This document shows, piece after piece, positions 1 through 64,000 of a stretch of 64,000 nt of DNA; positions within the stretch are counted from its first letter, which is position 1, and every line of letters starts with the position of its first letter. Location of the stretch: the NCBI GenBank assembly GCA_045648945.1, contig JAZROX010000027.1, positions 8,898 through 72,897 of the forward strand. The letters are read 5' to 3'. A program made the position numbers and the translations under genes. Below the pieces are notes generated by a model. The model ran no database searches. It was not told the DNA's origin and saw only the letters and a list, made by a program, of their open reading frames with translations. This DNA is from Candidatus Enterousia sp. GTDB taxonomy: Bacteria > Pseudomonadota > Alphaproteobacteria > Rs-D84.

Positions 1-137
1 TTATTATTCGACGCATAACCGACAAAACGTGCCATACGTGGACGACCAATCATACGCGCAATTTGACCGAACGTCGCCACACGCCCACAGGGGATTTTTT
101 CTACGATTTCATAAACACTTTCATTAAAACTTTTCAT
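1..137 (-). CDS. Ogt/MGMT-family DNA-binding (alkyltransferase-like) protein, N-terminal fragment; continues beyond the window start
   Basis: Hand translation of the minus strand from the ATG at 135-137 gives MKSFNESVYEIVEKIPCGRVATFGQIARMIGRPRMARFVGYASNN... This fits the IP-G-V-T-(F/Y)G-IA..G-P...R-VG pattern of the Ogt/YbaZ winged-helix domain. It is absent from the ORF track because the window edge truncates it. Confidence 0.5.
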   Translation of the reverse strand, partial: MKSFNESVYEIVEKIPCGRVATFGQIARMIGRPRMARFVGYASNN

Positions 138-650
138 GCGATTATTATAACGTTTTGGAACCCGAAAAGCAAGCGGACAAATCATACGATTTACCGGTGA
201 ATTTTACGCATTTTACCCAAGATTATTAAAAATATATAAATTAAATTAGTTAAGTCATATTAATTGGTTAAATTTGATTTTTAATGTATAATTTTAATTT
301 ATTGGCACCACGGCCGCGCCACACCATTGGCAAGTAAAAAATCGATAAAAACGCACCCAAATTGGCATCCAAAACCCCACCCGTGGTATCCGATTGCCGA
401 TCGGCCGGTTTTCCGTCATAAAACCGGCCCAATCGACACACGTTTTTGGCACGATTATGGGGCAAAACACAAAAATACACAAATTAATAATTTATTGTAT
501 TTATAATTATATACAATTATAAATTGATATAAAAAATTAAGTTCCAGACCGGCGAACAAAAACGTACCATAGGCGCACAATATATCCCGATAATCTTTTA
601 CTAATATTTCAACTTGCAAAAGATATATGTATGTGTATAATATGCGCACC

Positions 651-741
651 GGAGATATGGCAGAGCTGGTTGAATGCGCGCGACTCGAAATCGCGTATAC
701 AGGAAACTGTATCGAGGGTTCGAATCCCCCTATCTCCGCCA
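651..741 (+). tRNA. tRNA-Ser (anticodon CGA), long variable arm, CCA encoded
   Basis: Acceptor GGAGATA pairs with TATCTCC. Anticodon stem CGCGA/TCGCG encloses loop CTCGAAA (anticodon CGA). There is a long variable arm, a TTCGAAT T-loop and a terminal GCCA. Confidence 0.85.
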
Positions 742-807
742 GGAATTTGCCCCGCGTTTATGCGGGGAAAATTTATGGCGGACATACTGGGCGTGGACGA
801 AGCGTCC

Positions 808-844
808 GCAACCATTGGTTGCAGGGTTCGGAACAAGCGCACAA
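808..844 (+). repeat. 37-nt direct repeat, copy 1 (GCAACCATTGGTTGCAGGGTTCGGAACAAGCGCACAA), tRNA T-arm-like
   Basis: Matches 1042-1078 at 36/37 positions. GGTTGCAGGGTTCGGAAC resembles the T-arm of tRNA-Arg (GGTTGCAGGTTCGAATCC at 17841-17858). Confidence 0.8.
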
Positions 845-891
845 TGGGCGCGCAGTGAAAGGGGCCCGCGAACGAAGTTCGTGGGAATTAC

Positions 892-941
892 AATCCCCCT
901 ATCTCCGCCATCCGTCTTTGCCACAGGCAAAGCCGCGATTA
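892..941 (+). repeat. Second copy of the last 19 nt of tRNA-Ser (892-910), followed by a TCCGTCT hairpin module (911-941)
   Basis: AATCCCCCTATCTCCGCCA at 892-910 is identical to 723-741. It is followed by TCCGTCTTTGCCACAGGCAAAGCCGCGATTA, the same flank found after tRNA-Met (31793) and the tRNA-Arg fragment (18127). Confidence 0.8.
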
Positions 942-1041
942 GCGGTTTTGATGTGTTGCAAAACGGAATGTCGCGGGTCTGCCGTGCAGAGCCGGACAAT
1001 TCTGCAAAAATGAAAAATGGCCCTTGTGGCTATTTTATTTT

Positions 1042-1078
1042 GCAACCATTGGTTGCAGGGTTCGGAACAAGCACACAA
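1042..1078 (+). repeat. 37-nt direct repeat, copy 2
   Basis: Matches 808-844 at 36/37 positions. Confidence 0.8.
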
Positions 1079-1092
1079 AGCACACGGGAATA

Positions 1093-2247
1093 TTACACTT
1101 CAAAATCGTAATTTTTGACAGAACGGACGATGGCGGCGACCAATTTATCCTGGTGGTCGGAATTTTTTAGTAATTTTTCTTCCGATTTGTTGGACAGGTG
1201 CCCACATTCAATCAACGCACCCGGCACTGTCGACCGCAGAACCGCCAACGGCGCGTGACGCACCGCGTTGCCCGGCTGTTGCTCGATACCCGCGCGTTTG
1301 AATGCACGCGCGCAACCGTTTGCGTATTCTTCACTCATTTCCGCGACCGCGTGTTGTTGCAGCGACGATAGCGCGATACGAATATCTTTGGAAAAACTTT
1401 CGAACCCAGAAACGTCGATTTTATCGGCCGCGTTTTCGGCGTCCGCCAATTTCTGGGCTTCTTCATCCGACGCCTTTTCCGACAGCGTATAGACCGAAAA
1501 TCCCTTCATAGAACGACTTGGGTTCGCGTTCGCGTGAATAGATATGAACAAATCGGCCTTTTTCTTTTCGGCAATCGCCGCCCGGTCGCCCAGTTTCAAA
1601 TACGTATCGTCCGCACGCGTCATATACACCGCAAAACCCGCGTTTTGCAGTGCGGTTCGCAATTTGCGCCCAACGGTCAGCACGACCGTCTTTTCTTTGG
1701 TTCCGCCGCGCCCGATACAGCCCGGATCTTTGCCACCGTGACCGGGATCCAGGACAATTATGCGTTTACGTGTTGTGGTTGTATCGGTGGTTTGCGTCGC
1801 CGTGGCCGTGGCCGTTTTGGTCGACGCCCCCGCCACAAAGTCCAACACCAATCGATAATCATTATCGCCATTCGGTTCCAAAATCATAATCTGGTTCTTT
1901 GGAATTTCGGATACAGGTTTACGCAAATCCGCAATAATGTTCAGCGCGTCGCCAACCTGGGCCTGGGTCATAGATTTAACCAATGTGCCCGACGCCAATT
2001 TTGCCGACACAGAATCATTTCCCGTCATATTGGACAACTTTACCGTCAAAGTATTTTCGCCGTACACCAGCGTATATGACGGCCGCGACGCGGTTTCGAT
2101 AACTATGCGGGTTTTGCCATTCGGCTGCAGTCCCGTGCGCATAGACCGCAACGCGTTACGCGCGGCGACCGCGGTGCGCGGCAACATACCAATGGCCACG
2201 ATTCCAACGCCGGTAATTTGCAAAAGATTCCGTCGCGATAGTTTCAT
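1093..2247 (-). CDS. amiC: N-acetylmuramoyl-L-alanine amidase with an AMIN-like N-domain and a Tat-type signal
   Basis: 384-aa ORF. N-terminus MKLSRRNLLQITG..AVAA is twin-arginine-like. The C-terminal part has the Amidase_3 pattern (VLDPGHGGKDPG..ISIHANA..). Confidence 0.85.
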   Translation of the reverse strand: MKLSRRNLLQITGVGIVAIGMLPRTAVAARNALRSMRTGLQPNGKTRIVIETASRPSYTLVYGENTLTVKLSNMTGNDSVSAKLASGTLVKSMTQAQVGDALNIIADLRKPVSEIPKNQIMILEPNGDNDYRLVLDFVAGASTKTATATATQTTDTTTTRKRIIVLDPGHGGKDPGCIGRGGTKEKTVVLTVGRKLRTALQNAGFAVYMTRADDTYLKLGDRAAIAEKKKADLFISIHANANPSRSMKGFSVYTLSEKASDEEAQKLADAENAADKIDVSGFESFSKDIRIALSSLQQHAVAEMSEEYANGCARAFKRAGIEQQPGNAVRHAPLAVLRSTVPGALIECGHLSNKSEEKLLKNSDHQDKLVAAIVRSVKNYDFEV

Positions 2248-2329
2248 AACAGAGGTATTATATCAAAAATCGCGCCCATTTTCAAAAGAAAACGGACGCG
2301 CAGCATAATTTATTTTACGGCGCGATTTA

Positions 2330-3322
2330 TTACGGCATGTATACGCCCGCATCCGGCCCGGCAACAAAGTCGCCTGTACCATCATTGGTCAGGAAAGTAT
2401 TCGATACTGTATCATACATCCCGATTTCGCCATCACTGTCCCGCCGCGCAGGGATGGCATTATATTGATAAACGCCGTCTTTCGTCGCCCATGAATGATA
2501 TAATCGACCAATTGGCCTCCCAGCCGCATCGATACTGTATCCGAATAAATATATATCGGAACTTGCGGAGATAGTACTACCTTTTATATTACAACCAGTA
2601 TGTTTTATACCATCAAATGTTACCGAATCCCTTTCCATAAGCCCCGTATGAATTTGATTCATTGCCCCATTAAAAGACCGCCATTCGATAAGCCCATTCA
2701 GCGCCCTACAATCCCCATAAAGAAAGTAAGATTGGGGATTTAATTGATTTAAAATTATTCTATATGTGTTTGTGTATTCGTCGTCATACGTGCCACATAT
2801 CATCGGATAAGTTTGGGTTTGTGTGCCGGTTATCATCCATTTAACATATATTTTCCAATCGCCGGTATTCAAACCATGAACCCCTGTATTTATGCGTTGC
2901 CCGCCGTCGCTTTCGATATATTCCAATGCGGTGTAGCCGGCGGGTAAAGTGGTTTGTGATGAAATGCTTCTTATTTCGACCAATAAACAATCTTTGGTTT
3001 GGTCGTCGTCAACCCATTTGATACACCGAAATTCTGCATCAATTGCGTTTTGCACACCGGCGTTCATGGTTTGTGCGTCAACCAGAGAGTCCTTTTGACC
3101 GGCATACGCGGCGGATGAATCATAAATTTCTTTTGTGCCGACGGTGCCCTGCCCGCCTGTATTTGTTAAAACCTGGGCCGTGCCGGAATTTGCGGGGATT
3201 TTATCCTGTTTTAATGCAACGGCGGTGTCAACAAAGGCCTTGCTGGTCGCGACATTTTCACCCGCCGCGAATGCCGCCCCCACACACAATGCACAGATTA
3301 TCGATATTATAAATTTTCTCAT
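2330..3322 (-). CDS. Secreted protein, paralog family P, member 1
   Basis: 330 aa. Signal peptide MRKFIISIICALCVGAAFA. The N-terminal ~100 aa and the C-terminal IPARRDSDGEIGMYDTVSNTFLTNDGTGDFVAGP are shared with 48136-49089. SD AAGGAG lies upstream of the ATG. Confidence 0.8.
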   Translation of the reverse strand: MRKFIISIICALCVGAAFAAGENVATSKAFVDTAVALKQDKIPANSGTAQVLTNTGGQGTVGTKEIYDSSAAYAGQKDSLVDAQTMNAGVQNAIDAEFRCIKWVDDDQTKDCLLVEIRSISSQTTLPAGYTALEYIESDGGQRINTGVHGLNTGDWKIYVKWMITGTQTQTYPMICGTYDDEYTNTYRIILNQLNPQSYFLYGDCRALNGLIEWRSFNGAMNQIHTGLMERDSVTFDGIKHTGCNIKGSTISASSDIYLFGYSIDAAGRPIGRLYHSWATKDGVYQYNAIPARRDSDGEIGMYDTVSNTFLTNDGTGDFVAGPDAGVYMP

Positions 3323-3335
3323 GGTTGCTCTCCTT

Positions 3336-3386
3336 GGTCTACCCCACCGCGTCCCGCGGTCCCCCCCTTCAGTATCTGAAGGGGAC
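3336..3386 (-). repeat. Composite hairpin element, copy E1, in the 5' leader of 2330-3322
   Basis: The minus strand reads GTCCCCTTCAGATACTGAAGGGGGGG, then ACCGCGGGACGCGGT, then GGGGTAGACC, directly followed by AAGGAGAGCAACC-ATG. Confidence 0.75.
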
Positions 3387-3392
3387 TTATTT

Positions 3393-3451
3393 GTCTAGCC
3401 CATCCGTCTTCGCTACGCTCCGCCGGTCCCCCCTTAGTATCTGAAGGGGAC
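3393..3451 (-). repeat. Composite hairpin element, copy E2 (contains a TCCGTCT module)
   Basis: GTCTAGCCC + ATCCGTCTTCGCTACGCTCCGCC + GGTCCCCCCTTAGTATCTGAAGGGGAC. Confidence 0.7.
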
Positions 3452-3585
3452 TAAAAAGACTGTAGCAAAAAGGAACGTTTATGCCCACCCGGGGACCCCT
3501 TAAAAAAACAAAGTAAAATCAATAGTCGATTTTTTTAAAAAAAATGTGGACACAAACGTTCGTTTATGCCCAGGTCGCACATATA

Positions 3586-3613
3586 CAAAACCCGCAGTTT
3601 CCTGCGGGTTTTA
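3586..3613 (-). terminator. Rho-independent terminator downstream of 3717-4952
   Basis: AAAACCCGCAG-TTTCC-TGCGGGTTTT hairpin with a T-run on the minus strand. Confidence 0.6.
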
Positions 3614-3693
3614 TCTACCCCGTCACACTTCGTGTGCCACCTCCGTCTCCGCTGCGCTACGCCGAGACTGCGCCTTCACAATGTGAAGGGGAC
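3613..3693 (-). repeat. Composite hairpin element, copy E3 (long form)
   Basis: TCTACCCC + GTCACACTTCGTGTGCC + CTCCGTCTCCGCTGCGCTACGCCGAGAC + CCTTCACAATGTGAAGGGGAC. It matches copy 49103-49153 with the TCCGTCT..GAGAC module inserted. Confidence 0.75.
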
Positions 3694-3702
3694 TATTAAC
3701 TA

Positions 3703-3720
3703 CTGTCCACTAACCACTAT
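3703..3720 (-). repeat. TAGTGGN heptamer array (2 units, reverse orientation)
   Basis: The minus strand reads ATAGTGGTTAGTGGACAG. The first TAG is the stop codon of 3717-4952. Confidence 0.6.
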
Positions 3721-4952
3721 TTATACATACATGTACTAAATTGCTGGGCCATCATGGAACGTTCCGAGGCCGACAATTCGGCGACCGGGACCATAAAGCA
3801 ACGCGTCGAATCGCGCAATATAAACAGTTTCGTGCCGCGTTTATATGCGTTCTGCATATCGTCCATCTGGGCCGGTGTAAAGAACGCGTTTTGCGTCAAC
3901 GACGAATTGGTAAGCCCCGCCTGGACAACCGTATTCGCGGTGTTGTAATCATAGATATCTGTGCGGGATTTAACCTCCATATAAATACTTACATTTCCGG
4001 CGTCAGTTTTTTTTTGCGTGTCCGGGAACGCAACGCCGACCGCAACCGCCGCGGCCGTCTGCAACGCAGACGATGACGAATTGTCGCGTTGCGGCAAATT
4101 CAGTTGCATATCTTCGCCACACGCCAAATTCATGCGATTCGTATATGATGCCAAGACCGAATCGACCGCCGTTTCCCAATCGGACGCCTTTTTATTTAAA
4201 TCCAGCGTTATAATCTTTTCCGCCCAACCCCAAATGTTTGCACCGACATTACCGGCGTTTGCGAATCGTGACACCATTTCCGCAGAACCGCCCGGAACGC
4301 CCGCACCACAGTAATCGGTTAATTGAGACATTAACATACTGGACGTTTCGTTGCCATACGCCAACGCAACCGAATGGCACGACAATGCCGCCTCTAATTC
4401 ACGGCGCCGTTCCAGGCATTGCGGCGAATGTGTCTTGGCCAATTCGTTTGCCATATTTGACATGGAAAGCCACGCCATTAATTCCTGTTGCACATAGGAT
4501 GGACACAGGTGCGCCGCCGTATTTACGCCACCAACACCCATCCGGGTGCCGGCCGCATAATTCGGCAATAACATGGTTGTATCGTTACGCAGGCACAGCA
4601 AAACATAGTTATAAAGTTCACTTTCCGTGGCGTATGCACAACGGCCGGAAACTTGACCCGGGACAACGGTTACGTCGCCGCAATAATCGGACAAACACTG
4701 GTCAATCTTGGTGCGACATGCACTGTCCACGTCGGGAACATTTACCATATAGTAAGTATTACGCTGGTTCGTTTTGTATGCGTTCACCACCCCTTGGTTT
4801 CCGCGCAGCGTGCCCGCCGTGCCGATTCCAGCCGTATTGGTAATAACGCCGCGCGCACCATTGTTCGCAACCGCGCCTGCCGACACCGCATGTGCAGATG
4901 TCGCAATCATGCACGCACAAATAGAAGCCGATATTTTGAATAAATGTTTCAT
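3717..4952 (-). CDS. Secreted cysteine-containing protein of unknown function
   Basis: Long ORF. The likely start is the ATG at 4952, preceded by GAGAGAGG, giving MKHLFKISASICACMIATSAHA (signal peptide). I recognise no family. Confidence 0.7.
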   Translation of the reverse strand: MKHLFKISASICACMIATSAHAVSAGAVANNGARGVITNTAGIGTAGTLRGNQGVVNAYKTNQRNTYYMVNVPDVDSACRTKIDQCLSDYCGDVTVVPGQVSGRCAYATESELYNYVLLCLRNDTTMLLPNYAAGTRMGVGGVNTAAHLCPSYVQQELMAWLSMSNMANELAKTHSPQCLERRRELEAALSCHSVALAYGNETSSMLMSQLTDYCGAGVPGGSAEMVSRFANAGNVGANIWGWAEKIITLDLNKKASDWETAVDSVLASYTNRMNLACGEDMQLNLPQRDNSSSSALQTAAAVAVGVAFPDTQKKTDAGNVSIYMEVKSRTDIYDYNTANTVVQAGLTNSSLTQNAFFTPAQMDDMQNAYKRGTKLFILRDSTRCFMVPVAELSASERSMMAQQFSTCMYK

Positions 4953-5052
4953 TGAAACCTCTCTCTTGATGTAATATTTTATCACATTTGAACCCGCGAC
5001 GCAACATTTGATTTATGGTTGATTTTGAAATTTTTACTGGTAATATTTAGGT

Positions 5053-6124
5053 ATGATTTTAATGAACGAAATCTTGGACGAAATAAAAGAAAACCTGAAT
5101 GCAATTCGGGGGTTTCTTTGACCCCGATAAATTACGGGAACAAATTGCCGCATTATCAGAACAATCTTTGGCACCCGATTTGTGGGACGACCCGGATTCG
5201 GCGCGCGCATTGTTGCAAAAAAAATCTGCGTTGGAACGCGAATTGAATGATTTTATCGCGATGGATGACGGGTATAAAAACCTGGCCGAACTTTATGCGA
5301 TTGCGCCCGACGATGCCGAAGTTGTTGGCGCAATTGAAAAATTGGCCGAACGCGTGCAGAATGCAAAATATATCACTCTGTTTAACAATCCGGCGGATGG
5401 AAATAACGCGTTCCTGTTTATCCAGGCGGGCGCAGGCGGGACCGAGGCCCAAGATTGGGCGCAGATGCTAATGCGGATGTACACCCGTTGGGCCGAACGT
5501 CACGAATTTACGGTCGAAGTTGTCGAAGAACACGAAGGTGACACGTCCGGAATTAAAAGCGCGACACTGCGCATTATCGGCGAACGGGCGTATGGATGGC
5601 TGCGCAATGAAATTGGGGTGCATCGGTTGGTGCGAATTTCGCCCTTTAACGCGAACGGCAAACGCCAGACCAGTTTCGCGTCGATTGACGTGTGGCCGGA
5701 CGTGGATGATTCTATACAAATCGATATAAATGAAAAAGATTTGCGGATTGACACGTATCGTTCATCCGGTGCGGGCGGGCAACACGTGAACAAGACCGAT
5801 AGCGCGGTTCGCATAACCCATATTCCGACGGGGATTGTCGTCACGTGCCAAAATGAACGCAGCCAATTTCAAAACAAAGATATGGCGATGAAAATCTTGC
5901 GGTCGCGCCTTTATGAATTGGAAATGCAAAAACGGGCCGCCGAAGAAGACGCCGCCAAGGCCGCCCAGAAAAAAATTGAGTGGGGCAGCCAGATTAGAAA
6001 CTATGTCCTGTACCCGTATCAATTGGTCAAAGATGTCCGTACCGGGACCGAAACCGCGGATTCCGGCGCCGTTTTGGATGGCGATTTGGACCGATTTATG
6101 ATTGATTTATTGCAACGCGGTTAA
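5053..6124 (+). CDS. prfB: Peptide chain release factor 2, requires a programmed +1 frameshift (5053..5118 joined to 5120..6124)
   Basis: Frame 0 reads MILMNEILDEIKENLNAIRGFL then TGA. Frame +1 continues DPDKLREQIAALSEQ... and contains the SPF and GGQ (SSGAGGQHVNKTDSAVR) motifs. Confidence 0.95.
5108..5121 (+). promoter_or_regulatory. RF2 autoregulatory frameshift site
   Basis: GGGGG (SD-like) - TTT - CTT TGA C, the canonical CUU UGA C slippery/stop context. Confidence 0.9.
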
Positions 6125-9100
6125 TTGTTCCCAACGTCAACCGTATCATCATAGATGAAATATGTTTGTTCGCCATAGTCGGCCTTTAATTTGTGTTCCG
6201 TACCGGTATGCATCACCACATCCGCGGTCGTCATATTGGCATAGAATATATTTTCACCAAACTTTACGTGCACGGCAGGCGATGTCTTTTTTGTCGCGCG
6301 CAGATACACAACATCGTTTCCAATGTGCAAGATATGACCACACTGGGTCGACTCCCACATTCCGGTCGGCGCATAAAGTCCCGCGCCACATGCGGTTATA
6401 CCTTGGTCATTTGGTGTATCGACGCCATAATCGCCACCGGGACAATAACTGTTCAATGCACATGTGGCGCACTCGTTCGTGTTCGCCGGCAAATATTGCC
6501 CCGCCGAACATGACACGCTCACCAGGTCACATTCAGATATACTGGTTGCGTTCTCTTTGTTCGTTGGCGCGTCGTTTGGACACTTGTTCGGCGTCGCAGG
6601 TATTCCACCCCAATTCGTTGTATTTGCGGCAACATAGTATCCATCGCCCACATTATGGCATGTAGTTCCGGCAAATACTGTGCCATCCGGACCTGCGTTA
6701 AATGTGCCAACACCGGCATTAGTATAAAATTCACCATTTGCCCGATTATACATACCCAATACATTATCAGAATTACGCCGTGCCGGCACCAAGTCCAAGG
6801 CCAGAACATTATTATCATACAATACGAAAGAATATATACGACCACGGTCAAATAATTTGTCCCCACCGGTGAACGTAAGTGTACCATCGTTATTGTTCGT
6901 AACCATGCCGTTCGAGAACAAGTGCACAGGAGTGCTGCTGTTAATAGATGCGGCACCGTCATCTGATAACTCTTGTGTTGTTCCACCGGGATAACTAATA
7001 TTCATTGTTCGTGCCGCACCATTCAGCGTATAATCAATTGTATATTGAACATCTGCCGTCAATGAAATGACGCTACTTGATAATTTATTGCCATTAGAAT
7101 TATCCCATAATCCAATTATCAGGTTTTTATAACTTGAACTAAAACCTTTTTTTGACGCTTGGTTTCCAAACAGATTACCGTATTCTGCCGACACATTTCT
7201 GGTTACGGCGGTCCCAATTACGGCGTTTATGATAACATTATTTGATTTAATGGTGTAACCGGTATTTATGTATTGACCAGATGTTGTATTGCCGCTGTTT
7301 TCCAGGTATGTAACCGGCGTATATGTATCCGGCACGGTTCCGCCGGCACATCCCATTTGGCACTGGGTTATTAGTGTTTTTCCGGCCGTGATATTTGCGT
7401 CATACCCATACGGACATGCAGCACATTGGCCTTCGCCACCATATGTTGCGCCCGTGCACATCGCCCATACACACGCATCGATCGATGTGGAATTTGAACC
7501 TTCGGTGGTTGTACCGGGCGGGCATGCGGTATGGGTTTCAGAATCGCCATATGCGACATCATCCGCCGGCGCATAGTACCCAACACCCACCGCGGTACAC
7601 GTGGCATCACCCGCATTTGCAATATACGTCCCGGCGTCACAGTGTATTTTACACGCGCTGGCCGCGATTTTGCCATTTGTGGTATCGGCGGTATAACCAT
7701 CCGGACACGCGACACATTCGCCGTTATCCAGATACGTTGCGCCCTCGCATATAATTTCGTGTTCGCACGACACCTTGGAATTCCATGACTTTTCGTATTT
7801 GGTTATAAATTGCGTTGTTCCGGGCGGGCATGAAGTCGCAAGGCTGTTTTCACCGGTAAATGTCCCATACCACATATTGGATGCGGTCGGCGAATTATTA
7901 TCGATAAGTCCTTTGAATGTCGTCGGCGGTATATACCCCGTCATTGATGTATTTCCATAGAAAGTGTACTTAAAGAGACTATCGGATGCGGTCGTTACCC
8001 CGCTGAATAATCCTGCCGGCATCTCGGCCAATGAAGAACAACTATAGAACGTACTGCGGAACAAATTCGGTGCTGGGTTGGATGCACTGTTTACGATACC
8101 GCTAAACAAATGTTCCGGAACGTGTTCCAAAGCGCCGCATCGATCAAAGGTTTCGCGGAACATACTGTCACGGGCACCGGTAACACCACTGAATAATGTT
8201 GCAGGCACGGTCGTCAATTGGTCGCACTGTTTGAAAGTGCCATAGAATATTGGGGTTTCGCCAACCGTATCACCCAATGTTGGGAATATTGCACCCAAAG
8301 ACCCGACCACAGATGCAACAGGGTTCGATGATGTGGTGTTAAACGTTATCGCGGCGGACGTTGCGTCGACGGCCGTGTTATACCCGGTGGCAGCGCCATC
8401 AAATTCAATAGTATGTGCGCCGGCGGACGGCCATGTACATGTATATGTTGCCTGGGCCGTATCGCCGATACGGTTGATTACACCATCGGACACACCGGTT
8501 CCGGTCAGTGTCCCACCATCACCACATTCGACATAAAACGTTCCGGCCGCGGCGATTTTAAATTTGAACGACGATACGGACGTGGTGGTCAGGGTGAACT
8601 TAGCCGTGACCTCGGCCCATTTTGCATAAAATGTTTTATCACCGGTCGACACGGTGGAAATTGCCTGGGGCGCCGCGCAGATTTGCAATTCCGCATCGGT
8701 GCACCAACCCACGAACCGATAACCCGATCGTGTTGGCACGCCGTCTATCGTGGCGCCCACGGTTTCATAATACGTCGTTGGCGCGCCGGCATAGTTTGTT
8801 CCGCCATTCATAACGTATGTGATGTTATGCGACGTCATAGGCGAACAAGACACGTTGTACGCACCACTGTTTTGAATATTCCCGTATCCAGTATTGCATG
8901 ACGTCGTATATGTACATGTGTTATTCACCACGGACAATTCGCAAGATGCATTCGTTGCAGCACACGCCTCGCACTGGGTCCAGTTTGGTGTTAAGGTTTT
9001 ATCTTCAGTATAATCCCACGTAAACGCGGTGTCGGGCTGAACGATATCATTTGTGTTTGATACCATCCAACCGGTGAAAACATAACCAGATTTTGTGCAT

Positions 9101-10467
9101 GTGTTTGCGGCCGGATTAAATATACCGCCACTAACCGCCGTGGTATTTGCCGGCGGCGTGCCCGAACCGTCCCCACATGAATACATTACACTATATCCTG
9201 TTTCAAAATATGCATACAGTGTTGTGGGTTCCGCTGTAAACTTATTATTTATAAAATTACCATTTGCATTGATAATTTGTGTTCCCGTGGCGTTTTGCCC
9301 AGTATAGAACCCAGCAAAAACCTTACTGGATTTTGTTGGTAAAGTGGTCAGGGACGAAATTGCATTATTCCCGGCCGAATCACTATACCAACCGGTATTA
9401 TAACTTACATACACGGTTGCCGGGACGGCCGCACTGTCCGCCCCGGTGGTATCCAACGTTATTGCCATTGGGGCGATTGATATACATGAAACCTTACCAT
9501 CCCAGTCCAAGTGCGCGCCGCCACTGGCGACTTCATAGCCAGTAATGTATTGTGTGGTGCCACTTGGACATGTGGTAACCAACCCGGTGTTGTAAAACGC
9601 GCCGGACCACATACCCTCTGTGGTTGGGGAACCATTTGCAATCAAGCCTGCAAAGGCGGACGGCGGAATATATCCGACCAGATTCGTACAATCGCAGAAT
9701 ACATCTTGGAAAACATATCTTGAGTTAATCGTGGTCATACCCCTGAACAAACCTTCAGGAATGGCGGTCAATCCGGTGCATCCGGCAAAGGTTCGATAAA
9801 ACGCCTGGTATCCACCGTTGGTTACGTTGGCAAAGAAATCGGCGGGAATGGACGTTAGACCGGTGCATCCATCGAACGTGCTGAAGAATGTATATGTCCT
9901 TGTGTATATAATGCTGCTGAATAATGTCCGCGGGATACTGGTCAAATTGGTTGCGTTCTTGAATGTGCCATAGAAACGCACCTGGCTTGTCGCACCGTTA
10001 GTGCCGTCACCTATATGGTTGAACACGGCGGACATATTCCCGGCCAGTGACGCAATTTTGCTTGCACCCAGGTTTTCGAACGTTATCGCGGCGTTATGTG
10101 TGTCGCTATTATACCCGGTTGCGGCGCCACCGAATCGGACGGTCTTTGCGCCTGTCGTGCCGGAATACGTGCACGTATACGTAGTGGCATTTGCGGCGCC
10201 CAGTGTAATAGTGTTTCCGGACACGCCGGTGCCGGATAGTACACCGCCGGTGCCGCAGTCGACATAGAATGTTCCCACGGCGTTCAGGCTAAATTGGAAT
10301 GTATCATCCGCGTTCAGGTTTGTTGTTGTGATGCTAAAATGTGCCGTTTCGCATTGGGTGCCATCGCCCAAAACGTCGATTTCATCGGTGGTGCATGCCG
10401 CACGCGCCATGACCGGCACCAGCGTGCAACCAAACACAACCGCCAATGCAACCAAAAAACGTTTCAA
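6121..10467 (-). CDS. Large secreted modular protein (~1448 aa): two BspA-type LRR units, Listeria-Bacteroides repeats, Cys-rich repeats, a P-family module and a conserved C-terminal domain
   Basis: The ORF is open to 10524. The TTG at 10467 sits 5 nt after GGAGGG and gives MKRFLVALAVVFGCTLVPVMARA (signal peptide). LRR motif F..C..LTSIP..LF. Repeat pattern GY.F.GW...Y(A/T)KW. The C-terminal ~85 aa is shared with 24048-25598. Confidence 0.85.
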   Translation of the reverse strand: MKRFLVALAVVFGCTLVPVMARAACTTDEIDVLGDGTQCETAHFSITTTNLNADDTFQFSLNAVGTFYVDCGTGGVLSGTGVSGNTITLGAANATTYTCTYSGTTGAKTVRFGGAATGYNSDTHNAAITFENLGASKIASLAGNMSAVFNHIGDGTNGATSQVRFYGTFKNATNLTSIPRTLFSSIIYTRTYTFFSTFDGCTGLTSIPADFFANVTNGGYQAFYRTFAGCTGLTAIPEGLFRGMTTINSRYVFQDVFCDCTNLVGYIPPSAFAGLIANGSPTTEGMWSGAFYNTGLVTTCPSGTTQYITGYEVASGGAHLDWDGKVSCISIAPMAITLDTTGADSAAVPATVYVSYNTGWYSDSAGNNAISSLTTLPTKSSKVFAGFYTGQNATGTQIINANGNFINNKFTAEPTTLYAYFETGYSVMYSCGDGSGTPPANTTAVSGGIFNPAANTCTKSGYVFTGWMVSNTNDIVQPDTAFTWDYTEDKTLTPNWTQCEACAATNASCELSVVNNTCTYTTSCNTGYGNIQNSGAYNVSCSPMTSHNITYVMNGGTNYAGAPTTYYETVGATIDGVPTRSGYRFVGWCTDAELQICAAPQAISTVSTGDKTFYAKWAEVTAKFTLTTTSVSSFKFKIAAAGTFYVECGDGGTLTGTGVSDGVINRIGDTAQATYTCTWPSAGAHTIEFDGAATGYNTAVDATSAAITFNTTSSNPVASVVGSLGAIFPTLGDTVGETPIFYGTFKQCDQLTTVPATLFSGVTGARDSMFRETFDRCGALEHVPEHLFSGIVNSASNPAPNLFRSTFYSCSSLAEMPAGLFSGVTTASDSLFKYTFYGNTSMTGYIPPTTFKGLIDNNSPTASNMWYGTFTGENSLATSCPPGTTQFITKYEKSWNSKVSCEHEIICEGATYLDNGECVACPDGYTADTTNGKIAASACKIHCDAGTYIANAGDATCTAVGVGYYAPADDVAYGDSETHTACPPGTTTEGSNSTSIDACVWAMCTGATYGGEGQCAACPYGYDANITAGKTLITQCQMGCAGGTVPDTYTPVTYLENSGNTTSGQYINTGYTIKSNNVIINAVIGTAVTRNVSAEYGNLFGNQASKKGFSSSYKNLIIGLWDNSNGNKLSSSVISLTADVQYTIDYTLNGAARTMNISYPGGTTQELSDDGAASINSSTPVHLFSNGMVTNNNDGTLTFTGGDKLFDRGRIYSFVLYDNNVLALDLVPARRNSDNVLGMYNRANGEFYTNAGVGTFNAGPDGTVFAGTTCHNVGDGYYVAANTTNWGGIPATPNKCPNDAPTNKENATSISECDLVSVSCSAGQYLPANTNECATCALNSYCPGGDYGVDTPNDQGITACGAGLYAPTGMWESTQCGHILHIGNDVVYLRATKKTSPAVHVKFGENIFYANMTTADVVMHTGTEHKLKADYGEQTYFIYDDTVDVGNN

Positions 10468-10742
10468 CACAGCCCTCCGACTTCCTTGCCTTTCCCTTGG
10501 TTTGCGCCGCATTGCGCGACACACAGCCCCACTTAAAAGCTTGCGGGGTCTTATTTATCCAACCTGAGTCTAGCAAGTTTGTATCGATAGGGGCAAGAAC
10601 TTTTTATTTTATTTTTTTCAACGTAAAATCAATAACTTATGCAACATATTCCACGTTTACCGTGTGGTTCCGTCACTTTTTGGGTGACGCGGGAATTTTC
10701 TTGCTTTTTGTTTCGGGATAAATATAATATGTGTCGGCGTTC

Positions 10743-10781
10743 GCACCCGTGGCTTAACTGGATAGAGCATCGCCCTCCGAA
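10743..10781 (+). pseudogene. 5' fragment of tRNA-Arg(CCG): acceptor through anticodon loop, no 3' half
   Basis: GCACCCGTGGCTTAACTGGATAGAGCATCGCCCTCCGAA matches positions 1-39 of the intact gene at 17795 at 32/39 positions. It is followed by TTAAAAAACTCG, whereas TTAAACTCG follows the intact tRNA. Confidence 0.75.
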
Positions 10782-10903
10782 TTAAAAAACTCGTTGTTTT
10801 CTGCGGCTTTCATAATATTTATAAAACTTTATATTTTTCCATGGAAACAAGGTTTTATTGTTGTAAAATGCTTTACACAGTAGGCGGGAAATTTATCAAA
10901 AAA

Positions 10904-10955
10904 GTTAGCCATAGGTTAGCCACCTCCGCGTTCGGTTAGCCAGATTGGTTAGCCA
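10904..10955 (+). promoter_or_regulatory. Four direct GTTAGCCA repeats just upstream of int (candidate arm-type or operator sites)
   Basis: GTTAGCCA at 10904, 10915, 10935 and 10948. The last copy ends 20 nt before the int ATG. The 21-nt AAGTTAGCCATAGGTTAGCCA recurs at 17908-17928. Confidence 0.5.
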
Positions 10956-10974
10956 GGACAAAAGGACAAATTCG

Positions 10975-12183
10975 ATGCCTACCATGATAACCGAACGAAG
11001 ATTTAATTTCACAGAAGCCGCCGTCGCCGCGTTGCCGTTTTCCCCACTGGGCAAGCGTTTCATGTATTACGATACGGCAATCAAAAACCTTGTGTTGCGC
11101 GTTAGTGCAAACAACAAGATTTATTATTTACTCAAAAAGGTTGGTAATCGCACGGTGTTTCACAGAATTGGCGATGCCAACAATACGTCATTAAAAAACG
11201 CACGGAAACGTATGGCCGAACTAATAGAGCAAACCAACCGCGGCGAAAATCCCAACGATACCAAACGTCAAATTCGCGACTCTATAACCGTGCAGGAATT
11301 TTTCGACCAATACTATTTCCCGGACTATTCGAAAATGCGCAAAAAAACAGAGACACAAAAAATGGATACGGTATCCATGCGCCTATATGTGCCGGACGAC
11401 ATTAAAAGAGCAAAAATGTTAACGTTAACACGTACCGATATGGAACGTATGCACAATGAAATATGGCGACGCACAAACAGCGTTTATTCTGCCAACCGTG
11501 GATTAAAACTTATGCGACAAATGTTTAACAAGGCTATCGATTGGGGTTTTCGTTGCACAAATCCCGCCGCACATATCAAACTATTTCCAGAAATTAAGCG
11601 CGACAGATTTTTACAACCCGACGAATTGGGCGTGTTTTTTCAAGAAGTCGCAAAAATCCCAAACGCGGTATCCCGTAATTTCATATTACTAAGCCTTTTT
11701 ATGGGGCAACGCAGGCGCAATATCCAAGCTCTGCAATGGTCGGACATAAATTTCGAACGCAGGGTCGCATACATAAAAACAACAAAAAATGGCGAGCCCC
11801 AGGCCGTGCCATTATCTACCCAGGCCATAGATTTATTACGCGAAATGGAAACTTTCAAAACCGGCCCTTGGTTATTTCCAAGCAAGCAATCGCGCAGTGG
11901 ACATCTCGAAAACCCACAAGTGGCGTGGCGCGCAATGAAAGAACGGGCGGGGCTAACGAATTTACGCTTGCACGATTTGCGACGCACGTTTGCAAGTTAT
12001 CAAGCAAGCACGGGTGCATCAAATGAAATCATTGGCAAAGCATTGGGCGATAAGTCGCCGGCAGTAATACCGATTTATGCACGCCTTACTGAAGCCCCCG
12101 TGCGTCAAAGCATTCAACGGGCCACAGACCAAATGTTTGCCGTCGCAAAAATAACCCCACCAACCACAGGAGCAACACAATGA
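10975..12183 (+). CDS. int: Tyrosine recombinase/integrase (P4-type, DUF4102-like N-terminal arm-binding domain)
   Basis: ATG at 10975 after AAAGGA. N-terminus FMYYDTAIKNLVLRVSANNKIYYLLKK. C-terminus has HDLRRTF and IYARL (catalytic H-x-x-R and Y). Confidence 0.9.
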   Translation: MPTMITERRFNFTEAAVAALPFSPLGKRFMYYDTAIKNLVLRVSANNKIYYLLKKVGNRTVFHRIGDANNTSLKNARKRMAELIEQTNRGENPNDTKRQIRDSITVQEFFDQYYFPDYSKMRKKTETQKMDTVSMRLYVPDDIKRAKMLTLTRTDMERMHNEIWRRTNSVYSANRGLKLMRQMFNKAIDWGFRCTNPAAHIKLFPEIKRDRFLQPDELGVFFQEVAKIPNAVSRNFILLSLFMGQRRRNIQALQWSDINFERRVAYIKTTKNGEPQAVPLSTQAIDLLREMETFKTGPWLFPSKQSRSGHLENPQVAWRAMKERAGLTNLRLHDLRRTFASYQASTGASNEIIGKALGDKSPAVIPIYARLTEAPVRQSIQRATDQMFAVAKITPPTTGATQ

Positions 12184-12818
12184 AAAAAGAATATTACGAC
12201 CTTTTGGAGTCGTTGTATTGGATAGCGTTTAGGACCCCGACGCCACCGAAACACCTTATTATGGAAAACGACAAATTATTGGCAGAATCCGCCAAGTTAT
12301 TATACGGCTATTTGACACCCGATTTTAATGAGTTTTTGTCAAATAATGACGAAATTATAGCGGTTGCGGGCGTGGAAAATTACGGAACAAACCAAATAGA
12401 CGAAGTTAATATAACAAGTTTTGCGCCGGATATGGAAATATATGCAACGGATGATATGGTTGTCGATATGGGTGGCCGATATTATTACGGTGTTTGTTTG
12501 TTGGCCGATAAATTGCGTGAAGCGTTTCCGCCATTAACAAAAGAACCAAACTCTATTGCCAGGCGTGATAGCCCAGCGCACGATATTGCTTTTTACTATT
12601 ATGATAAGCATAAACCCATACAGGCCAAGTCGTTATCTAAACTTCTTGCCGACGTATTGCCGGGCTTTAACATATCCGTTCCAGAGCTAAACACTGTTAA
12701 GGCCTGGCTTACCACATTTAATAAAAAAACATATCAACCAACCACAAGCAAGCAACAAATATGTCAACGATATCCGAGAATCTTTGAAAAGTTTCGCAAC
12801 GCGAATCGTGAAATCTAA
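12180..12818 (+). CDS. Hypothetical island protein
   Basis: 212-aa ORF whose start overlaps the int stop by 4 nt (ATGA). No recognisable motif. Confidence 0.6.
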   Translation: MKKEYYDLLESLYWIAFRTPTPPKHLIMENDKLLAESAKLLYGYLTPDFNEFLSNNDEIIAVAGVENYGTNQIDEVNITSFAPDMEIYATDDMVVDMGGRYYYGVCLLADKLREAFPPLTKEPNSIARRDSPAHDIAFYYYDKHKPIQAKSLSKLLADVLPGFNISVPELNTVKAWLTTFNKKTYQPTTSKQQICQRYPRIFEKFRNANREI

Positions 12819-12998
12819 TTTGGTTCACATACAATTCGTATGCGTTTTTGTATTTATTTAGTAAAAATAAGGAATTACAAAAATACGATTCTTAGTGGTC
12901 GTATTTTTTTTATAGCGTTTTACATTGTTATCAACAATTTCAACGGTGGCCACGGTTAAATTGGAAAATTCTAAATTAACTAAAAAAGGATTTGAACA

Positions 12999-13199
12999 AT
13001 GAATTTTGAAAATCTTTATTTAACAACCAGCGAGTTGGCCGACTTATTGCATATAAAACGCAATACCATTGAACGATGGCGCACCAGTAAAATTTGCCCC
13101 ATACCATGGACCCGAATAGGCGGGCGGGTTTTATATGAGCGTTCCGATGTTCTGGCATATTTAGAAAGACAAAAACGCGAAAAAATTAACTGTGATTAA
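12999..13199 (+). CDS. Excisionase/AlpA-family helix-turn-helix protein
   Basis: 66 aa. LTTSELADLLHIKRNTIERWRTSK...RIGGRVLYERSDVLAYL is the MerR-like Xis/AlpA HTH pattern. SD AAAGGA lies upstream. Confidence 0.75.
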   Translation: MNFENLYLTTSELADLLHIKRNTIERWRTSKICPIPWTRIGGRVLYERSDVLAYLERQKREKINCD

Positions 13200-13212
13200 A
13201 GGGGAAACAACA

Positions 13213-15018
13213 ATGGAACAATTTTTAATAAACGCATTAGACGCACAAAACATTTCAACCCCTGACCATATTGAATTTGATGGTTTTACGCGTTGGGGAC
13301 ACAACAAGCAATATTGGTTAATCGCCGTTGGCAATGGATATGCTTTTGGGGATTGGGTATCTGGCGATAGATTTTATGCTTTTCCAGATTCAAACCACGA
13401 ATTAAGTGTAGTCGAAAAACGCGAACTAAATATTAAAATCGCCAAACAACGAGAACTGTTTGTCCAAGAACAAAAACAAGCGCAATTGGCTGTCGCAGAA
13501 ACGGCACGACACGAATACGCAAAAATGGATGTTGCACCAGACGCACATCCGTATTTGAATCGCAAACAAGTATCTGCCGGCCCTGCAAAATACAACAAAA
13601 AAATAAATTCTTTGGTTATACCATTGTTCGATACTGATGGTAATTTGTGGAGTTTGCAATATATTCTGCCAAATGGCGAAAAACGGTTTATGGCTGGCGG
13701 TCGTAAAAAGGGTTGTTTTTGTCCGTTTGGCGCGCCCAATGATACAATAATTATCTGTGAAGGTTTTGCCACGGCCGCGAGTATTTATGCCGCCGTGGGG
13801 GAATATACTGTTGCGGCAATGGATGCCGGAAATTTAGAACCGGTTGCCCAGGCACTTCGCGCGAAATATCCAAATGCTCGTATGATAATCGCTGCGGATA
13901 ACGATTGGGAAAAAGAAAGTAATACGGGCGTGAATTATGCCACTAAAGCGGCCGATGCCACGGGTGCAAAATTGTGTGTGCCAAATATAAACACCCCTGG
14001 TATGTCCGATTTTAATGATATCGCAGTATCACAGGGATTGGACAAAGTTAAGAATCAAATAAGTGAGGTACTCGCACTTACGATGCGTCCATTAACTGGG
14101 GGGTACAGGGTTATAAATGCCGCTGATTTTTTAGACCGAGAATTACCACCCACAGAATATGTCCTGTATCCTATGATTCCCGAAAATGGTTTGTCTCTCT
14201 TGTATGCCGAACGTGGTGCTGGTAAAACATTTATGGCTTTGGCTATTGCCTGTGCGGTTGCTGGTGGATTTGAATTCTTAAATTTCCGTGCGGACAAACC
14301 GCGTAAGGTGTTATACATCGATGGTGAAATGGACGTGAACGAAATGCAAAAGCGCATCAATTTGTTAATAAATGGGTTTGAATCTGAAGGCAAAATTGTA
14401 ATTCGTGAAAACATAAAATTATTTTTGTCGGGGCTTCAAAACAACGCAACCATGCCAGATATCGCGAAACCAGAAGGACAAAAACACATAGAAGCGTTTA
14501 CCCAAGATGTCAATTTGATAATAATTGACAATATCTTTTCCTTATACACGGCCGGTCATGAAAATGATGCGGATAGTTGGACAGGGTATAACGCCTGGTC
14601 GCGTAAGATGCGCAGTATGGGCAAATCAATTTTGTGGTTACACCACACGGGTAAAGACAAAAATCGTGGCCCACGCGGTTCATCAGCGATAGAGGCTATT
14701 TTGAATAGTTCTATCGCACTGGAAGTTTCCCCGGCACATAAAACCAGTGATGGGGCGGACATATTGGTTGAATATCATAAGTCCAGGGGGATATGTGGAG
14801 ACGATGTAAAACCATTTGCCGCCAAATTGGTGTCGGTTAAAAACGAATGTGGAAAAACCGTCGGTTTAAAATGGGTATTGCAGGATACCCCTGCGGAATC
14901 CGTCCATAAGCATATTATGGAACTTCATGATTCCGGCAAAACAATTATGCAAATTGCTGATGAAACCGGTATTTCCAAATCAAAGGTCCAGCGCATCCTA
15001 ACCAAGTACCGCGCATAG
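13213..15018 (+). CDS. Toprim-domain primase fused to a RecA-like AAA ATPase (P4 alpha-like primase-helicase), with a C-terminal HTH
   Basis: Toprim IIICEGFATA and IIAADND. Walker A ERGAGKT. Walker B LIIIDN. C-terminal IMQIADETGISKSKVQRIL. ATG at 13213 follows AAGGGGA. Confidence 0.85.
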   Translation: MEQFLINALDAQNISTPDHIEFDGFTRWGHNKQYWLIAVGNGYAFGDWVSGDRFYAFPDSNHELSVVEKRELNIKIAKQRELFVQEQKQAQLAVAETARHEYAKMDVAPDAHPYLNRKQVSAGPAKYNKKINSLVIPLFDTDGNLWSLQYILPNGEKRFMAGGRKKGCFCPFGAPNDTIIICEGFATAASIYAAVGEYTVAAMDAGNLEPVAQALRAKYPNARMIIAADNDWEKESNTGVNYATKAADATGAKLCVPNINTPGMSDFNDIAVSQGLDKVKNQISEVLALTMRPLTGGYRVINAADFLDRELPPTEYVLYPMIPENGLSLLYAERGAGKTFMALAIACAVAGGFEFLNFRADKPRKVLYIDGEMDVNEMQKRINLLINGFESEGKIVIRENIKLFLSGLQNNATMPDIAKPEGQKHIEAFTQDVNLIIIDNIFSLYTAGHENDADSWTGYNAWSRKMRSMGKSILWLHHTGKDKNRGPRGSSAIEAILNSSIALEVSPAHKTSDGADILVEYHKSRGICGDDVKPFAAKLVSVKNECGKTVGLKWVLQDTPAESVHKHIMELHDSGKTIMQIADETGISKSKVQRILTKYRA

Positions 15019-15026
15019 GCGCAACA

Positions 15027-15070
15027 TTTCCCAATTTCCCACACACTATATAGTGGGAAATTTTGGGAAA
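15027..15070. terminator. Long palindrome / bidirectional terminator between convergent genes
   Basis: TTTCCCAATTTCCCAC-ACACTATATAGT-GGGAAATTTTGGGAAA. Confidence 0.6.
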
Positions 15071-15077
15071 CGAACGA

Positions 15078-17081
15078 TTATTTATCCTCTGGCTCGTCTG
15101 AACGCACAAAAGCATCAAGGGTGGTACACAGCATTGCGATTGGCTCTTCCATTAACATTTTTAAATATATACTATTTTCCGCATTAGTTTTTTTAGCGAA
15201 ATAATCGGCTATATCTTTTATAGATTCTTTAGTGGCCTTTGCGAACAATAAATTTCTATAGTCTAGTTCATTGACAGTATATAAAAAAGCTTCCGCCAAA
15301 TCTGTATTCGTTGTCTTGGTGCCATACAATTTTATTAATCTTTCTGGGTGTGGCAACATGTACAAATAAACGTATAGATTCGTAGCTTCAAAATAATTGG
15401 AGCCGGCAATAAGTTTCTGTTGTTCTTCGGGTAACCGCGATATTATCTCCACAACGTAGCCCATAAAAGTATCGCAAGTTTGTAATTTCTTTTTCAATTT
15501 CTTTACACTTTTATCGGTACTTATATCTGCCACGTAGCGCATAGTATCTATATCAAACGATAGATTGGCGGCCGTTACTATTCCGTCCAAGGATGCCCCC
15601 TTAGAAATTAAATATTTTGCCACATCCAAATGATTGCGTTGTATCGCCTTATTTAATGCTGTCCAACGAATAGGAATATCCTTATTCTCGCCTACCAAAT
15701 CCCCTATCAAATCATAATCAATATTAGCGCCATGTTCTGCTAAGTATTTTACTATATCTAATTGTCCTCGTTCTGCTGCTATAGTTAATGGTGTCCATTT
15801 TTCTGAATCTGTAAAATTAACATCCGCCCCGTGTTCCACCAGGTATTTTATAATATGTAAGTTGTCTAAATTGGTTGCTAATATCAGTGGTGTTACTGTA
15901 TCACAATATTGATTCAAGTCTGCTCCATTATCCACCAATATTTTAATCGTTTCATACTGCTGATTGGCTGTTGCCACACACAATGCCGTAGCCCCTTGGC
16001 GGTTTACCTGATTCATATCTATGTATTTCGTTAAAATTCTTATAATTTCTGTTGGCCTTTCGGCAAAAATTGCTTTCATTAGTGCGGTGCTTCCATCATT
16101 TTCGGTTATTTTTGGGTTTGCGCCCAATTCTAATAGTGTCTGTATATTGTTTTTGTGTCCATGTTCAGCGGCAAAAAATAACGGTGTATGTCCAAACTCA
16201 TTCTGTTTATTTATGTCTGCACCAGATTTTATAAATAGTCTTATTAATTCTGATGTATCGTTTTCATCTCTCGCTAAATACATTAGACCAGTATCCCCAT
16301 GCGTTGTAATTATGTTTATATCGGCGCCATTTTCCAATAGTAATTGTATAATATTTTTATCTTTTTTACTTACTGCCTCCATCAATGCAGACCATTTGTT
16401 ATCTGTAAGCAAATTTACATTTTCCCCACCATCTATCAACGTCCTTATATTATTGATATGCGCTTCCCCAAAGTGGATAGCTTGAGTTAGAATTGTCGTG
16501 CCACCATCATGATATTTTCTGTTAAGATTAGCACCGTGTTCAATTAGTAACTTGATAATATCAGACATATCGTTAGTGTGGTTTATTGCCCAAAAAAGAA
16601 CTGGATAACCACTATTGTCTACAACGTTAACATCTGGTTTGTAACTCAATAATGTTTTAATATTTTCAATATTCGGATGATTATCCGACGACACCATAGA
16701 GTGCATAATTGGTGTAATACCATTGTTTGTATGCCCGTTTACATCCGCACCATTTTCTACAAGTATTTTTATTATATCAGATTTGTTTGTTTTACTAAGA
16801 GCCGCATATCCCAATGGGCTTATTTCTGTTTCTTGGTTCGGAATATAATTTGGGTCCGCATTACTTGCCAAAAGAAATTTCACAATATTTACATCGTTAT
16901 TTATGATTGCATTTACCAAAGGCGTTGTATCTTCTGCATCTGGTTTGTTTATATCCTCTGGACGTTGTTCATAGGCCAATTCAACATCGGCCAATTTTTT
17001 GGAAAAATAATCTGGTTTGGCTGGCGACTTGTCGCAACCAACAAAAACTAACGCACTTAAAATAATTAAAATTTTTTTCAT
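15078..17081 (-). CDS. Ankyrin-repeat lipoprotein (~13-14 ANK repeats plus an unassigned C-terminal domain)
   Basis: Start at 17081 gives MKKILIILSALVFVGC (lipobox). It has many G(A/D)(D/N)(V/I)N..G.TPL...A units, for example KSGADINKQNEFGHTPLFFAAEHGH. The gene is visibly AT-rich relative to its neighbours. Confidence 0.85.
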   Translation of the reverse strand: MKKILIILSALVFVGCDKSPAKPDYFSKKLADVELAYEQRPEDINKPDAEDTTPLVNAIINNDVNIVKFLLASNADPNYIPNQETEISPLGYAALSKTNKSDIIKILVENGADVNGHTNNGITPIMHSMVSSDNHPNIENIKTLLSYKPDVNVVDNSGYPVLFWAINHTNDMSDIIKLLIEHGANLNRKYHDGGTTILTQAIHFGEAHINNIRTLIDGGENVNLLTDNKWSALMEAVSKKDKNIIQLLLENGADINIITTHGDTGLMYLARDENDTSELIRLFIKSGADINKQNEFGHTPLFFAAEHGHKNNIQTLLELGANPKITENDGSTALMKAIFAERPTEIIRILTKYIDMNQVNRQGATALCVATANQQYETIKILVDNGADLNQYCDTVTPLILATNLDNLHIIKYLVEHGADVNFTDSEKWTPLTIAAERGQLDIVKYLAEHGANIDYDLIGDLVGENKDIPIRWTALNKAIQRNHLDVAKYLISKGASLDGIVTAANLSFDIDTMRYVADISTDKSVKKLKKKLQTCDTFMGYVVEIISRLPEEQQKLIAGSNYFEATNLYVYLYMLPHPERLIKLYGTKTTNTDLAEAFLYTVNELDYRNLLFAKATKESIKDIADYFAKKTNAENSIYLKMLMEEPIAMLCTTLDAFVRSDEPEDK

Positions 17082-17094
17082 TTTTTTACCTTTT

Positions 17095-17412
17095 TTATAT
17101 GAGACAAACCCCAAAAACGATTACAAAAAATACCCAATACAACAACGGCATTTTGGTCAAAGACCCAAAACTCGACAACAAATTACCAATAAAATAAACA
17201 ATTATCATACCAAGATAATCGGATAATTCTGCATCACCACGTAAAATTTTTTTCATACTTAGTGACTGTTGAATGGAATTTTCAGGAAATAAACCAAAGC
17301 ACACTTCAATGATGCTGCATAACAGGCAAGTTACAACTCCAGCCAACAAACACATTGTGGCATACTTTGTCAATCCACATATCAATAATATCAAAGCAAT
17401 AATCGATATCAT
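17095..17412 (-). CDS. Small integral membrane protein (~105 aa), upstream of and co-oriented with the ankyrin gene
   Basis: ATG at 17412 after AAGGAG. Hydrophobic segments MISIIALILLICGL.., LLAGVVTCLLCSII, LLYWVFFVIVFGV. Confidence 0.55.
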   Translation of the reverse strand: MISIIALILLICGLTKYATMCLLAGVVTCLLCSIIEVCFGLFPENSIQQSLSMKKILRGDAELSDYLGMIIVYFIGNLLSSFGSLTKMPLLYWVFFVIVFGVCLI

Positions 17413-17794
17413 TTCTCTTCTCCTTAGCGAAAAACTAAACCGCCAGGAAATTGGCGGTCGGGAAGTTTGCGAAATCATACCGTTGTAGATTTTGTTTGCC
17501 TTCGGATAAACCTATTTTATAACAAACACCTCCCGACCTCTCTGTCGGGCAGGATTAACGATGCTGTCGCACCGAACGGTATGGGCTCGCAAAAGCCCCG
17601 AACCCAATTCCCATTGGATTCATTTTGTATTATACATGAAAAAGCGCCTATTTGCAAATACTATGAACGAATCTATCACTACAACGGCTTGCGGTGGGGG
17701 GGGCTCGGGTAGCCCGCCCAAGAAATATTGTAAAAAATTGAAATACATGTTTGCATTTTATTTAACTTTATATATAATAATACCCGTTGAAAGT

Positions 17795-17871
17795 GCACCC
17801 ATGGCCTAACTGGATATGGCGTGTCCCTCCGAAGGACAAGGTTGCAGGTTCGAATCCTGCTGGGTGCGCCA
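17795..17871 (+). tRNA. tRNA-Arg (anticodon CCG), CCA encoded
   Basis: Acceptor GCACCCA/TGGGTGC. Anticodon stem TGTCC/GGACA with loop CTCCGAA. T-arm GCAGG-TTCGAAT-CCTGC. 77 nt. Confidence 0.9.
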
Positions 17872-17907
17872 TTAAACTCGCTTAAACTATGTTTGGTTTT
17901 ATCCGGA

Positions 17908-17928
17908 AAGTTAGCCATAGGTTAGCCA
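17908..17928 (+). repeat. AAGTTAGCCATAGGTTAGCCA (two GTTAGCCA units), identical to the motif upstream of int
   Basis: Identical 21-mer at 10902-10922. Confidence 0.8.
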
Positions 17929-18013
17929 GACGGTTTTGGCAAAACAAGAGCACCCGCCACAACCTGCGGAAATATGGGAATTTTATAAGTTTTATATCTT
18001 ATAAGTCCTGAAA

Positions 18014-18126
18014 CTCCGAAGGCGGGGATTGCGCGTTCGACACGATAGTCGGCAAGAACAAGCGCAAAGCGCGCAGTTCGCGCCTTACGTGTGGTGAGCA
18101 AAGCGAACTATCCGCCGGGTGCGCCA
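18014..18126 (+). pseudogene. Degenerate, interrupted 3' part of tRNA-Arg (old attachment-site half)
   Basis: CTCCGAAGG + CGGGGATTGCGCGTTCGA, compared with CTCCGAAGG + ACAAGGTTGCAGGTTCGA in the intact gene. It ends in GGGTGCGCCA (18117-18126), followed by the TCCGTCTCTGCATAGCAGAGCCGCGATTA hairpin (18127-18155). Confidence 0.5.
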
Positions 18127-18207
18127 TCCGTCTCTGCATAGCAGAGCCGCGATTATGTTCGCGTGTATCGTGCGAACTATCCGCCGGGGCATCATTATTT
18201 AATTAAA

Positions 18208-18672
18208 ATGAAGAAATATTTATTTGCATCTTCTCTAATTTTTCTTGCCGCGTGTAACAGCGTGTATATCAAACCGGGAACAATGGAAGCAGGCAGCAAA
18301 GTCTATGCGCAACGTGGCGGTTTTGCAATGTCGCGCAGTATAAAAGAAAAGTTGGAAGAACACGGTTTTAGTGTCACCGTTGGCAAATTAAAAAACGAGT
18401 CTTCGGTTGATGTAGATAAATTTGAAATGCCGAAAGACGCCAAATATATCGTTCGCGTGCATGAACATGATGAATCTTTCATGCCGTGGTGGTGCGTGTT
18501 CAACGGGTTTTGGTGGTGGAAATTTAGTGTGTCCATCGCAGACCAAAAAACCGGTGAAGAAATTTTGTCTTGGCGCGGACGCGGCTGTCAAAACAGTTCG
18601 CTGCGCAAATTGGACAGGTTCTTGGACGAATTGGAAATTAAAAATAATCAAAGGATAAAATATGAACAGTGA
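18208..18672 (+). CDS. Lipoprotein of unknown function
   Basis: ATG at 18208 gives MKKYLFASSLIFLAAC (lipobox). Confidence 0.7.
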   Translation: MKKYLFASSLIFLAACNSVYIKPGTMEAGSKVYAQRGGFAMSRSIKEKLEEHGFSVTVGKLKNESSVDVDKFEMPKDAKYIVRVHEHDESFMPWWCVFNGFWWWKFSVSIADQKTGEEILSWRGRGCQNSSLRKLDRFLDELEIKNNQRIKYEQ

Positions 18673-19327
18673 CACAACGAAACAGGCCTTTCCGGGATAC
18701 AACGCCGAACAAGAAAGAATAGTACAGCAAGAACAAGAACGCGTGGTACGCGAAAGAAAACGGGCGGAAAGCCTGCCCCCGTTTTTGATGGTAAGGGCGG
18801 GTTTGTTGAATCAATGGGTGTGGCCTTTGATTTCCGGGGGTGCATTTATTGGATTGGGAATCAACGAAGAAAAACTTAGACAACCAGAATTGCTTTTGGG
18901 AACCACCAGCATTCTAGTCGCCTTGACATTCGCCTGGGCCACCTATGCGACCCCGGAAATACAAAAGGCGTTTAAAAAAGACATTTGGACAATACGCCAA
19001 GAAACAAACAGATATATGAATGAATCAAATTATCAAATTGATTTAACCGATAAAATCAACAGTGATAAATTGGCGCGGATTCTGGTGCAACATATTTCAA
19101 AATATAACCCGGGGTTGTTTGATAAAATGATGCAAAATCCGGATTCGGTTGCCGATATAAATGTGGCAGAAAATATTATACTGGGGCATTTGAAATCGCA
19201 TCCAGATGCCGCACAAAAAATTCTAGATACATTTGATATTGAAACAATGCCGACAAAAGTTCAAAGAAAAGTGAACAGATACGCAAACAATTTGCGCAAT
19301 TATATGTCCAGCCAAAAATCAAGATAA
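18662..19327 (+). CDS. Hypothetical membrane-associated protein
   Basis: 221-aa ORF overlapping the previous stop. One or two hydrophobic segments (WVWPLISGGAFIGLGI; LLLGTTSILVALTFAWATYA). Confidence 0.6.
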   Translation: MNSDTTKQAFPGYNAEQERIVQQEQERVVRERKRAESLPPFLMVRAGLLNQWVWPLISGGAFIGLGINEEKLRQPELLLGTTSILVALTFAWATYATPEIQKAFKKDIWTIRQETNRYMNESNYQIDLTDKINSDKLARILVQHISKYNPGLFDKMMQNPDSVADINVAENIILGHLKSHPDAAQKILDTFDIETMPTKVQRKVNRYANNLRNYMSSQKSR

Positions 19328-19334
19328 CAAAACC

Positions 19335-19355
19335 GGCGCATAAGTGCGCCGTTTT
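19335..19355 (+). terminator. Rho-independent terminator
   Basis: GGCGCA-TAAG-TGCGCC followed by GTTTT. Confidence 0.6.
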
Positions 19356-20961
19356 GAATTACATTGATAATCACATAATCTTTTGGTATAATTTACGCAC
19401 GAAAGGAATAAAAATTGCATTGAATCTATTAAATGATAAAAGTTTTAATGATTATTTAACCGATATCACATATGCGGGCGAACACGCACCAAAACAACAA
19501 AATTTTAGGGGCGAATTTGAAAGTCCAGACTATGTTTATCAACATCGTGATGAAATCATCAAGGGGATTTTAAATCAGTATATCAAACTGCGTGTGCGTG
19601 ATTATATTTTGAACCTGGAAAACGAAGCCGCGTTTATTCCAGTGGACGAAAACCGGACCGATTTACCGTCTTGGACGGGGGCGGTATTTAACAAAGGTGG
19701 CAAACTGTACGAATTTGATGGCACAAAAATGTCCGACAAATTACGCACAGACATTATAACCGTGCGTGATTATTTGTATGATGTGGCGGGCATGTATGTC
19801 GATAAAGTCATAGAAACGGCCAAACATACAAAGCGCAAACCGCGCATACGCTATGATTATTTAAAAACCAGTAATGAATTTGCGACCTTTGATATGGCGT
19901 TAGATGCGGCGCATCAATGGCACGAACACATGGCCGAAGAATTGGCACGACGGAACAAAAGACAAGAATTATTAAAAAAATCTTTGGTTGGTGTGCAACA
20001 TATTATGGATTTGCCGAATGGTATGGTTGCATATCAATTGATGACACCGGACGCGTTAGATTTTGAATCGGATTACATGGGACATTGTGTTGGTCGTGGT
20101 GCGTATGATGCGGATGTGGCAAGTGGCAGAACAAAAATATATTCGATTCGTGATGAACACGGTGAACCGCATGTCACGTTAGAGGTACGCGGGACCGAGG
20201 TTCACCAAATCAAGGGCAAACAGAACAGTGCCCCCGTACGTAAATATGTTCCGGCGGTTGTAAAATTTATAGAATCCCAACATCTTGAAATAGTAAATGA
20301 TTTAAAAAATCTTGGGTTGATACGGCAAGATGGTAAATTATATGACATATATAACCTGCCGAAAAATTTTGTGGTAAAGGGTGATTTAGATTTATCCGAT
20401 ATGGAATTAACGGAATTGCCGGACCTTAGTACCGTTACGGTTCTTGGTAAGTTTGATTGCAGTAACAACCAGTTGACCAGCCTAACCGGTGCCCCAGAAA
20501 GTGTTGGTGGGTATTTTGTTTGCAACCACAACAAATTGACCAGCCTGACCGGTGCACCGGAAAGTGTTGGTGGTGATTTTTTTTGCAGCTACAACCAATT
20601 GACCAGCCTTGAACACGCACCAAAAAGTGTTGGGGGGCATTTTATGTGCATCTACAACCAATTCGGGGCACCAAAAAGTGTTGGTGGGTATTTTTATTGC
20701 GAAGGCAACCAATTAACCAGCCTTGTCGGCGCGCCAAAAGATGCGACGAGTTATTTTTTTGGCTACTTGAACACCCCCAAAAAAATGATTGCACCGGAAT
20801 ATCTTGCGGGTAAGAATACGAATATTCCGGATGATATTTTGAAAATAATGATAGATAATTATAAAAAACATAAAAAACAAAACTTTAATCGCGGAACGGC
20901 AAGTGTTATCGATAAAGAACGCGCAACCGTCCCCGCCAATAATCGCAACAAATCTATGTAA
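19354..20961 (+). CDS. PcfJ-like domain protein with a C-terminal leucine-rich repeat array (start uncertain)
   Basis: MGHCVGRGAYDADVASGRTKIYSIRDEHGEPHVTLEVRGTEVHQIKGKQNSAP resembles the PcfJ-like HCVG motif region. The C-terminus has 5 x ~22-aa F.C..NQLTSL.GAP.SVGG units. The ORF-track start is a TTG inside the terminator. In-frame TTG at 19420 or ATT at 19414, after AAAGGA, are alternatives. Confidence 0.7.
   Translation: MNYIDNHIIFWYNLRTKGIKIALNLLNDKSFNDYLTDITYAGEHAPKQQNFRGEFESPDYVYQHRDEIIKGILNQYIKLRVRDYILNLENEAAFIPVDENRTDLPSWTGAVFNKGGKLYEFDGTKMSDKLRTDIITVRDYLYDVAGMYVDKVIETAKHTKRKPRIRYDYLKTSNEFATFDMALDAAHQWHEHMAEELARRNKRQELLKKSLVGVQHIMDLPNGMVAYQLMTPDALDFESDYMGHCVGRGAYDADVASGRTKIYSIRDEHGEPHVTLEVRGTEVHQIKGKQNSAPVRKYVPAVVKFIESQHLEIVNDLKNLGLIRQDGKLYDIYNLPKNFVVKGDLDLSDMELTELPDLSTVTVLGKFDCSNNQLTSLTGAPESVGGYFVCNHNKLTSLTGAPESVGGDFFCSYNQLTSLEHAPKSVGGHFMCIYNQFGAPKSVGGYFYCEGNQLTSLVGAPKDATSYFFGYLNTPKKMIAPEYLAGKNTNIPDDILKIMIDNYKKHKKQNFNRGTASVIDKERATVPANNRNKSM
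20451..20745 (+). repeat. Tandem ~66-bp coding repeats (LRR units)
   Basis: Repeated CAACCA(G/A)TTGACCAGCCT..GG(T/C)GC(A/C)CC(A/G)GAAAGTGTTGGTGG. One unit carries an in-frame deletion. Confidence 0.8.
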
Positions 20962-20962
20962 C

Positions 20963-20992
20963 AAAAACATCCGCGTTTGCGGATGTTTTTTG
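20963..20992. terminator. Bidirectional terminator between convergent genes
   Basis: AAAAACATCCGC-GTTT-GCGGATGTTTTTT. Confidence 0.7.
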
Positions 20993-21007
20993 TTCGTGAA
21001 ACGATTA

Positions 21008-21631
21008 TTAATCATCAATTTTTGCGTATTCACAGAAACCTTCGTTTGTGTCGCAACGGGAAATTGTGCCTTCACTAATAAAATATCCCTGGGGGTGCAG
21101 GCAGGCCGGGCAAACCTTTGGCGCCTCGGTTCCAATGTGCCACATACCGCAATTTGTGCAACGCCACATAACGATTTTATCTTGTTTGAACAATGTTCCG
21201 TTTTCAATCGCATCAATTAACGCACGAAAACGTGATTCATGATACCGTTCCGCAAGGCCGATATTTTTCAAAACCGACGCGATAGAATCAAAACCTTCCT
21301 GGGCCGCGATTTGCGCAAAACGTGGATACATATCGGTATTTTCTTCGTGTTCGCCGTATGCCGCCGCTTGCAAATTTTCAAGCGTGGTGCCGATTTTGCC
21401 GGCCGGGAACGCCGCGGTTATTTCCAATGCGCCACCTTCCAAGAATTTGAACAAACGGGACGCATGTTCGCGTTCTTGTTCTGCGGTTTCAAGAAATATT
21501 TTCGATATTGCCTGGTAACCTTCATCCTTGGCCTTGGATGCAAAGAAAGAATAACGGTTACGCGCCTGGGATTCGCCGGCGAATGCGATAAGCAGATTCT
21601 TTTCGGTTTGTGTACCTTTTAATGAAGTCAT
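21008..21631 (-). CDS. rbr: Rubrerythrin
   Basis: ATG at 21631 after AAGGAG. MTSLKGTQTEKNLLIAFAGESQARNRY..EQEREHA (ferritin-like di-iron) plus a C-terminal rubredoxin-like CTNCG...CPAC. Confidence 0.9.
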   Translation of the reverse strand: MTSLKGTQTEKNLLIAFAGESQARNRYSFFASKAKDEGYQAISKIFLETAEQEREHASRLFKFLEGGALEITAAFPAGKIGTTLENLQAAAYGEHEENTDMYPRFAQIAAQEGFDSIASVLKNIGLAERYHESRFRALIDAIENGTLFKQDKIVMWRCTNCGMWHIGTEAPKVCPACLHPQGYFISEGTISRCDTNEGFCEYAKIDD

Positions 21632-21694
21632 AATTTTTCTCCTTGGGTTAATCTCGCCCAATCATAACAGGTGCCGGCACAAAAAGCAAAACAA

Positions 21695-23390
<1,696 letters not shown>

Positions 23391-23440
23391 TTAAAAACTT
23401 GCAATTTCCAGTATAAAAGATTATAATCAACGGGCCATTT

Positions 23441-23745
23441 AATGGTGATGATTCTGAACCCGTTGCGGAATAGACGTTTTGGACCCGGGGGCGGTACCCG
23501 GCACCTCCACCAATAAAAATTATGGGGGTGTATTAGTTTCGACAGACGCAATAAAGGCAAATGGCTGAATCCGACGTGGTGTCGTTAAAGACCAATAAAA
23601 AAATGAATGCGAACGATAATGTTCGTCTTGCAATGGCTGCCTAATACTTAGGTTGGATATAATTGGCAATTGTTGATTATATCTGTTCAGCTTTTTGCGG
23701 GGCCGTCCGGGTGCCTGGCACCAGAAACCCGGTAATTTTTGAAAA
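23441..23745 (+). ncRNA. ssrA: Two-piece (circularly permuted) tmRNA gene: acceptor piece ending ..CACCTCCACCA at 23512, coding piece starting GGGGGTG at 23524
   Basis: 5' GGGGGTG pairs with CACCTCC (G3:U wobble), followed by ACCA. Tag ORF GCG AAC GAT AAT GTT CGT CTT GCA ATG GCT GCC TAA (23609-23644) encodes ANDNVRLAMAA. Outer boundaries are approximate. Confidence 0.8.
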
Positions 23746-23774
23746 AACATAACAGGAACAAAAGGGTAATAAAA

Positions 23775-24002
23775 ATGTTAGGAAAAATAAAAAAATTGTT
23801 TTTTAGTGGTATATTCGGGGTATTGTATATTTCTTTTGTGGCGCAATTGGTTTACGTCCTGGGGTGGGTTGCAATTGCCGAAGGAAAATTTGCATTTTTG
23901 GGCGCGTTGTCGTTGGAATGGTTGGTTATCATCGCGGCACGTTACCTGTCAAAGCGCGCCGGTGGAAATGCACAACATGGTTTTAATGGCCGTCGCCGTT
24001 AA
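23775..24002 (+). CDS. Small hydrophobic protein (75 aa), doubtful
   Basis: ATG at 23775 after AAAGGG. Two hydrophobic segments. No homology recognisable. Confidence 0.35.
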   Translation: MLGKIKKLFFSGIFGVLYISFVAQLVYVLGWVAIAEGKFAFLGALSLEWLVIIAARYLSKRAGGNAQHGFNGRRR

Positions 24003-24020
24003 TCCCGCGCGAAAGTTTTT

Positions 24021-24049
24021 AAAAATCCCCATGTTTTGGGGATTTTTTT
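24021..24049. terminator. Bidirectional terminator
   Basis: AAAAATCCCCA-TGTT-TTGGGGATTTTTTT. Confidence 0.7.
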
Positions 24050-25598
24050 AATTCACATTTACCGTATCATCGTATATGGAATACGTCACACCGCCATATT
24101 TGACCTTTAATTTTTGCGTGGTGCCAACGTTCATAGGCACATCCGCCGTCGTCATATTTCCATAGAATATATCATTTCCGACCCGCACATGCATCGCCGG
24201 CGTGGTCTTTTTTACGCCATGCAAATACAAAGTCGCGTCGCCAAAGTGCAAAATGTGTCCGCATTGGTTCGCATTCGACATCCCCGCCGGCGAATAAAGC
24301 CCGGCCGCACACGCGGCTATACCCTGGGACGCCGAGGCGTTAAAATCATAGGTGCCGCCGGTGCAATATGAACCCGCCGCGCACGCAGTGCATTCGTTAT
24401 ACGCCGCCGGCAAATACGTTCCCGCCGCACATGTTTGGGACGCGGTCACCCGGCACGAAACATGCCCGCCCCAGTAATCTTCGTAACCAGTAATATACTG
24501 CGTCATACCCGCCGGACATGTAGTGGCAAGATTTGTATCATCAAATGTTGACAGCCACATATTGTTTGCATACGTAGAACCATTCGCGATTAATCCCGCA
24601 AAAGCGGATGGCGGAATATACCCGGTAACATTGTAACATTTGGCAAATGTTCCACCAAATGCGTTAGACCCGACCTGTGTAAGCCCACTAAAAATTTCTG
24701 ATGGGATTGCTGTTATTCCGGTATGAGCAAATGTATTTTGAAACGCATAGTTAGCTGCGTATGTAATGTTAGCAAACAAATTATTCGGTATATGGGTTAA
24801 CCTTGAACAATCATGAAAAGTGTTAGAAAATACAAACCAATCTGCTCCAGTTATGCCACTAAACAGATTATCTGGTAAACTGGTTAACAAATCACAGGCA
24901 TAAAAAGCCCCTTCAAACATACCACCGGCCACAAAATTTTTGACACTACTAAATAAATTTTCCGGTATTGATGTCAAACCAGACCTCGCAAAAGTGTAAG
25001 AGAACATATAATACGTACCCTGGATATTATTATAAGAACCAAATAATGTTCCTGGTATCTCACTCAAATTTTGTGCACCATTAAATGTCAGAAAAAAATT
25101 TGGCAATGAAGTATCATTACTATTTCCGGAAAGGTATGGGAACATAGCAGACAAATCGCCATATACGGAGGCAATTTTTTCCTCTGAATGATAATCGACA
25201 TTATAAAATTTTATTACTGCCACCTGTTGGGTGCTTGATCTATACCAACCCGTGGCAACGCCGCCCATACGAATTGTTTTGACGCCGCCGGTGGAATATG
25301 TGCATGTGTACAGTGTCTCGGTCGTGCCTGTGCGGGTTATTGTATCACCCGAAACCCCGTCGCCGGATAATGTTCCGTCATCACCGCAATCAACATAGAA
25401 TGTTCCCATCGCGGACATATAAAACCCAAATGTATCATTCGCGGAAAGTGACGTCGTCGTAAGGCTGAATTTCGCCGTTTGGCAATTTGAACCATCGCCC
25501 GCGACATCAATCTGGTCCGATGTGCACGCCGCATTGGCCGCGGGGCTCGCGAACGCGCCCAACATTATCACCAAAAACGCAACCAAAAATTGCTTCAA
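24048..25598 (-). CDS. Secreted BspA-type LRR protein (~516 aa), short paralog of 6121-10467
   Basis: TTG at 25598 is homologous to the TTG start of the large paralog and gives MKQFLVAFLVIMLGAFASPANA. N-domain CTSDQIDVAGDGSNCQTAKFSLTTT.., LRR F..C..LTS(I/L)P.NLF, C-terminal domain CGHILHFGDATLYLHGVKKTTPAMHV..SIYDDTV. The ORF is open to the GTG at 25652, but that stretch is occupied by a repeat element that is non-coding elsewhere. Confidence 0.8.
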   Translation of the reverse strand: MKQFLVAFLVIMLGAFASPAANAACTSDQIDVAGDGSNCQTAKFSLTTTSLSANDTFGFYMSAMGTFYVDCGDDGTLSGDGVSGDTITRTGTTETLYTCTYSTGGVKTIRMGGVATGWYRSSTQQVAVIKFYNVDYHSEEKIASVYGDLSAMFPYLSGNSNDTSLPNFFLTFNGAQNLSEIPGTLFGSYNNIQGTYYMFSYTFARSGLTSIPENLFSSVKNFVAGGMFEGAFYACDLLTSLPDNLFSGITGADWFVFSNTFHDCSRLTHIPNNLFANITYAANYAFQNTFAHTGITAIPSEIFSGLTQVGSNAFGGTFAKCYNVTGYIPPSAFAGLIANGSTYANNMWLSTFDDTNLATTCPAGMTQYITGYEDYWGGHVSCRVTASQTCAAGTYLPAAYNECTACAAGSYCTGGTYDFNASASQGIAACAAGLYSPAGMSNANQCGHILHFGDATLYLHGVKKTTPAMHVRVGNDIFYGNMTTADVPMNVGTTQKLKVKYGGVTYSIYDDTVNVN

Positions 25599-25631
25599 AT
25601 TATTCTCTCTTTTCTTTCTGGCGTCAATAAT

Positions 25632-25678
25632 CACTACCCCCCGGTGTTCCACACCGTACCCCTTCGCCAGCGAAGGGG
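25632..25678 (-). repeat. Composite hairpin element, copy E6 (leader of the LRR gene)
   Basis: The minus strand reads CCCCTTCGCTGGCGAAGGGG, then TACGGTGTGGAACACCG, then GGGGGTAGTG. Confidence 0.65.
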
Positions 25679-25900
25679 AATTAAAAAACCGCCAATGGGA
25701 ATTGACGGTCGGGGCGTTGAGAAATCATAAGATACAATGACTCCGTGCTTTTATGTATATGCAAACGGCACCCCGACACGCGGGGATTTTTCAAAAGCGG
25801 TGCAAAAACACGAAAATCCAACGGATTACGATGCCATTGCACCGGTATCTTATGGGCCTCTCACAGTCCCGAACACAGACTCCCATCTGGTTCTGGTGTA
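25679..25900 (-). promoter_or_regulatory. Conserved structured leader, copy A (paralogous to 49154-49370)
   Basis: Shares blocks with copy B: AATTGACGGTCGGGG, GGCACCCCGACACGCGGGG, GCGGTGCAAA, GATTACGATGCCATTGCACCGG. On the minus strand it ends with hairpin CCGTCAATTCCCATTGGCGG plus TTTTTT. Confidence 0.55.
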
Positions 25901-26010
25901 AATTTTAATCTAAATTACCGACCCATTGCAAGCACTTTTTTGAAAATAAAAATATCGGTATCATACGGGGCTTGAAAACCAATAAAATTTAGTCTATATT
26001 TAATGTTGCT

Positions 26011-27768
26011 ATGAAAGAATATATTTTACCTTGTCGTGATTTGGTTGTGCATCCGGGAATGACCGTGCCGGCCTATGTGGATAACCCCATATCGATTGCG
26101 TGTGTTGATATTGCCGCGTCTACGCGCCAACGGATAATTATTGCGCCACAACACAGTGCCGCGTATCCCGCCGCGCCCGAAGACATATACGAATATGGCA
26201 CAATTGGCGAAATTGCCCAGGTTCTGCGTATGCCCGACGGAACAATACACACCATCGTTCGTACAACAAATGTTGTGCAAATGAGTGATATTGAAATAAA
26301 CGACGGGGTATTTTCTGCGCGTGTGTTAGAGGTTCCCATGATGAACGATATGGAAGACGAACGCACGGTTCAAATGCGTGAAAAAATTTTTGAAACCATC
26401 CAGGCGATGTCTCTATTCCGTAAATTCAAGGCGGATAAATTGCGCAGCACGATTCAAAGTTACCCGATGCCCGCGTTTATTGATTCTGTCATTCAAACGA
26501 TGGAAATTGATACCGACACGGCCGTCAAAATTTTAACCACGCCATCGTGGTACGATAAAATGGTAATGCTGTTTGAACAGGTGCGGTTGGCGTACGAAAC
26601 GTCCAAGGTTGAAGACAGTATCAATCGCCGCATCAGTATGCAGATGGAACAAGGCCGTCGTGAAGCGATTCTGCAGGAAAAAATGCGCGCAATTCAAAAA
26701 GAAATGGGCGAAGACGACGGCGAAAACGATACCGCCAATATGCGCAAAAAAATCGAAAAATCCGCTATGCCCGCCGATGTTAAAGAAAAGGCCTTGTCCG
26801 AATGGAAGCGTATGCGTAACATGTCGCCGATGTCCAACGAGGGCGGTTTGATAAAAACCTATTTGGACGAATTGTTGGCTATGCCGTGGGGCAAATCGGA
26901 TAAAACACAAATTGATTTAAACACTGCGCGCAAAATATTGGACAGTGAACATTCCGGAATGCGCCCGGTCAAAGAACGTATACTGGAACACATTGCCGTT
27001 ATGAAAAAAACCGGCTCTGCCAAGGGGACCATCCTGTGCTTTGTTGGTGCGCCGGGCGTTGGCAAGACGTCGTTGTGCAAATCTATTGCGGCCGCGTTGG
27101 GACGTAAATATCACCGCATATCATTGGGTGGCGTTTCAGACGAGGCGCATTTCCGTGGTCACCGCAAAACCTATATCGGGTCCCAACCGGGACGTATTAT
27201 GGACGCATTGAAACGCGTCAAGGCAAACAACCCGGTCATTGTTCTGGACGAAATTGATAAAATGGGACGCGATTGGCGTGGCGATCCAGAATCCGCCTTG
27301 TTGGAAGTATTGGACCCAGAACAGAACAAAGCGTTCCGCGACCATTATCTTGAGGTGGATTTTGACCTGTCCAACGTTATGTTTATCGCGACCGCGAACA
27401 GTTTGAATTTGTCGGGCGCATTAAAAGACCGTATGGAAATTATCGAGATTCCGGGTTACAGTGAAGACGACAAAGTACAAATTGCCCGCGAACACTTGAT
27501 TGCGCGTGCGGCGAATGACACTGGGTGGAATCCAGAAAACATTCAAATTTCCGATGACGCAATTCGGCACATAATTCGTAAATATACGGCTGAGGCCGGT
27601 GTGCGGCAACTGCAACGCGAATTAACGGCGATTCTGCGGCGGCGCCTATTGGAAAATGACGGCGAAGATGTGGCAACGGATTTCACAATCGAAAAAATCG
27701 ACGATTTATTATCGCTGCAACAATCGGCCGGATTTTCAAAGCGCATAGGGTTCGGGGTAAGTATCTAG
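26011..27768 (+). CDS. lon: Lon-like AAA+ protein: LON N-domain plus ATPase, lacking the S16 protease domain
   Basis: 585 aa. LPCRDLVVHPGMTVP.., Walker A GAPGVGKTSL, LDEIDKM, ALLEVLDPEQNKAFRDHYLEVDFDLSNVMFIATAN, AGVRQLQREL. It stops at ..RIGFGVSI, where the E. coli Lon peptidase domain would begin. Confidence 0.85.
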   Translation: MKEYILPCRDLVVHPGMTVPAYVDNPISIACVDIAASTRQRIIIAPQHSAAYPAAPEDIYEYGTIGEIAQVLRMPDGTIHTIVRTTNVVQMSDIEINDGVFSARVLEVPMMNDMEDERTVQMREKIFETIQAMSLFRKFKADKLRSTIQSYPMPAFIDSVIQTMEIDTDTAVKILTTPSWYDKMVMLFEQVRLAYETSKVEDSINRRISMQMEQGRREAILQEKMRAIQKEMGEDDGENDTANMRKKIEKSAMPADVKEKALSEWKRMRNMSPMSNEGGLIKTYLDELLAMPWGKSDKTQIDLNTARKILDSEHSGMRPVKERILEHIAVMKKTGSAKGTILCFVGAPGVGKTSLCKSIAAALGRKYHRISLGGVSDEAHFRGHRKTYIGSQPGRIMDALKRVKANNPVIVLDEIDKMGRDWRGDPESALLEVLDPEQNKAFRDHYLEVDFDLSNVMFIATANSLNLSGALKDRMEIIEIPGYSEDDKVQIAREHLIARAANDTGWNPENIQISDDAIRHIIRKYTAEAGVRQLQRELTAILRRRLLENDGEDVATDFTIEKIDDLLSLQQSAGFSKRIGFGVSI

Positions 27769-27778
27769 GGGCAAAAAA

Positions 27779-28186
27779 ATGAATATCTTCAAGGCCATGC
27801 AAATTTGTGGCGACATAAAAAGACTGTATCAAAACAAAGGCGAAGATGATTTCGCATCTTGGAATTACAGCACGTGGTACCAAATTCGCACACCAAATGA
27901 CGGTAAAATCCTGGAATCGCATTATCGCGAAAAATCGCTGTCACCCAATGAATTTGTGCCGGTTAATTTCTGGACCGCACTTATTGGGACCGAAGGGGAT
28001 CATGCGACAATTCCGCAAGAATTTACGGTGACATTTAACAATAATGGGATGCTGCCACACGCGCCAATGGAAAAAGATTATGTTATCCATGGAATTGCCG
28101 CGCGATTGATATATAATCGAATCAAAAAAGAACACTTGGCGGATTGGCATAAAACACTAAAACAACAACGGGAAAAACGCAAATGA
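27779..28186 (+). CDS. Small orphan protein, family A, member 1
   Basis: 135 aa. Its N-terminus M.IF.A..IC.DIK.L and C-terminus AR(L/I).Y.R.KKE are shared with 28257-28658. Confidence 0.6.
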   Translation: MNIFKAMQICGDIKRLYQNKGEDDFASWNYSTWYQIRTPNDGKILESHYREKSLSPNEFVPVNFWTALIGTEGDHATIPQEFTVTFNNNGMLPHAPMEKDYVIHGIAARLIYNRIKKEHLADWHKTLKQQREKRK

Positions 28187-28256
28187 TATTTATTATAAAT
28201 ATAGAAAATTCACCACTTTCAACGAACCGAATTAATTCTTTCATTGGGAGGCTATA

Positions 28257-28658
28257 ATGGAAATTTTTGAGGCAGTAAAAATTTGCAATGATATAAAAAA
28301 ATTACGTCGGAATTCTGGTGTAGAACTGCGTTATGAATGCTGGGAAACACATGATAAGACGTGTTATACTGTGGGTGTTATTGGTTATTATATTTACGGT
28401 ATCAATTTGGAAAAAAAACAGACAACACATAATATCATTATCGCCGAACGTCACGGAATACATTTTTCGGACACCAAGTATGATAGGTTTGGTATTGAAG
28501 AACTGGAACCGGTTAGTTTTACTATGAAAATGAACGACAGCCGCGGTCTGTTAAAACATGGTCTTTATAAAACAACCGAAACTGGATTGCCGGCGCGCAT
28601 TTTATATCATAGACTTAAAAAAGAATATGCCAAGCAACAACGAGGGCGACAAAAATGA
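28257..28658 (+). CDS. Small orphan protein, family A, member 2
   Basis: 133 aa. Paralog of 27779-28186. SD GGGAGG lies upstream. Confidence 0.6.
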   Translation: MEIFEAVKICNDIKKLRRNSGVELRYECWETHDKTCYTVGVIGYYIYGINLEKKQTTHNIIIAERHGIHFSDTKYDRFGIEELEPVSFTMKMNDSRGLLKHGLYKTTETGLPARILYHRLKKEYAKQQRGRQK

Positions 28659-29194
28659 TATTTATTATAAACACTTCGGGGGCGGGATTGGAATTTGTGT
28701 TGGATGGTAATCACAAAGCCGTCACAGTGGAAAAACAGTCGGTCGCCTTGGCCACGGCGGCGGAATCTTTCTTGGCCGAATGTGGCGCAAAGTGGCGCGA
28801 CATAACCGCGATTGGCGTTGTCGTTGGCCCCGGCAGTTTTACCGGAATTCGTATGGGAATCGCATACGCCAAGGGTTTGGCCATGGGGTTGAACATCCCG
28901 ATTGTTGGCATTAATGCGTTCGAATTGTATTTGGCGGATGCGCCCGACGCGTTTGTCGCAATTGATTCGGGACGTGGAGATTTCTTTGTGGCGTCACCAC
29001 AACATGCGCCATGCACAATGACAATTGAAGAATTGGAAACCGAACAGATGAAATGTCCGTGCACGGTTGGCCATAAACCATTTGATTTGAAACGGGGAAT
29101 TGAAATTGTTCGTAAAAAATTAGAGTGCGGCAATTTGGAACCCGTGGTGCCAATGTATCTGCGGCCCAGTTATGCAGAGAAAAAGGATAAATAA
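28655..29194 (+). CDS. tsaB: tRNA threonylcarbamoyladenosine biosynthesis protein TsaB (YeaZ family), short form
   Basis: IGVVVGPGSFTGIRMGIAYAKGLAMGLNIPIVGINAFE is the TsaB signature. Confidence 0.85.
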   Translation: MIFIINTSGAGLEFVLDGNHKAVTVEKQSVALATAAESFLAECGAKWRDITAIGVVVGPGSFTGIRMGIAYAKGLAMGLNIPIVGINAFELYLADAPDAFVAIDSGRGDFFVASPQHAPCTMTIEELETEQMKCPCTVGHKPFDLKRGIEIVRKKLECGNLEPVVPMYLRPSYAEKKDK

Positions 29195-29548
29195 ATGCTT
29201 AAAAAATCGGCAATATCAAAACGGATTAAAATGGAAAAATCATCCAACGTAGCAGATTGGGTGCAATTATATGCAAATAAAATTCGCTATAACAATTTTA
29301 GTTTTGATTTGCCGAATATGGAACGCGCCACCGGAAATTATTACATCATCCGGGTGCCAAATAAATTCTATATCGAAGGCGGTATGATTGTATACGAACG
29401 GTTTGGAAAACATAACGGTGTGTCTTATGTTTTATCCATTTATCAAAACCCCAGCAATACATCCGGCGGATATTATGAAAAAGACACCACGGCCGCAAAA
29501 GATTTATTCGTGTATATGAACACATTATATAAACAAAAGCATCGTTAA
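29195..29548 (+). CDS. Small orphan protein inserted between tsaB and rimI
   Basis: 117-aa ORF starting immediately after the tsaB stop. Its C-terminus AKDLFVYMNTLYKQKHR weakly resembles the family A C-termini. Confidence 0.5.
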   Translation: MLKKSAISKRIKMEKSSNVADWVQLYANKIRYNNFSFDLPNMERATGNYYIIRVPNKFYIEGGMIVYERFGKHNGVSYVLSIYQNPSNTSGGYYEKDTTAAKDLFVYMNTLYKQKHR

Positions 29549-29550
29549 AA

Positions 29551-29937
29551 ATGTTTAATAAAATTGCCGAACTTCATAAAGTATGTTTTCCGCATCGGCC
29601 ATGGGGTGCGGATGAATTTCGCGGGCTTAAACAATCGGGCTGTGAAATCGTCGCAAGTGAAAATGGATTTATTGTTTGGCGCACCGTTGTTGACGAGGCC
29701 GAAATTATAACCATTGGCGTTCATCCGGATGCACGGGGCGCGGGAATTGCAATCGCAATGCTTGGAATTATGGAAAACGAAGCAAAAAAAGCGGGGGCAA
29801 AGAAAATATTTTTAGAGGTGTCCGCGGAAAACGCGCCGGCAATCGCACTGTATAAAAAACAGGGGTTTATCGAAAACGGTCGCCGCCCGAAATATTATGA
29901 CGGTATCGATGCGATTTTGATGGAAAAAGAGATTTAA
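29551..29937 (+). CDS. rimI: Ribosomal-protein-alanine N-acetyltransferase (GNAT)
   Basis: 128 aa. ITIGVHPDARGAGIAIAML...IFLEVSAENAPAIALYKKQGF is a GNAT motif A pattern. The position next to tsaB is the usual one. Confidence 0.8.
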   Translation: MFNKIAELHKVCFPHRPWGADEFRGLKQSGCEIVASENGFIVWRTVVDEAEIITIGVHPDARGAGIAIAMLGIMENEAKKAGAKKIFLEVSAENAPAIALYKKQGFIENGRRPKYYDGIDAILMEKEI

Positions 29938-29951
29938 CAAAAGGCTGAATC

Positions 29952-30281
29952 ATGACAGATCTACAAATTTTTGATAAAATTCGTCCCGTTATTGCGGAAC
30001 ATTTTGGTTTATTGCCACAAAGTATAACGAAAAATACACACCTTACATACGATTTGGGCGCAGATTCTTTGGATATTGCAGAATTATGGATGGAATTTGA
30101 AAAAATGTTTGGGTTCCGAACACCAAGCCAAAATGCCGCCGGTTCCGTTCTTACTCTTTCTGATTATGTGGATCCAGACAATCTTACTGTGGATGTTTGT
30201 ATTAAACATATTCAACAATTTATAAAAAAACATCCAATGGTATTGTGGTTAATGTTTAGTCGTCAAACCAAAAAACGGTAA
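29952..30281 (+). CDS. Acyl-carrier-protein-like protein with a C-terminal extension
   Basis: YDLGADSLDIAELWMEFEKMFG contains the DSL phosphopantetheine attachment motif. Confidence 0.65.
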   Translation: MTDLQIFDKIRPVIAEHFGLLPQSITKNTHLTYDLGADSLDIAELWMEFEKMFGFRTPSQNAAGSVLTLSDYVDPDNLTVDVCIKHIQQFIKKHPMVLWLMFSRQTKKR

Positions 30282-30291
30282 ATACTGTTTT

Positions 30292-31560
30292 TTATTTACC
30301 TACAAATTCCAACACACGCGGGTCAAAGATAACATCACGGGGCGACAAAGGCCTTGCAACATGCATATCGGCCGCGGCACGCGTGCGCGACAGTGCGACA
30401 TAGGTTTGGCCGTGTTCAAATGCACCACGCGAAATATCAACAACCACGGAATCCAATGTTTTACCTTGGGCTTTATGAATGGTCATTGCGTATCCCAATG
30501 CCAACGGGAATTGTTTATATGCGCCGGTTTCATGTTCAACCAATCGATCATTTTCGTCACGAAGATATTCAACCTTTTGCCATTTTTCGGGACGAACAGA
30601 AACGGTATCACGTTCCCGATTTAACAATTGTATAATGATTTCGCGTGCGCCCAATTTTTGCACTACGCCCATAGAACCGTTGTGCCATTTGTCGCCGTTT
30701 TTAACAAAGACGACCAATGCGCCGACCTTTAGTTCCAGATTCATTGGCGCCGGGACATCGCGTTCGGCAAAATTGCCCGACAATTCGCCATTATAGAAAA
30801 CAGAATCCGCGGCAATTTGTCCGAGGCGTTCGGCATTTATACGTTCCGCCACCGCCCGAAATGGTGTTATCAATACCGAATTTGCGCGACGCGCGTCATC
30901 CGCGATTCTGCACGCGTTAAAGAAACCAATTGCGGACGCATCGCCACCGCGCAACGCGTTTAATTTTTCCAATAATTCTGTGTCGTTTTGACGATAAACC
31001 AAATCGAAATTAAACCGAACAAAATCTGCGCGCCGAAAAACATTGCTGTCAAAGAAATACGCGCGCGAATTGCCGTATTCATCTGCATAGTATTTTTGCG
31101 CGTCACGTGTTATAACCGGCGGTAATTGGAACAAATCACCAATCGCGACAACCTGGATTCCGCCAAAGGGTTCATTGTTTTTCCGCGCGCGGCGGCACAG
31201 GATATCCATCGCATCCATCAAATCGGGCGCAATCATTGAAACTTCGTCCAAGACCAATATATCGGTCGCGGTCAAAACATTCCGGACCCGCGCCTTTAAT
31301 TCCAAAAATTCCGGAAAAATAAAATCGCGCGGCAGAATCTGGAACAAAGAATGAATTGTCGCGCCACCGATATTCAACGCCGCCACCGCCGTCGGACACG
31401 CACACACAACCCGCTTGGTCGTTGCAGATTTAAGGTAATTGACAAAGGTCGACTTTCCGGTTCCGGCACTGCCCAGAATCAACACATTGGAATTTGTGCC
31501 TTCGATTGTACGAAAGGCGGCCATTTGTTCGGGGCTTAAAATTGGAACGATTTCAGACAT
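30292..31560 (-). CDS. PIF1/RecD-like superfamily 1 DNA helicase
   Basis: ATG at 31560. Walker A GSAGTGKST, Walker B LVLDEVSM, C-terminal AMTIHKAQGKTLDSVVVD. The ORF-track N-terminal extension runs through the TAGTGG repeat array. Confidence 0.8.
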   Translation of the reverse strand: MSEIVPILSPEQMAAFRTIEGTNSNVLILGSAGTGKSTFVNYLKSATTKRVVCACPTAVAALNIGGATIHSLFQILPRDFIFPEFLELKARVRNVLTATDILVLDEVSMIAPDLMDAMDILCRRARKNNEPFGGIQVVAIGDLFQLPPVITRDAQKYYADEYGNSRAYFFDSNVFRRADFVRFNFDLVYRQNDTELLEKLNALRGGDASAIGFFNACRIADDARRANSVLITPFRAVAERINAERLGQIAADSVFYNGELSGNFAERDVPAPMNLELKVGALVVFVKNGDKWHNGSMGVVQKLGAREIIIQLLNRERDTVSVRPEKWQKVEYLRDENDRLVEHETGAYKQFPLALGYAMTIHKAQGKTLDSVVVDISRGAFEHGQTYVALSRTRAAADMHVARPLSPRDVIFDPRVLEFVGK

Positions 31561-31613
31561 AGCGGCATTTTGGCATAAACGGCCACGGAAATAAAGAGAA
31601 AAGTAACCGGCGT

Positions 31614-31647
31614 TAGTGCTTAGTGTTAGTGGATAGTGGTTAGTGGG
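31614..31647 (+). repeat. TAGTGGN heptamer array (5 units)
   Basis: TAGTGCT TAGTGT TAGTGGA TAGTGGT TAGTGGG, 53 nt upstream of the helicase start codon. Confidence 0.8.
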
Positions 31648-31715
31648 TGTTTTATGAAAATAAGCACCAATTTTTACTTGCAAGTAAAAAAGAAATGTAT
31701 AATAATATTGCCGTT

Positions 31716-31792
31716 GGGTTATTAGCTCAGTTGGTTAGAGCGGAGCGCTCATAACGCTTTGGTCGTGGGTTCGAGTCCTACATAACCCACCA
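31716..31792 (+). tRNA. tRNA with anticodon CAT (elongator Met or lysidine-modified Ile2), CCA encoded
   Basis: Acceptor GGGTTAT/ATAACCC (G1:C72 paired, so not an initiator). Anticodon loop CTCATAA. T-arm GTGGG-TTCGAGT-CCTAC. Confidence 0.85.
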
Positions 31793-31815
31793 TCCGTCTT
31801 TGCCGATGGCAAAGA
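31793..31815 (+). repeat. TCCGTCT hairpin module directly after the tRNA CCA
   Basis: TCCGTCTTTGCC-GAT-GGCAAAG. The same module is at 911 and 18127. Confidence 0.7.
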
Positions 31816-31849
31816 TGTGAAGATTTCTCAATTATAATTGAAAAATCGT

Positions 31850-31880
31850 CCACGCCGCACCCGCGGCGTGGTTTTGTTTT
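31850..31880 (+). terminator. Rho-independent terminator after the tRNA
   Basis: CCACGCCGC-ACCC-GCGGCGTGG followed by TTTTGTTTT. Confidence 0.7.
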
Positions 31881-31916
31881 AGTGGCAAATAAGAAACAGA
31901 CGTATTTGCGTCCGTA

Positions 31917-31946
31917 CTAACCACCAACACTATCCACTTATCACTA
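31917..31946 (-). repeat. Degenerate TAGTGGN array in reverse orientation
   Basis: The plus strand reads CTAACCACCAACACTATCCACTTATCACTA, ending 69 nt upstream of the giant-gene ATG. Confidence 0.65.
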
Positions 31947-32015
31947 ATGAATATTTTTTTCTTGCATTGGTATAGTACTTTTTTCTAAACTGATTACAAA
32001 CGAAAGGGAGAAGAA

Positions 32016-35000
32016 ATGAAAATTCTGCGGATTTTCGGGCTGTTTGCGTTGTTTTTATGTACGGGTTTTGGTTACGCACATGCCGGAGATGAATATTATT
32101 CTTTCACGCTGAATGATAACGGAGGCAGCGGGGGCAGAGTTATTGGTAATAAAACGGACGGCTTACTACACTACGGAGTGGCGTGGGGGTATAATGAGGA
32201 CAGAGGATTCGAAGCGCTTCCGGGGGCTGGTAACACCCCGGTCACCTCGACTAATCCGCCCGTGATTACTGAAGCACCAACAACAACGGTCCCACACGTG
32301 CATTTTTATGGTTATGCACTTGATCAAAATTATACTATTTCAAATACCGAGAACAGAATTATAAATTCTGCCAGACAATTTTTTACAGACCAACGGGCAT
32401 TAACGTCTTTTAGACAGAACAATACCACGCTTTACGCCATATGGGCACCAAATAATTATCAGATACAATTGGATGACAACGGCGACAACATAACAAGAGC
32501 TGGCCAGGTGTATTCAAGTTCTGGGTATTCATTATATAAACGATATGGAACTGATTGTTTTATCGTCGCCCCTACACTCAACACTAATGAGTTAGAGCAA
32601 AATACATGTATTTCTTCAATATATCAAACGCCACAGAGGACCGGTTATACATTTGCGGGATATTGGACGGTTTCACAAGGTACCGGCGGCACAATGATTG
32701 TAAAACCAAATGGTGATTTCGAAACTGGTACAAGCACCACGTTCACCCAGAATTCAACAATATATGCACGGTGGACGCCAAAAGTTTTAACGATCACGTT
32801 GGATAAAAATAATTCGACAAGTGGTGCTACAGATTCCAACCCGACGACCGTATATTTGAAATATAACACCGGGTGGTTCAGTGATGCGACGGCAACAACA
32901 TCCATTTCGCATCTGACCACAAATCCGGAACGTCCGGGGTACACTTTTGGTGGATTTACAAAACGTGCAAACGGCGGGACCCAGGTTATAGACTCATCGG
33001 GTGAATTTTTAACCACAACCGCGGCATTAACGGTATTAAGCGAGAACGGATCCATATACGCACAGTGGACGGGACAAAACACATATACCATTCAATTGCG
33101 GTCAAACGGTGGCGATATTGACTATGCAATATATCACCGAAATGGGAATTTCTATTGCGAGTCGTCGGCAACAACACAGATTCTATCGACTCAAAACATA
33201 TTTGACAGATGTAGTTTTACCAAGCCGTCTTCGGCCGCGGGCGAATTTGACGGGTATTGGTCCGCCACATCGGCCGGATCGCAATACATTGACCGCGAAG
33301 GGAAAATACTGTATAATTCCACCGTCACCGGTGGTATGCGGTGGTATGCCCAATACCAGGCCACATGCGGCAGTTTGATTGCGTTAGAACCGAATGGCGG
33401 AAGTTTTTCCGGAATATGCAGTGGGTTTGCGCCGACACCTGTGCAAAACAACAATGGGGATTGGGTGTTGCAACCACTGGGCAATGGATGTAGACCGACA
33501 CAAAATGGCGTAACATTTGCCGGATATTATTACTATGATGAAAACTCAGGCACCTATACACAATATTATGACGATAGTTTGACCGCGGTTGGCACGTGGC
33601 CGTTTTGCAATGAAGACAAAGTTGTATTGATTGCATTATGGAACCATGGAGGTTGTAATTGTGGAGAATACATACCGGCGGGTTATGTGCAGTGTGTAGA
33701 ATGTCCGATTGGATCGTATTGTTCCGGGGTTATATCGAACCAGGTTCCGTATAACGCCGACCAAGGAATCGAATCTTGCGCCAAACAGTGTGGCGGCAAT
33801 GGATATACATCTGATGCCGGGGCATGTAATATCAACGAATGCTATCAGGCATGTAAAACGGATTGCATGCGGCCAAATGATTTTTGCGCCGTCCCGTCGG
33901 CGGAATGCCAATATACTAATTCTTCGGTTGATGGCAAAGAATATTGTAACACTAACACCGGGTGCCAAATTCCCAACACAAATGCAAGTTGGTGCGAAAT
34001 TTCCAGTTGCCCGGCAAATTCGTACTATGATGACCCGTATTGCAAAGCTTGTAATTCCGGGTTCTCTAACAATGGTGGCATGGGCGGGGCGGACACATGC
34101 GTAAAGGATTGTTCTGTCCAATGCACATGGGATGATAACATGTGTCCAGCCAACGCAACATGCACACACACACAATCCAGTTTAAGTGGAAATGTAAACC
34201 AAACACAAGACCAAGACAAATGTTATTCTGGTGGCAACCAAATTATGCCATTTGCGTGTGAGTTCAGCTTTACGTGTAATGAAGGGTATGAATGGGATTC
34301 GACGACGAACCAATGTGTAATGACACCAACATGTGACACCCAGGTAACACTTAACCCGGACAGCGGCAACGGTGGCAGTTTTGCCAGTAATTGCACATAT
34401 GGCACATCGGCATTAACACTGACACTGAACACGAACGACAATCAATGGTATTTAGGACCGTCGTCATTACCGGCCGGTTGCGCTGCGACGCGTGATGGGT
34501 ATACTTTTGCCGGATATACATATAATAACAATCGGTATTATGCTGATAATTTAAACGTTGTCTCTAACCAACCATGGGACGCATGCAATTTAAATAGTGC
34601 GGTTTTAACGGCGGATTGGACAGCAAAGTGTAACGAGATAACATTTAATGAGAACTATGGAAACAACGGTATTATATCGGGTGTATCGCAACACAAACTA
34701 ACCGCGGATACGGATTGGTATGACGGCACCTGCAAGAGTACCGTGACCGCAAGCGTAACGTCACTGGACACTACCGGACACAGAGTGTTCAAAGGATTCT
34801 ATTTATCATCGAATAATACAGATAATACGGACCAAGTGTTTGATGCCAGTGGTGCCCCTACAAATTATGGTAACAACTGGACGATTAATGCGAATACCGT
34901 GCTGTACGCGCATTGGGATTGCGATACGGGGTATGAATGGGATTCGACGACGAACCAATGTGTAGAACAAGGACCAAAATCAGCATGCGATAGTACAGCG

Positions 35001-38000
35001 ACGCTTGATCCAAACGGTGGGGATTTTACTAATACAAACACATGCAGCGGTGAAATAAACCCAATATATGATTTTTCAACAAACACATGGTCAGCCCCGG
35101 CCAGTTTGAATGCGGGATGTAGGCCGATACGGACCGGATATACTTTTAATGGGTATGTTGGGGAGAATAATGGACCGATGTATTATGATAGCAACTTGTA
35201 TCGTTCAACACCGTTATGGCCAAATAATTGCAATGTTGCCAAAATCAACTTGGTTGCGGGTTGGACCGGTAATTGCATGGAAATACAATTTGATGATAAT
35301 AATGCCGCTGGCACCAATGTCAACAGCCAGAACCATCAACATAAACAAATCGGAAATGCCGCATGGATGGACACCACATGTGGGAAAGAGTTACTAAACA
35401 CCCCAACGGCGTACACACCGACGAACGACCATGCAACATTTTTAGGTTATTATACAGAAAAGAATTCAACCAGTGGGATCCGGGTTTTTGACGGTCATGG
35501 TAACGCGACCAGTGCCGGAAACGGTTGGACAATTTCTGGGACGGCCACATCGCCGGTTACCCTGTATGCCCGTTGGGATTGCGATACGAATTATAATTGG
35601 GATTCGCAAACAAAAGCATGTGTTCAAAAACCGTATGAGGTCCGGGTTAAATGTAATCCAGAGGATACAAACATTCTTACATTAACTTATTTAGCGTACA
35701 ACGAATCCATGGAATTCTCAGATGCATATTTAGCAGAGGCATGTAAAAACGCCCCCCGGTGTAATACAAATTGGCAACAAGAAGATTGGAATATATATTT
35801 GAATGCCGCTTTGACGCAGTTATCGAATGATTCTCCGCATGCCACACCAATAACAATTACCGGTGGGGACTATAATAATGCAACAAAGATAACATTTGTT
35901 CCGAACTGTGTGGAAGATACATATTCTGTAAAATACAAATGTTATAAAGACGATTCAAATGGTAAGGTGGACAACGAAGTTCCGCATTCAAATTATACTG
36001 TGCAGCCAATACGTTGGTATGAAGACTGCAAAATCAACGAGAATTCTTCTATGCCCGATTATTTCAATGGATGGTTATTTAGCGGTGATGGTACTGAGTA
36101 TAGCGAGGGTGACACTATATCAAATTGGTCGTATGGAAACAATGCAACATTTGTGCCGGTGTATAATGCGACATTTGATTGCAACACAGATCATTGGCAG
36201 GCACCCAGTGGCGGGAATCCAACGACACAAACGGTAGTACTGGGCGACAGTATGACCATGCCGGCAATGAGTTGTGTGCCGAAATCGGCATACGCCGGAT
36301 GGGTAAATACAAATTCGGAATGGAACACGATCTATGCCGCGGCAATGGAGACCCCGGTTCCAAGTGCAACGTGTTCAGCGGGCAACGTCACGGCCAATGG
36401 TGGCACGACATTTAATTGGAACTGTCCGACGAATTTGACCTTTACACCCGACGATGAATTGATAACAAAAACCATCGAAATCAGTTGCGGCACCGGCGGG
36501 ACCACGGGCACAATTGAGATAACATACGACACCCAGAACCAAACGTCAACCATGGTCAATAATTGGCTGCATGACAATTGCGGTGGTCATTGCCACAATC
36601 CGTCTGGTGATGCACGTGGATATTTGAAATTCTGTGGCACGTGGGGAAACAACGCGGTTCCGAACGTAACACAAATACCGGGGACCAATTGTTGGCGCGC
36701 AGAGCGGGATTATAACCTGAATCAAATTAACTGGGCAAATGTGACCGAGTTTAATATAACCGCAATATCGCATTGTCCAAAATACGTCAATTATAAATGC
36801 AGTGCGGACGCCACAGAGGTTTATAATGAACCGCCCTACTCCTATATGGAAGATGAATATCGCGTATTAGATCACTCGACGGTTGGGTGCGATGGTTATG
36901 GATATGAATTGGAAAACTGGGTCAAAGAAGATGATGAAAGTGTGACCTTTGACGAGAACGAAACCGTTGCATCATGGCCGTACGACGAATCGATTACGCT
37001 GGTTGCACAATGGAAATACTGTCCGGATGGACAATATTGGGATGAAGCCACCGGCACATGCCTGAGTTGTGCGGAAAATACCGGTAATCAATATAAACTA
37101 AGTAAAGCCCCATATAATTGGAGTATTGACCAATGCTATCGCAAATGTTCGGAAACCTGTGTGAACACAGACGTAACACAGCTTTACACCAGTTACGATT
37201 TACAGAAATTCGAAAGTGATAATCTCCAGGTTGAATTCTATGGAAATAGCACAATGAATCCCGGGACATGTGGGCATGTTACATACTGTCCGTATGTCAT
37301 CAAGGATGGCGACACATATGTATTCAAGGTTCGTGGTGTTCCGGTGAACTTTATCGATAATAATAATGCTACCGTTGATACATACCATATTGTTGGTGCG
37401 GGCAACACATCTGATGATGTGGCGGCGGCATTCCTGTGGAGTCAGATTGTCGGTTCGGCCCAGAAGTATCAGTTCACGGTTTCGGGCAATACCCATTATT
37501 CTGTGCCGATTGTGTATCCAATATACAGCGCACCGTATAATGAACCGGCCGGATATACGTTCAATGGATATTACAATCCACGTGGCGGACACAAATATGT
37601 CCAGGACGACGCGGAATTAAGCAAAACCATTGCCCAGAGCGCGGTTGATGGAATTAACGCTGCGACCGGTGATTTGCACCGCGACCTGTATGCGGGATAT
37701 GATTCAAATGAATACACCGTAACATATCAATGTGGTGCCGGGTCGGGGGCGGACACCACAAACACTGCAACATACGGTGACGGATATGACGTTCTGTACC
37801 TTGCAGATACGCCTTGTCAATATACTGGACACGATTTCTTGGGTTGGAAATATATGAATGGTACCGATTATGATGAAGGCGAGCATTTCACGTGGGAATA
37901 TACGGACGCAAATCCAACGTTCACCGCACAGTGGAGTGGCGTGAACACGTATAATATTATCTATGAAAATATGACGAATGCCGAAGCATCCGCGACCGGC

Positions 38001-41000
38001 ATGCCAACAACATACGTGTATGGAACGGGTGCGACGATAAACGGTGTACCGACACGGCCGCTTAGCGAATTCCAGGGTTGGTGCACAGATGCAAGTTTAG
38101 AACACTGTGCGATGACACAAACAATTTCTGCGTCCGAAACCGGCGATAAAACATTCTGGGCGAAATGGGAATGTATAAGCCCGTATCATTCTAATCCAGA
38201 AGGCACAGCGTGTGTGGCATGTCCGGACGACACTTGGTGGAATTCGTCGACACAACACTGCGATCCTTGTCCGCAAAACTTCCCGCACAGTAAACACCCA
38301 ATGACATGGAGTGAAGGGCAATGTTATCGCGAATGTCCGACGAATACTGCCCTGGGTACGCCGGGACAAACGTGTAGAACCGATCCTGATATGGGCGCCT
38401 TTAGCGTATGCACCGGAATGGTAAAGTTCGAAGAATTTGCCAATTCGAACGGACGACAGATTGAATTCAAGGGTAATTTTGACGACGGTCAAAATACGTG
38501 CAATGCGGTTGAAAACGTGTATTGTCCGCGTGGTATATCTGGGTGCCCGTTGAATACCGCATTCAAACCAATGACCGCACCGGTCGAATTCCATGGAAAA
38601 ATCCCAGAAGAAAACCTTGGTGCACGGTACATATTCGGTTCGCGCGGCGGGCATGACACAATTGATTTGTCCAGCAACGATTCCAACAAAATATGGAGCT
38701 TTATGGCGGGTCCGGGTCAAAAGACCGACGTGATACACAACGAGGTTGGTGGTGTTATGACGGATTATTACTATACACATATCATATACCCAACATACAA
38801 TGCCCCGGATGCCGAGGTTCCAGGATACACATTTAATGGATACTATTATCCACGCACCGGTGGAGAACAGTATGTTGCCAGCGATTACGCGTTGAACGCG
38901 ACCAATGCACAATCTGTATTAGGCAGTCAGTCCGGTGATTCGAACACGGCGCGCCACTTGTATGCAACGGTGGGTAATGGATATACCCAAAACGAATATT
39001 CTATCACTTATAGTTGCGGCACAGCAACGGGCGGAACGGTGCCGGAATCGCAAACCGGTATACACATTAATCAATCTGTAACACCGCGTGAAAACACATG
39101 CGAAAAACCGGGGTATGAATTCCAGGGATGGATTGTGTCGGGCACGGATGAGGTTAAACCCGCGGGAGCCGCCGGGACATTTACGTGGGAATATACGGAA
39201 TCCAAAACATTCACTGCAAAGTGGAATGATGACCCGATTGCATATAACATCAATTATCATAACACTGATAATGCGACATGGGGGACAGGCAATCCTCCGA
39301 ACACTTATACGGTTACCAATTTGCCATTGACTATCGACGCAGCCATGACACGCCCGCACAGCACATTTATGGGATGGTGCACGGATGCGGCATTAACAAC
39401 CAACTGTGAAATGACACACACTATACCGGTGGGAACAACCGGCGATGTAGATTTCTGGGCAAAATGGGAATGTGTGCCGCCATATCATTCTAACCCCGCC
39501 GGCACGGCGTGCGAGGCATGTGATGCCGGACAATATTGGAACGGTGTCCAATGCGAATATTGTTCGACCACAGGATTCCCGAACAGCACACCGCCATTCA
39601 ATTGGAGTGCGGATCAATGCTGGCGTTCATGTCAAAATGATGTGCAATGCGCGGTTCCATCTGCATCAATCATAGGCAACATCGGTGGTTGCAGTGCCCA
39701 GGCATTCCGGAACACGGCCGGCACACAAATTGAATTCAAGGGGAATCATGATGCGGGTGTGCAAACATGCGATGCGACGAATGTGCCGTATTGTCCGTAC
39801 GGTTTGGACTGTTCGGCCGAAAACGTCGATATGCCAAGATCGGTTATGGCAGATTTCCATTCTGGCGAAGGGTGGCCAAGCGTTGGGACACGTCACGTCA
39901 TCGGATTGGGGAACTGGTCCACGGGCGCCAACAACGGAACCATGGTCAGTGGTAATATGTGGAGTGCGATTGTGGGCCCGGCACAAAAGATGGAATTGGA
40001 TGACCACAACCCGGATGATCAATATACATTTATAACGTATCCGGCAAATGTGGCACCAACCGCCACCGCGGTTTCGGGTCAAATATTCAAGGGATATTAC
40101 GATCAACAAACCGGTGGAAATAGGCGCGTCGATGATGATTATGAACTGAATGCGGAAAACGCACAGGGTGTTGGTGTTACAATGAGCAGCCTTATACCCG
40201 GCGACAGAAACCTGTATGCGCGTTGGCAACAATGTGACGTGAACACATACCAGCATAACAATGAATGCATACATTGCAACGAAGGTTTCACATCGCCCGT
40301 CGGTGCATCCGGACCCGAGGAATGCACAAAAAGTTGTTCTGTGGCATGCGAATGGGACGATTCTATGTGTCCAGATCACGCAAGTTGCACCCATACAGAG
40401 GCCAGTCAAATCGGTATTGTAAATCAGATACAAGCCCAACAGGCCCAAGGAACATGTTATCACGAAACAACCAATGAACCGATTTTTCCAGAACAGTGTG
40501 TGTATCAATTTACCTGTGATGATGGTTATGGCATAATGGGGAATAGATGTGTGCCATGCGAGGACGGAGAATATCTGGAAAATGGCAGATGTACAGCATG
40601 TCCGAACGGTTATCCGTACTCTGATGCAAATGCAACCCAACAGACGCAATGCTATAAATCTTGTCAACATGATTGTGACGAACCGACCTGTCCGATTGCA
40701 AGTGGAACCGGAACATGTACATATACGCATGAAGCAACAAATGGTAAATGGTATTTTAATTCAAATGTGTGCATCGCCCAATCTTCTATATGTCAGATGA
40801 CACTTAGTTGCTATGACGGATATACATTGGAGGGGAACGAATGCAAACCGACTAAATATACAATCACCTATAAATCAAACGAGGATGCAACACAAAACGA
40901 AACCCAGGAAGTCACATATTCCGAAAGTTTCGAAACCAAGGGGGCGATATTCACAAGTCCGGGTTATATAATGACCGCGTGGTCTGCACCGTATACGTTA

Positions 41001-41936
41001 TTAAAGCATGAATATCCCGCGTATAATACCCCGTATGACACTACTTTGATTGCGCAATGGGAAATGTGTCCGGCCGGAACATATCAAAACGCCAATACCT
41101 GTACGGATTGTCCGGATGGTTACAGATCCGATGCGGGCGCGTCCGGACAAAACCAGTGTTATCGTTCATGCGAAAAGCCGTGCGATGATGTGCTGTGTCC
41201 AGAACATTCTGTTAGTTGCGAAAAATCAAAAGAAACATTTGATGGCATACAGTACTATGAGGCACCATGTGTCGCCGAAACACAGCAATGCAGAATTCTG
41301 AGCGTTATATGCGATGCGGGATATTATCAAGATGGAACGAAATGCGAACCGTGTCCGGAAAATTATTCTTCCATCCGGGGTGCGGTCGGGGTGGACGCAT
41401 GTTTCTTGGTCAGTTGCCCGGATGGTCAACATGTTGAATACGGCGAATGCAAAGATGACGTTATTCCATGCGATGCGCCAAACGCAACCAATGCCTCACG
41501 AAAATGGAATGAAACGTTGCGTGCATATGGATCATGCATAGTTGCGGCATGCGAAACCAACTATCACGTTGCATCAAATGCGTGCACGGCGGATACACGG
41601 GCCTGCGCCGTTGAAGGCGGTCGTGGTGAACAGGTATGGGACGGCAACAAATGGGGTGATTGCGAAATCACACAATGTAATCCGGGATTCATAGACAATG
41701 GCAACACGTGTGTTGAATGCCCGAACCGTCGCGTCGATGGCGAAATCGCGGTCAGCAGTTATGCAACAGAATGCGAAATCGCAAGTTGCATGTACCAAGG
41801 TCAAAAGTATGCACTTGAAGGCGACAGATGCGAACCGATATGTAATAAACCGGATGATGGGACCGGCCACATGGAATGGAATGAAAGTCAAAAGAAATGT
41901 GTACGTACATGTAACCCGGGTTACAAAATGTGGTAG
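32016..41936 (+). CDS. Giant secreted protein (3306 aa): Listeria-Bacteroides (Flg_new-type) repeats interleaved with eukaryote-like Cys-rich (ephrin-receptor/GCC2_GCC3- or furin-like) repeats
   Basis: Uninterrupted 9.9 kb frame. SD GGGAGAAG. Signal peptide MKILRIFGLFALFLCTGFGYAHA. Many GYTF.GY(Y/W)...Y(A/T).W units. Many C..C..G.Y / C..CP.G units, for example CTDCPDGYRSDAGASGQNQCYRSC. Confidence 0.9.
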   Translation: MKILRIFGLFALFLCTGFGYAHAGDEYYSFTLNDNGGSGGRVIGNKTDGLLHYGVAWGYNEDRGFEALPGAGNTPVTSTNPPVITEAPTTTVPHVHFYGYALDQNYTISNTENRIINSARQFFTDQRALTSFRQNNTTLYAIWAPNNYQIQLDDNGDNITRAGQVYSSSGYSLYKRYGTDCFIVAPTLNTNELEQNTCISSIYQTPQRTGYTFAGYWTVSQGTGGTMIVKPNGDFETGTSTTFTQNSTIYARWTPKVLTITLDKNNSTSGATDSNPTTVYLKYNTGWFSDATATTSISHLTTNPERPGYTFGGFTKRANGGTQVIDSSGEFLTTTAALTVLSENGSIYAQWTGQNTYTIQLRSNGGDIDYAIYHRNGNFYCESSATTQILSTQNIFDRCSFTKPSSAAGEFDGYWSATSAGSQYIDREGKILYNSTVTGGMRWYAQYQATCGSLIALEPNGGSFSGICSGFAPTPVQNNNGDWVLQPLGNGCRPTQNGVTFAGYYYYDENSGTYTQYYDDSLTAVGTWPFCNEDKVVLIALWNHGGCNCGEYIPAGYVQCVECPIGSYCSGVISNQVPYNADQGIESCAKQCGGNGYTSDAGACNINECYQACKTDCMRPNDFCAVPSAECQYTNSSVDGKEYCNTNTGCQIPNTNASWCEISSCPANSYYDDPYCKACNSGFSNNGGMGGADTCVKDCSVQCTWDDNMCPANATCTHTQSSLSGNVNQTQDQDKCYSGGNQIMPFACEFSFTCNEGYEWDSTTNQCVMTPTCDTQVTLNPDSGNGGSFASNCTYGTSALTLTLNTNDNQWYLGPSSLPAGCAATRDGYTFAGYTYNNNRYYADNLNVVSNQPWDACNLNSAVLTADWTAKCNEITFNENYGNNGIISGVSQHKLTADTDWYDGTCKSTVTASVTSLDTTGHRVFKGFYLSSNNTDNTDQVFDASGAPTNYGNNWTINANTVLYAHWDCDTGYEWDSTTNQCVEQGPKSACDSTATLDPNGGDFTNTNTCSGEINPIYDFSTNTWSAPASLNAGCRPIRTGYTFNGYVGENNGPMYYDSNLYRSTPLWPNNCNVAKINLVAGWTGNCMEIQFDDNNAAGTNVNSQNHQHKQIGNAAWMDTTCGKELLNTPTAYTPTNDHATFLGYYTEKNSTSGIRVFDGHGNATSAGNGWTISGTATSPVTLYARWDCDTNYNWDSQTKACVQKPYEVRVKCNPEDTNILTLTYLAYNESMEFSDAYLAEACKNAPRCNTNWQQEDWNIYLNAALTQLSNDSPHATPITITGGDYNNATKITFVPNCVEDTYSVKYKCYKDDSNGKVDNEVPHSNYTVQPIRWYEDCKINENSSMPDYFNGWLFSGDGTEYSEGDTISNWSYGNNATFVPVYNATFDCNTDHWQAPSGGNPTTQTVVLGDSMTMPAMSCVPKSAYAGWVNTNSEWNTIYAAAMETPVPSATCSAGNVTANGGTTFNWNCPTNLTFTPDDELITKTIEISCGTGGTTGTIEITYDTQNQTSTMVNNWLHDNCGGHCHNPSGDARGYLKFCGTWGNNAVPNVTQIPGTNCWRAERDYNLNQINWANVTEFNITAISHCPKYVNYKCSADATEVYNEPPYSYMEDEYRVLDHSTVGCDGYGYELENWVKEDDESVTFDENETVASWPYDESITLVAQWKYCPDGQYWDEATGTCLSCAENTGNQYKLSKAPYNWSIDQCYRKCSETCVNTDVTQLYTSYDLQKFESDNLQVEFYGNSTMNPGTCGHVTYCPYVIKDGDTYVFKVRGVPVNFIDNNNATVDTYHIVGAGNTSDDVAAAFLWSQIVGSAQKYQFTVSGNTHYSVPIVYPIYSAPYNEPAGYTFNGYYNPRGGHKYVQDDAELSKTIAQSAVDGINAATGDLHRDLYAGYDSNEYTVTYQCGAGSGADTTNTATYGDGYDVLYLADTPCQYTGHDFLGWKYMNGTDYDEGEHFTWEYTDANPTFTAQWSGVNTYNIIYENMTNAEASATGMPTTYVYGTGATINGVPTRPLSEFQGWCTDASLEHCAMTQTISASETGDKTFWAKWECISPYHSNPEGTACVACPDDTWWNSSTQHCDPCPQNFPHSKHPMTWSEGQCYRECPTNTALGTPGQTCRTDPDMGAFSVCTGMVKFEEFANSNGRQIEFKGNFDDGQNTCNAVENVYCPRGISGCPLNTAFKPMTAPVEFHGKIPEENLGARYIFGSRGGHDTIDLSSNDSNKIWSFMAGPGQKTDVIHNEVGGVMTDYYYTHIIYPTYNAPDAEVPGYTFNGYYYPRTGGEQYVASDYALNATNAQSVLGSQSGDSNTARHLYATVGNGYTQNEYSITYSCGTATGGTVPESQTGIHINQSVTPRENTCEKPGYEFQGWIVSGTDEVKPAGAAGTFTWEYTESKTFTAKWNDDPIAYNINYHNTDNATWGTGNPPNTYTVTNLPLTIDAAMTRPHSTFMGWCTDAALTTNCEMTHTIPVGTTGDVDFWAKWECVPPYHSNPAGTACEACDAGQYWNGVQCEYCSTTGFPNSTPPFNWSADQCWRSCQNDVQCAVPSASIIGNIGGCSAQAFRNTAGTQIEFKGNHDAGVQTCDATNVPYCPYGLDCSAENVDMPRSVMADFHSGEGWPSVGTRHVIGLGNWSTGANNGTMVSGNMWSAIVGPAQKMELDDHNPDDQYTFITYPANVAPTATAVSGQIFKGYYDQQTGGNRRVDDDYELNAENAQGVGVTMSSLIPGDRNLYARWQQCDVNTYQHNNECIHCNEGFTSPVGASGPEECTKSCSVACEWDDSMCPDHASCTHTEASQIGIVNQIQAQQAQGTCYHETTNEPIFPEQCVYQFTCDDGYGIMGNRCVPCEDGEYLENGRCTACPNGYPYSDANATQQTQCYKSCQHDCDEPTCPIASGTGTCTYTHEATNGKWYFNSNVCIAQSSICQMTLSCYDGYTLEGNECKPTKYTITYKSNEDATQNETQEVTYSESFETKGAIFTSPGYIMTAWSAPYTLLKHEYPAYNTPYDTTLIAQWEMCPAGTYQNANTCTDCPDGYRSDAGASGQNQCYRSCEKPCDDVLCPEHSVSCEKSKETFDGIQYYEAPCVAETQQCRILSVICDAGYYQDGTKCEPCPENYSSIRGAVGVDACFLVSCPDGQHVEYGECKDDVIPCDAPNATNASRKWNETLRAYGSCIVAACETNYHVASNACTADTRACAVEGGRGEQVWDGNKWGDCEITQCNPGFIDNGNTCVECPNRRVDGEIAVSSYATECEIASCMYQGQKYALEGDRCEPICNKPDDGTGHMEWNESQKKCVRTCNPGYKMW
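37020..40220 (+). repeat. Three diverged tandem super-repeats (~1.2-1.3 kb each) inside the giant gene
   Basis: Units begin CPDGQYWDEATGTC.. (~37020), ISPYHSNPEGTACVACPDDTWW.. (~38171) and VPPYHSNPAGTACEACDAGQYW.. (~39471). Each continues ..IEF(K/Y)GN..YCP..(I/V)(I/T)YP.Y.AP...GY.F.GYY. Confidence 0.7.
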
Positions 41937-41941
41937 GTAAA

Positions 41942-42766
41942 ATGCGGCGGAGGGACACGTATTTTAAAAGGCCAGATTTAATAGAACGCATCGGCAATGG
42001 TGCAATATGCTTTGCCGAATGTATTCGAAACGTTACCCGGTTTGTCTTTCAAATATTTCATGCGTTTGGTAATATGATTTGTCGCCGCGGTGCAACCCGT
42101 CGCATTGATTTGTGGATTGAAATTGACAAGGCCGGCCTGCGGGCGGTACCGATTGTGTGTTTGATTAGTTTTATGATAGGCCTTATTATCGCATTCGTTG
42201 GGCATATGCAATTGGCGATGTTCGGGGCGGAAATTTATGTCGCGGCACTGGTTGCAATTTCTATGATAAGAATTTTGGGTGCGGTTATGACCGGCATAAT
42301 TATGGCGGGGCGCACCGGTGCATCGTATGCCGCAGAAATTGGAACCATGCGTGTAAACGATGAAATCGACGCGTTGAAAACCATGGGCGTGTCACCAATT
42401 CAATTCTTGGTGTTGCCACGCGTTTTGGCATTAACAATTACTATGCCGATATTAACCATCATCGCGGACATTGTTGCGATATTGGGCGGCATGTGTGTTG
42501 CAATTATGATAATGGATGTGTCAATCGCAGAATATTGGCAAACAACGGTGGATTGGCTTAGTTTCAATAATTTTGCGGTTGGCGTTCTGCACGGATGGAT
42601 GTTCGGATGGGTCATCGCAATTGCCGGATGTTGGTTTGGATTGAACACCGCCAAAACCGCAGATGACGTAGGACGCGCAACAACACGTGCGGTCGTCGCC
42701 GGTATCGTCGGGTGCATTATCGTAACCGCAATATTAACACTGGTATTTAATTGGTTGGATATTTAG
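41942..42766 (+). CDS. mlaE: MlaE-family ABC transporter permease
   Basis: ATG 5 nt after the giant-gene stop. LRAVPIVCLISFMIGLIIAFVG..AAEIGTMRVNDEIDALKTMGVSPIQFLVLPRVLA is typical of MlaE/Ttg2B. Confidence 0.85.
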   Translation: MRRRDTYFKRPDLIERIGNGAICFAECIRNVTRFVFQIFHAFGNMICRRGATRRIDLWIEIDKAGLRAVPIVCLISFMIGLIIAFVGHMQLAMFGAEIYVAALVAISMIRILGAVMTGIIMAGRTGASYAAEIGTMRVNDEIDALKTMGVSPIQFLVLPRVLALTITMPILTIIADIVAILGGMCVAIMIMDVSIAEYWQTTVDWLSFNNFAVGVLHGWMFGWVIAIAGCWFGLNTAKTADDVGRATTRAVVAGIVGCIIVTAILTLVFNWLDI

Positions 42767-43537
42767 ATGAAGAAGATGGGTGAACCTTTTATCGTTGTAC
42801 AAGATTTATCACTTGGTTACGGTGAACGCGCTATTGTGCGCGATGCAAATTTTACGATAAACCGTGGTGATATATTTGTGATAATGGGATTGTCCGGTTG
42901 CGGGAAAAGCACGATTATGCGGTCTATGGTTGGGTTATTACGACCCGAATGCGGCGACATATTTATTGATGGTGTGAACATGTGGGCGGTGGACGCGGAT
43001 GCACGTGCAAAGGTTATCGGACGGTTCGGTGTGGCGTTTCAAAGTGGTGCATTGTTTTCTTCGATGACGGTTGGCGAAAATGTCGCGTTGCCAATGGAAA
43101 TGGGTTCGGGCATGCCGGCGAACAAGATTCGACAACATGTTCACGAAAAGTTAAAAATTGTGGGAATGGACGGATGCGCGGACCTGTACCCGTCGGAAAT
43201 AAGTGGTGGTATGATAAAGCGTACTGCATTGGCGCGGGCGTTGATTAACGACCCAGAAGTGCTGTTCTTTGATGAACCATCGGCGGGATTGGACCCGGTG
43301 CGAAGTGCAGAATTGGATGAATTGATTATGAATATAAATCGCCGGCACGGAACAACGGTTGTTATGGTTACACATGAACTGCCTACAATTATGACTATCG
43401 CGACTAATTCGGTTTATTTGGATGCGAAAACCCAGACAATCGCCGCGGCGGGCGCACCAAAAGATATTATAAAGACAACAAAAAATCCGCAAATCAGGGA
43501 ATTCTTGACACGCGGACAAAGTGGGAGAAAAAAATGA
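42767..43537 (+). CDS. mlaF: MlaF-family ABC transporter ATP-binding protein
   Basis: Walker A GLSGCGKST, signature SGGMIKR, Walker B LFFDEPSAGLDP. Confidence 0.9.
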   Translation: MKKMGEPFIVVQDLSLGYGERAIVRDANFTINRGDIFVIMGLSGCGKSTIMRSMVGLLRPECGDIFIDGVNMWAVDADARAKVIGRFGVAFQSGALFSSMTVGENVALPMEMGSGMPANKIRQHVHEKLKIVGMDGCADLYPSEISGGMIKRTALARALINDPEVLFFDEPSAGLDPVRSAELDELIMNINRRHGTTVVMVTHELPTIMTIATNSVYLDAKTQTIAAAGAPKDIIKTTKNPQIREFLTRGQSGRKK

Positions 43538-44310
43538 AACAACCAAACAAACGGGCAATCGGTGGATTTTTAATATTCGGTTTTTTATTGGCAATCGGGG
43601 CACTGGTGTTCTTTTTCGGTGGCCGATTGGAACGAAATTATGTGACACCTGTGTTATTCTTTGAAGGTTCGGTCAAGGGTTTGGCCGTTGGTTCAAATGT
43701 ATACTTTCGTGGTGTGCCGATTGGACGTGTTGAAAAAATTCAAATGATTCCAAACAACGAAGATAAAATTGTTATTCCGGTATATGTGCGCATTGACCCG
43801 CGCATGACGGCAAATGGAAAAATGTCTAAATCCCAAATGGAAAAGTGGATTGCCGATTTGGTTGGGCATGGATTAAAAGGAAAATTACAAACACAAAGCG
43901 TTTTGACCGGACAAATGACAATCGAACTGGATTTCTATCCGAAATATCCAAGTCGCAATTTGGCACAAAAGTATGATATTGATGAAACGGAAATTCCAAC
44001 CGTACCGTCCATTTTAGACGAGATTTCACACAACCTGGGCAAAATACCAATTTCTGACATTTCTACGAACATGAACGGATTGTTGCAAAACCTGAATAAC
44101 GATGTGCCCGCCCTATTGCAACAATCGACCGAGGCGGTGGCCAGTATCAACAGATTGGCGAATTCTATATCGGGTCCGGGGTCCAGTACTATATCAGACC
44201 TGAACAAAATGATACGCGATGTTAGTGACGCCGCGCGTGCCGTGTCACGACTTAGCGATTACCTTGAACAGCATCCCGAGGCATTATTAAAAGGCAAAGG
44301 AGGATATTAA
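43534..44310 (+). CDS. mlaD: MCE/MlaD-family substrate-binding protein
   Basis: N-terminal TM then GLAVGSNVYFRGVPIGRVEKI (MCE domain). ATGA overlap with mlaF. Confidence 0.8.
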   Translation: MKQPNKRAIGGFLIFGFLLAIGALVFFFGGRLERNYVTPVLFFEGSVKGLAVGSNVYFRGVPIGRVEKIQMIPNNEDKIVIPVYVRIDPRMTANGKMSKSQMEKWIADLVGHGLKGKLQTQSVLTGQMTIELDFYPKYPSRNLAQKYDIDETEIPTVPSILDEISHNLGKIPISDISTNMNGLLQNLNNDVPALLQQSTEAVASINRLANSISGPGSSTISDLNKMIRDVSDAARAVSRLSDYLEQHPEALLKGKGGY

Positions 44311-44311
44311 A

Positions 44312-44920
44312 ATGAATACGAAAAATATTATTATGGCGATTGTTATCCCGACATTGGCGGCATGCAGTTGGAACCACGCCAGTGCGCCTTCACGATTCTA
44401 TGCCATCACTACGCCCACCGTAAATCAAGTACGCGGTCCGGCAAAATCAACCACTGTATCAATCGCGAATGTGTCGGTACCGCAATCGGTTGACCGACCC
44501 CAGATTGTAATTAAACATGCGAATTCCAACATGGTCAGTGTGTCGGAATTCGACCGGTGGGTCGAAGGGTTGAATACCGCCCTGCCCGTGGCCATATCTG
44601 AAAACATGAATCTGTATGCGCGAAACATAAACGCGATACCGAAACGATTTGCCGCGGAAGGCACGAATAAAAAATATGTTGTATCCGTTGACTTTGTGCG
44701 CTTTGAAACCGAAACAGACGGCAAAATAACAATCGCCGCATGGTGGACGGTCGCGAATACCCGTGGTGAAACATTGGTGCAAAAAAAGACGACGCTGGTG
44801 GCGGACACGCCAGATAGCGCGTATGGCGAACCGGACTATGATGCCATTGTTTCAGAACAGAGCAAATTGATTGCGCGTCTGTCTTATAAAATCGCAGATG
44901 TGATTAGTGAGTTGAAGTAA
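44312..44920 (+). CDS. ABC-transport auxiliary lipoprotein (PqiC/YmbA-like, DUF330-type)
   Basis: Lipobox IPTLAAC. SRFYAIT..SIANVSVPQSVDRPQIV pattern. Last gene of the MCE operon. Confidence 0.65.
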   Translation: MNTKNIIMAIVIPTLAACSWNHASAPSRFYAITTPTVNQVRGPAKSTTVSIANVSVPQSVDRPQIVIKHANSNMVSVSEFDRWVEGLNTALPVAISENMNLYARNINAIPKRFAAEGTNKKYVVSVDFVRFETETDGKITIAAWWTVANTRGETLVQKKTTLVADTPDSAYGEPDYDAIVSEQSKLIARLSYKIADVISELK

Positions 44921-44922
44921 AA

Positions 44923-44948
44923 AACATCCCCCGCATTGGGGGATGTTT
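44923..44948. terminator. Bidirectional terminator
   Basis: AACATCCCCC-GCAT-TGGGGGATGTT. Confidence 0.7.
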
Positions 44949-44965
44949 AATTTATTGCCACAAAT

Positions 44966-46774
44966 TTATCCAACCAGTTTTTTCCAAAGGCTGGTTTTCT
45001 TTTTGCCCTTTTGCTGGGGACGTTTACGCGAACGATGCGGCGCATTCATCGTGGTCTTTTTTGCCTCGACATGTTGCGCATTTTTCTTTTTCGCGTCTGT
45101 GGACGGCGCGTTCGCCATCAACAAATCGTCGGTTTTATTTTGTTCCGGGGCAACGCGTTGAATAGAATATTGGTCAATATTCATCAAACTGTCGTCGCCG
45201 ACGATAACAATTTCCGTTCCGAATTCGTTCTCCATCGCATTTAATTCGACACGTTTATGGTTCAGGATATAAATCGCGATATCGGTCGGCACGGTCATGA
45301 TTATTTTTTGCGCCGCCTTGGCCAGCAATTTTTCTTGCAAATGGCGGAACAATATAATCGACGCCGTTTGAATACTGGGCACCACACCCGCGCCCATACA
45401 GTGCGGACAGGCAACATACGAAGATTCGATAAAACTGCTGCGCAATCTCTGGCGCGACAACATTAAAACACCGAACGCGTTGATTTTTGCAACCTGGGTC
45501 CGGGCGCGGTCATGTTTCATAACTTCACGCATTTTCATTTCCAATTTGCGGTTGTTGCGTTCTTCTTCCATATCGATAAAGTCAATTGCAACAATGCCCG
45601 CCAAATCACGCAGACGCAATTGCAGTGCGATTTCTTCGGCGGCCTCTAAATTAGTATTCAATGCGGTTTGTTCGATGTCTTTTTCCTTAATCGCCCGGGA
45701 CGAATTGACGTCGATTGTCACCATGGCTTCGGTCTGGTTTATAACCAAAGAACCACCGGACGGCAATTGAACGTACGGTCCATGCAAGCCTTCCAATTGT
45801 TTTTCAACGCCGGCCTTGGTCATTAATGGGACCGCGGCATCTTTATACAAAACCAACTGTTTGCGTGGCGCATGGCCATACATTTGTTGGAAATATGTCT
45901 TGGCGGCCTCGAACGCATCTTCGCCTTGGATGGTCAGAACATCGTCTTTGGACGACAGAAAGTCGCGAACCACACGGCGCAGAAGCGAATCTTCGGTATG
46001 AATTGTTACCGGCGCCACCGATTCCAATGTAGTTTTGCGAATTTCATTCCAAAGGTTGACCAAATAATCATAGTCCGCCGAAATGTCCGCCGCGGTGGCG
46101 CCAAACGCCGCCGTACGCAGAACAACCGTCATGCCACGCGGAATCTTTAACGTATGCAAAATTTCACGCAGGCGTGCACGTTCGGCCTTATCCGAAATCT
46201 TTTTAGAAATACCATAACTGTTGCGTTTGCGGGAATTCGGCATCAAAACCGCGAAACGTCCCGCCAACGACAGATACGTCGTCATAGACGCGCCCTTTTG
46301 CCCGCGTTCTTCTTTGACGCCCTGGACCAGCAAGATTTGCTTTGGTTTTATAACGTCTTGGATTTTGAATTCGCGTGCACGTTTGGCAAATTCTTTGTTG
46401 TCTTCGCCGGCACTGTGATCATCATAGTCGGCAACTTCATCAGCCTCGTCATCGGGGTCGTCATCGTCGTCGACAATGTTCGCGTGCGCTAATTCGATAA
46501 GTTTCTTTTTCTGTTCTGGGGTGACCTGGTAATAATCAGGATGGATTTCCGAAAACGGCAAGAACCCATTTTTACCGGTGCCATAATCAATAAACGCGGC
46601 CTGGAGCGATGGTTCAACCCTTATCACCTTGGCCAGATAAATGTTCCCTTTTATCTGGGGCTTGGTGGTTGTTTCAACATCAAAATCCGACACACGATTA
46701 TTCGTGGAGTCTACGACGACAACGCGCGTTTCCTCCGGGTGGACTGCGTCCACATATATCTTTTTTGACATCAA
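44966..46774 (-). CDS. rne: Ribonuclease E/G family endoribonuclease (catalytic N-terminal half, acidic insert, short basic tail)
   Basis: MMSKKIYVDAVHPEETRVVVVD..GNIYLAKVIRVEPSLQAAFIDYG (S1 domain), DDDDDPDDEADE insert, catalytic core, CPHCMGAG zinc link. Confidence 0.9.
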   Translation of the reverse strand: MMSKKIYVDAVHPEETRVVVVDSTNNRVSDFDVETTTKPQIKGNIYLAKVIRVEPSLQAAFIDYGTGKNGFLPFSEIHPDYYQVTPEQKKKLIELAHANIVDDDDDPDDEADEVADYDDHSAGEDNKEFAKRAREFKIQDVIKPKQILLVQGVKEERGQKGASMTTYLSLAGRFAVLMPNSRKRNSYGISKKISDKAERARLREILHTLKIPRGMTVVLRTAAFGATAADISADYDYLVNLWNEIRKTTLESVAPVTIHTEDSLLRRVVRDFLSSKDDVLTIQGEDAFEAAKTYFQQMYGHAPRKQLVLYKDAAVPLMTKAGVEKQLEGLHGPYVQLPSGGSLVINQTEAMVTIDVNSSRAIKEKDIEQTALNTNLEAAEEIALQLRLRDLAGIVAIDFIDMEEERNNRKLEMKMREVMKHDRARTQVAKINAFGVLMLSRQRLRSSFIESSYVACPHCMGAGVVPSIQTASIILFRHLQEKLLAKAAQKIIMTVPTDIAIYILNHKRVELNAMENEFGTEIVIVGDDSLMNIDQYSIQRVAPEQNKTDDLLMANAPSTDAKKKNAQHVEAKKTTMNAPHRSRKRPQQKGKKKTSLWKKLVG

Positions 46775-46977
46775 ATAATCCTTTTGTGTTAATTACGTAC
46801 CTATGGGAAATAACCCGTCCCCATGGGGCGTCCAAGCCCATGCCAAGGGATAGCATCGCGATACCCAAAAATGCCAATCGAATTAAAGAAACAAGTGATA
46901 AAATAAACACCACTGTTACCCCATTGTTATACGTTGGTGAAAATTCTAACAGAACAAACTTTAATTCGCAAGGTATT

Positions 46978-47997
46978 TTATTCGTCGCCGCTTTTATTCT
47001 TGGAAATGTGCGGAAAATGGGGCATGTGCTCTTTCGCCTCGTCCAACCAACGACGCATGCGCGCGCGCAACCATCGTTCATATATAAAGAACAATCCGCC
47101 GACGCCAATCAAAGGCAACACATAATAAATTATACGATACGCCAATAATGCGCCGAAAACGCCGGCCTTGTCCGCGTCATCGGGCAACGCCAGCAAGAAA
47201 ACACTTTCAAAAACGCCTATACCACCGGGAACCTGGCTGAACACACCCGTTGTCTGCGCCACAACGAACAGTCCGATAAATGTTCCAAACGGAATATGAA
47301 CAAACGGCGTCAAACAAAAATAAAGCACCAGACCGGCCAAAACACTGTCCGCCATGCCCAGCAAAGTTTGTAAAAACGCCATTTGCGTGGACGGAACGTC
47401 AAACTTTAATTGGCCGATTTTCACACTTTTGTTACGAAAGACGATGGTTATCGCGAAATATGCCAACAATGCCGCCAAACAGAATATGAACAGCGTGTTT
47501 AACCCAACACTGGCGCCAACCGATTCGGCAAAAATGTCGTGTGGTATAAGGAAATAGCCCACAACCGCGATTGCCGTCGCGCCCAAAAAGTAAGTAAATC
47601 CGTTGATTGTGACGATTTTTACAATGTCGCCACCACGAATACGCCACCGGGTATAAAGGCGGTAACGAATCGCACCGCCCGACACCACCGCGTGACCGGC
47701 ATTGTTACTTATTGCGAAGCCCAACATGCCCGCCAACATCCATTTCCACCAAGAAACTTTGTCGCCGGCACCGACATATTTCAATGCCAAGAAATCATAC
47801 AACGCCAACGCAACATAGCCCGCCAAACACGCGACAGATGCCAAAACCAGGTTTATAAACGGAATATCCAACAACGCGCGCGCGATATCGGACAAAGAAT
47901 AATGGCGCAATTGCCACCACAGCATTCCGGCCGCCAAACAAAAGAAAACTATCCCGGAATAACCCAATAATTTCTTAAAAGCCTTTTTAGATGACAT
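46978..47997 (-). CDS. Polytopic membrane protein, lysylphosphatidylglycerol-synthase TM-region-like (UPF0104/flippase-like)
   Basis: ATG at 47997 after GAAGG. ~8 hydrophobic segments. The family call is by overall pattern only. Confidence 0.55.
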   Translation of the reverse strand: MSSKKAFKKLLGYSGIVFFCLAAGMLWWQLRHYSLSDIARALLDIPFINLVLASVACLAGYVALALYDFLALKYVGAGDKVSWWKWMLAGMLGFAISNNAGHAVVSGGAIRYRLYTRWRIRGGDIVKIVTINGFTYFLGATAIAVVGYFLIPHDIFAESVGASVGLNTLFIFCLAALLAYFAITIVFRNKSVKIGQLKFDVPSTQMAFLQTLLGMADSVLAGLVLYFCLTPFVHIPFGTFIGLFVVAQTTGVFSQVPGGIGVFESVFLLALPDDADKAGVFGALLAYRIIYYVLPLIGVGGLFFIYERWLRARMRRWLDEAKEHMPHFPHISKNKSGDE

Positions 47998-48049
47998 AAA
48001 AACCTTCTTGCAATTGCAAATGATAACACCAAGGATAAAAAAATGCAAG

Positions 48050-48077
48050 TAGTGGATAGTGGCTAGTGGTTAGTGGT
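48050..48077 (+). repeat. TAGTGGN heptamer array (4 units)
   Basis: TAGTGGA TAGTGGC TAGTGGT TAGTGGT, 52 nt upstream of the membrane-protein start codon. Confidence 0.8.
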
Positions 48078-48079
48078 TA

Positions 48080-48109
48080 TCCGTCTCCGCTTCGCTGCGC
48101 CGAGACTGC
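48080..48109 (+). repeat. TCCGTCT..GAGAC hairpin module
   Basis: TCCGTCTCCGCTTCGCTGCGCCGAGACTGC, nearly the same as 3643-3672. Confidence 0.7.
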
Positions 48110-48135
48110 ACCCGGCCACCCGGCCGGGTTTGGTG

Positions 48136-49089
48136 TTAGTTGCCGGATGGCATATATATCATCGGGCCGGCGATAAAATTACCGGTGCCGGAATTGGTTA
48201 GAAAAGTGTTCGTCATAGTATCATACATTCCCAACACGCCGTCTATGTCCCGGCGCGCAGGGATGAAATTACGAACAATGTCACGACCGTCCGTAATTTT
48301 AAGATAATAAATTCGGCCATTGAAAAAATACCATGCGGGACCAGAAGCCGATGCAGCAAACATATATATTGTATAAGGATATTCAGCCAATGTGTGTGTT
48401 ATATCCAATTTCGCAACACCATTAATATACCTTTTGCGGTCATTCATGAAATTTAATTGAACATCATAATCTGTATTATTAACTGTCTCCTCAAAGACGG
48501 CGGCGTTCCAGCCTTCGCCAAACGGCATCAAAATATGATTTGCCGGATTAACATATATATTACCATTTTCTGCTGATGTTACGACGCCAACAACAACCTG
48601 GTCGCTGGAGCTATACCTGTTGAATTTTATGGAAATGCCGGTGCTATTGGTTGGGACTATTCCTGTATCAATATATTGTCCACCGTCGCTTTCCAGGTAT
48701 TTCAGTGCGGTATAACCGCTTGGCAACGCGCCACGTATTTGAACCAACATACAATCACTGGTACGATCGTTTGGATTCGCCCAAGATATACATTCGAATT
48801 CTGTGTCGATGGCGGCCTGCACGGCGGCGTTCATGGTTGCCGCATCAACCAAGGATTCCATCTGGGCCGAGTATGCGGCGGATGAATCGTAAATATCTTT
48901 TGTTCCGACGGTGCCCGCGGTGCCTGTATTTGTTAAAACCTGAGGCACACCGGAATTCGCGGGGATTTTATCCTGTTTTTGTGCAACGGCGGTGTCAACA
49001 AATGCCTTGGACGTCGCGACATTTTCGCCCGCCGCAAATGCCGAACCCACGCAAAGCGTACAGATTATCGAGATTAAAAATTTTTTCAT
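48136..49089 (-). CDS. Secreted protein, paralog family P, member 2
   Basis: 317 aa. MKKFLISIICTLCVGSAFAAGENVATSKAFVDTAVAQKQDKIPANSG.. and ..FIPARRDIDGVLGMYDTMTNTFLTNSGTGNFIAGP are shared with 2330-3322. The central region is divergent. Confidence 0.8.
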   Translation of the reverse strand: MKKFLISIICTLCVGSAFAAGENVATSKAFVDTAVAQKQDKIPANSGVPQVLTNTGTAGTVGTKDIYDSSAAYSAQMESLVDAATMNAAVQAAIDTEFECISWANPNDRTSDCMLVQIRGALPSGYTALKYLESDGGQYIDTGIVPTNSTGISIKFNRYSSSDQVVVGVVTSAENGNIYVNPANHILMPFGEGWNAAVFEETVNNTDYDVQLNFMNDRKRYINGVAKLDITHTLAEYPYTIYMFAASASGPAWYFFNGRIYYLKITDGRDIVRNFIPARRDIDGVLGMYDTMTNTFLTNSGTGNFIAGPMIYMPSGN

Positions 49090-49102
49090 GCTTGCTCTCC
49101 TT

Positions 49103-49153
49103 GGTCTACCCCGTCACACTTCGTGTGCCACCCCTTCACAATGTGAAGGGGAC
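49103..49153 (-). repeat. Composite hairpin element, copy E4 (leader of 48136-49089)
   Basis: The minus strand reads GTCCCCTTCACATTGTGAAGGGG, then TGGCACACGAAGTGTGAC, then GGGGTAGACC, followed by AAGGAGAGCAAGC-ATG. Confidence 0.75.
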
Positions 49154-49370
49154 TTTTGGGATTTAAAAACCGTCAATGGAATTGACGGTCGGGGTGTTAG
49201 CAAATCATGTACATCAACGATTCCGATAACATTTATATATACGTCATCGGCACCCCGACACGCGGGGTAATATTGCGGTGCAAATACGTGAAAATCTTTA
49301 TCAGATTACGATGCATTGCACCGGATGTACATTGGCCTGCTAAAGCCCCGAAACGGAATCCCATCCGATT
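49154..49370 (-). promoter_or_regulatory. Conserved structured leader, copy B (paralogous to 25679-25900)
   Basis: Shares the same sequence blocks as copy A. The minus strand ends with CCGTCAATTCCATTGACGG plus TTTTT, just before the composite element. Confidence 0.55.
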
Positions 49371-49476
49371 CATAGGATATCTTATTATAAATTTCGGATG
49401 CGACGCAATAAAAAAATTGCAATCGGGACATATTTATATATACTGGTGGTCCAATGATATTAAAAAAGGTGTGTTC

Positions 49477-50190
49477 ATGCGTCCGTCTTTACGAAAATTA
49501 AATCAAATGCGGCCCGTTTCTATGGAAACCGGCGTCAATAAATGGGCCGAGGGGTCTTGTTTAATCAAAATGGGCGGGACCCAGGTTTTGTGTACCGCAA
49601 GTGTCGATTTAAATCAACCAACATGGAAACGCATGCAGAATAAAACCGGTGGATGGGTGACGGCGGAATATGCTATGTTGCCACGCGCAAACGGCACACG
49701 CAAAACACGCGACGCAATTATGAAAGACCATCGCAGCGCCGAAATATCACGCATGATTGGACGCGCGTTGCGCAGTGTCGTTGATATGGAAATTTTGGGC
49801 AAACATACAATCACAATTGACTGTGACGTGATTCAGGCGGATGGCGGAACGCGTTGCGCATCCATTACCGGTGGATTTGTCGCACTTAGTTTGGCCGTCC
49901 GTTGGTTAATTGACGCCGGACGCATACGCGAAAATCCAATCCGGGAACACGTTGCCGCGGTTTCCGCCGGGCTCTGGAACGGCGAATTGATATTGGATTT
50001 AGACTATGAAGAAGACAGCGTCGCCGAAATGGACGCGAATTTTGTCGTTTCTGAATCCGGTCGGTTTATCGAGGTTCAATCCACCGGCGAACAACATCCG
50101 TTTGAAAAATCGCAATTAAACGAATTGATGGATATGGCGGCCGCGGGCGCACAAAAACTGATTGAATTGCAAAAACAGGTATTGGCGTAA
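49477..50190 (+). CDS. rph: Ribonuclease PH
   Basis: ATG at 49477 after AAGGTG. MRPSLRKLNQMRPVSMETGVNKWAEGSCLIKMGGTQVLCTASV.. is the typical RNase PH N-terminus. The ORF-track upstream extension covers the repeat leader and is rejected. Confidence 0.9.
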   Translation: MRPSLRKLNQMRPVSMETGVNKWAEGSCLIKMGGTQVLCTASVDLNQPTWKRMQNKTGGWVTAEYAMLPRANGTRKTRDAIMKDHRSAEISRMIGRALRSVVDMEILGKHTITIDCDVIQADGGTRCASITGGFVALSLAVRWLIDAGRIRENPIREHVAAVSAGLWNGELILDLDYEEDSVAEMDANFVVSESGRFIEVQSTGEQHPFEKSQLNELMDMAAAGAQKLIELQKQVLA

Positions 50191-50200
50191 CGAACCGCCC

Positions 50201-51502
50201 TTAGTCCCCGGCGTTCAATATATCATTTGATTTTATGTATTCCGGTGACCCGGGTTTAAGTTTGCCACGCGCGCGACGCGCGTATTCACGTGATTTTTCG
50301 GTATTGTTCTGCATCCTATAAAATTCCGCCATGGCCCAATCGGCGCGACCATCATCCGCATCAAACGTCCGCCCCAGCACCCAATATGCCATTGGCGACG
50401 CATCAACCAAAATAACGTGCCGACACAGTTCCGCGGCGCGCGACGCGTCCCCCGCCCCGCCCCGTTCCACCAAGACCAAGGCCAATGCCGTTTCAATCTG
50501 GGGCGAATTTGGGCGCAAATTTAATGCGCGTTCATATGCGGCGACCGCGTCGTCATAGTGGCCGGACCGATATTCTAAATCGCCCAATAATTCATAGAAA
50601 TACGGATTTTTCGCATCACGCGAAACCAATGTTCGCGTTCCAACCGCCGCACCCGAAAGGTTGCCCCATCGCATATTAGCAATCGCACGGGCGTAAATTG
50701 CCGCGTCTGATTTGTCTTCATTTGGATACAGGGTTTTTATGCGCGTCGCGTCGTCCATGTAACCAACCAACTTTGCCCGGACCATGTCGTATTTCCGGGC
50801 CAATGCGGTGGAATCCGTTTTGAACTTTTTTGATTTAATATTTTTATTCGCCAATTTGTCACGCACGTTTTTCAATCGTTCCGATGTCAGTGGGTGATTT
50901 ATCGCGTTTGGATTTACCCGCGATTCTGTATAAGACGTCATGTCATTTATTTGGTCAAATACATCAATAAAACCATTTGGATTGTAACCCGCGCGCACCA
51001 TTAAATCAAAACCCATGTCGTCCGCGACACGTTCTTCGTCACGCGAAAACGACAACATAGATTGCTTTGCAATGCCCGACGCACCCGCAATAACACCCGC
51101 ACCCAACGACGGATTTCCACCCGCCAGCATAAGCCCCATGCCCAAAGCCTGGATTATCATGGTGCGACGCATTTCGGTTTCCATACGTGCGGACATTTGC
51201 GCCATGTGCCCGCCAATTGTATGCCCAAGTTCGTGCGCGATTACCGCACGCAGCGCATTTGGCGTGCGAATGCGTGTAAGCAGCCCCGTGTAAATATAAA
51301 TATCTTCGCCGCCCATAACAAAAGCGTTAAAGTCGTCCGTTCCCACAATGCGAACCCGTGCATTCGGCACGCCCGCCGCGGTTGTCACCGGTTTTATAAT
51401 CTCTGAGATAACAGATTCGATTTCGGTATCTTGGATAATCGATGCGGCGCACGCGGGCAACGCAATCAAAACGCAAAAAATCATTATAAGTATTTTCTTC
51501 AT
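50201..51502 (-). CDS. M48-family zinc metalloprotease with TPR repeats (BepA/YfgC-like)
   Basis: Signal peptide, HELGHTIGGH (HExxH), C-terminal TPR-like helices. Confidence 0.8.
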   Translation of the reverse strand: MKKILIMIFCVLIALPACAASIIQDTEIESVISEIIKPVTTAAGVPNARVRIVGTDDFNAFVMGGEDIYIYTGLLTRIRTPNALRAVIAHELGHTIGGHMAQMSARMETEMRRTMIIQALGMGLMLAGGNPSLGAGVIAGASGIAKQSMLSFSRDEERVADDMGFDLMVRAGYNPNGFIDVFDQINDMTSYTESRVNPNAINHPLTSERLKNVRDKLANKNIKSKKFKTDSTALARKYDMVRAKLVGYMDDATRIKTLYPNEDKSDAAIYARAIANMRWGNLSGAAVGTRTLVSRDAKNPYFYELLGDLEYRSGHYDDAVAAYERALNLRPNSPQIETALALVLVERGGAGDASRAAELCRHVILVDASPMAYWVLGRTFDADDGRADWAMAEFYRMQNNTEKSREYARRARGKLKPGSPEYIKSNDILNAGD

Positions 51503-51508
51503 AAACCC

Positions 51509-53560
51509 TTAGGCCCCCAATGTTGCCGTGCGATCAAACACAAACATCAAATCACGCACCCATGGTTCAATCGTCACCATATCTGTTGCCGCACGCGTTG
51601 CCAATTTGAATAAATCCCGATGCGCACGATAATCAACAAAGTGATAATCAATCCAACCGCTTTGCCGCGTTCCCAACAATTCGCCAACACCGCGCATCAT
51701 TAAATCTTGTTCTGCGATAACAAAGCCGTCGTCCGTATCGCACAGCACATCCAATCGTTTAAGGCCATCCGGCGATACCGCACCACCATACAGCAATATA
51801 CAGAAAGACTGGGCCGAACCGCGTCCAACACGCCCGCGCAGTTGGTGCAACGCCGCAAGGCCAAACCGGTCCGCGTTTTCAATTACCATTATCGTTGCAT
51901 CGGGGACATCGATTCCAACCTCGATAACCGTGGTTGCGACCAGTATTTTCATATCACCCCCGGGGCGTGCAAATTCCGCCATAATTTTATCACGTTCTTC
52001 GCGTGACATTTGCCCATGCACCAGGCCGACACATGTGAAATGTTCACAAAGTTTTTTGTATCTTTCATCGGCGGCGGTCGCATCCGTACCGTCTGATTCC
52101 GCAACCAATGGACAGACCCAGAAAACCTTGGCACCAGATACAACCTGGGGACGCAGGCGGTCAATCAACGCATCGATGCGCGCAAGGGGCAATTTCGTCG
52201 TCTTGATTGGAATGCGGCCGGCGGGCTTTTCATTTATAATCGAAACATCCATATCGCCGTAAATCGTCATAGAAAGCGTGCGCGGAATTGGCGTCGCAGA
52301 AAGCGCAAGAACGTCCGGATTGCTTCCCTTATCACGCAGGGCCTCACGCTGGGTCACGCCGAAACGATGTTGTTCATCCACAATGACCAGACCCAAATCT
52401 TTATAAATGACATCCGTGGAAAATAGTGCATGTGTTCCAACAACCAAACGCGTCCGCCCCGAACGCAACGATGTTAACTTTTCACGACGCGACACACCTT
52501 TGTCGCGACCGGTCAAAATGTCACAAACCAGACCCAATTTGTCGCAAATCGGTTTTAATTTCGCATAATGTTGCGCGGCCAATGTATCCGTCGGGGCCAA
52601 CAATGCCGTTTGCCCGCCGGATTCCGCCATCAACACCATTGCCGCCGCCGCAACCATTGTTTTGCCGCATCCAACATCACCCTGGACCAGGCGCATCATC
52701 GGGAATTCGCGCGACATATCTTGTTCTATATCCGCAATTGCAGATTTTTGCGCGGCCGTTAAATCGAACGGCAAAGACGCATAAAACTTTTCCACCAAGT
52801 TATATTTTTTTGTGCGCGCGGCGCGGCGATGGCGCGCGTCTGTGCGTGTGCGGCGACTTATTGCTATGGCCGTCTGATGCGCCAACAATTCAAAATATGC
52901 GAGCTTTATTATGTCGTCCGACAACGGCAACAAATCTTCATTTTTTTCCGCAAAGTGCGCACGGCGCAGCGCATCGAAAAATTCCATAATCTGCGGGTCC
53001 GCGCCCGCCAATTTGTCGGGCAAGGCGGCAAAAACCTGGTCCCGAATATTCATAAATGTTTTTTGGGTGATGCCTTCGCCGGAACGGTAAATCGCCTGGA
53101 CCCGGGGGATTTTGCTTGCGTTGTCGGGTTCTTCGATAAAGTCCGGATGATTTATCGTTGGCGTGGCGCCCGATTCCAATTTGCCGCTGATAATCCGCCA
53201 TTCGCCAATTGGTAATTTTTTTAACCAGTAATCCAAATAATTCACATTAAAGAACTGAATCACCAATGTTTGCCCCGCCCGATCGACACATGTTATGCGT
53301 GTGGGACTGCGCCGGCGACCAAAAGAACGGCCCTGTTTCTGGGATTTAATTTGAACCATAACCGTGACAACTTCACCGGGTGTTGCGGTGGCTATGGAAT
53401 CAATCATACCACGGTCTTTGACATAGACGGGAATATGCAGCATAAAATCCAAAATTCGCCGCCCACCCAACAAGTCGGCAAAGCGCGCCGCCAAAACCGG
53501 CCCCACCCCGCGGATGAATTGCAGGTCCATGTTCAGAAAATCGAATAGTTCTTTCTTCAT
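51509..53560 (-). CDS. recG: ATP-dependent DNA helicase RecG
   Basis: 683 aa. Wedge/OB N-domain, Walker A GDVGCGKT, DEQHRFG, SATPIPRT, QLRGRVGRG. Confidence 0.95.
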   Translation of the reverse strand: MKKELFDFLNMDLQFIRGVGPVLAARFADLLGGRRILDFMLHIPVYVKDRGMIDSIATATPGEVVTVMVQIKSQKQGRSFGRRRSPTRITCVDRAGQTLVIQFFNVNYLDYWLKKLPIGEWRIISGKLESGATPTINHPDFIEEPDNASKIPRVQAIYRSGEGITQKTFMNIRDQVFAALPDKLAGADPQIMEFFDALRRAHFAEKNEDLLPLSDDIIKLAYFELLAHQTAIAISRRTRTDARHRRAARTKKYNLVEKFYASLPFDLTAAQKSAIADIEQDMSREFPMMRLVQGDVGCGKTMVAAAAMVLMAESGGQTALLAPTDTLAAQHYAKLKPICDKLGLVCDILTGRDKGVSRREKLTSLRSGRTRLVVGTHALFSTDVIYKDLGLVIVDEQHRFGVTQREALRDKGSNPDVLALSATPIPRTLSMTIYGDMDVSIINEKPAGRIPIKTTKLPLARIDALIDRLRPQVVSGAKVFWVCPLVAESDGTDATAADERYKKLCEHFTCVGLVHGQMSREERDKIMAEFARPGGDMKILVATTVIEVGIDVPDATIMVIENADRFGLAALHQLRGRVGRGSAQSFCILLYGGAVSPDGLKRLDVLCDTDDGFVIAEQDLMMRGVGELLGTRQSGWIDYHFVDYRAHRDLFKLATRAATDMVTIEPWVRDLMFVFDRTATLGA

Positions 53561-53600
53561 TATATATAAAAAATACTAAAAATTTGCCGCATAAGGCAAG

Positions 53601-53629
53601 GGAAAAAGAAACCGCCCCGTTCGGGGCGA
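53601..53629 (-). terminator. Rho-independent terminator after 53633-54175
   Basis: The minus strand reads CGCCCCG-AAC-GGGGCG followed by GTTTCTTTTTCC. Confidence 0.55.
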
Positions 53630-53632
53630 TTG

Positions 53633-54175
53633 TTATTTACCACCAGATTTTATATGCCGGGTTTCTAATAACCGAGCTTTGATTTTATTCAAATCTGCGA
53701 TTATTTCTTCGGCGTCTTGTGCCGCCATCGCATTACGCGCATATGATTGCAATTCTAATACATTTTGTTGCATTATCTTGCTGATTGGGTTTGTAAATGA
53801 TTTACCACGCGATTTGTGTTTGACATCTTGGTATAATTGCATTAATGGTTCATGATAGTCTGGAACATTATCCGTCACGTGATAATATCGCAGTGATGCA
53901 AAATCAACCCTTTCCTTGTCCGTATAGAAACGCAACTCTTGCACAGGTTTATGTCCCCAAAACCTGTAAGATATATCCGACACATAGTGTACAATCTTGC
54001 AGTTGCCAAATGTATATATCGTTGTAAAGCGATTATTTTGCATAAAATTGTTTAATTCCCATTTTCCTTGTTTGTCTATTGGGGACTTCGATGGTTGCCC
54101 GTCGGGATATGATATCACAACAGGATTTTTTTCCAACGAAGCGTACATTATTATCAATTCGTCTTTGTATATCAT
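53633..54175 (-). CDS. Small orphan protein, family B, member 1
   Basis: 180 aa. MYASLEKNPVVISYPDGQ..TTIYTFGN..SFTNP is shared with 54199-54705. Confidence 0.6.
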   Translation of the reverse strand: MIYKDELIIMYASLEKNPVVISYPDGQPSKSPIDKQGKWELNNFMQNNRFTTIYTFGNCKIVHYVSDISYRFWGHKPVQELRFYTDKERVDFASLRYYHVTDNVPDYHEPLMQLYQDVKHKSRGKSFTNPISKIMQQNVLELQSYARNAMAAQDAEEIIADLNKIKARLLETRHIKSGGK

Positions 54176-54198
54176 ATGTTCGTCCTTTTTACCGATTG

Positions 54199-54705
54199 CT
54201 ATTTCGTAATTGCATTTTGACCTTTTAATATCAATGTGCGTATATTGTCCAACTGTTTTAACAGGTTGTCTTTATCCTGCCCGCCAAGTAATTCTTTGGG
54301 TGCTTCAAGCATATATTTTTGCAAAAAATATACCGCATCATTGGCGCGTTCTACATACGGATTCGTAAATGGTTTACTGCTGGCCTTGGCTTTAATCGCT
54401 TGATATAATTCGATATAATCCTTTTTAAATTCACGTGTAAATTTGCCAATTTGAACCGGTATGTATAATGTGGTTCCTGGTTTTGTGAACACTAATTCTT
54501 CGTCATATCCATTAAAATGCTCCGTCTTGCGTGATACATCGTGGTGCACAAGTCTGTATGGTCCAAATGTGTAAATGGTTATAAAATTGTTATCATATGT
54601 ATAGGACAGAATATTTTTATCGTTTGCAGCAATCTGGCCATCGGGATAAGACACCGTGACAGGATTGGATTCCAACGCGGCGTACATTTTTATAATTTCT
54701 TGCAT
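54199..54705 (-). CDS. Small orphan protein, family B, member 2
   Basis: ATG at 54705 after AAAGGA gives MQEIIKMYAALESNPVTVSYPDGQ.., aligned with the paralog's N-terminus. The longer ORF-track version runs through the duplicated tRNA-His end. Confidence 0.6.
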   Translation of the reverse strand: MQEIIKMYAALESNPVTVSYPDGQIAANDKNILSYTYDNNFITIYTFGPYRLVHHDVSRKTEHFNGYDEELVFTKPGTTLYIPVQIGKFTREFKKDYIELYQAIKAKASSKPFTNPYVERANDAVYFLQKYMLEAPKELLGGQDKDNLLKQLDNIRTLILKGQNAITK

Positions 54706-54726
54706 AGATTTATCCTTTTGTGAATA

Positions 54727-54773
54727 AAATGCCCAAATGGGCATTTTTGAATCCTGGGGCGGATGACCGGATT
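54727..54773 (-). repeat. 47-bp duplicate of the tRNA-His 3' end plus its downstream hairpin
   Basis: AAATGCCCAAATGGGCATTTTTGAATCCTGGGGCGGATGACCGGATT matches 54897-54943 at 46/47 positions. Confidence 0.85.
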
Positions 54774-54923
54774 GCACATCCCAACACTTCGTGTCGGGGC
54801 CCTTCCACTCGTAAGACTCGAACTTCATTTCATTCGTTCTCGTCAACTATCGTGTCGAACCTCCGGTTCTCATCCGATCCATCCAGAGAATTCACAAATG
54901 CCCAAACGGGCATTTTTGAATCC

Positions 54924-55001
54924 TGGGGCGGATGACCGGATTCGAACCGGCGACATTCGGTACCACAAACCGACGCTCTAACCAGCTGAGCTACATCCGC
55001 C
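54924..55001 (-). tRNA. tRNA-His (anticodon GTG) with encoded G-1 and CCA
   Basis: The minus strand reads G-GCGGATG..TCGGT-TTGTGGT-ACCGA..GCCGG-TTCGAAT-CCGGT-CATCCGC-C-CCA. Confidence 0.9.
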
Positions 55002-55063
55002 ATGTGCAAACGGCAGTTTATCATCAAAATATTCGATTTTCAAGTTTTTTATATTGAAAATAA

Positions 55064-55090
55064 AAACACCGCCAGTCGGCGATGTTTTTG
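55064..55090 (-). terminator. Terminator after mscL
   Basis: The minus strand reads AAAAACATCGCC-GAC-TGGCGGTGTTTTT. Confidence 0.6.
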
Positions 55091-55106
55091 TATAGTGGTA
55101 AAATTA

Positions 55107-55634
55107 TTATTTCTTTAACTTTACGATTTTTTTCAATTTTTTGATACCCTTGTTCAAATCGCTTTCTTCTGCGGGTTTGACTTCGCCGGCCTTTAATGCA
55201 GAACAGCAATGTGGACATTTTGTCGCCGTGATATCAACCGTTTGTTTGCAATACGGGCATGTCGTTGTCGTAACCGCCTGTTTCGATTTCATTTTGTTCA
55301 CCGTGCGAACAATCAAGAACGCCGCGAACATTGTGATAATGAAACTGATTACCGTGTTCAAGAATATGCCCAAATTCAATGTTGTGGCGCCTGCGGCCTG
55401 GGCCTCGGCAATGGTATTAAATGTTTGACCGTTGCCACCCGCCAACACAAAGAACCATTGTGAAAAATCAACACCACCAACCAATAACCCAATCGGAGGC
55501 ATAATAACATCTTTGACCAACGAATTAACAACACTGGTCATCACAGAACCGACGATGATACCAATCGCCATGTCGATTGCGCTGCCGCGTTCTGCAAAAG
55601 CGCGAAATTCTTTGAAAAAATTACTTTTTGCCAT
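55107..55634 (-). CDS. mscL: Large-conductance mechanosensitive channel MscL with a C-terminal CxxC..CxxC extension
   Basis: FKEFRAFAERGSAIDMAIGIIVGSVMTSVVNSLVKDVIMPPIG is the MscL signature. The tail contains CPYC...CPHC. Confidence 0.9.
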   Translation of the reverse strand: MAKSNFFKEFRAFAERGSAIDMAIGIIVGSVMTSVVNSLVKDVIMPPIGLLVGGVDFSQWFFVLAGGNGQTFNTIAEAQAAGATTLNLGIFLNTVISFIITMFAAFLIVRTVNKMKSKQAVTTTTCPYCKQTVDITATKCPHCCSALKAGEVKPAEESDLNKGIKKLKKIVKLKK

Positions 55635-56202
55635 TTTTTGTTCCTTTTGTTTTCAAATGTTGTTCCAATGCATCGATAACCTTGGCCAAAGTTTTTCGAA
55701 GGTTTTCGTCAAACGTTTCCACGGTTATGTCCGCCAATGCATATGTGTTATACCGTTCCGCAATCAATTGGGCAAGGATTTTTTTACTGTCATTGTGCAA
55801 CAATTGCGGGCGCGTATCGCGAAACCGGGTTCGTTTTACCAACAAATCCAAATCCGCCTTTAACCATATGCTGACCGCCTGGGCCAAGACTTTGTCCCGA
55901 ACCGCGGGCGTTATGAACGCGCCTTCGCCGGTGGATAAAACCTTGGGCACGGGCGGCGTATCCAACAGACGCGATACGACCTGTTGTTCGACGCGTCTGA
56001 ATTCCTTTTCCCCGTAAAGCGAGAATATATCGACAACACTGCAACCGGCGGCGCGTTCGATTTCTTTGTCCGAATCGACAAATGGCACGCCCAGGTGGTG
56101 CGCCAACGCGCGACCAACACTGGTTTTGCCGGCGCCCATAAGCCCAACCATAACAATCGGCCGGTCCAATTTAATCACAGATTCTTTTTTCATGCCGAAC
56201 AT
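55621..56202 (-). CDS. aroK: Shikimate kinase
   Basis: VMVGLMGAGKTSVGRALAHHLGVPFVDSDKEIE. Start ambiguous (56202, 56193 or 56229). Confidence 0.85.
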   Translation of the reverse strand: MFGMKKESVIKLDRPIVMVGLMGAGKTSVGRALAHHLGVPFVDSDKEIERAAGCSVVDIFSLYGEKEFRRVEQQVVSRLLDTPPVPKVLSTGEGAFITPAVRDKVLAQAVSIWLKADLDLLVKRTRFRDTRPQLLHNDSKKILAQLIAERYNTYALADITVETFDENLRKTLAKVIDALEQHLKTKGTKNGKK

Positions 56203-56304
56203 TCTAGATAAAAAATTATATTTGCACAATAAAAACTTTTCAAAAGGCGTCGTTATGTGATATGATTATAGTATCAAGGCAAAAAACAACAGGAGGGAGA
56301 GCCT

Positions 56305-57360
56305 ATGAAACCGGGATATTTGACATTTGGTTTAATCACCACTTTTTGCGGCGGCGCAATGGCGGCTGATTTGGGATACAGCGCGAACGGAATTGCCGCA
56401 CATAACATTATGGCGATGCAGCACATGATTGCGAATCGTGCCGTCGTATTGCCAACACATGCCAATGCGGCGCCCATATCGCAAAAATCTGTAAAAGACG
56501 AAGATACAAATGATGCGTACGGCGAAATGATTTACTATGGCGAATATGGTGATGACACGGGGATTTTGCCATTGGTTGGTCGCAACGGCGGTGATTCGGC
56601 GGGCACGTATATTGGCGCCGATTGGCAACACATAGACGAAAATGTAAAATTCAAATCTTATTCGCACATGGACGCCACTATGGATTTGGGGATGATTGAA
56701 CTTGGTGATAAATATGATACACCGCACCATCGAATAATGGGATTCAAATTCTTTGGTGGATATGTTGGTGGCGACATCAAAAACGATGAAGTACGTATCA
56801 AACAAAACGGCGGATTTGTCGGCGCATTGGCGCATCAAAGCATCGGAAACCTGAACGTCAATGCGGTTGCAGATTTTGGATTGATGACCAACGATGTTCG
56901 TCATTTGCCCACTGCGGATAATTTTACCAATATATGGTTCGCATTGAATATGGATGTGGCATATGATTTAGTAATTGCCGACGTGGCCACACTGCGCCCG
57001 AATGTTCGCGGTGAATATATGTGGATATTTTCACCCAACTATGAGGCGGGAAATGGCGAAGATATCAACAACAAAAATTTCAATATGTTTGAATTGACGC
57101 CGGCGATTGATTTGGAAATATCGGTCGGTGACGGTTGGAACATCGGCGCACGTGGTGCATATGTTATGAACTTTGTTCATGGCGGCCGGACATATGTGGA
57201 TTATACACCGATATCAAAGCTAGAAACCAAAGACTATTTTGAATACGGAATTAAAATTGAAAGATCGATTGGCGATTTAGATTTCGGATTGAACGCCGGT
57301 CGTCATGACGGCGGACGCCGTGGTTGGTTCGGTGGCGTGAATATTAAATATTTGTTTTAA
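56305..57360 (+). CDS. Outer-membrane beta-barrel protein
   Basis: SD GGAGGGAG. Signal peptide ..FCGGAMA. Alternating hydrophobic pattern. C-terminal ..GGVNIKYLF (terminal Phe). Confidence 0.7.
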   Translation: MKPGYLTFGLITTFCGGAMAADLGYSANGIAAHNIMAMQHMIANRAVVLPTHANAAPISQKSVKDEDTNDAYGEMIYYGEYGDDTGILPLVGRNGGDSAGTYIGADWQHIDENVKFKSYSHMDATMDLGMIELGDKYDTPHHRIMGFKFFGGYVGGDIKNDEVRIKQNGGFVGALAHQSIGNLNVNAVADFGLMTNDVRHLPTADNFTNIWFALNMDVAYDLVIADVATLRPNVRGEYMWIFSPNYEAGNGEDINNKNFNMFELTPAIDLEISVGDGWNIGARGAYVMNFVHGGRTYVDYTPISKLETKDYFEYGIKIERSIGDLDFGLNAGRHDGGRRGWFGGVNIKYLF

Positions 57361-57373
57361 TAGTTAGCGTAAT

Positions 57374-57637
57374 TTAGCATGGGCGCGATTTTACCACGCC
57401 CATTGTTTTATGTTTTTTTGTGGCAATTTGGCGTTTCAATTCGGCAATCTCTTGATTGCGGTCATCAATAGCGCGACGCAAACGTGGTATTTCGCCATCC
57501 ACGGACCAAAACAGAGGCATATAATACCGCGATATAAAATATATACATTCATTCATATCCGCCAATGTCGGTTTATAGTTCGGATGCGTTTGCAAAAATT
57601 TATTCATCGCACGTGCAAAAGTCATTTTCTCCGGCAT
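57374..57637 (-). CDS. Small hypothetical protein (87 aa)
   Basis: ATG at 57637 after TGGAG. C-terminal coiled-coil-like RRAIDDRNQEIAELKRQIATKK. Confidence 0.5.
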   Translation of the reverse strand: MPEKMTFARAMNKFLQTHPNYKPTLADMNECIYFISRYYMPLFWSVDGEIPRLRRAIDDRNQEIAELKRQIATKKHKTMGVVKSRPC

Positions 57638-57660
57638 TTTTAACTCCATTTGTTTCAAAT

Positions 57661-57691
57661 AAAAAACCACCAGAAAAAATTTCGAGTGGTT
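57661..57691 (-). terminator. Intrinsic terminator / possible attenuator 20 nt upstream of the 57637 start codon
   Basis: The minus strand reads AACCACTCGAAA-TTT-TTTCTGGTGGTT (7 bp + mismatch + 4 bp stem) followed by TTTTATTTG. Confidence 0.5.
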
Positions 57692-57692
57692 G

Positions 57693-57815
57693 GAGTTCAG
57701 AAAACGACACCAGGTATCGCATGCTTATTCAATATATTCGCATACTCCAACCTGTTGGTTGGCGTTTACCTGGTGTTAGGGTTTTCTGAGACCCGCCGAC
57801 GGAATACCCGCCAGT
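57693..57815 (-). ncRNA. Structured leader or small RNA between the putative promoter and the terminator
   Basis: Long imperfect stem: CAGAAAAC/GTTTTCTG and ACACCAGGT/ACCTGGTGT (57698-57715 with 57768-57788). Internal hairpin CCAACC-TGTT-GGTTGG (57747-57762). No match to a riboswitch, SRP or 6S motif that I recognise. Confidence 0.35.
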
Positions 57816-57821
57816 AATTTA

Positions 57822-57849
57822 ATCATATCAAAAAATTATATAAATACAA
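57822..57849 (-). promoter_or_regulatory. Putative sigma-70 promoter
   Basis: The minus strand reads TTGTAT - 16 nt - TATGAT, immediately after the hup terminator. Confidence 0.35.
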
Positions 57850-57861
57850 GAAGTTTTATAC

Positions 57862-57926
57862 AAAAAACACCGCCCAGGTGCCACCCACAAATTTTTTCAA
57901 TTTTGTGGGGCCCGACCTGGGCGGTG
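57862..57926 (-). terminator. hup terminator formed by a nested CCACCCACAAA palindrome
   Basis: ACACCGCCCAGGT-GCCACCCACAAA-TTTTTTCAA-TTTTGTGGGGC-CCGACCTGGGCGGTGT, followed on the minus strand by T6. Confidence 0.7.
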
Positions 57927-57947
57927 TAAATGCAATCAAACCATAGT

Positions 57948-58220
57948 TTAATTCAAAGCATCTTTCAAAGCTTTGCCAGGTTTAAATTTCGGCTGAGTAG
58001 AAGCCGGAATTTTGATGGCAGCACCCGTTTGCGGGTTGCGGCCTGTGGTGGCTTTACGCTTTGCGGTTGTGAATGTACCAAAACCGACCAAACGAACGTC
58101 GCCTTTCTTTTTCAGAACTTTGGTGACAGTGTTGATAAATGCATCCAAGCAAGCAGCAGCTGTTGCTTTGGTTACATCTACTTCGTTTGCGATTGCTTCA
58201 ATCAATTGTTGTTTGTTCAT
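57948..58220 (-). CDS. hup: DNA-binding protein HU
   Basis: MNKQQLIEAIANEVDVTKATAAACLDAFINTVTKVLKKKGDVRLVGFGTFTTAKRKATTGRNPQTG.. Confidence 0.95.
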   Translation of the reverse strand: MNKQQLIEAIANEVDVTKATAAACLDAFINTVTKVLKKKGDVRLVGFGTFTTAKRKATTGRNPQTGAAIKIPASTQPKFKPGKALKDALN

Positions 58221-58427
58221 TTATTTCTCCTTTCATAAATTTATTTAAGGTATCCCAGCATCACACGGCAATGCCCACAAAAACCATATTTCACGCCCAA
58301 TTCAACAAATCACGCTGCCGAATCAAACCATTTCTGTGGGCATTGCCTGTGTTGCCTGACCGAATCGTAGAGAATTCCGCCATTTATGTCAAGATGTATT
58401 TATAAAATTCGAAATTTTTTTATTTTT

Positions 58428-58907
58428 CTATTTTGCGTGAACCAGGTCGCTGCGCACGATTTCCGCGCCCGGCGACGTATTTTCACACAAAACATAATCA
58501 CCCGTACGACCCGTCACGGTCACGGCACGATAGCGATTCGGTGTATTAAAAATCATCAACATTATTATACCGGCCCAAAATAATAACTTGGTAAATCCCC
58601 ATGGTTTTGAAAACGCATCTTTATTAAACGAGTCTTTCAAAAGGTTTTGATACAGCGCCCAACCCCACATAAACGCCAAAACAATCGTTGCGAAAAAGAA
58701 TCCTATTAAAATATAACGCGCAAAAAATGAGAAACCGGATGCAATTGAATTCCAAAAACCGCTTGCCGCCGGACATATAAAAAGCGCGCGACCACGTATA
58801 TCCGCCGGCAACTGAATCGGTGGCGAACCGTCCAACGAAAAATCGAACGACGCCATCAATATAATGACGGTCAGAAAAATTATAGCAAAAAGCATCGGCT
58901 TTTTCAT
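58428..58907 (-). CDS. Membrane protein of unknown function
   Basis: ATG at 58907 after AAGGTGGG. 4 hydrophobic segments. Confidence 0.6.
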   Translation of the reverse strand: MKKPMLFAIIFLTVIILMASFDFSLDGSPPIQLPADIRGRALFICPAASGFWNSIASGFSFFARYILIGFFFATIVLAFMWGWALYQNLLKDSFNKDAFSKPWGFTKLLFWAGIIMLMIFNTPNRYRAVTVTGRTGDYVLCENTSPGAEIVRSDLVHAK

Positions 58908-58991
58908 GCTGTTTGTCCCACCTTGTGTTACCATTATATCACAAATAACTAACCAATTGCAATTTTTCTAAGTTTTATTTACAATTTAATT

Positions 58992-59801
58992 ATGTTCAAG
59001 ACCAAACCGCATATTATTGTCGCCATTACTACGTTCGATTCTGACGCGCTGCGCGTGTCTTTGCCGCCGATGCGTCGATTGCACCAAAAATTTAGCATGG
59101 TGATTCATAATGACAATCCGGGAACACGTCTTACGCGATGGAAATTATATGGAATACGACCGCGCGGCAAATTGTACATTATAAATTCAGAGCAAAATGT
59201 CGGCGAATTTGAATCGCGCATAAGAATCATTGAATATATTCGCGACAAAAAAATTCCATGCGATTGGATTATATTCGTTGACGATGATGATGTGTTAATC
59301 GATACGGACGCGGCGAATGTTGATAAAAATATTTTCGCAATTGTCCAGGATGTAACAACCCTTACTGAATCAATAACCGACATATTCAAAATATCGCCTA
59401 CGTGGACACATGATGCACCAATTGGAAAAACTGGGCCACGATTTGATATTACCGGAACGATGATTCGCGCGCACGCCTTGTTTGAATTTGTTGACTTTAT
59501 GCGGACAATTGTGGGCGACACAAATGAATTATTGGCACACACGAAATATCGCATGCCTATTTCGACACTGATGTGGGCGGGGTTGTGTACGTTCATGCAT
59601 GTACGCCATCCGGAAATGTCACCCATATATATGAACAGGGCAAATTATGTTGCAATCAAGATGGGGCGTGGCACAACCAAGTACGATAAAATTATTCCAA
59701 ACACACCGGCGGCCCATCGGGCGGTTTCTGATACAATTAAAAAGTTTACAAAATTGGTAGAAGTGGCCGCAACGCAAAATATGGTTGCGGAAAATCAATA
59801 A
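58992..59801 (+). CDS. Hypothetical protein (possibly glycosyltransferase-like)
   Basis: 269-aa ORF. IVAITTFDS...VIHNDNP and IIFVDDDDVL loosely resemble GT-A motifs. This is weak. Confidence 0.5.
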   Translation: MFKTKPHIIVAITTFDSDALRVSLPPMRRLHQKFSMVIHNDNPGTRLTRWKLYGIRPRGKLYIINSEQNVGEFESRIRIIEYIRDKKIPCDWIIFVDDDDVLIDTDAANVDKNIFAIVQDVTTLTESITDIFKISPTWTHDAPIGKTGPRFDITGTMIRAHALFEFVDFMRTIVGDTNELLAHTKYRMPISTLMWAGLCTFMHVRHPEMSPIYMNRANYVAIKMGRGTTKYDKIIPNTPAAHRAVSDTIKKFTKLVEVAATQNMVAENQ

Positions 59802-59839
59802 AGTTCTATAATCTGCACGAATTAAAAAAGGACAAGACC

Positions 59840-61915
59840 ATGACATATGACAATATCCGTAAATTATTTTTGAATTATTTTGAATCGCACGGGCATAAGA
59901 TTGTTCCGTCTGCATCACTGATACCGAACGACCCGACATTGCTGTTCACCGTTGCGGGAATGGTGCCGTGGAAGAATATATTTTTGGGTACCGAGAACCC
60001 GCCTGCGCCACGCGTTGCCGATGTTCAAAAATGCATTCGCGCGGGTGGCAAACACAATGATTTAGAAGACGTTGGTTTTGATGGACGTCATCATACGTTC
60101 TTTGAAATGTTGGGGAATTGGTCTTTTGGCGATTATTTCAAGGCGGGCGCAATAGAAATGTCGTGGGATTTATTGACCAATGTTATCGGCATTGACCCGG
60201 CTAAACTTGTTGTGACCGCACACGAATCTGATGACGAAGCCGCCGAAATTTGGCGCAAGGTTGCCGGCAAAGAGGCAATTCGTTTGGGCAAAGATAATTG
60301 GTGGTCGGCCGGCGACACCGGTCCGTGCGGCCCATGCAGTGAAATTTTCTATGATTTTGGCGAAAATGTTCCGGGCGGATTGCCGGGAACACCGGACGAA
60401 GACGGTGGCCGGTATGTCGAAATCTGGAACGACGTGTTTATGCAATATGACCGCGATGCGAATGGAAACCTGACGCCATTGCCGAAACAAAATGTCGATA
60501 CGGGTGCGGGACTGGAACGTTGGGCGGCGATGTTGCAGGGCAAAATTGACAACTATGATACGGACTTATTTGTGAACTTGAAACGCGCGGTGTCCGATGT
60601 TACGGGCGTGGGCGAGACATCCGAAAACCGAACCAGTTTCAAGGTTATCACGGATCACCTGCGTTCGGTTGGATTCGCAATCGCGGACGGCGTGATTCCG
60701 TCGAACAGCGATCGCGGCTATGTGATTCGCAGAATCTTGCGCCGGGCGATGCGGCACGGGCAAATGTTGGGGCACAACGGTGCGTTGCTATCGAAACTGT
60801 ATCCGGCGTTGGTGGAACAGATGGGTGCGGCGTATCCAGAACTGGGCAAAAACGCGGCGCACGTTGTGGAAATTATTACAAATGAAGAAAATTCTTTTGC
60901 CGACATGTTGAACAACGGCATGAAATTGTTAGATGGCGAGTTGCCAAAAATTCACGGCAATGTGTTACCGGGCACCGTTGCATTTAAACTGTTTGACACG
61001 TATGGATTCCCGTTGGATTTAACACAAATGATTCTGCGTGATAAAAACATTGACGTTGATGTCACCGGGTTCGAGGCCGAGATGGCGGCGCAAAAGGAAC
61101 GCAGTCGCGCAAACACCCGCGGGACAAAAATATTCTGGGAATCGCGCGGCGATTTGCCGGCCACGGTGGACGCGACGAAATACGCACCGGATGAAAAATT
61201 GGAATCAAAGGTGTTGGCGATACTGCGTGACGGCGAATTTATCGATTCGGCCAACACCGGGGACGAGGTTGAAATCGCATTGGACAAAACGAATTTCTAT
61301 GGCACCCAGGGTGGCCAGGTCGGCGACATGGGCGAGATAAAAATCGGCGACACGGTCGCGCTGAATGTGAGTGAGGCGGCGCGTTCGGGCGGTGTGGTTC
61401 TGCATCGTGGTGTGGTCACGGCCAAGATTTCCGTTGGCGACACCGTGCGCACCGTTGTGAACATGCAAAATCGTGCGGCGACGGCGCGTGCGCATACCGC
61501 GACGCATTTGTTGCAATCGGCGTTGCGGCGCGTTTTGAATACGGACGTAGAACAGCGCGGTTCGCGCGTCGCGCCGGATTCTGTGCGATTCGATTTTTCG
61601 TTCGGGCGCGCGATGACGGAAGACGAGAAAATCGCTGTGGAAAATTTGGTGAACGAATGGATTGCCGCGGACATGCCGGTCGCACACGAAGAAATGCCGA
61701 TTACGGATGCAAAAAAACGCGGGGCGATGGCATTGTTTGGTGAAAAGTATGGCGATGTTGTTCGCGTTATAACGGCGGGCGATGTGTCGTGCGAACTGTG
61801 TGGTGGAACGCATATAGACCATACAGGTAAAATTATCCACGCCAAGATAAATAAAGAAAAGTCAATCAGCAGCGGTATTCGTCGTATAACGATGTCCGTT
61901 GGGGCGCTGGCCTAG
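59840..61915 (+). CDS. alaS: Alanine--tRNA ligase lacking the C-terminal C-Ala/DHHA1 region
   Basis: 691 aa. Class II catalytic core (FTVAGMVPWK, HHTFFEMLGNWSFGDYFK), editing domain HTATHLLQSAL..CGGTH. It ends ..GIRRITMSVGALA, whereas E. coli AlaRS continues ~170 aa further. Confidence 0.9.
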   Translation: MTYDNIRKLFLNYFESHGHKIVPSASLIPNDPTLLFTVAGMVPWKNIFLGTENPPAPRVADVQKCIRAGGKHNDLEDVGFDGRHHTFFEMLGNWSFGDYFKAGAIEMSWDLLTNVIGIDPAKLVVTAHESDDEAAEIWRKVAGKEAIRLGKDNWWSAGDTGPCGPCSEIFYDFGENVPGGLPGTPDEDGGRYVEIWNDVFMQYDRDANGNLTPLPKQNVDTGAGLERWAAMLQGKIDNYDTDLFVNLKRAVSDVTGVGETSENRTSFKVITDHLRSVGFAIADGVIPSNSDRGYVIRRILRRAMRHGQMLGHNGALLSKLYPALVEQMGAAYPELGKNAAHVVEIITNEENSFADMLNNGMKLLDGELPKIHGNVLPGTVAFKLFDTYGFPLDLTQMILRDKNIDVDVTGFEAEMAAQKERSRANTRGTKIFWESRGDLPATVDATKYAPDEKLESKVLAILRDGEFIDSANTGDEVEIALDKTNFYGTQGGQVGDMGEIKIGDTVALNVSEAARSGGVVLHRGVVTAKISVGDTVRTVVNMQNRAATARAHTATHLLQSALRRVLNTDVEQRGSRVAPDSVRFDFSFGRAMTEDEKIAVENLVNEWIAADMPVAHEEMPITDAKKRGAMALFGEKYGDVVRVITAGDVSCELCGGTHIDHTGKIIHAKINKEKSISSGIRRITMSVGALA

Positions 61916-61964
61916 TCCCCTTCACACTGTGAAGGGGGAACCAACGAATGTTGGTGGGGTAGAC
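61915..61964 (+). repeat. Composite hairpin element, copy E5 (plus orientation); its first base is the G of the alaS TAG stop
   Basis: GTCCCCTTCACACTGTGAAGGGGG, then AACCAACGAATGTTGGT, then GGGGTAGAC, followed by only a 6-codon ORF. Confidence 0.75.
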
Positions 61965-62024
61965 ATGGAAACAAATTCCAGATAATTTTTTTATCCGCAC
62001 GCTTCACATGCTCTAAATTGTCAT

Positions 62025-62081
62025 GGCGGGCAAGGACCACCCACAAAAAACTTTGTTTTTTGTGGGGCCCGGCGGTCCGCC
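62025..62081. repeat. CCACCCACAAA nested palindrome, second copy
   Basis: GGCGGGCAAGGACCACCCACAAAAAACTTTGTTTTTTGTGGGGCCCGGCGGTCCGCC; compare 57867-57926. Confidence 0.7.
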
Positions 62082-62248
62082 ATAGGGTCTATAAAATTTA
62101 TGCCGTGGTATTCGGAATAAATATGAATACTCCGGCCACCCCTATTGCGGGTCGGGGCCCGCAATGACAATTCTTTTTTTAAAGTATGTTTTTTCATTAC
62201 GAAATTGTTCAGAACCGGGATGACGAATAATTGATGTTTATTTTTAGC

Positions 62249-62278
62249 TTGCATTAAAATTGCGAATTGTGATAGAAT
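62249..62278 (+). promoter_or_regulatory. Putative promoter with an extended -10
   Basis: TTGCAT - 18 nt - (TGa)TAGAAT, about 30 nt upstream of the TTG start. Confidence 0.4.
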
Positions 62279-62307
62279 TTCCGTAAAGGAATCAAAGGGG
62301 GAATTTC

Positions 62308-63939
62308 TTGCGTTTTTTTGCCCGAATGTTCGTTGTGATTTTGTCACCATTGGTGGTGTGTGCGGCTTTTGCCAGTAGTAAAGAGCAAGAGACGGAACAA
62401 AACCAGACGCAAACTGAACAAAATTCACTACAAGATGTTACACAGGAAGCAGCCCCATCCGCAAACGGATGTGAACCCGGAAAGAAAGATAGATTTGGAT
62501 TCTATATGTGTGATGGGAACAATGGGTGCGATGAAAACCACCACCCGAATCATGCGACCAAATGGGCGTGTGCAAATGTTGGTCGTACGTGTAATGTTTG
62601 TGTTGCAAAGGATTGTGATACCGCCAAGGGCTATAGCCTGGTCCAGGGACAAGGTTACTGCCAATACGCCAAAAATGCAAAAGAACAGCCACAAAATAAT
62701 TCAGAAAAAACTACAACCAAAAATAGATGTCATTCTATTGTTCCGGCCAATGGCACAGACACAACAGGCACACAATATTTGTGTTATACGTATAACTTGC
62801 CAGCGGGTGGCGAAACGCGCACATGTTATTATTGCGGAAATATGGCCGAATCAGACAAAGGATGTAAAGCCGGCGATAGTGTGATAGACTATGGGCCTAA
62901 AGGTTATAGGGTTTATACTTGCATGAAAAATGGATCTTGGCGATCAACAGCCGTAAAAAGTTGTTCTGGTGACCAATCGGGGCGCTTCATCAAGTTTCAG
63001 AAGAGTGCTTGTAAGATTCGGAATGCTCATGCTTTTTATTATGACGCTGGTGGTGATGACACTGATGCTGTGATAAATGTTTGCACGGTTCCGTTCAATG
63101 ATACTGAACAAGCAAAAAGCGCGTGCCAGGAAGGAGAGCCACAGGAAGAGGCGGGCGAAAAAAAATGCAAGGAAGGTGAAGCAGGCGCAAGCTGCGTCCA
63201 AACAGAAACATCAGGAACCAATCCAGCACAAGCGCAAGTTGAAGAAGCGGGGGCAGAAGTTGTGGAAGCAGAATCCGAAGAAGAGGCAAAACAACAGCAA
63301 GAGGCCGAAAAGAAAGCGGAATTAGAAGAAAAACTAAAGACCGCCCAGGCGGCGTTGGACAAGGCGAAAGAAAAAGAAAATTCGTGGGCAAATCGGGGTC
63401 TGACCGCGGTGTCAACCGCGGCGGCGGGATTGGGCGCGATGCAATTGGCCGAAGGTATTTCTGAAAAAATAAACGATGCCAAGGCCGAAGAGGATATGCG
63501 CGCATACATCACCACCATGAAATGCGACTATGGCAATGGGCAAAATATTATCGCCGGAAACGAAGAAATCTTTTTGCCGGGTGGAAATGAACTGTCGAAA
63601 TTATACATAAAATACAAAACACTGGCGGACAATTTGAAAAACACCAAGGCGGCATTGGGACTGCGCCCCGGAATCGAATCTGAGGTTTTATATGAACGCG
63701 CCGAATCCAACCTGTATAAAAATGCCAGTGTTGGCAAAACGGGTGGTGGATATGCTTCATTGTCGCGTGCGATTATGGATGGCCCAGAAAGTGAAGATGC
63801 CACCGCATTGGCCAAACAAAAAGAGACCAGCACCAAGAAAGTAACGGCGGGTGGTATTGCGACCGTCGTTGGTGTTGGTGGTGGCGCCGTTGGAAATTAC
63901 CTGATTAACGAACGTGGCACCGACAATAGCAAGAAATAA
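62308..63939 (+). CDS. Secreted protein: Cys-rich N-terminal half, acidic coiled-coil segment, Gly-rich hydrophobic C-terminal anchor
   Basis: TTG start 5 nt after AAAGGGGGA. Signal peptide MRFFARMFVVILSPLVVCAAFA. EEAGAEVVEAESEEEAKQQQEAEKKAELEEKLK. C-terminal GGIATVVGVGGGAVGNYLI. Confidence 0.7.
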   Translation: MRFFARMFVVILSPLVVCAAFASSKEQETEQNQTQTEQNSLQDVTQEAAPSANGCEPGKKDRFGFYMCDGNNGCDENHHPNHATKWACANVGRTCNVCVAKDCDTAKGYSLVQGQGYCQYAKNAKEQPQNNSEKTTTKNRCHSIVPANGTDTTGTQYLCYTYNLPAGGETRTCYYCGNMAESDKGCKAGDSVIDYGPKGYRVYTCMKNGSWRSTAVKSCSGDQSGRFIKFQKSACKIRNAHAFYYDAGGDDTDAVINVCTVPFNDTEQAKSACQEGEPQEEAGEKKCKEGEAGASCVQTETSGTNPAQAQVEEAGAEVVEAESEEEAKQQQEAEKKAELEEKLKTAQAALDKAKEKENSWANRGLTAVSTAAAGLGAMQLAEGISEKINDAKAEEDMRAYITTMKCDYGNGQNIIAGNEEIFLPGGNELSKLYIKYKTLADNLKNTKAALGLRPGIESEVLYERAESNLYKNASVGKTGGGYASLSRAIMDGPESEDATALAKQKETSTKKVTAGGIATVVGVGGGAVGNYLINERGTDNSKK

Positions 63940-64000
63940 AATCCCACGCATATTTTATCTGTTGCCATTTTGGGTTTTTGGTGGTACTATGCCGTCCGTA

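Follow-up and report, generated by a model that had tools for sequence, protein, structure and literature searches.

Two regions of the window (the whole 64-kb stretch of Candidatus Enterousia DNA that was analysed), named copies A and B, belong to a family of predicted folded RNAs of about 200 nt that has not been described before and is a strong candidate for a riboswitch-like element with a putative signal. Each copy was judged to be a cis-acting 5′ leader, most likely a riboswitch-like transcription attenuator, with a probability of about 0.65.

Leader copies and family

The initial annotation had reported long shared blocks at 25679-25900 and 49154-49370, each upstream, on the coding strand, of a gene (24048-25598 and 48136-49089, respectively), and the blocks were found at these places. 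The two minus-strand regions (25580-25960 and 49070-49450) align with 79% mean column identity and long identical runs, and CCCCGCGTGTCGGGGTGCC occurs exactly twice in the window versus 0 expected in shuffles. Both copies were thus confirmed, but the count of two was incomplete, since a third canonical copy, C (about 17430-17621), and a reduced variant (about 57655-57815) were also detected. The 64 kb therefore hold three canonical leaders and one reduced variant, all on the minus strand. The features of copy A are as follows.

25902-25931, minus strand: promoter-like site, TTGCAA, 18-nt spacer, TAAAAT; 8 nt from the end of the -10 hexamer to the first G of P1
25681-25893, minus strand: leader RNA from P1 to the terminator U-run (nhmmer E 3.6e-42; covariance model R1, 145.3 bits)
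25871-25893, minus strand: P1, 5′-terminal hairpin GAACCAGA / UCUGUGUUC (in the family 96% paired, with covariation)
25854-25869, minus strand: P2, hairpin GGACU-loop-GGCCC; loop UGAGA at 25859-25863 is the pseudoknot 5′ strand
25718-25722, minus strand: pseudoknot 3′ strand UCUCA, partner of the P2 loop UGAGA
25846-25853, minus strand: P3 5′ strand AUAAGAUA(C), with its partner (G)UAUCUUAU at 25727-25734
25829-25844, minus strand: P4, hairpin CGGUGC-AAUG-GCAUCG, with covariation
25769-25785, minus strand: P6, hairpin CCCCG-CGUGU-CGGGG, proposed anti-antiterminator
within 25769-25778, minus strand: shared mid strand, the P6 3′ strand GUCGGGGUG
25707-25716, minus strand: P8 3′ strand CGCCCCGACC, pairing with the mid strand GUCGGGGUG in the proposed antiterminator
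25681-25710, minus strand: intrinsic terminator GACCGUCAAU-UCCC-AUUGGCGGUU followed by U6
24048-25598, minus strand: downstream gene, secreted repeat protein, starting at TTG and bearing a signal peptide

Beyond the window, more than 220 further members were collected from gut and rumen MAGs of Candidatus Enterousia / Rs-D84; the tally of 117 genome loci and 120 metagenome loci gave 217 distinct full-length members. The host genomes are smaller than 1 Mb, and one of them holds at least 8 copies. The copies are 70-85% identical to each other, with hundreds of compensatory base-pair changes. The unpaired nucleotides UUC, GU(U/A)A, GGAAUCA, UGAUU and AAC are near-invariant, part of the sequence invariance of the family being imposed by the search patterns used for collection. 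The layout originally proposed, a structured 5′ leader ending in a terminator just before a Shine-Dalgarno (SD) sequence and an ORF, holds across about 220 homologues. The order of terminator and then ORF, read at the time as that of an attenuator, riboswitch or antitermination leader, is kept in the same set.

A hit to a known Rfam family had been named beforehand as a finding that would speak against the leader, and no known family matches. The whole window scanned with Rfam 15 at gathering thresholds gave tmRNA and tRNAs only, while a scan of copies A, B and C and a typical member at E up to 10 gave noise of at most 21 bits against thresholds of 45-120. A weak alignment to sRNA-Xcc1 (20.8 bits versus a threshold of 53) was rejected as an identity, though it did point to helix P8. 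Literature searches on Enterousia, on Rs-D84 riboswitches and on the P4 sequence string turned up no description of the leader family, nor did Fremin & Bhatt 2021 with its supplementary data, and the leader had no match in phage and plasmid collections.

Secondary structure and covariation

The conserved fold comprises helices P1-P7, the long-range helix P3 among them, and an H-type pseudoknot formed between the P2 loop and the 5-6 nt immediately 5′ of AAC. Family-wide, 90-92% of the paired cells are complementary, versus 81-82% after shuffling and 31-44% with the partners slid. The covariation score was 0.34-0.35 versus 0.16-0.18, with 0 of 500 shuffles reaching the real value, and both results were reproduced on an independently selected member set. 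RNAfold gave -77.9 kcal/mol for copy A (z -4.4).

The pseudoknot strands form 5.47 Watson-Crick pairs on average in cis versus 2.71 in trans, across 30 distinct sequences. Pairing reaches 96-98% with 4-5 pair types, and the three central pairs are hypervariable and about 97% paired. Similarly, P3 complementarity is 7.8 bp in cis versus 3.8 in trans, and every P3 pair covaries. The sequences of the pseudoknot and of P3 vary between copies, even inside one genome.

One of the hairpins in the initial annotation, CCGGTGCAA..TTGCACCG, is predicted by RNAfold for copy A but shows no informative variation, and it is P4 (CGGUGC/GCAUCG) that covariation backs (GC 91 / AU 7 and UA 92 / CG 2, in a set not selected on the P4 block). 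The hairpin CCCCGCGUGUCGGGG, which corresponds to P6, and the terminator are real and conserved. The pseudoknot, the long-range P3 and the three-strand switch are features beyond the initial annotation. Judged by eye, most members of the family have a GNRA-like P1 loop.

Strand sharing at the terminator

The mid strand GGUCGGGGNG has alternative partners, upstream in P6 or downstream in P8. In family terms, GGUCGGGG(N)G is complementary both to the upstream CCCUGAC and to the downstream C(N′)CCCCGACC, and this downstream partner ends in the four bases that open the terminator stem (GACC), as is also the case for the P8 3′ strand and terminator 5′ strand of copy A. Pairing amounts to 90-97% in P6 and 96-98% in P8. 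In one count P8 reached 98.4%, its N/N′ pair being distributed as AU 59 / UA 20 / GU 21 / GC 4. The two helices compensate independently, as in members with A-U in P6 and U.G in P8, and U-A/A-U triplets are found. P8 is a pseudoknot relative to P3.

The terminator stem has a family mean of 7.7 bp, and at least 5 T occur among the 8 nt past the stem in 180 of the 214 members, the U-runs being interrupted in some. Summed energies were -21.2 kcal/mol for P6 plus terminator and -23.0 kcal/mol for P8 plus the truncated terminator. In energy the two states thus lie close together, with a difference of at most 4 kcal/mol in 89 of 108 members. This covarying, near-isoenergetic sharing of strands between P6, P8 and the terminator fits a transcription-attenuation switch.

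An assignment of the ON/OFF polarity from nested RNAfold energies was discarded as invalid, because the RNAfold energy model handles nested structures only and the pseudoknotted P8 state is not scorable. Mimicry of SD and anti-SD by the mid and 3′ strands, noted by eye, was dropped since the key position is not constant (it can be A, U or G). A leader-peptide attenuator was also rejected: the frames of conserved landmarks relative to the commonest ATG were uniform (50/44/40), ORF lengths were scattered and there was no conserved short ORF.

Promoter and downstream genes

A sigma-70-type promoter, predicted from sequence signals, is positioned so that transcription would begin with the first G of P1. 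Across the family, the signal consists of TTG at -36 to -34, the -10 element at -13 to -7 and G at position 0 in 99% of members. Behind the terminator, 180 of 188 members have an SD and an ORF on the same strand, the median distance being 15 nt, so the copies lie upstream of same-strand genes, in line with the association with gene starts that had been set as a check. An ORF start lies within 30 nt downstream in 113/188, compared with 8/200 on the divergent side.

The claim that the leader precedes two different secreted-protein genes is right for copies A and B, but it understates the context, as the downstream ORFs belong to at least 53 unrelated gene families, cytoplasmic enzymes included. 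Most are secreted ORFans; the others include GT2, GT6 and RgpF glycosyltransferases, three classes of DNA methylase and a GIY-YIG nuclease. Pfam, PHROGs and NCBIfam provided essentially no names for the downstream proteins. Classical riboswitches point to one pathway, and the riboswitch reading is weakened by this heterogeneity. As for copy A, its gene product matches phrog_9915, with no Pfam family, and a homologue sits behind the leader in another member (L001).

Copies B and C and the reduced variant

Copy B and its surroundings were mapped as follows.

49403-49408 and 49379-49384, minus strand: promoter elements TTGCGT and TAAGAT, by eye
49163-49371, minus strand: leader RNA (nhmmer, covariance model)
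49350-49371, minus strand: P1
49338-49342 and 49198-49202, minus strand: P2 loop UAGCA and pseudoknot 3′ strand UGCUA
49325-49332 with 49207-49214, minus strand: P3
49251-49260, minus strand: mid strand
49187-49196, minus strand: P8 3′ strand
49168-49190, minus strand: terminator plus U5
48136-49089, minus strand: downstream gene, secreted protein of the largest leader-associated family (30/111 ORFs)

The product of 48136-49089 had no Pfam, PHROG or NCBIfam family. An ORF at 49207-50190 overlaps the copy; since its RNase PH domain begins at residue 100, the true start is near 49477 and copy B is intergenic. The locus is syntenic with that of another member (L024), where the leader also stands beside RNase PH, and leader identity between the two is 84-85% versus 73-80% for neighbouring housekeeping genes.

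Copy C lacks both P5 and the inserted repeat described in the last section. Its features, and those of the reduced variant, are given below.

17652-17657 and 17629-17634, minus strand: copy C promoter, TTGCAA, 17-nt spacer, TATAAT
17430-17621, minus strand: copy C leader RNA (nhmmer E about 1e-38 for 17422-17625; covariance model 160.4 bits)
17438-17459, minus strand: copy C terminator, directly followed by SD GGAG and ATG at 17412
17095-17412, minus strand: first gene behind copy C, 105-aa membrane protein
15078-17114, minus strand: second gene behind copy C, ankyrin-repeat lipoprotein
about 57655-57815, minus strand: reduced variant of the same architecture, with P1 and terminator kept (covariance model R1, 22.4 bits; RNAfold z -6.15)

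In the reduced variant, the P2 loop UCAGAAAA pairs with UUUUCUGA, P3 is ACACCAGGUA / UACCUGGUGU, P6 is CCAACC / GGUUGG and P8 is GGUUGGAG / CUCCAACC, while P4 and P5 are absent; GGAG and an ATG at 57637 follow downstream. One relative was found, in L082. Both keep the helices and miss most of the conserved junction nucleotides, which weakens the idea of an obligatory ligand pocket made of those nucleotides.

Proposed mechanism and alternative explanations

During transcription, P6 would form first and leave the terminator intact, giving a default OFF state. A stabilised pseudoknotted 5′ domain, with the P2 loop-pseudoknot stacked on P3, would place the 3′ strand beside the mid strand. P8 could then displace P6, and the terminator would lose GACC and its contact to the U-run, with read-through by RNA polymerase as the ON state. 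This polarity is a guess and could be reversed. The stabilising agent would most likely be a bound effector read by the near-invariant junction nucleotides listed above.

With surface and secreted ORFans, glycosyltransferases and restriction-modification genes in the regulon, the signal would more probably be a global one than a metabolite of one pathway. In a bolder version, which we put forward tentatively and hold to be somewhat improbable as a whole, the leaders would form a new riboswitch class for a single global signal, such as a nucleotide second messenger or a cue from a host or partner. Its dozens of copies would make it the master regulator of surface, secretion and defence genes in gut Alphaproteobacteria with genomes below 1 Mb. 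If true, an RNA regulon would in effect take the place of transcription factors.

Among the other explanations, factor-dependent processive antitermination in the manner of RfaH/ops, LoaP, EAR or put, instead of ligand sensing, survives best, although it is unlikely. The folded RNA or a bound protein would modify RNA polymerase, which would then pass the terminator of the leader itself and, further downstream, Rho-dependent or intrinsic terminators in accessory genes. The NusG paralogues RfaH, UpxY and LoaP typically control envelope, surface and horizontally acquired genes, and the leader regulon, with its envelope glycosyltransferases, surface proteins and horizontally acquired restriction-modification systems, resembles their targets. 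LoaP-controlled leaders also contain a terminator, as this leader does. RfaH/ops with JUMPstart, LoaP, EAR and put share with it the use of leader-encoded elements before such gene sets. They differ in that the leader has no conserved ops-like DNA and that its fold extends into the terminator, an arrangement typical of local attenuation. A covarying isoenergetic switch over the terminator is what local attenuation needs and processive antitermination does not. In addition, no NusG/RfaH paralogue, GGDEF protein or other candidate partner was recognised among the ORFs of the 64-kb window.

Slightly less probable still is a 5′ UTR module that acts constitutively and senses nothing, a standard cassette of promoter plus leader in which P1 sets mRNA stability, termination is fixed and leaky, and the strength of the pseudoknot and P3 tunes the output. 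It would account for P1 at the extreme 5′ end, for pseudoknot and P3 sequences that differ from copy to copy, for the heterogeneous regulon and for reduced variants without the conserved junctions. However, neither mRNA stabilisation nor a fixed attenuator calls for a conserved pseudoknotted fold of more than 200 nt whose unpaired nucleotides are near-invariant, or for a two-state design kept isoenergetic; both go far beyond such needs.

The copies could also be independent genes for trans-acting small RNAs with unrelated neighbours downstream, which we consider quite improbable. The presence of a promoter and a terminator of their own, with a predicted discrete product of about 200 nt, agrees with this. 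The median of 15 nt between terminator and same-strand SD/ORF leaves no space for a second promoter, ORF starts are strongly biased away from the divergent side, and at least 8 diverged paralogues in a genome under 1 Mb would be unusual. The least probable explanation is a mobile repeat that spread by transposition and has no RNA-level function, whether a MITE, a REP-like element or a cassette carrying a promoter: the leader is multi-copy, precedes unrelated and partly horizontally acquired genes and adjoins a genuine dispersed repeat at copies A and B, but the sole inverted repeats at the three window copies are RNA helices with no flanking terminal inverted repeats, on which ground an invertible promoter was likewise rejected for these three copies, and the divergence with compensatory changes is unlike recent near-identical insertions, the orientation to genes is fixed, one locus is syntenic between species and phage and plasmid matches are lacking.

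Returning to the riboswitch-like attenuator, it is a candidate orphan regulatory RNA open to direct testing, and its fold has unusually good support, covariation standing behind the three-strand switch and behind both contacts of the pseudoknot type. The copy number, with three copies and a variant in 64 kb and at least 8 copies in one genome under 1 Mb, suggests one RNA device for a large share of the surface and accessory genes. The leader offers a handle on the regulation of interaction genes in uncultured gut symbionts, and an annotation marker that flags many unannotatable ORFan genes as co-regulated.

Comparison with known systems

The leader has the general features of a terminating riboswitch: a covarying domain, a terminator in a same-strand 5′ UTR and mutually exclusive pairing. 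It resembles SAM-I and purine riboswitch platforms and T-box leaders in being a 5′ UTR with a conserved structured domain followed by an intrinsic terminator, with a strand common to exclusive helices in the order anti-antiterminator, antiterminator, terminator. It differs from them in that it matches no Rfam 15 family, P8 is pseudoknotted to P3 and the regulon is not a single pathway.

Some species carry numerous copies of the c-di-GMP-I (GEMM) and c-di-GMP-II riboswitches in a single genome, before genes for surface proteins, secreted proteins and motility; GNRA tetraloops are present in these RNAs, and a pseudoknot in those of class II. The leader is likewise multi-copy before surface and secreted genes, with a GNRA-like loop and a pseudoknot, and the analogy of a global-signal regulon is plausible, although it does not implicate c-di-GMP itself. 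Their covariance models gave no match even at E up to 10, however, and the helices and the conserved nucleotides are different.

In ZTP (pfl) and other pseudoknot-closed riboswitches, a 5′ hairpin loop pairs with a distal 3′ segment beside the expression platform, as in the leader, so that pseudoknot formation could decide the fate of the terminator. The sequences are unrelated, and the leader is larger (P1-P7) with two pseudoknot-type contacts.

A separate GGGGTAG repeat

Between the terminator and the SD, copies A and B carry a further element.

25634-25678, minus strand: two-hairpin repeat near copy A, CCCCUUC..GAAGGGG, hairpin 2 and GGGGUAG
49106-49151, minus strand: two-hairpin GGGGUAG repeat near copy B

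It had been taken for part of the leader, but a similar module lies downstream in just 6 of 188 members and is absent from copy C. The module is a 46-nt dispersed repeat that is separate from the leader family. There are five GGGGTAG sites in the window, all within the two-hairpin repeat and one of them at a gene 3′ end; one instance lies past the AlaRS stop codon. The suggested resemblance to the ops element of RfaH has no basis, because GGGGTAG is confined to this repeat and ops GGCGGTAGnnTG is not conserved in the leader.

Four copies of the repeat match its exact pattern, where 0 were expected, and a further two match more loosely; copies lie on both strands. REP/BIME elements differ from it in two respects, since hairpin 2 covaries here and no RAYT (TnpA-REP) transposase was recognised in the window. 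They are alike in being short two-hairpin intergenic repeats on both strands and at both gene ends, and the module contains a REP-like palindrome with GTAG adjoining the hairpin.

Leader copies and extent of the family

The window carries three canonical copies of a cis-regulatory leader RNA family that is real, strongly supported and not catalogued before:

25681-25893, minus: copy A
49163-49371, minus: copy B
17422-17625, minus: third copy (copy C), more diverged than A and B

Searches of the window with a profile HMM and a covariance model, filters off, returned exactly these three (copy C 160, copy A 145 and copy B 143 bits) and one weak fourth match at 57645-57768. The initial annotation had reported long identical blocks in two segments, which the minus-strand alignment of 25580-25960 with 49070-49450 confirmed at 79% identity; the window has exactly two occurrences of the 19-mer CCCCGCGTGTCGGGGTGCC, and shuffles none. 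Its placement of each segment upstream of a coding-strand gene also held, with same-strand ORFs at 24048-25598 (copy A) and 48136-49089 (copy B). Copy B is overlapped by a plus-strand ORF for RNase PH; since the RNase PH domain begins at residue 100, that ORF truly starts near 49477, which leaves copy B intergenic. The locus is syntenic with L024, a homologous locus outside the window, the leader adjoining RNase PH.

A scan against Rfam 15, named initially as a check, matched no family, and a search of the accessible literature, supplements included, found no description of the leaders. No phage or plasmid match was obtained for the leader.

In a species-representative genome collection, a 5'-block pattern matched at least 117 stretches. 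Their listed sources were nearly all MAGs of Alphaproteobacteria from gut, rumen or faeces that carry the label Candidatus Enterousia or a related one, with a few on evidently mis-binned contigs; among the matches listed, JAZROL01 holds at least 8 copies and CAMZDE01 at least 7. Enterousia/Rs-D84 genomes are reported to measure 0.75-1.0 Mb (PMC12306168). An independent 3'-side pattern gave 120 further stretches from metagenomes, 102 of full length; only 49/102 match the 5' pattern, so the first scan catches about half of the family.

The window housekeeping genes are 73-80% identical to those of Enterousia/Rs-D84 MAGs. A permuted, two-piece tmRNA gene of alpha type (23395-23736, plus; 172 bits against RF01849) fits an alphaproteobacterial origin.

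Promoter and leader anatomy

When 210 upstream regions were aligned on position 0, where G reaches 99%, TTG appeared at -36 to -34, an A/T-rich -10 element at -13 to -7 and an A/T-rich tract farther 5'. Transcription is therefore predicted to start at the first P1 base or 1-2 bases earlier.

Elements of the leader RNA, 5' to 3'
P1: 5'-terminal hairpin, loop mostly GNRA as judged by eye
P2: GGGCU-loop-AGCCC
P3: long-range helix of 7-9 bp, beginning directly after P2 and closing ahead of conserved UGAUU
P4: CGGUGC-loop-GCAUCG
P5: variable, missing from copy C
P6: CCCUGAC-loop-GUCGGGG
P7: hairpin of variable length, then conserved GGAAUCA
Terminator: last element

The P2 loop can pair with the 5-6 nt that separate UGAUU from AAC. 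This pseudoknot averages 5.47 Watson-Crick pairs within a molecule versus 2.71 between molecules, with 30 distinct sequences in use, and P3 complementarity is 7.8 versus 3.8. In the 108-sequence alignment, 90.4% of cells were paired (81% shuffled, 33-44% slid), and the covariation score of 0.341 (0.176 shuffled) was reached by 0/500 shuffles; four to six pair types occur at the three central pseudoknot pairs and at all P3 and P7 pairs. P4 and UUCGGGRCU are invariant here because the search pattern demanded it. Among the metagenome sequences, selected on the 3' side, P4 was 97.3% paired with compensatory changes, and pairing reached 97.8% for the pseudoknot, 93.6% for P3 and 98% for P2. Judged in the unbiased halves of the alignments, UUC at the P1/P2 junction, GU(U/A)A 3' of P4, GGAAUCA 3' of P7, UGAUU and AAC are near-invariant unpaired bases.

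Proposed terminator switch

The P6 3' strand, GGUCGGGG(N)G, has a second complement, C(N')CCCCGACC, just 3' of AAC; the helix that these two would form, P8, is paired in 98.4% of cells. N/N' counts are AU 59, UA 20, GU 21 and GC 4, G-to-A being mirrored by C-to-U. P6-specific compensation was also seen (e.g., CCCUAAC/GUUGGGG with the 3' strand CCCCGAC unchanged), and triplet counts contain compensatory changes of both types. The P8 3' strand ends in GACC, and the terminator stem begins with these same four bases; the stem averages 7.7 bp, and in 180/214 members at least 5 of the next 8 nt are T.

Mean energies (kcal/mol)
P6 hairpin: -9.7
P8 duplex: -18.4
Full terminator: -11.5
Terminator without GACC: -4.6
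P6 + terminator: -21.2
P8 + truncated terminator: -23.0

The two combined states lie within 4 kcal/mol in 89/108 members. The logic is that of attenuators, with anti-antiterminator (P6), antiterminator (P8) and terminator, whereas here the antiterminator is a pseudoknot contact placed by the P2-loop pseudoknot and P3. We infer the polarity and trigger of the switch; the P8 state is not scorable by nested folding.

A reduced variant at 57655-57815 (minus), preceding an 87-aa ORF (57374-57637), retains this architecture without P4 or P5.

Elements of the reduced variant
P1: P1-like hairpin
P2: loop UCAGAAAA pairs with UUUUCUGA
P3: present
P6: CCAACC/GGUUGG
P8: GGUUGGAG/CUCCAACC, overlapping the terminator
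3' side: GGAG, then ATG

A relative lies upstream of a secreted-protein gene at the outside locus L082 (2573-2761, minus). Both lack P4/P5 and the majority of the conserved junction nucleotides and keep P1, the P2-loop pseudoknot, P3 and P6/P8/terminator, so the conserved core is the pseudoknot plus switch, and sub-families exist.

Gene context and regulatory reading

A same-strand SD and ORF of at least 40 aa follow 180/188 members, a median of 15 nt past the terminator. The layout of an attenuator, riboswitch or antitermination leader, initially proposed, is kept in about 220 homologues; the GGGGTAG part fell away. The best reading is a riboswitch-like transcription attenuator with a putative effector (probability about 0.65). 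A leader-peptide attenuator was rejected, no conserved leader peptide being present in the family. Antitermination dependent on a factor is unlikely, and a constitutive UTR module slightly more so. Starts within 30 nt number 113/188 downstream versus 8/200 on the divergent side, and a trans-acting sRNA is distinctly improbable. A mobile repeat is scarcely credible, the three window copies having neither terminal inverted repeats nor inverton-type repeats at their flanks.

Among the matches listed, the 111 downstream ORFs of the first set (genome loci found by the 5' pattern) fall into 53 families, the largest (n = 30) containing the gene behind copy B. Most carry signal peptides or lipoboxes, and most match no Pfam, PHROG or NCBIfam family. 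They include glycosyltransferases (GT2, GT6, RgpF), DNA methylases (EcoRI-type, N6/N4, C5), a GIY-YIG protein, a resolvase-like protein and small membrane proteins. Copy C precedes genes for a small membrane protein and a lipoprotein with ankyrin repeats, next to tRNA-Arg and an integrase/Toprim island.

Island-like block (10945-17114) and adjoining tRNA
10945-12183: tyrosine integrase
13192-15018: Toprim/AAA_25/HTH protein
Within the block: ankyrin-repeat lipoprotein, 678 aa
17795-17871: tRNA-Arg, adjoining the block

The last two genes of the block are predicted to be driven by copy C.

The GGGGTAG repeat

The composite element ending GGGGTAG, initially counted as part of the leader, is a separate 46-nt two-hairpin repeat: CCCCUUC-loop-GAAGGGG, a second hairpin covarying between copies, then GGGGUAG(A). 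The module is separate from the leader and lies downstream of only 6/188 leaders, so the ops analogy, offered as speculation, is unfounded and was rejected. The window holds four exact-pattern copies and two looser ones:

3339-3384, minus: repeat copy
about 3395-3455, minus: looser copy
3615-3697, minus: looser copy
25634-25678, minus: repeat copy
49106-49151, minus: repeat copy
61917-61962, plus: repeat copy

The repeat looks REP-like. Copies lie just 5' of SDs and, in one case, immediately past the AlaRS stop codon, and similar modules occur in the outside loci L016 and L099. The secreted proteins at 2330-3322 and 48136-49089 (both minus) are paralogous: at the DNA level their first 300 nt are about 80% identical, and they share an SD context, GGGGTAGACCAAGGAGAGCAA(C/G)CATG; only 48136-49089 is preceded by a leader, three repeat copies preceding 2330-3322 instead.

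Other features

A Lon-like ORF (26011-27768, plus) has substrate-binding, AAA+ and lid domains without the protease domain, and the next short ORF (27779-28186, plus) has no Pfam match; the pair may reflect a frameshift or a Lon that is split or truncated. A possible att-like remnant is a 47-nt direct repeat (54727-54773 and 54896-54942; 98% identity, spacing 169 nt), the second copy of which extends over the 3' end of tRNA-His (54924-55000, minus). A giant 3306-aa ORF (32016-41936, plus) has internal repeats of 645-1300 nt, a 1467-aa protein (6121-10524, minus) bears a Listeria-Bacteroides repeat, and a PcfJ-like ORF (19354-20961, plus) contains 63-nt tandem repeats at 20428-20742.

Follow-up and report, generated by a model that had tools for sequence, protein, structure and literature searches.

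How does a diderm bacterium export and retain a secreted protein of more than three thousand residues, much of it disulfide-prone, and what would such a protein be for? The question is raised by a single gene in the window, a 64,000-nt stretch of a Candidatus Enterousia contig, whose other genes (MlaEFD, a BepA-like protease, an autotransporter-type barrel) speak for a diderm envelope. As first described, the gene is one 9.9 kb frame that begins with a signal peptide. We confirm a single ORF encoding 3306 aa, with a ribosome-binding site and, further upstream, a tRNA-Met and then a terminator-like hairpin (31850-31871). The mature product (∼360 kDa, pI 4.4) contains 165 Cys, or 5% of its residues. 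Judged by eye, MKILRIFGLFALFLCTGFGYAHA is a Sec-type signal peptide in which basic residues accompany a hydrophobic core and the cleavage motif, A-H-A, stands before GD; it is the sole hydrophobic stretch of the protein, and the homologues have N-termini of the same type. Lipoprotein anchoring was considered and rejected, as the Cys in the signal peptide lies within L-F-L-C, does not form a lipobox and is absent from most homologues. The 3306-aa protein is one real secreted gene product, a mosaic of Flg_new repeats and Cys-rich modules (Table 1).

Table 1. Positions of the giant gene, its parts and its upstream neighbours in the window (aa, residues of the 3306-aa protein)
Feature	Position	Strand	Remarks
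Lon	26011-27768		
TsaB	28655-29194		
PIF1-like helicase	30292-31683	-	
Ribosome-binding site GGGAG	32006..32010	+	5 nt ahead of ATG; taken straight from the sequence
Whole coding sequence, 3306 aa	32016..41936	+	ATG start, no internal stop
Sec-type signal peptide MKILRIFGLFALFLCTGFGYAHA	32016..32084	+	aa 1-23; no lipobox
N-terminal block, ∼5 Flg_new-type repeats	32217..33641	+	aa 68-542; Pfam, NCBIfam, self-HMM
Cys-rich region 1	33654..34319	+	aa 547-768; ends in GYEWDSTTNQCV hairpin
36-nt exact repeat, copy 1	34284..34319	+	
Two copies of ∼215-aa super-repeat	34320..35630	+	aa 769-985 and 986-1205
36-nt exact repeat, copy 2	34929..34964	+	645 nt (215 codons) downstream of copy 1
Middle region, degenerate Flg_new-like units	35631..36977	+	aa 1206-1654
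∼2.5 copies of ∼430-aa super-repeat	36978..40232	+	aa 1655-2739
Cys-rich region 2	40233..40865	+	aa 2740-2950
Final Flg_new unit	40884..41060	+	aa 2957-3015; self-HMM
Last GCC2_GCC3-like supermodule, CPAGTYQNANTCTDCPDGYRSDAGASGQNQCYRSC...	41067..41300	+	aa 3018-3095
Family-defining C-terminal domain	41301..41933	+	aa 3096-3306; 21 Cys; ends ...CEIASCMYQGQKYALEGDRCEPIC...KKCVRTCNPGYKMW

The Listeria-Bacteroides (Flg_new) repeats claimed from the letters alone are recognized by both curated models, as the protein scores 40.6 bits with PF09479 (Pfam; cut-off 27, E = 2.8e-10, five stretches) and 43.1 bits with TIGR02543 (NCBIfam; cut-off 20.95). When an HMM was trained on the protein's own units, it recovered copies over the whole length of the protein, 16 of them clear and 4 marginal; a strict regular expression matches 11. 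These units stand in tandem and are ∼65-70 aa long, with G-Y-x-F-x-G-[WY] at the core and [LIVY]-x-A-x-W at the close. They are built into two kinds of larger repeat: each ∼215-aa super-repeat holds two Flg_new units followed by a C-x2-[GN]-Y-x-W-D-S-x-T-x2-C hairpin (copies 36-44% identical), and each full ∼430-aa super-repeat holds one GCC2_GCC3-like module (aa 1669-1711, 2069-2107 and 2502-2539), an unassigned ∼160-aa domain and three Flg_new units. When a ∼430-aa copy (aa 2055-2501) was modelled with AlphaFold2 (AF2) from the 8 sequences of alignment A3, confidence was low (mean pLDDT 47) everywhere but in the last Flg_new unit. The middle region between the two kinds of super-repeat is 57% identical to the relative P0003 and 44% to L006.

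Flg_new repeats in tandem, a signal peptide and huge size are likewise found in the giant InlB B-repeat proteins (PF09479/TIGR02543) of gut Bacillota and Bacteroidota, and NCBI names members of the present family 'InlB B-repeat-containing'. However, those proteins end in LPXTG, a T9SS domain (P0055, PF18962) or other known anchors and are poor in cysteine (0.4% in P0048 and 0.5% in P0055, against the 5% here), whereas the present protein belongs to a diderm alphaproteobacterium and has an undescribed Cys-rich C-terminal end. We found no description of such giant proteins in the literature on Enterousia, Rs-D84, bacterial GCC2_GCC3 or InlB B-repeats.

This C-terminal end defines the family. It is a domain of ∼210 aa, rich in Cys and modelled by AF2 as all beta-hairpins (pLDDT 85-98), that no Pfam or NCBIfam model covers. 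Alignment A1 of the domain has 33 invariant columns, among them 18 Cys and a final W, which is the last residue in most members checked; the window protein (P0001) has every one of these columns and matches the A1 profile with 305 bits (E = 5.1e-86, aa 3027-3306). In 52 of 54 homologues no other segment is as well conserved. The domain is common to 55 of the 120 found in the first search, in which the protein ends in G-[YF]-x-x-W, and closes at the last residue in the great majority of the 150 representatives listed. A few proteins, P0148 with 18 stretches among them, do contain a ∼100-aa sub-module of it in internal tandem arrays, so the sub-module is not intrinsically a terminal signal. If any part of the protein serves in sorting or anchoring, position and conservation make the whole domain the obvious choice, although it could instead be a conserved binding tip. 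The window's two smaller mosaic relatives share a second conserved C-terminus, unrelated to that of the giant protein.

With A1 as the query an exhaustive search returned 838 representatives at E ≤ 1e-3, 507 at E ≤ 1e-10 and 308 at E ≤ 1e-30, so that at least 308 clusters (50% identity) carry the domain at the strictest of these thresholds; a word-index search with A1 returned 27 short fragments only, and the family counts given here are those of the exhaustive search. There are 163 confirmed copies in species-representative genomes, and the best 80 of these 163 come nearly all from Candidatus Enterousia or uncultured alphaproteobacterial MAGs of rumen and gut. These searches point to a family of several hundred proteins that is almost confined to the Candidatus Enterousia/Rs-D84 lineage, and the domain profile provides a lineage-specific handle for finding all such proteins. 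The lineage itself is widespread in the rumen and in livestock, bird and human guts, and its genomes are mostly smaller than 1 Mb and lack the TCA cycle and respiration, for which a partner-dependent lifestyle has been proposed (PMC12306168). If the genome is of typical size, the 9.9-kb gene takes up ∼1% of it.

The giant gene is a fast-evolving positional orthologue, faster than its neighbours. In dozens of loci, including L001-L003, it follows Lon, TsaB and the minus-strand PIF1 in the same fixed order, and while identity across loci is 94-97% for RNase G and 70-90% for Lon, it is 33-64% for the giant protein. Complete genes encode ∼920-3400 aa, and several ORFs cut by contig ends are longer than 3500 aa; tandem paralogues occur at some loci, and the orthologues differ through gain, loss and divergence of modules. 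Together, the fixed locus and a divergence far above that of its neighbours make the giant gene the best candidate for a contact structure.

The preliminary description had reported neither an autotransporter barrel nor an RTX, LPXTG or Por signal. Searches with Pfam and NCBIfam, together with motif and hydrophobicity scans, agree. Beyond Flg_new nothing in the protein matches Pfam or NCBIfam at E ≤ 1; sortase, exosortase, rhombosortase and T9SS (Por_Secre_tail) signals give no match in either library; the sole LPxxG-like string is at aa 68, and neither LPXTG nor a C-terminal hydrophobic segment is present. A type I RTX adhesin is equally unsuited as a description, the protein having a Sec signal peptide and no RTX nonapeptide (GGxGxDxUx). 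There is likewise no autotransporter barrel (PF03797-type) or TPS domain in the protein, the C-terminal model being a hairpin ladder. The protein does recall the logic of autotransporters and type V secretion, in that a Sec signal peptide precedes a long and variable passenger and the conserved C-terminal end closes on an aromatic residue, but the end is not a beta-barrel, and a disulfide-rich hairpin ladder cannot thread unfolded through one. The window contains a 351-aa gene for an autotransporter-type barrel only (56305-57360), for which we found no link to the giant protein; nor was export machinery for the giant protein identified elsewhere in the 64-kb window. Unbiased ORF clustering of 79 loci found no transporter or outer-membrane protein gene kept beside the locus, the recurrent neighbours being PIF1, Lon, TsaB, an HI0933-like flavoprotein, Mla, RNase G and a protein that resembles the annotated Pkinase of L001 by size and position. 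The earlier remark that export and anchoring are not evident is therefore right in that no known anchor domain is present, but it overlooked the conserved ∼210-aa domain at the C-terminus. For the export of a 360-kDa protein with ∼82 potential disulfides from a diderm, without any known dedicated system, the locus is a test case.

On balance, we favour the reading that the giant protein is a surface fibre, an adhesin, of this Candidatus Enterousia-like Rs-D84 alphaproteobacterium, and within that reading it would most likely be the cell's main attachment fibre. In such a model the ∼82 Cys pairs would be oxidized in the periplasm after Sec export, yielding a long, acidic, protease-resistant rod, and the C-terminal domain would be what is recognized when the protein crosses the outer membrane, is retained on it, or both. 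The variable stalk of Flg_new and Cys-rich modules would point outward and bind a partner surface, which might belong to a protist, to another microbe or to the host (mucus or epithelium); this would fit the partner-dependent lifestyle proposed for the lineage. Variation in length and sequence would then reflect diversifying pressure on an exposed protein. A bolder and much more tentative proposal is that very large disulfide-bonded Rs-D84 proteins could reach the outer membrane by an undescribed route in which the C-terminal domain provides recognition or anchoring, that the second C-terminus, on the two smaller mosaic proteins, might act in parallel as a module of the same kind, and that the stalk could be an organelle for obligate attachment to a eukaryotic or microbial partner.

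It is also conceivable, if rather improbable, that the protein is released rather than anchored, acting as a matrix or coat component or binding host or microbial molecules in soluble form, the C-terminal domain then being a secretion signal or a ligand-binding head. The lack of a membrane anchor, lipobox or barrel would suit such a protein, as would the internal occurrence of the ∼100-aa sub-module. Disulfide-rich folded proteins are the typical cargo of folded-protein export routes, and the disulfide-rich folding predicted here suits routes of this kind. However, a domain that is strictly terminal in most of the representatives listed follows the pattern of sorting and anchor domains, the shared G-[YF]-x-x-W ending also argues against release, and a variable stalk with a conserved end is typical of anchored adhesins.

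The Cys-rich modules that would make up part of this fibre had been likened to the ephrin-receptor-like (GCC2_GCC3) or furin-like repeats of eukaryotic surface proteins, and the three Cys-rich strings quoted in support are present at aa 560-569, 2751-2774 and 3029-3052. The protein has at least eight such modules, eight of which fit C-x2-G-x-[YWF]-x(2-9)-C-x2-C-x(6-32)-C-x3-C. GCC2_GCC3-like modules lie at aa 547-592 and 665-699 of Cys-rich region 1; Cys-rich region 2 consists of two ∼100-aa supermodules, in each of which a GCC2_GCC3-like module makes up the first half and a further Cys-rich stretch the second; and the last supermodule is modelled by AF2 with pLDDT 77-84 over its first 30 residues and a disordered second half.

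The affinities of these modules all point the same way, albeit below threshold in this protein. Eight of the nine modules tested match only Ephrin_rec_like, TNFR_ELAPOR1_6th, TNFR_c6, NCD3G or VSP. The best single-module scores with PF07699 are 18.9, 18.4, 16.4, 16.2, 15.6 and 14.1 bits against a gathering cut-off of 23.1, Cys-rich region 1 scores 17.1 bits with Ephrin_rec_like (E = 0.0047, under the cut-off), and PF07699 run over the whole protein gives no match at E ≤ 1. The TNFR-like models PF23091 and PF00020 reach 13.8-18.7 bits, under their cut-offs of 33.2 and 29.4. Relatives do pass, P0003 with PF23091 (70.2 bits) and P0100 with PF07699 (25.4 bits). Precomputed annotation gives PF07699 for P0040 and P0100 and lists PF23091 and PF07562 in relatives as well, and a tandem paralogue in L003 has a faint PF07699 match on record. 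A profile of the modules (A2) matches thyroglobulin type-2 repeats (E = 1.7e-5, aa 1462-1514) and, in 16 stretches, the Chlamydomonas mastigoneme protein Mst1 (E = 0.027), while two column-shuffled controls of A2 return nothing at E ≤ 10, so the likeness in spacing to eukaryotic repeats is not explained by composition. A word-index homologue search with a profile of the 100-aa Cys supermodule (A4) gave no match. Since P0003 and P0100 pass and A2 matches thyroglobulin, we provisionally assign the modules to the PF07699/TNFR-type families. The GCC2_GCC3 likeness thus stands as the kind of affinity that the modules have, not as a match above cut-off in this protein; the possibility that they would prove to be an ordinary bacterial family was not borne out, as no bacterial family claims them. 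They provide a clear bacterial example of GCC2_GCC3/TNFR-type Cys modules, otherwise described from eukaryotic surface proteins.

Comparison with the eukaryotic proteins reveals both shared and divergent features. The GCC2_GCC3 modules (PF07699) of thyroglobulin and Mst1 have the same spacing, C-x2-G-x-Y...C-x2-C-P-x-G...C, and Mst1, which forms extracellular flagellar hairs, is like this protein assembled from many of them. Unlike these, most modules here have an extra C-x3-C tail, are interleaved with Flg_new repeats and reside in a bacterium. TNFR-type domains (PF00020, PF23091) and the NCD3G domain of CaSR are ladders of small disulfide-bonded beta-hairpins, a build that this protein may share, as its AF2 model shows short beta-hairpins. 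The Giardia VSPs (PF03302), to which one module is weakly similar (E = 0.0016, 17.9 bits, cut-off 31.4), are also CxxC-rich, surface-type and fast-diversifying; however, they have a C-terminal transmembrane anchor and form a gene family expressed one at a time, whereas the present gene is single and positional, if at times accompanied by tandem paralogues, and its product lacks a transmembrane segment.

Such affinities could be taken to mean that the modules were acquired from eukaryotes and bind TNF-family or ephrin-type ligands of a host or protist, as decoys or signalling mimics. The solved structures matched by the modules are all eukaryotic (thyroglobulin, Mst1, CaSR, TNFRSF members), the window also encodes a 678-aa ankyrin-repeat protein, and a Foldseek search with the C-terminal model lists the Cys-rich domains of DcR3, 4-1BB, DR6, CD40, TNFR1/2 and EphA2 at the top. 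None of these Foldseek matches is significant, though (none at E ≤ 1e-3, best E = 1.4e-2, TM-scores 0.1-0.3), and the matches are weak and generic, reflecting a cysteine ladder of beta-hairpins. Furthermore, the GC content of the gene (0.44-0.50) is like that of its surroundings, and the modules are found all across a family that spans the lineage and is inherited vertically, which speaks against a recent transfer. We therefore regard receptor mimicry as very unlikely. A likeness of the C-terminal domain to Sushi/CCP domains, seen in phmmer and profile matches to the vaccinia complement control protein and C1s (E = 0.018-0.17), was rejected as not significant; its Cys register is also different.

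Downstream, the mlaE ATG lies 6 nt past the stop codon of the giant gene and the junction has no terminator, which, along with the same adjacency in the nearest relatives (L004, L006-L010, L012, L014 and L023), might suggest a periplasmic or envelope-structural protein functionally tied to the Mla lipid-transport operon. This, too, is hard to credit: most other genomes have the gene of an HI0933-like flavoprotein next, with Mla several kb further downstream, on the other strand or beyond the stretch fetched, and no role in the periplasm is plausible for a hypervariable rod of 360 kDa. The functional link was rejected and the adjacency is treated as incidental because it is confined to the window's close relatives.

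Finally, although the gene comes from a metagenome assembly and contains internal repeats, the worry raised at the outset that the frame is a chimera or a collapsed repeat array from several shorter genes can be set aside with near certainty, as the internal repeats share only 30-50% aa identity, the longest exact DNA repeat (36 nt) is shorter than sequencing reads, collinear orthologues with the same type of signal peptide and the same C-terminal domain occupy the locus in independent assemblies, and P0002 aligns unbroken at 64% identity over 1281 aa. The 36-nt repeat itself is real and exact, its second copy lying at 34929-34964 rather than at 34928-34963 as given previously. It encodes GYEWDSTTNQCV at aa 757-768 and again at aa 972-983, identity on its flanks falls immediately to 8-42%, and the longest exact repeat in 30 codon shuffles is 12-15 nt. 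Such an island could reasonably reflect recent intragenic recombination, and it may be a footprint of the diversification suggested for the fibre.

The giant gene is real: its ATG start has a GGGAG ribosome-binding site 5 nt upstream, and the tRNA-Met gene that precedes it ends in a terminator-like hairpin. Read by eye, residues 1–23 of the product (MKILRIFGLFALFLCTGFGYAHA), which make up its sole hydrophobic segment, look like a Sec signal peptide whose cleavage site is A-H-A. The mature protein is ~360 kDa and acidic (pI 4.4), and the composition stands out for 165 cysteines and abundant T, G, N and Y. The ribosome-binding site and the Sec-type N-terminus of this 3306-codon ORF bear out the single long secreted frame of the preliminary description. 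Its Flg_new repeats exceed the curated cut-offs in both Pfam (PF09479, 40.6 bits versus 27) and NCBIfam (TIGR02543, 43.1 versus 20.95). A self-derived HMM places 16 clear and 4 marginal Flg_new units along the full protein, and fragment-versus-self BLAST reveals nested repetition whose copies share only 30–50% amino-acid identity. Eight modules fit the pattern C-x2-G-x-[YWF]...C-x2-C...C-x3-C. The longest exact DNA repeat in the gene is indeed the 36-nt stretch reported earlier, although its second copy (34929-34964, the first being 34284-34319) lies one base from the position first given. It is sharply bounded, with 100% identity across 12 codons and 8–42% in the flanking 12-nt windows, while codon shuffles reach no more than 15 nt, and the GYEWDSTTNQCV hairpin it encodes marks the end of one unit and the start of the next. 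Such an island might have arisen by micro-conversion or as the end-point of a recent duplication, and as a direct repeat it could mediate loss or gain of a 645-nt unit.

Features of the window (nt) and of the giant protein (aa)
Feature	Position	Strand	Remarks
Second secreted mosaic gene	6121-10524	-	1467 aa
Low-GC stretch	10945-21000		GC 0.37-0.44
Tyrosine integrase	10945-12183		in low-GC stretch
Toprim/AAA_25 primase-helicase-like protein	13192-15018		in low-GC stretch
Ankyrin-repeat protein	15078-17114	-	678 aa; Ank_2, 247 bits
tRNA-Arg	17795-17871		inside low-GC stretch
PcfJ-like protein	19354-20961		in low-GC stretch
Third mosaic gene	24048-25652	-	534 aa
Terminator-like hairpin of tRNA-Met gene	31850-31871
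Giant gene	32016-41936	+	3306 codons
N-terminal Flg_new units			n=3; fragment-versus-self BLAST
~100-aa cysteine-rich supermodules	aa 595-768, 2740-2845, 2848-2945, 3018-3113		fragment-versus-self BLAST
215-aa super-repeat	aa 769-1205		2 copies; fragment-versus-self BLAST
~430-aa super-repeat	aa 1655-2739		2.5 copies; fragment-versus-self BLAST
Barrel gene	56305-57360	+	351 aa

The preliminary description missed a conserved C-terminal domain. A shared cysteine-rich ending (...CEIASCMYQGE.Y.L..NEC.PIC...DETG...W....KKC.RTC.PGY..W) is present in 55 of 120 homologues, nearly all of which have W as the last residue, and 52 of 54 W-tail homologues align best to the last 300–470 residues of the giant protein. 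The alignment of this ~210-aa domain (A1; 20 sequences, 31–51% identity) has 33 invariant columns, 18 of them cysteines. AF2 predicts a series of short beta-hairpins for aa 3096-3306 (pLDDT 85–98); Foldseek finds no significant match to this model, its top list, none of it significant, consisting of TNFR-family cysteine-rich domains, NELL2 EGF domains and the EphA2 cysteine-rich domain. The domain is not covered by any Pfam or NCBIfam model. When 1.84 billion representatives were searched exhaustively with HMMER, 838 proteins matched at E≤1e-3, 507 at 1e-10 and 308 at 1e-30, and among the best 150 the match almost always stops exactly at the last residue. In a few proteins (P0148, P0149, P0241, P0251 and P0263) a ~100-aa sub-module (profile positions ~102–205) forms an internal tandem array, of up to 18 stretches in P0148, so part of the 'tail' domain is itself a repeat unit.

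Pfam and NCBIfam scans and inspection of the sequence uphold the reported absence of a barrel, RTX motif, LPXTG or Por-type (T9SS) tail, and we likewise find no transmembrane tail or lipobox. We found no export gene for the giant protein within the 64-kb window and none conserved near the locus. The earlier statement that export is not evident thus holds for known anchors and export genes but overlooked the C-terminal domain, to which the question of diderm export now narrows. The data show a Sec targeting signal, Flg_new and cysteine-ladder modules, a conserved terminal domain, a fixed locus and rapid diversification. In the mechanism we propose, the cysteines would be oxidised in the periplasm to give a long, stiff, acidic rod, the C-terminal domain would serve outer-membrane export, retention there, or both, and the variable stalk would attach to a partner surface. 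That the protein is instead released, as the lack of any known anchor would allow, we consider unlikely. Judged from its sequence, the giant protein is a putative giant repetitive surface adhesin, a type already known in bacteria; new are its eukaryote-type cysteine modules and, where a known anchor would be expected, a C-terminal domain that is lineage-specific and undescribed.

Against Pfam at E≤1, the whole giant protein matches no family besides Flg_new. Scanned singly, eight of nine modules match weakly, and only to Ephrin_rec_like/GCC2_GCC3 (six modules, 14–19 bits, under the cut-off of 23.1), TNFR_ELAPOR1_6th, TNFR_c6, NCD3G and Giardia VSP. Two relatives exceed the cut-offs: P0003 (60% identical) with PF23091 (70.2 bits, 8 stretches) and P0100 with PF07699 (25.4 bits), while others carry precomputed PF07699, PF23091 or PF07562 matches. 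With the whole of PDB as target, the best match of a profile built from 20 modules (A2) is to the type-2 (GCC2_GCC3) repeats of human thyroglobulin (aa 1462-1514, E 1.7e-5); lower down come Mst1, a mastigoneme protein of Chlamydomonas annotated as ephrin-receptor-like, the CaSR cysteine-rich domain and TNFRSF members. Neither of two controls with the alignment's columns shuffled yields a match at E≤10, so the signal stems from the order of the pattern and not from composition. No bacterial family matches, NCBIfam cysteine-repeat models included. We conclude that the modules are, as far as profiles can tell, divergent members of the ephrin-receptor-like/TNFR superfamily of disulfide hairpin ladders; the ephrin-receptor-like assignment was right in kind, given thyroglobulin and the relatives over cut-offs, but strict Pfam membership does not extend to this protein. 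Eukaryotic Mst1, made of many of the same modules, offers a structural analogy for the stiff rod. Mimicry of a host receptor, which such modules might also bring to mind, is very improbable. Overall, the initial observation is confirmed and its interpretation supported in part.

The gene order Lon, TsaB, (acetyltransferase, RadC), PIF1-like helicase (opposite strand), giant gene is fixed in the window and dozens of loci. The 3′ neighbour is an HI0933-like flavoprotein in most other genomes and directly MlaEFD in the window's nearest relatives. In the window (41934-41945), the mlaE ATG (41943) comes 6 nt after the TAG stop (41934-41936) with no terminator between, so co-transcription with MlaEFD is likely in this clade. 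Because only the nearest relatives have this direct neighbour, the adjacency is clade-specific and probably incidental, and a Mla-linked envelope protein is, by a little, the least probable of the functional alternatives. An assembly chimera is effectively excluded. Complete genes at this position encode ~920–3400 aa, several contig-truncated ORFs exceed 3500 aa, and some loci hold two or three tandem paralogues. Against the closest genomes the protein shows collinear blocks, differing module copy number and 33–64% identity (RNase G, 95–97%). The gene's GC content is like that of its surroundings. Such a pattern is what one expects of a protein that is inherited vertically, diversifies rapidly and is presumably exposed.

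The window's tmRNA is of the alphaproteobacterial two-piece type, its diderm-envelope genes comprise MlaE/F/D with an auxiliary lipoprotein, a BepA-like M48/TPR protease and a small autotransporter-type barrel, and its RNase G and Lon are 94–97% and 70–90% identical to proteins from rumen and gut contigs that bear the title Candidatus Enterousia sp. or uncultured Alphaproteobacteria. Scanning a single genome for each GTDB species gave 163 confirmed copies of the C-terminal domain, two in several genomes; the best 80 are nearly all from Enterousia or uncultured alphaproteobacterial MAGs, with ruminants, deer, chickens and humans as hosts. Two loci titled otherwise are probably mis-binned or mislabelled, since the giant gene lies beside Enterousia-type PIF1, Lon and TsaB (71–74% identical to the window's) in CAVGNU010000005.1 (L047, Bacteroides fragilis) and adjoins the usual HI0933-like gene in CALXAO010000146.1 (L050, uncultured Clostridia). 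Ca. Enterousia, placed in the order Rs-D84, is reported to have genomes mostly <1 Mb and to lack a TCA cycle and respiratory chain, and a partner-dependent lifestyle has been proposed for it; proteins of this kind go unmentioned in that work (PMC12306168). A setting among such small genomes sets the giant protein further apart.

The 351-aa protein starts with a signal-peptide-like stretch, ends in ...NIKYLF and has an autotransporter beta-domain alone, without passenger (PF03797, 28.2 bits versus a cut-off of 26), and we found no link between it and the giant protein. The low-GC stretch resembles an integrated element; ankyrin repeats, one of its contents, are typical of bacteria interacting with eukaryotic cells. 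The 1467-aa protein combines Flg_new (PF09479, 46.6 bits), GCC2_GCC3-like modules such as CEGATYLDNGECVACPDGYTADTTNGKIAASACKIHC, a weak match to a PARCEL/leucine-rich-type repeat and a C-terminus of another conserved class (...HVKFGENIFYANMTTADV...KLKADYGEQTYFIYDDTVDVGNN), found in about a dozen of the 120 homologues (P0005, P0008, P0013 and others). The 534-aa protein, encoded between the tmRNA and Lon genes, has no Pfam or NCBIfam match; it shares its N-terminal domain and second-class C-terminus (...FYGNMTTADVPMNVGTTQKLKVKYGGVTYSIYDDTVNVN) with the 1467-aa protein and has a single GCC2_GCC3-like module. Its site holds only a 74–76 aa gene in three related loci (L001-L003), two of which encode further giant proteins nearby that resemble the 534-aa protein: an ORF of >6144 aa in L002 (22221-29315, minus strand), without a Pfam match and running off the locus, and a tandem 2021-aa paralogue in L003 (19421-25486, plus strand) with Flg_new and faint Ephrin_rec_like matches. 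Together the three mosaic genes occupy ~16 kb of the 64-kb window.
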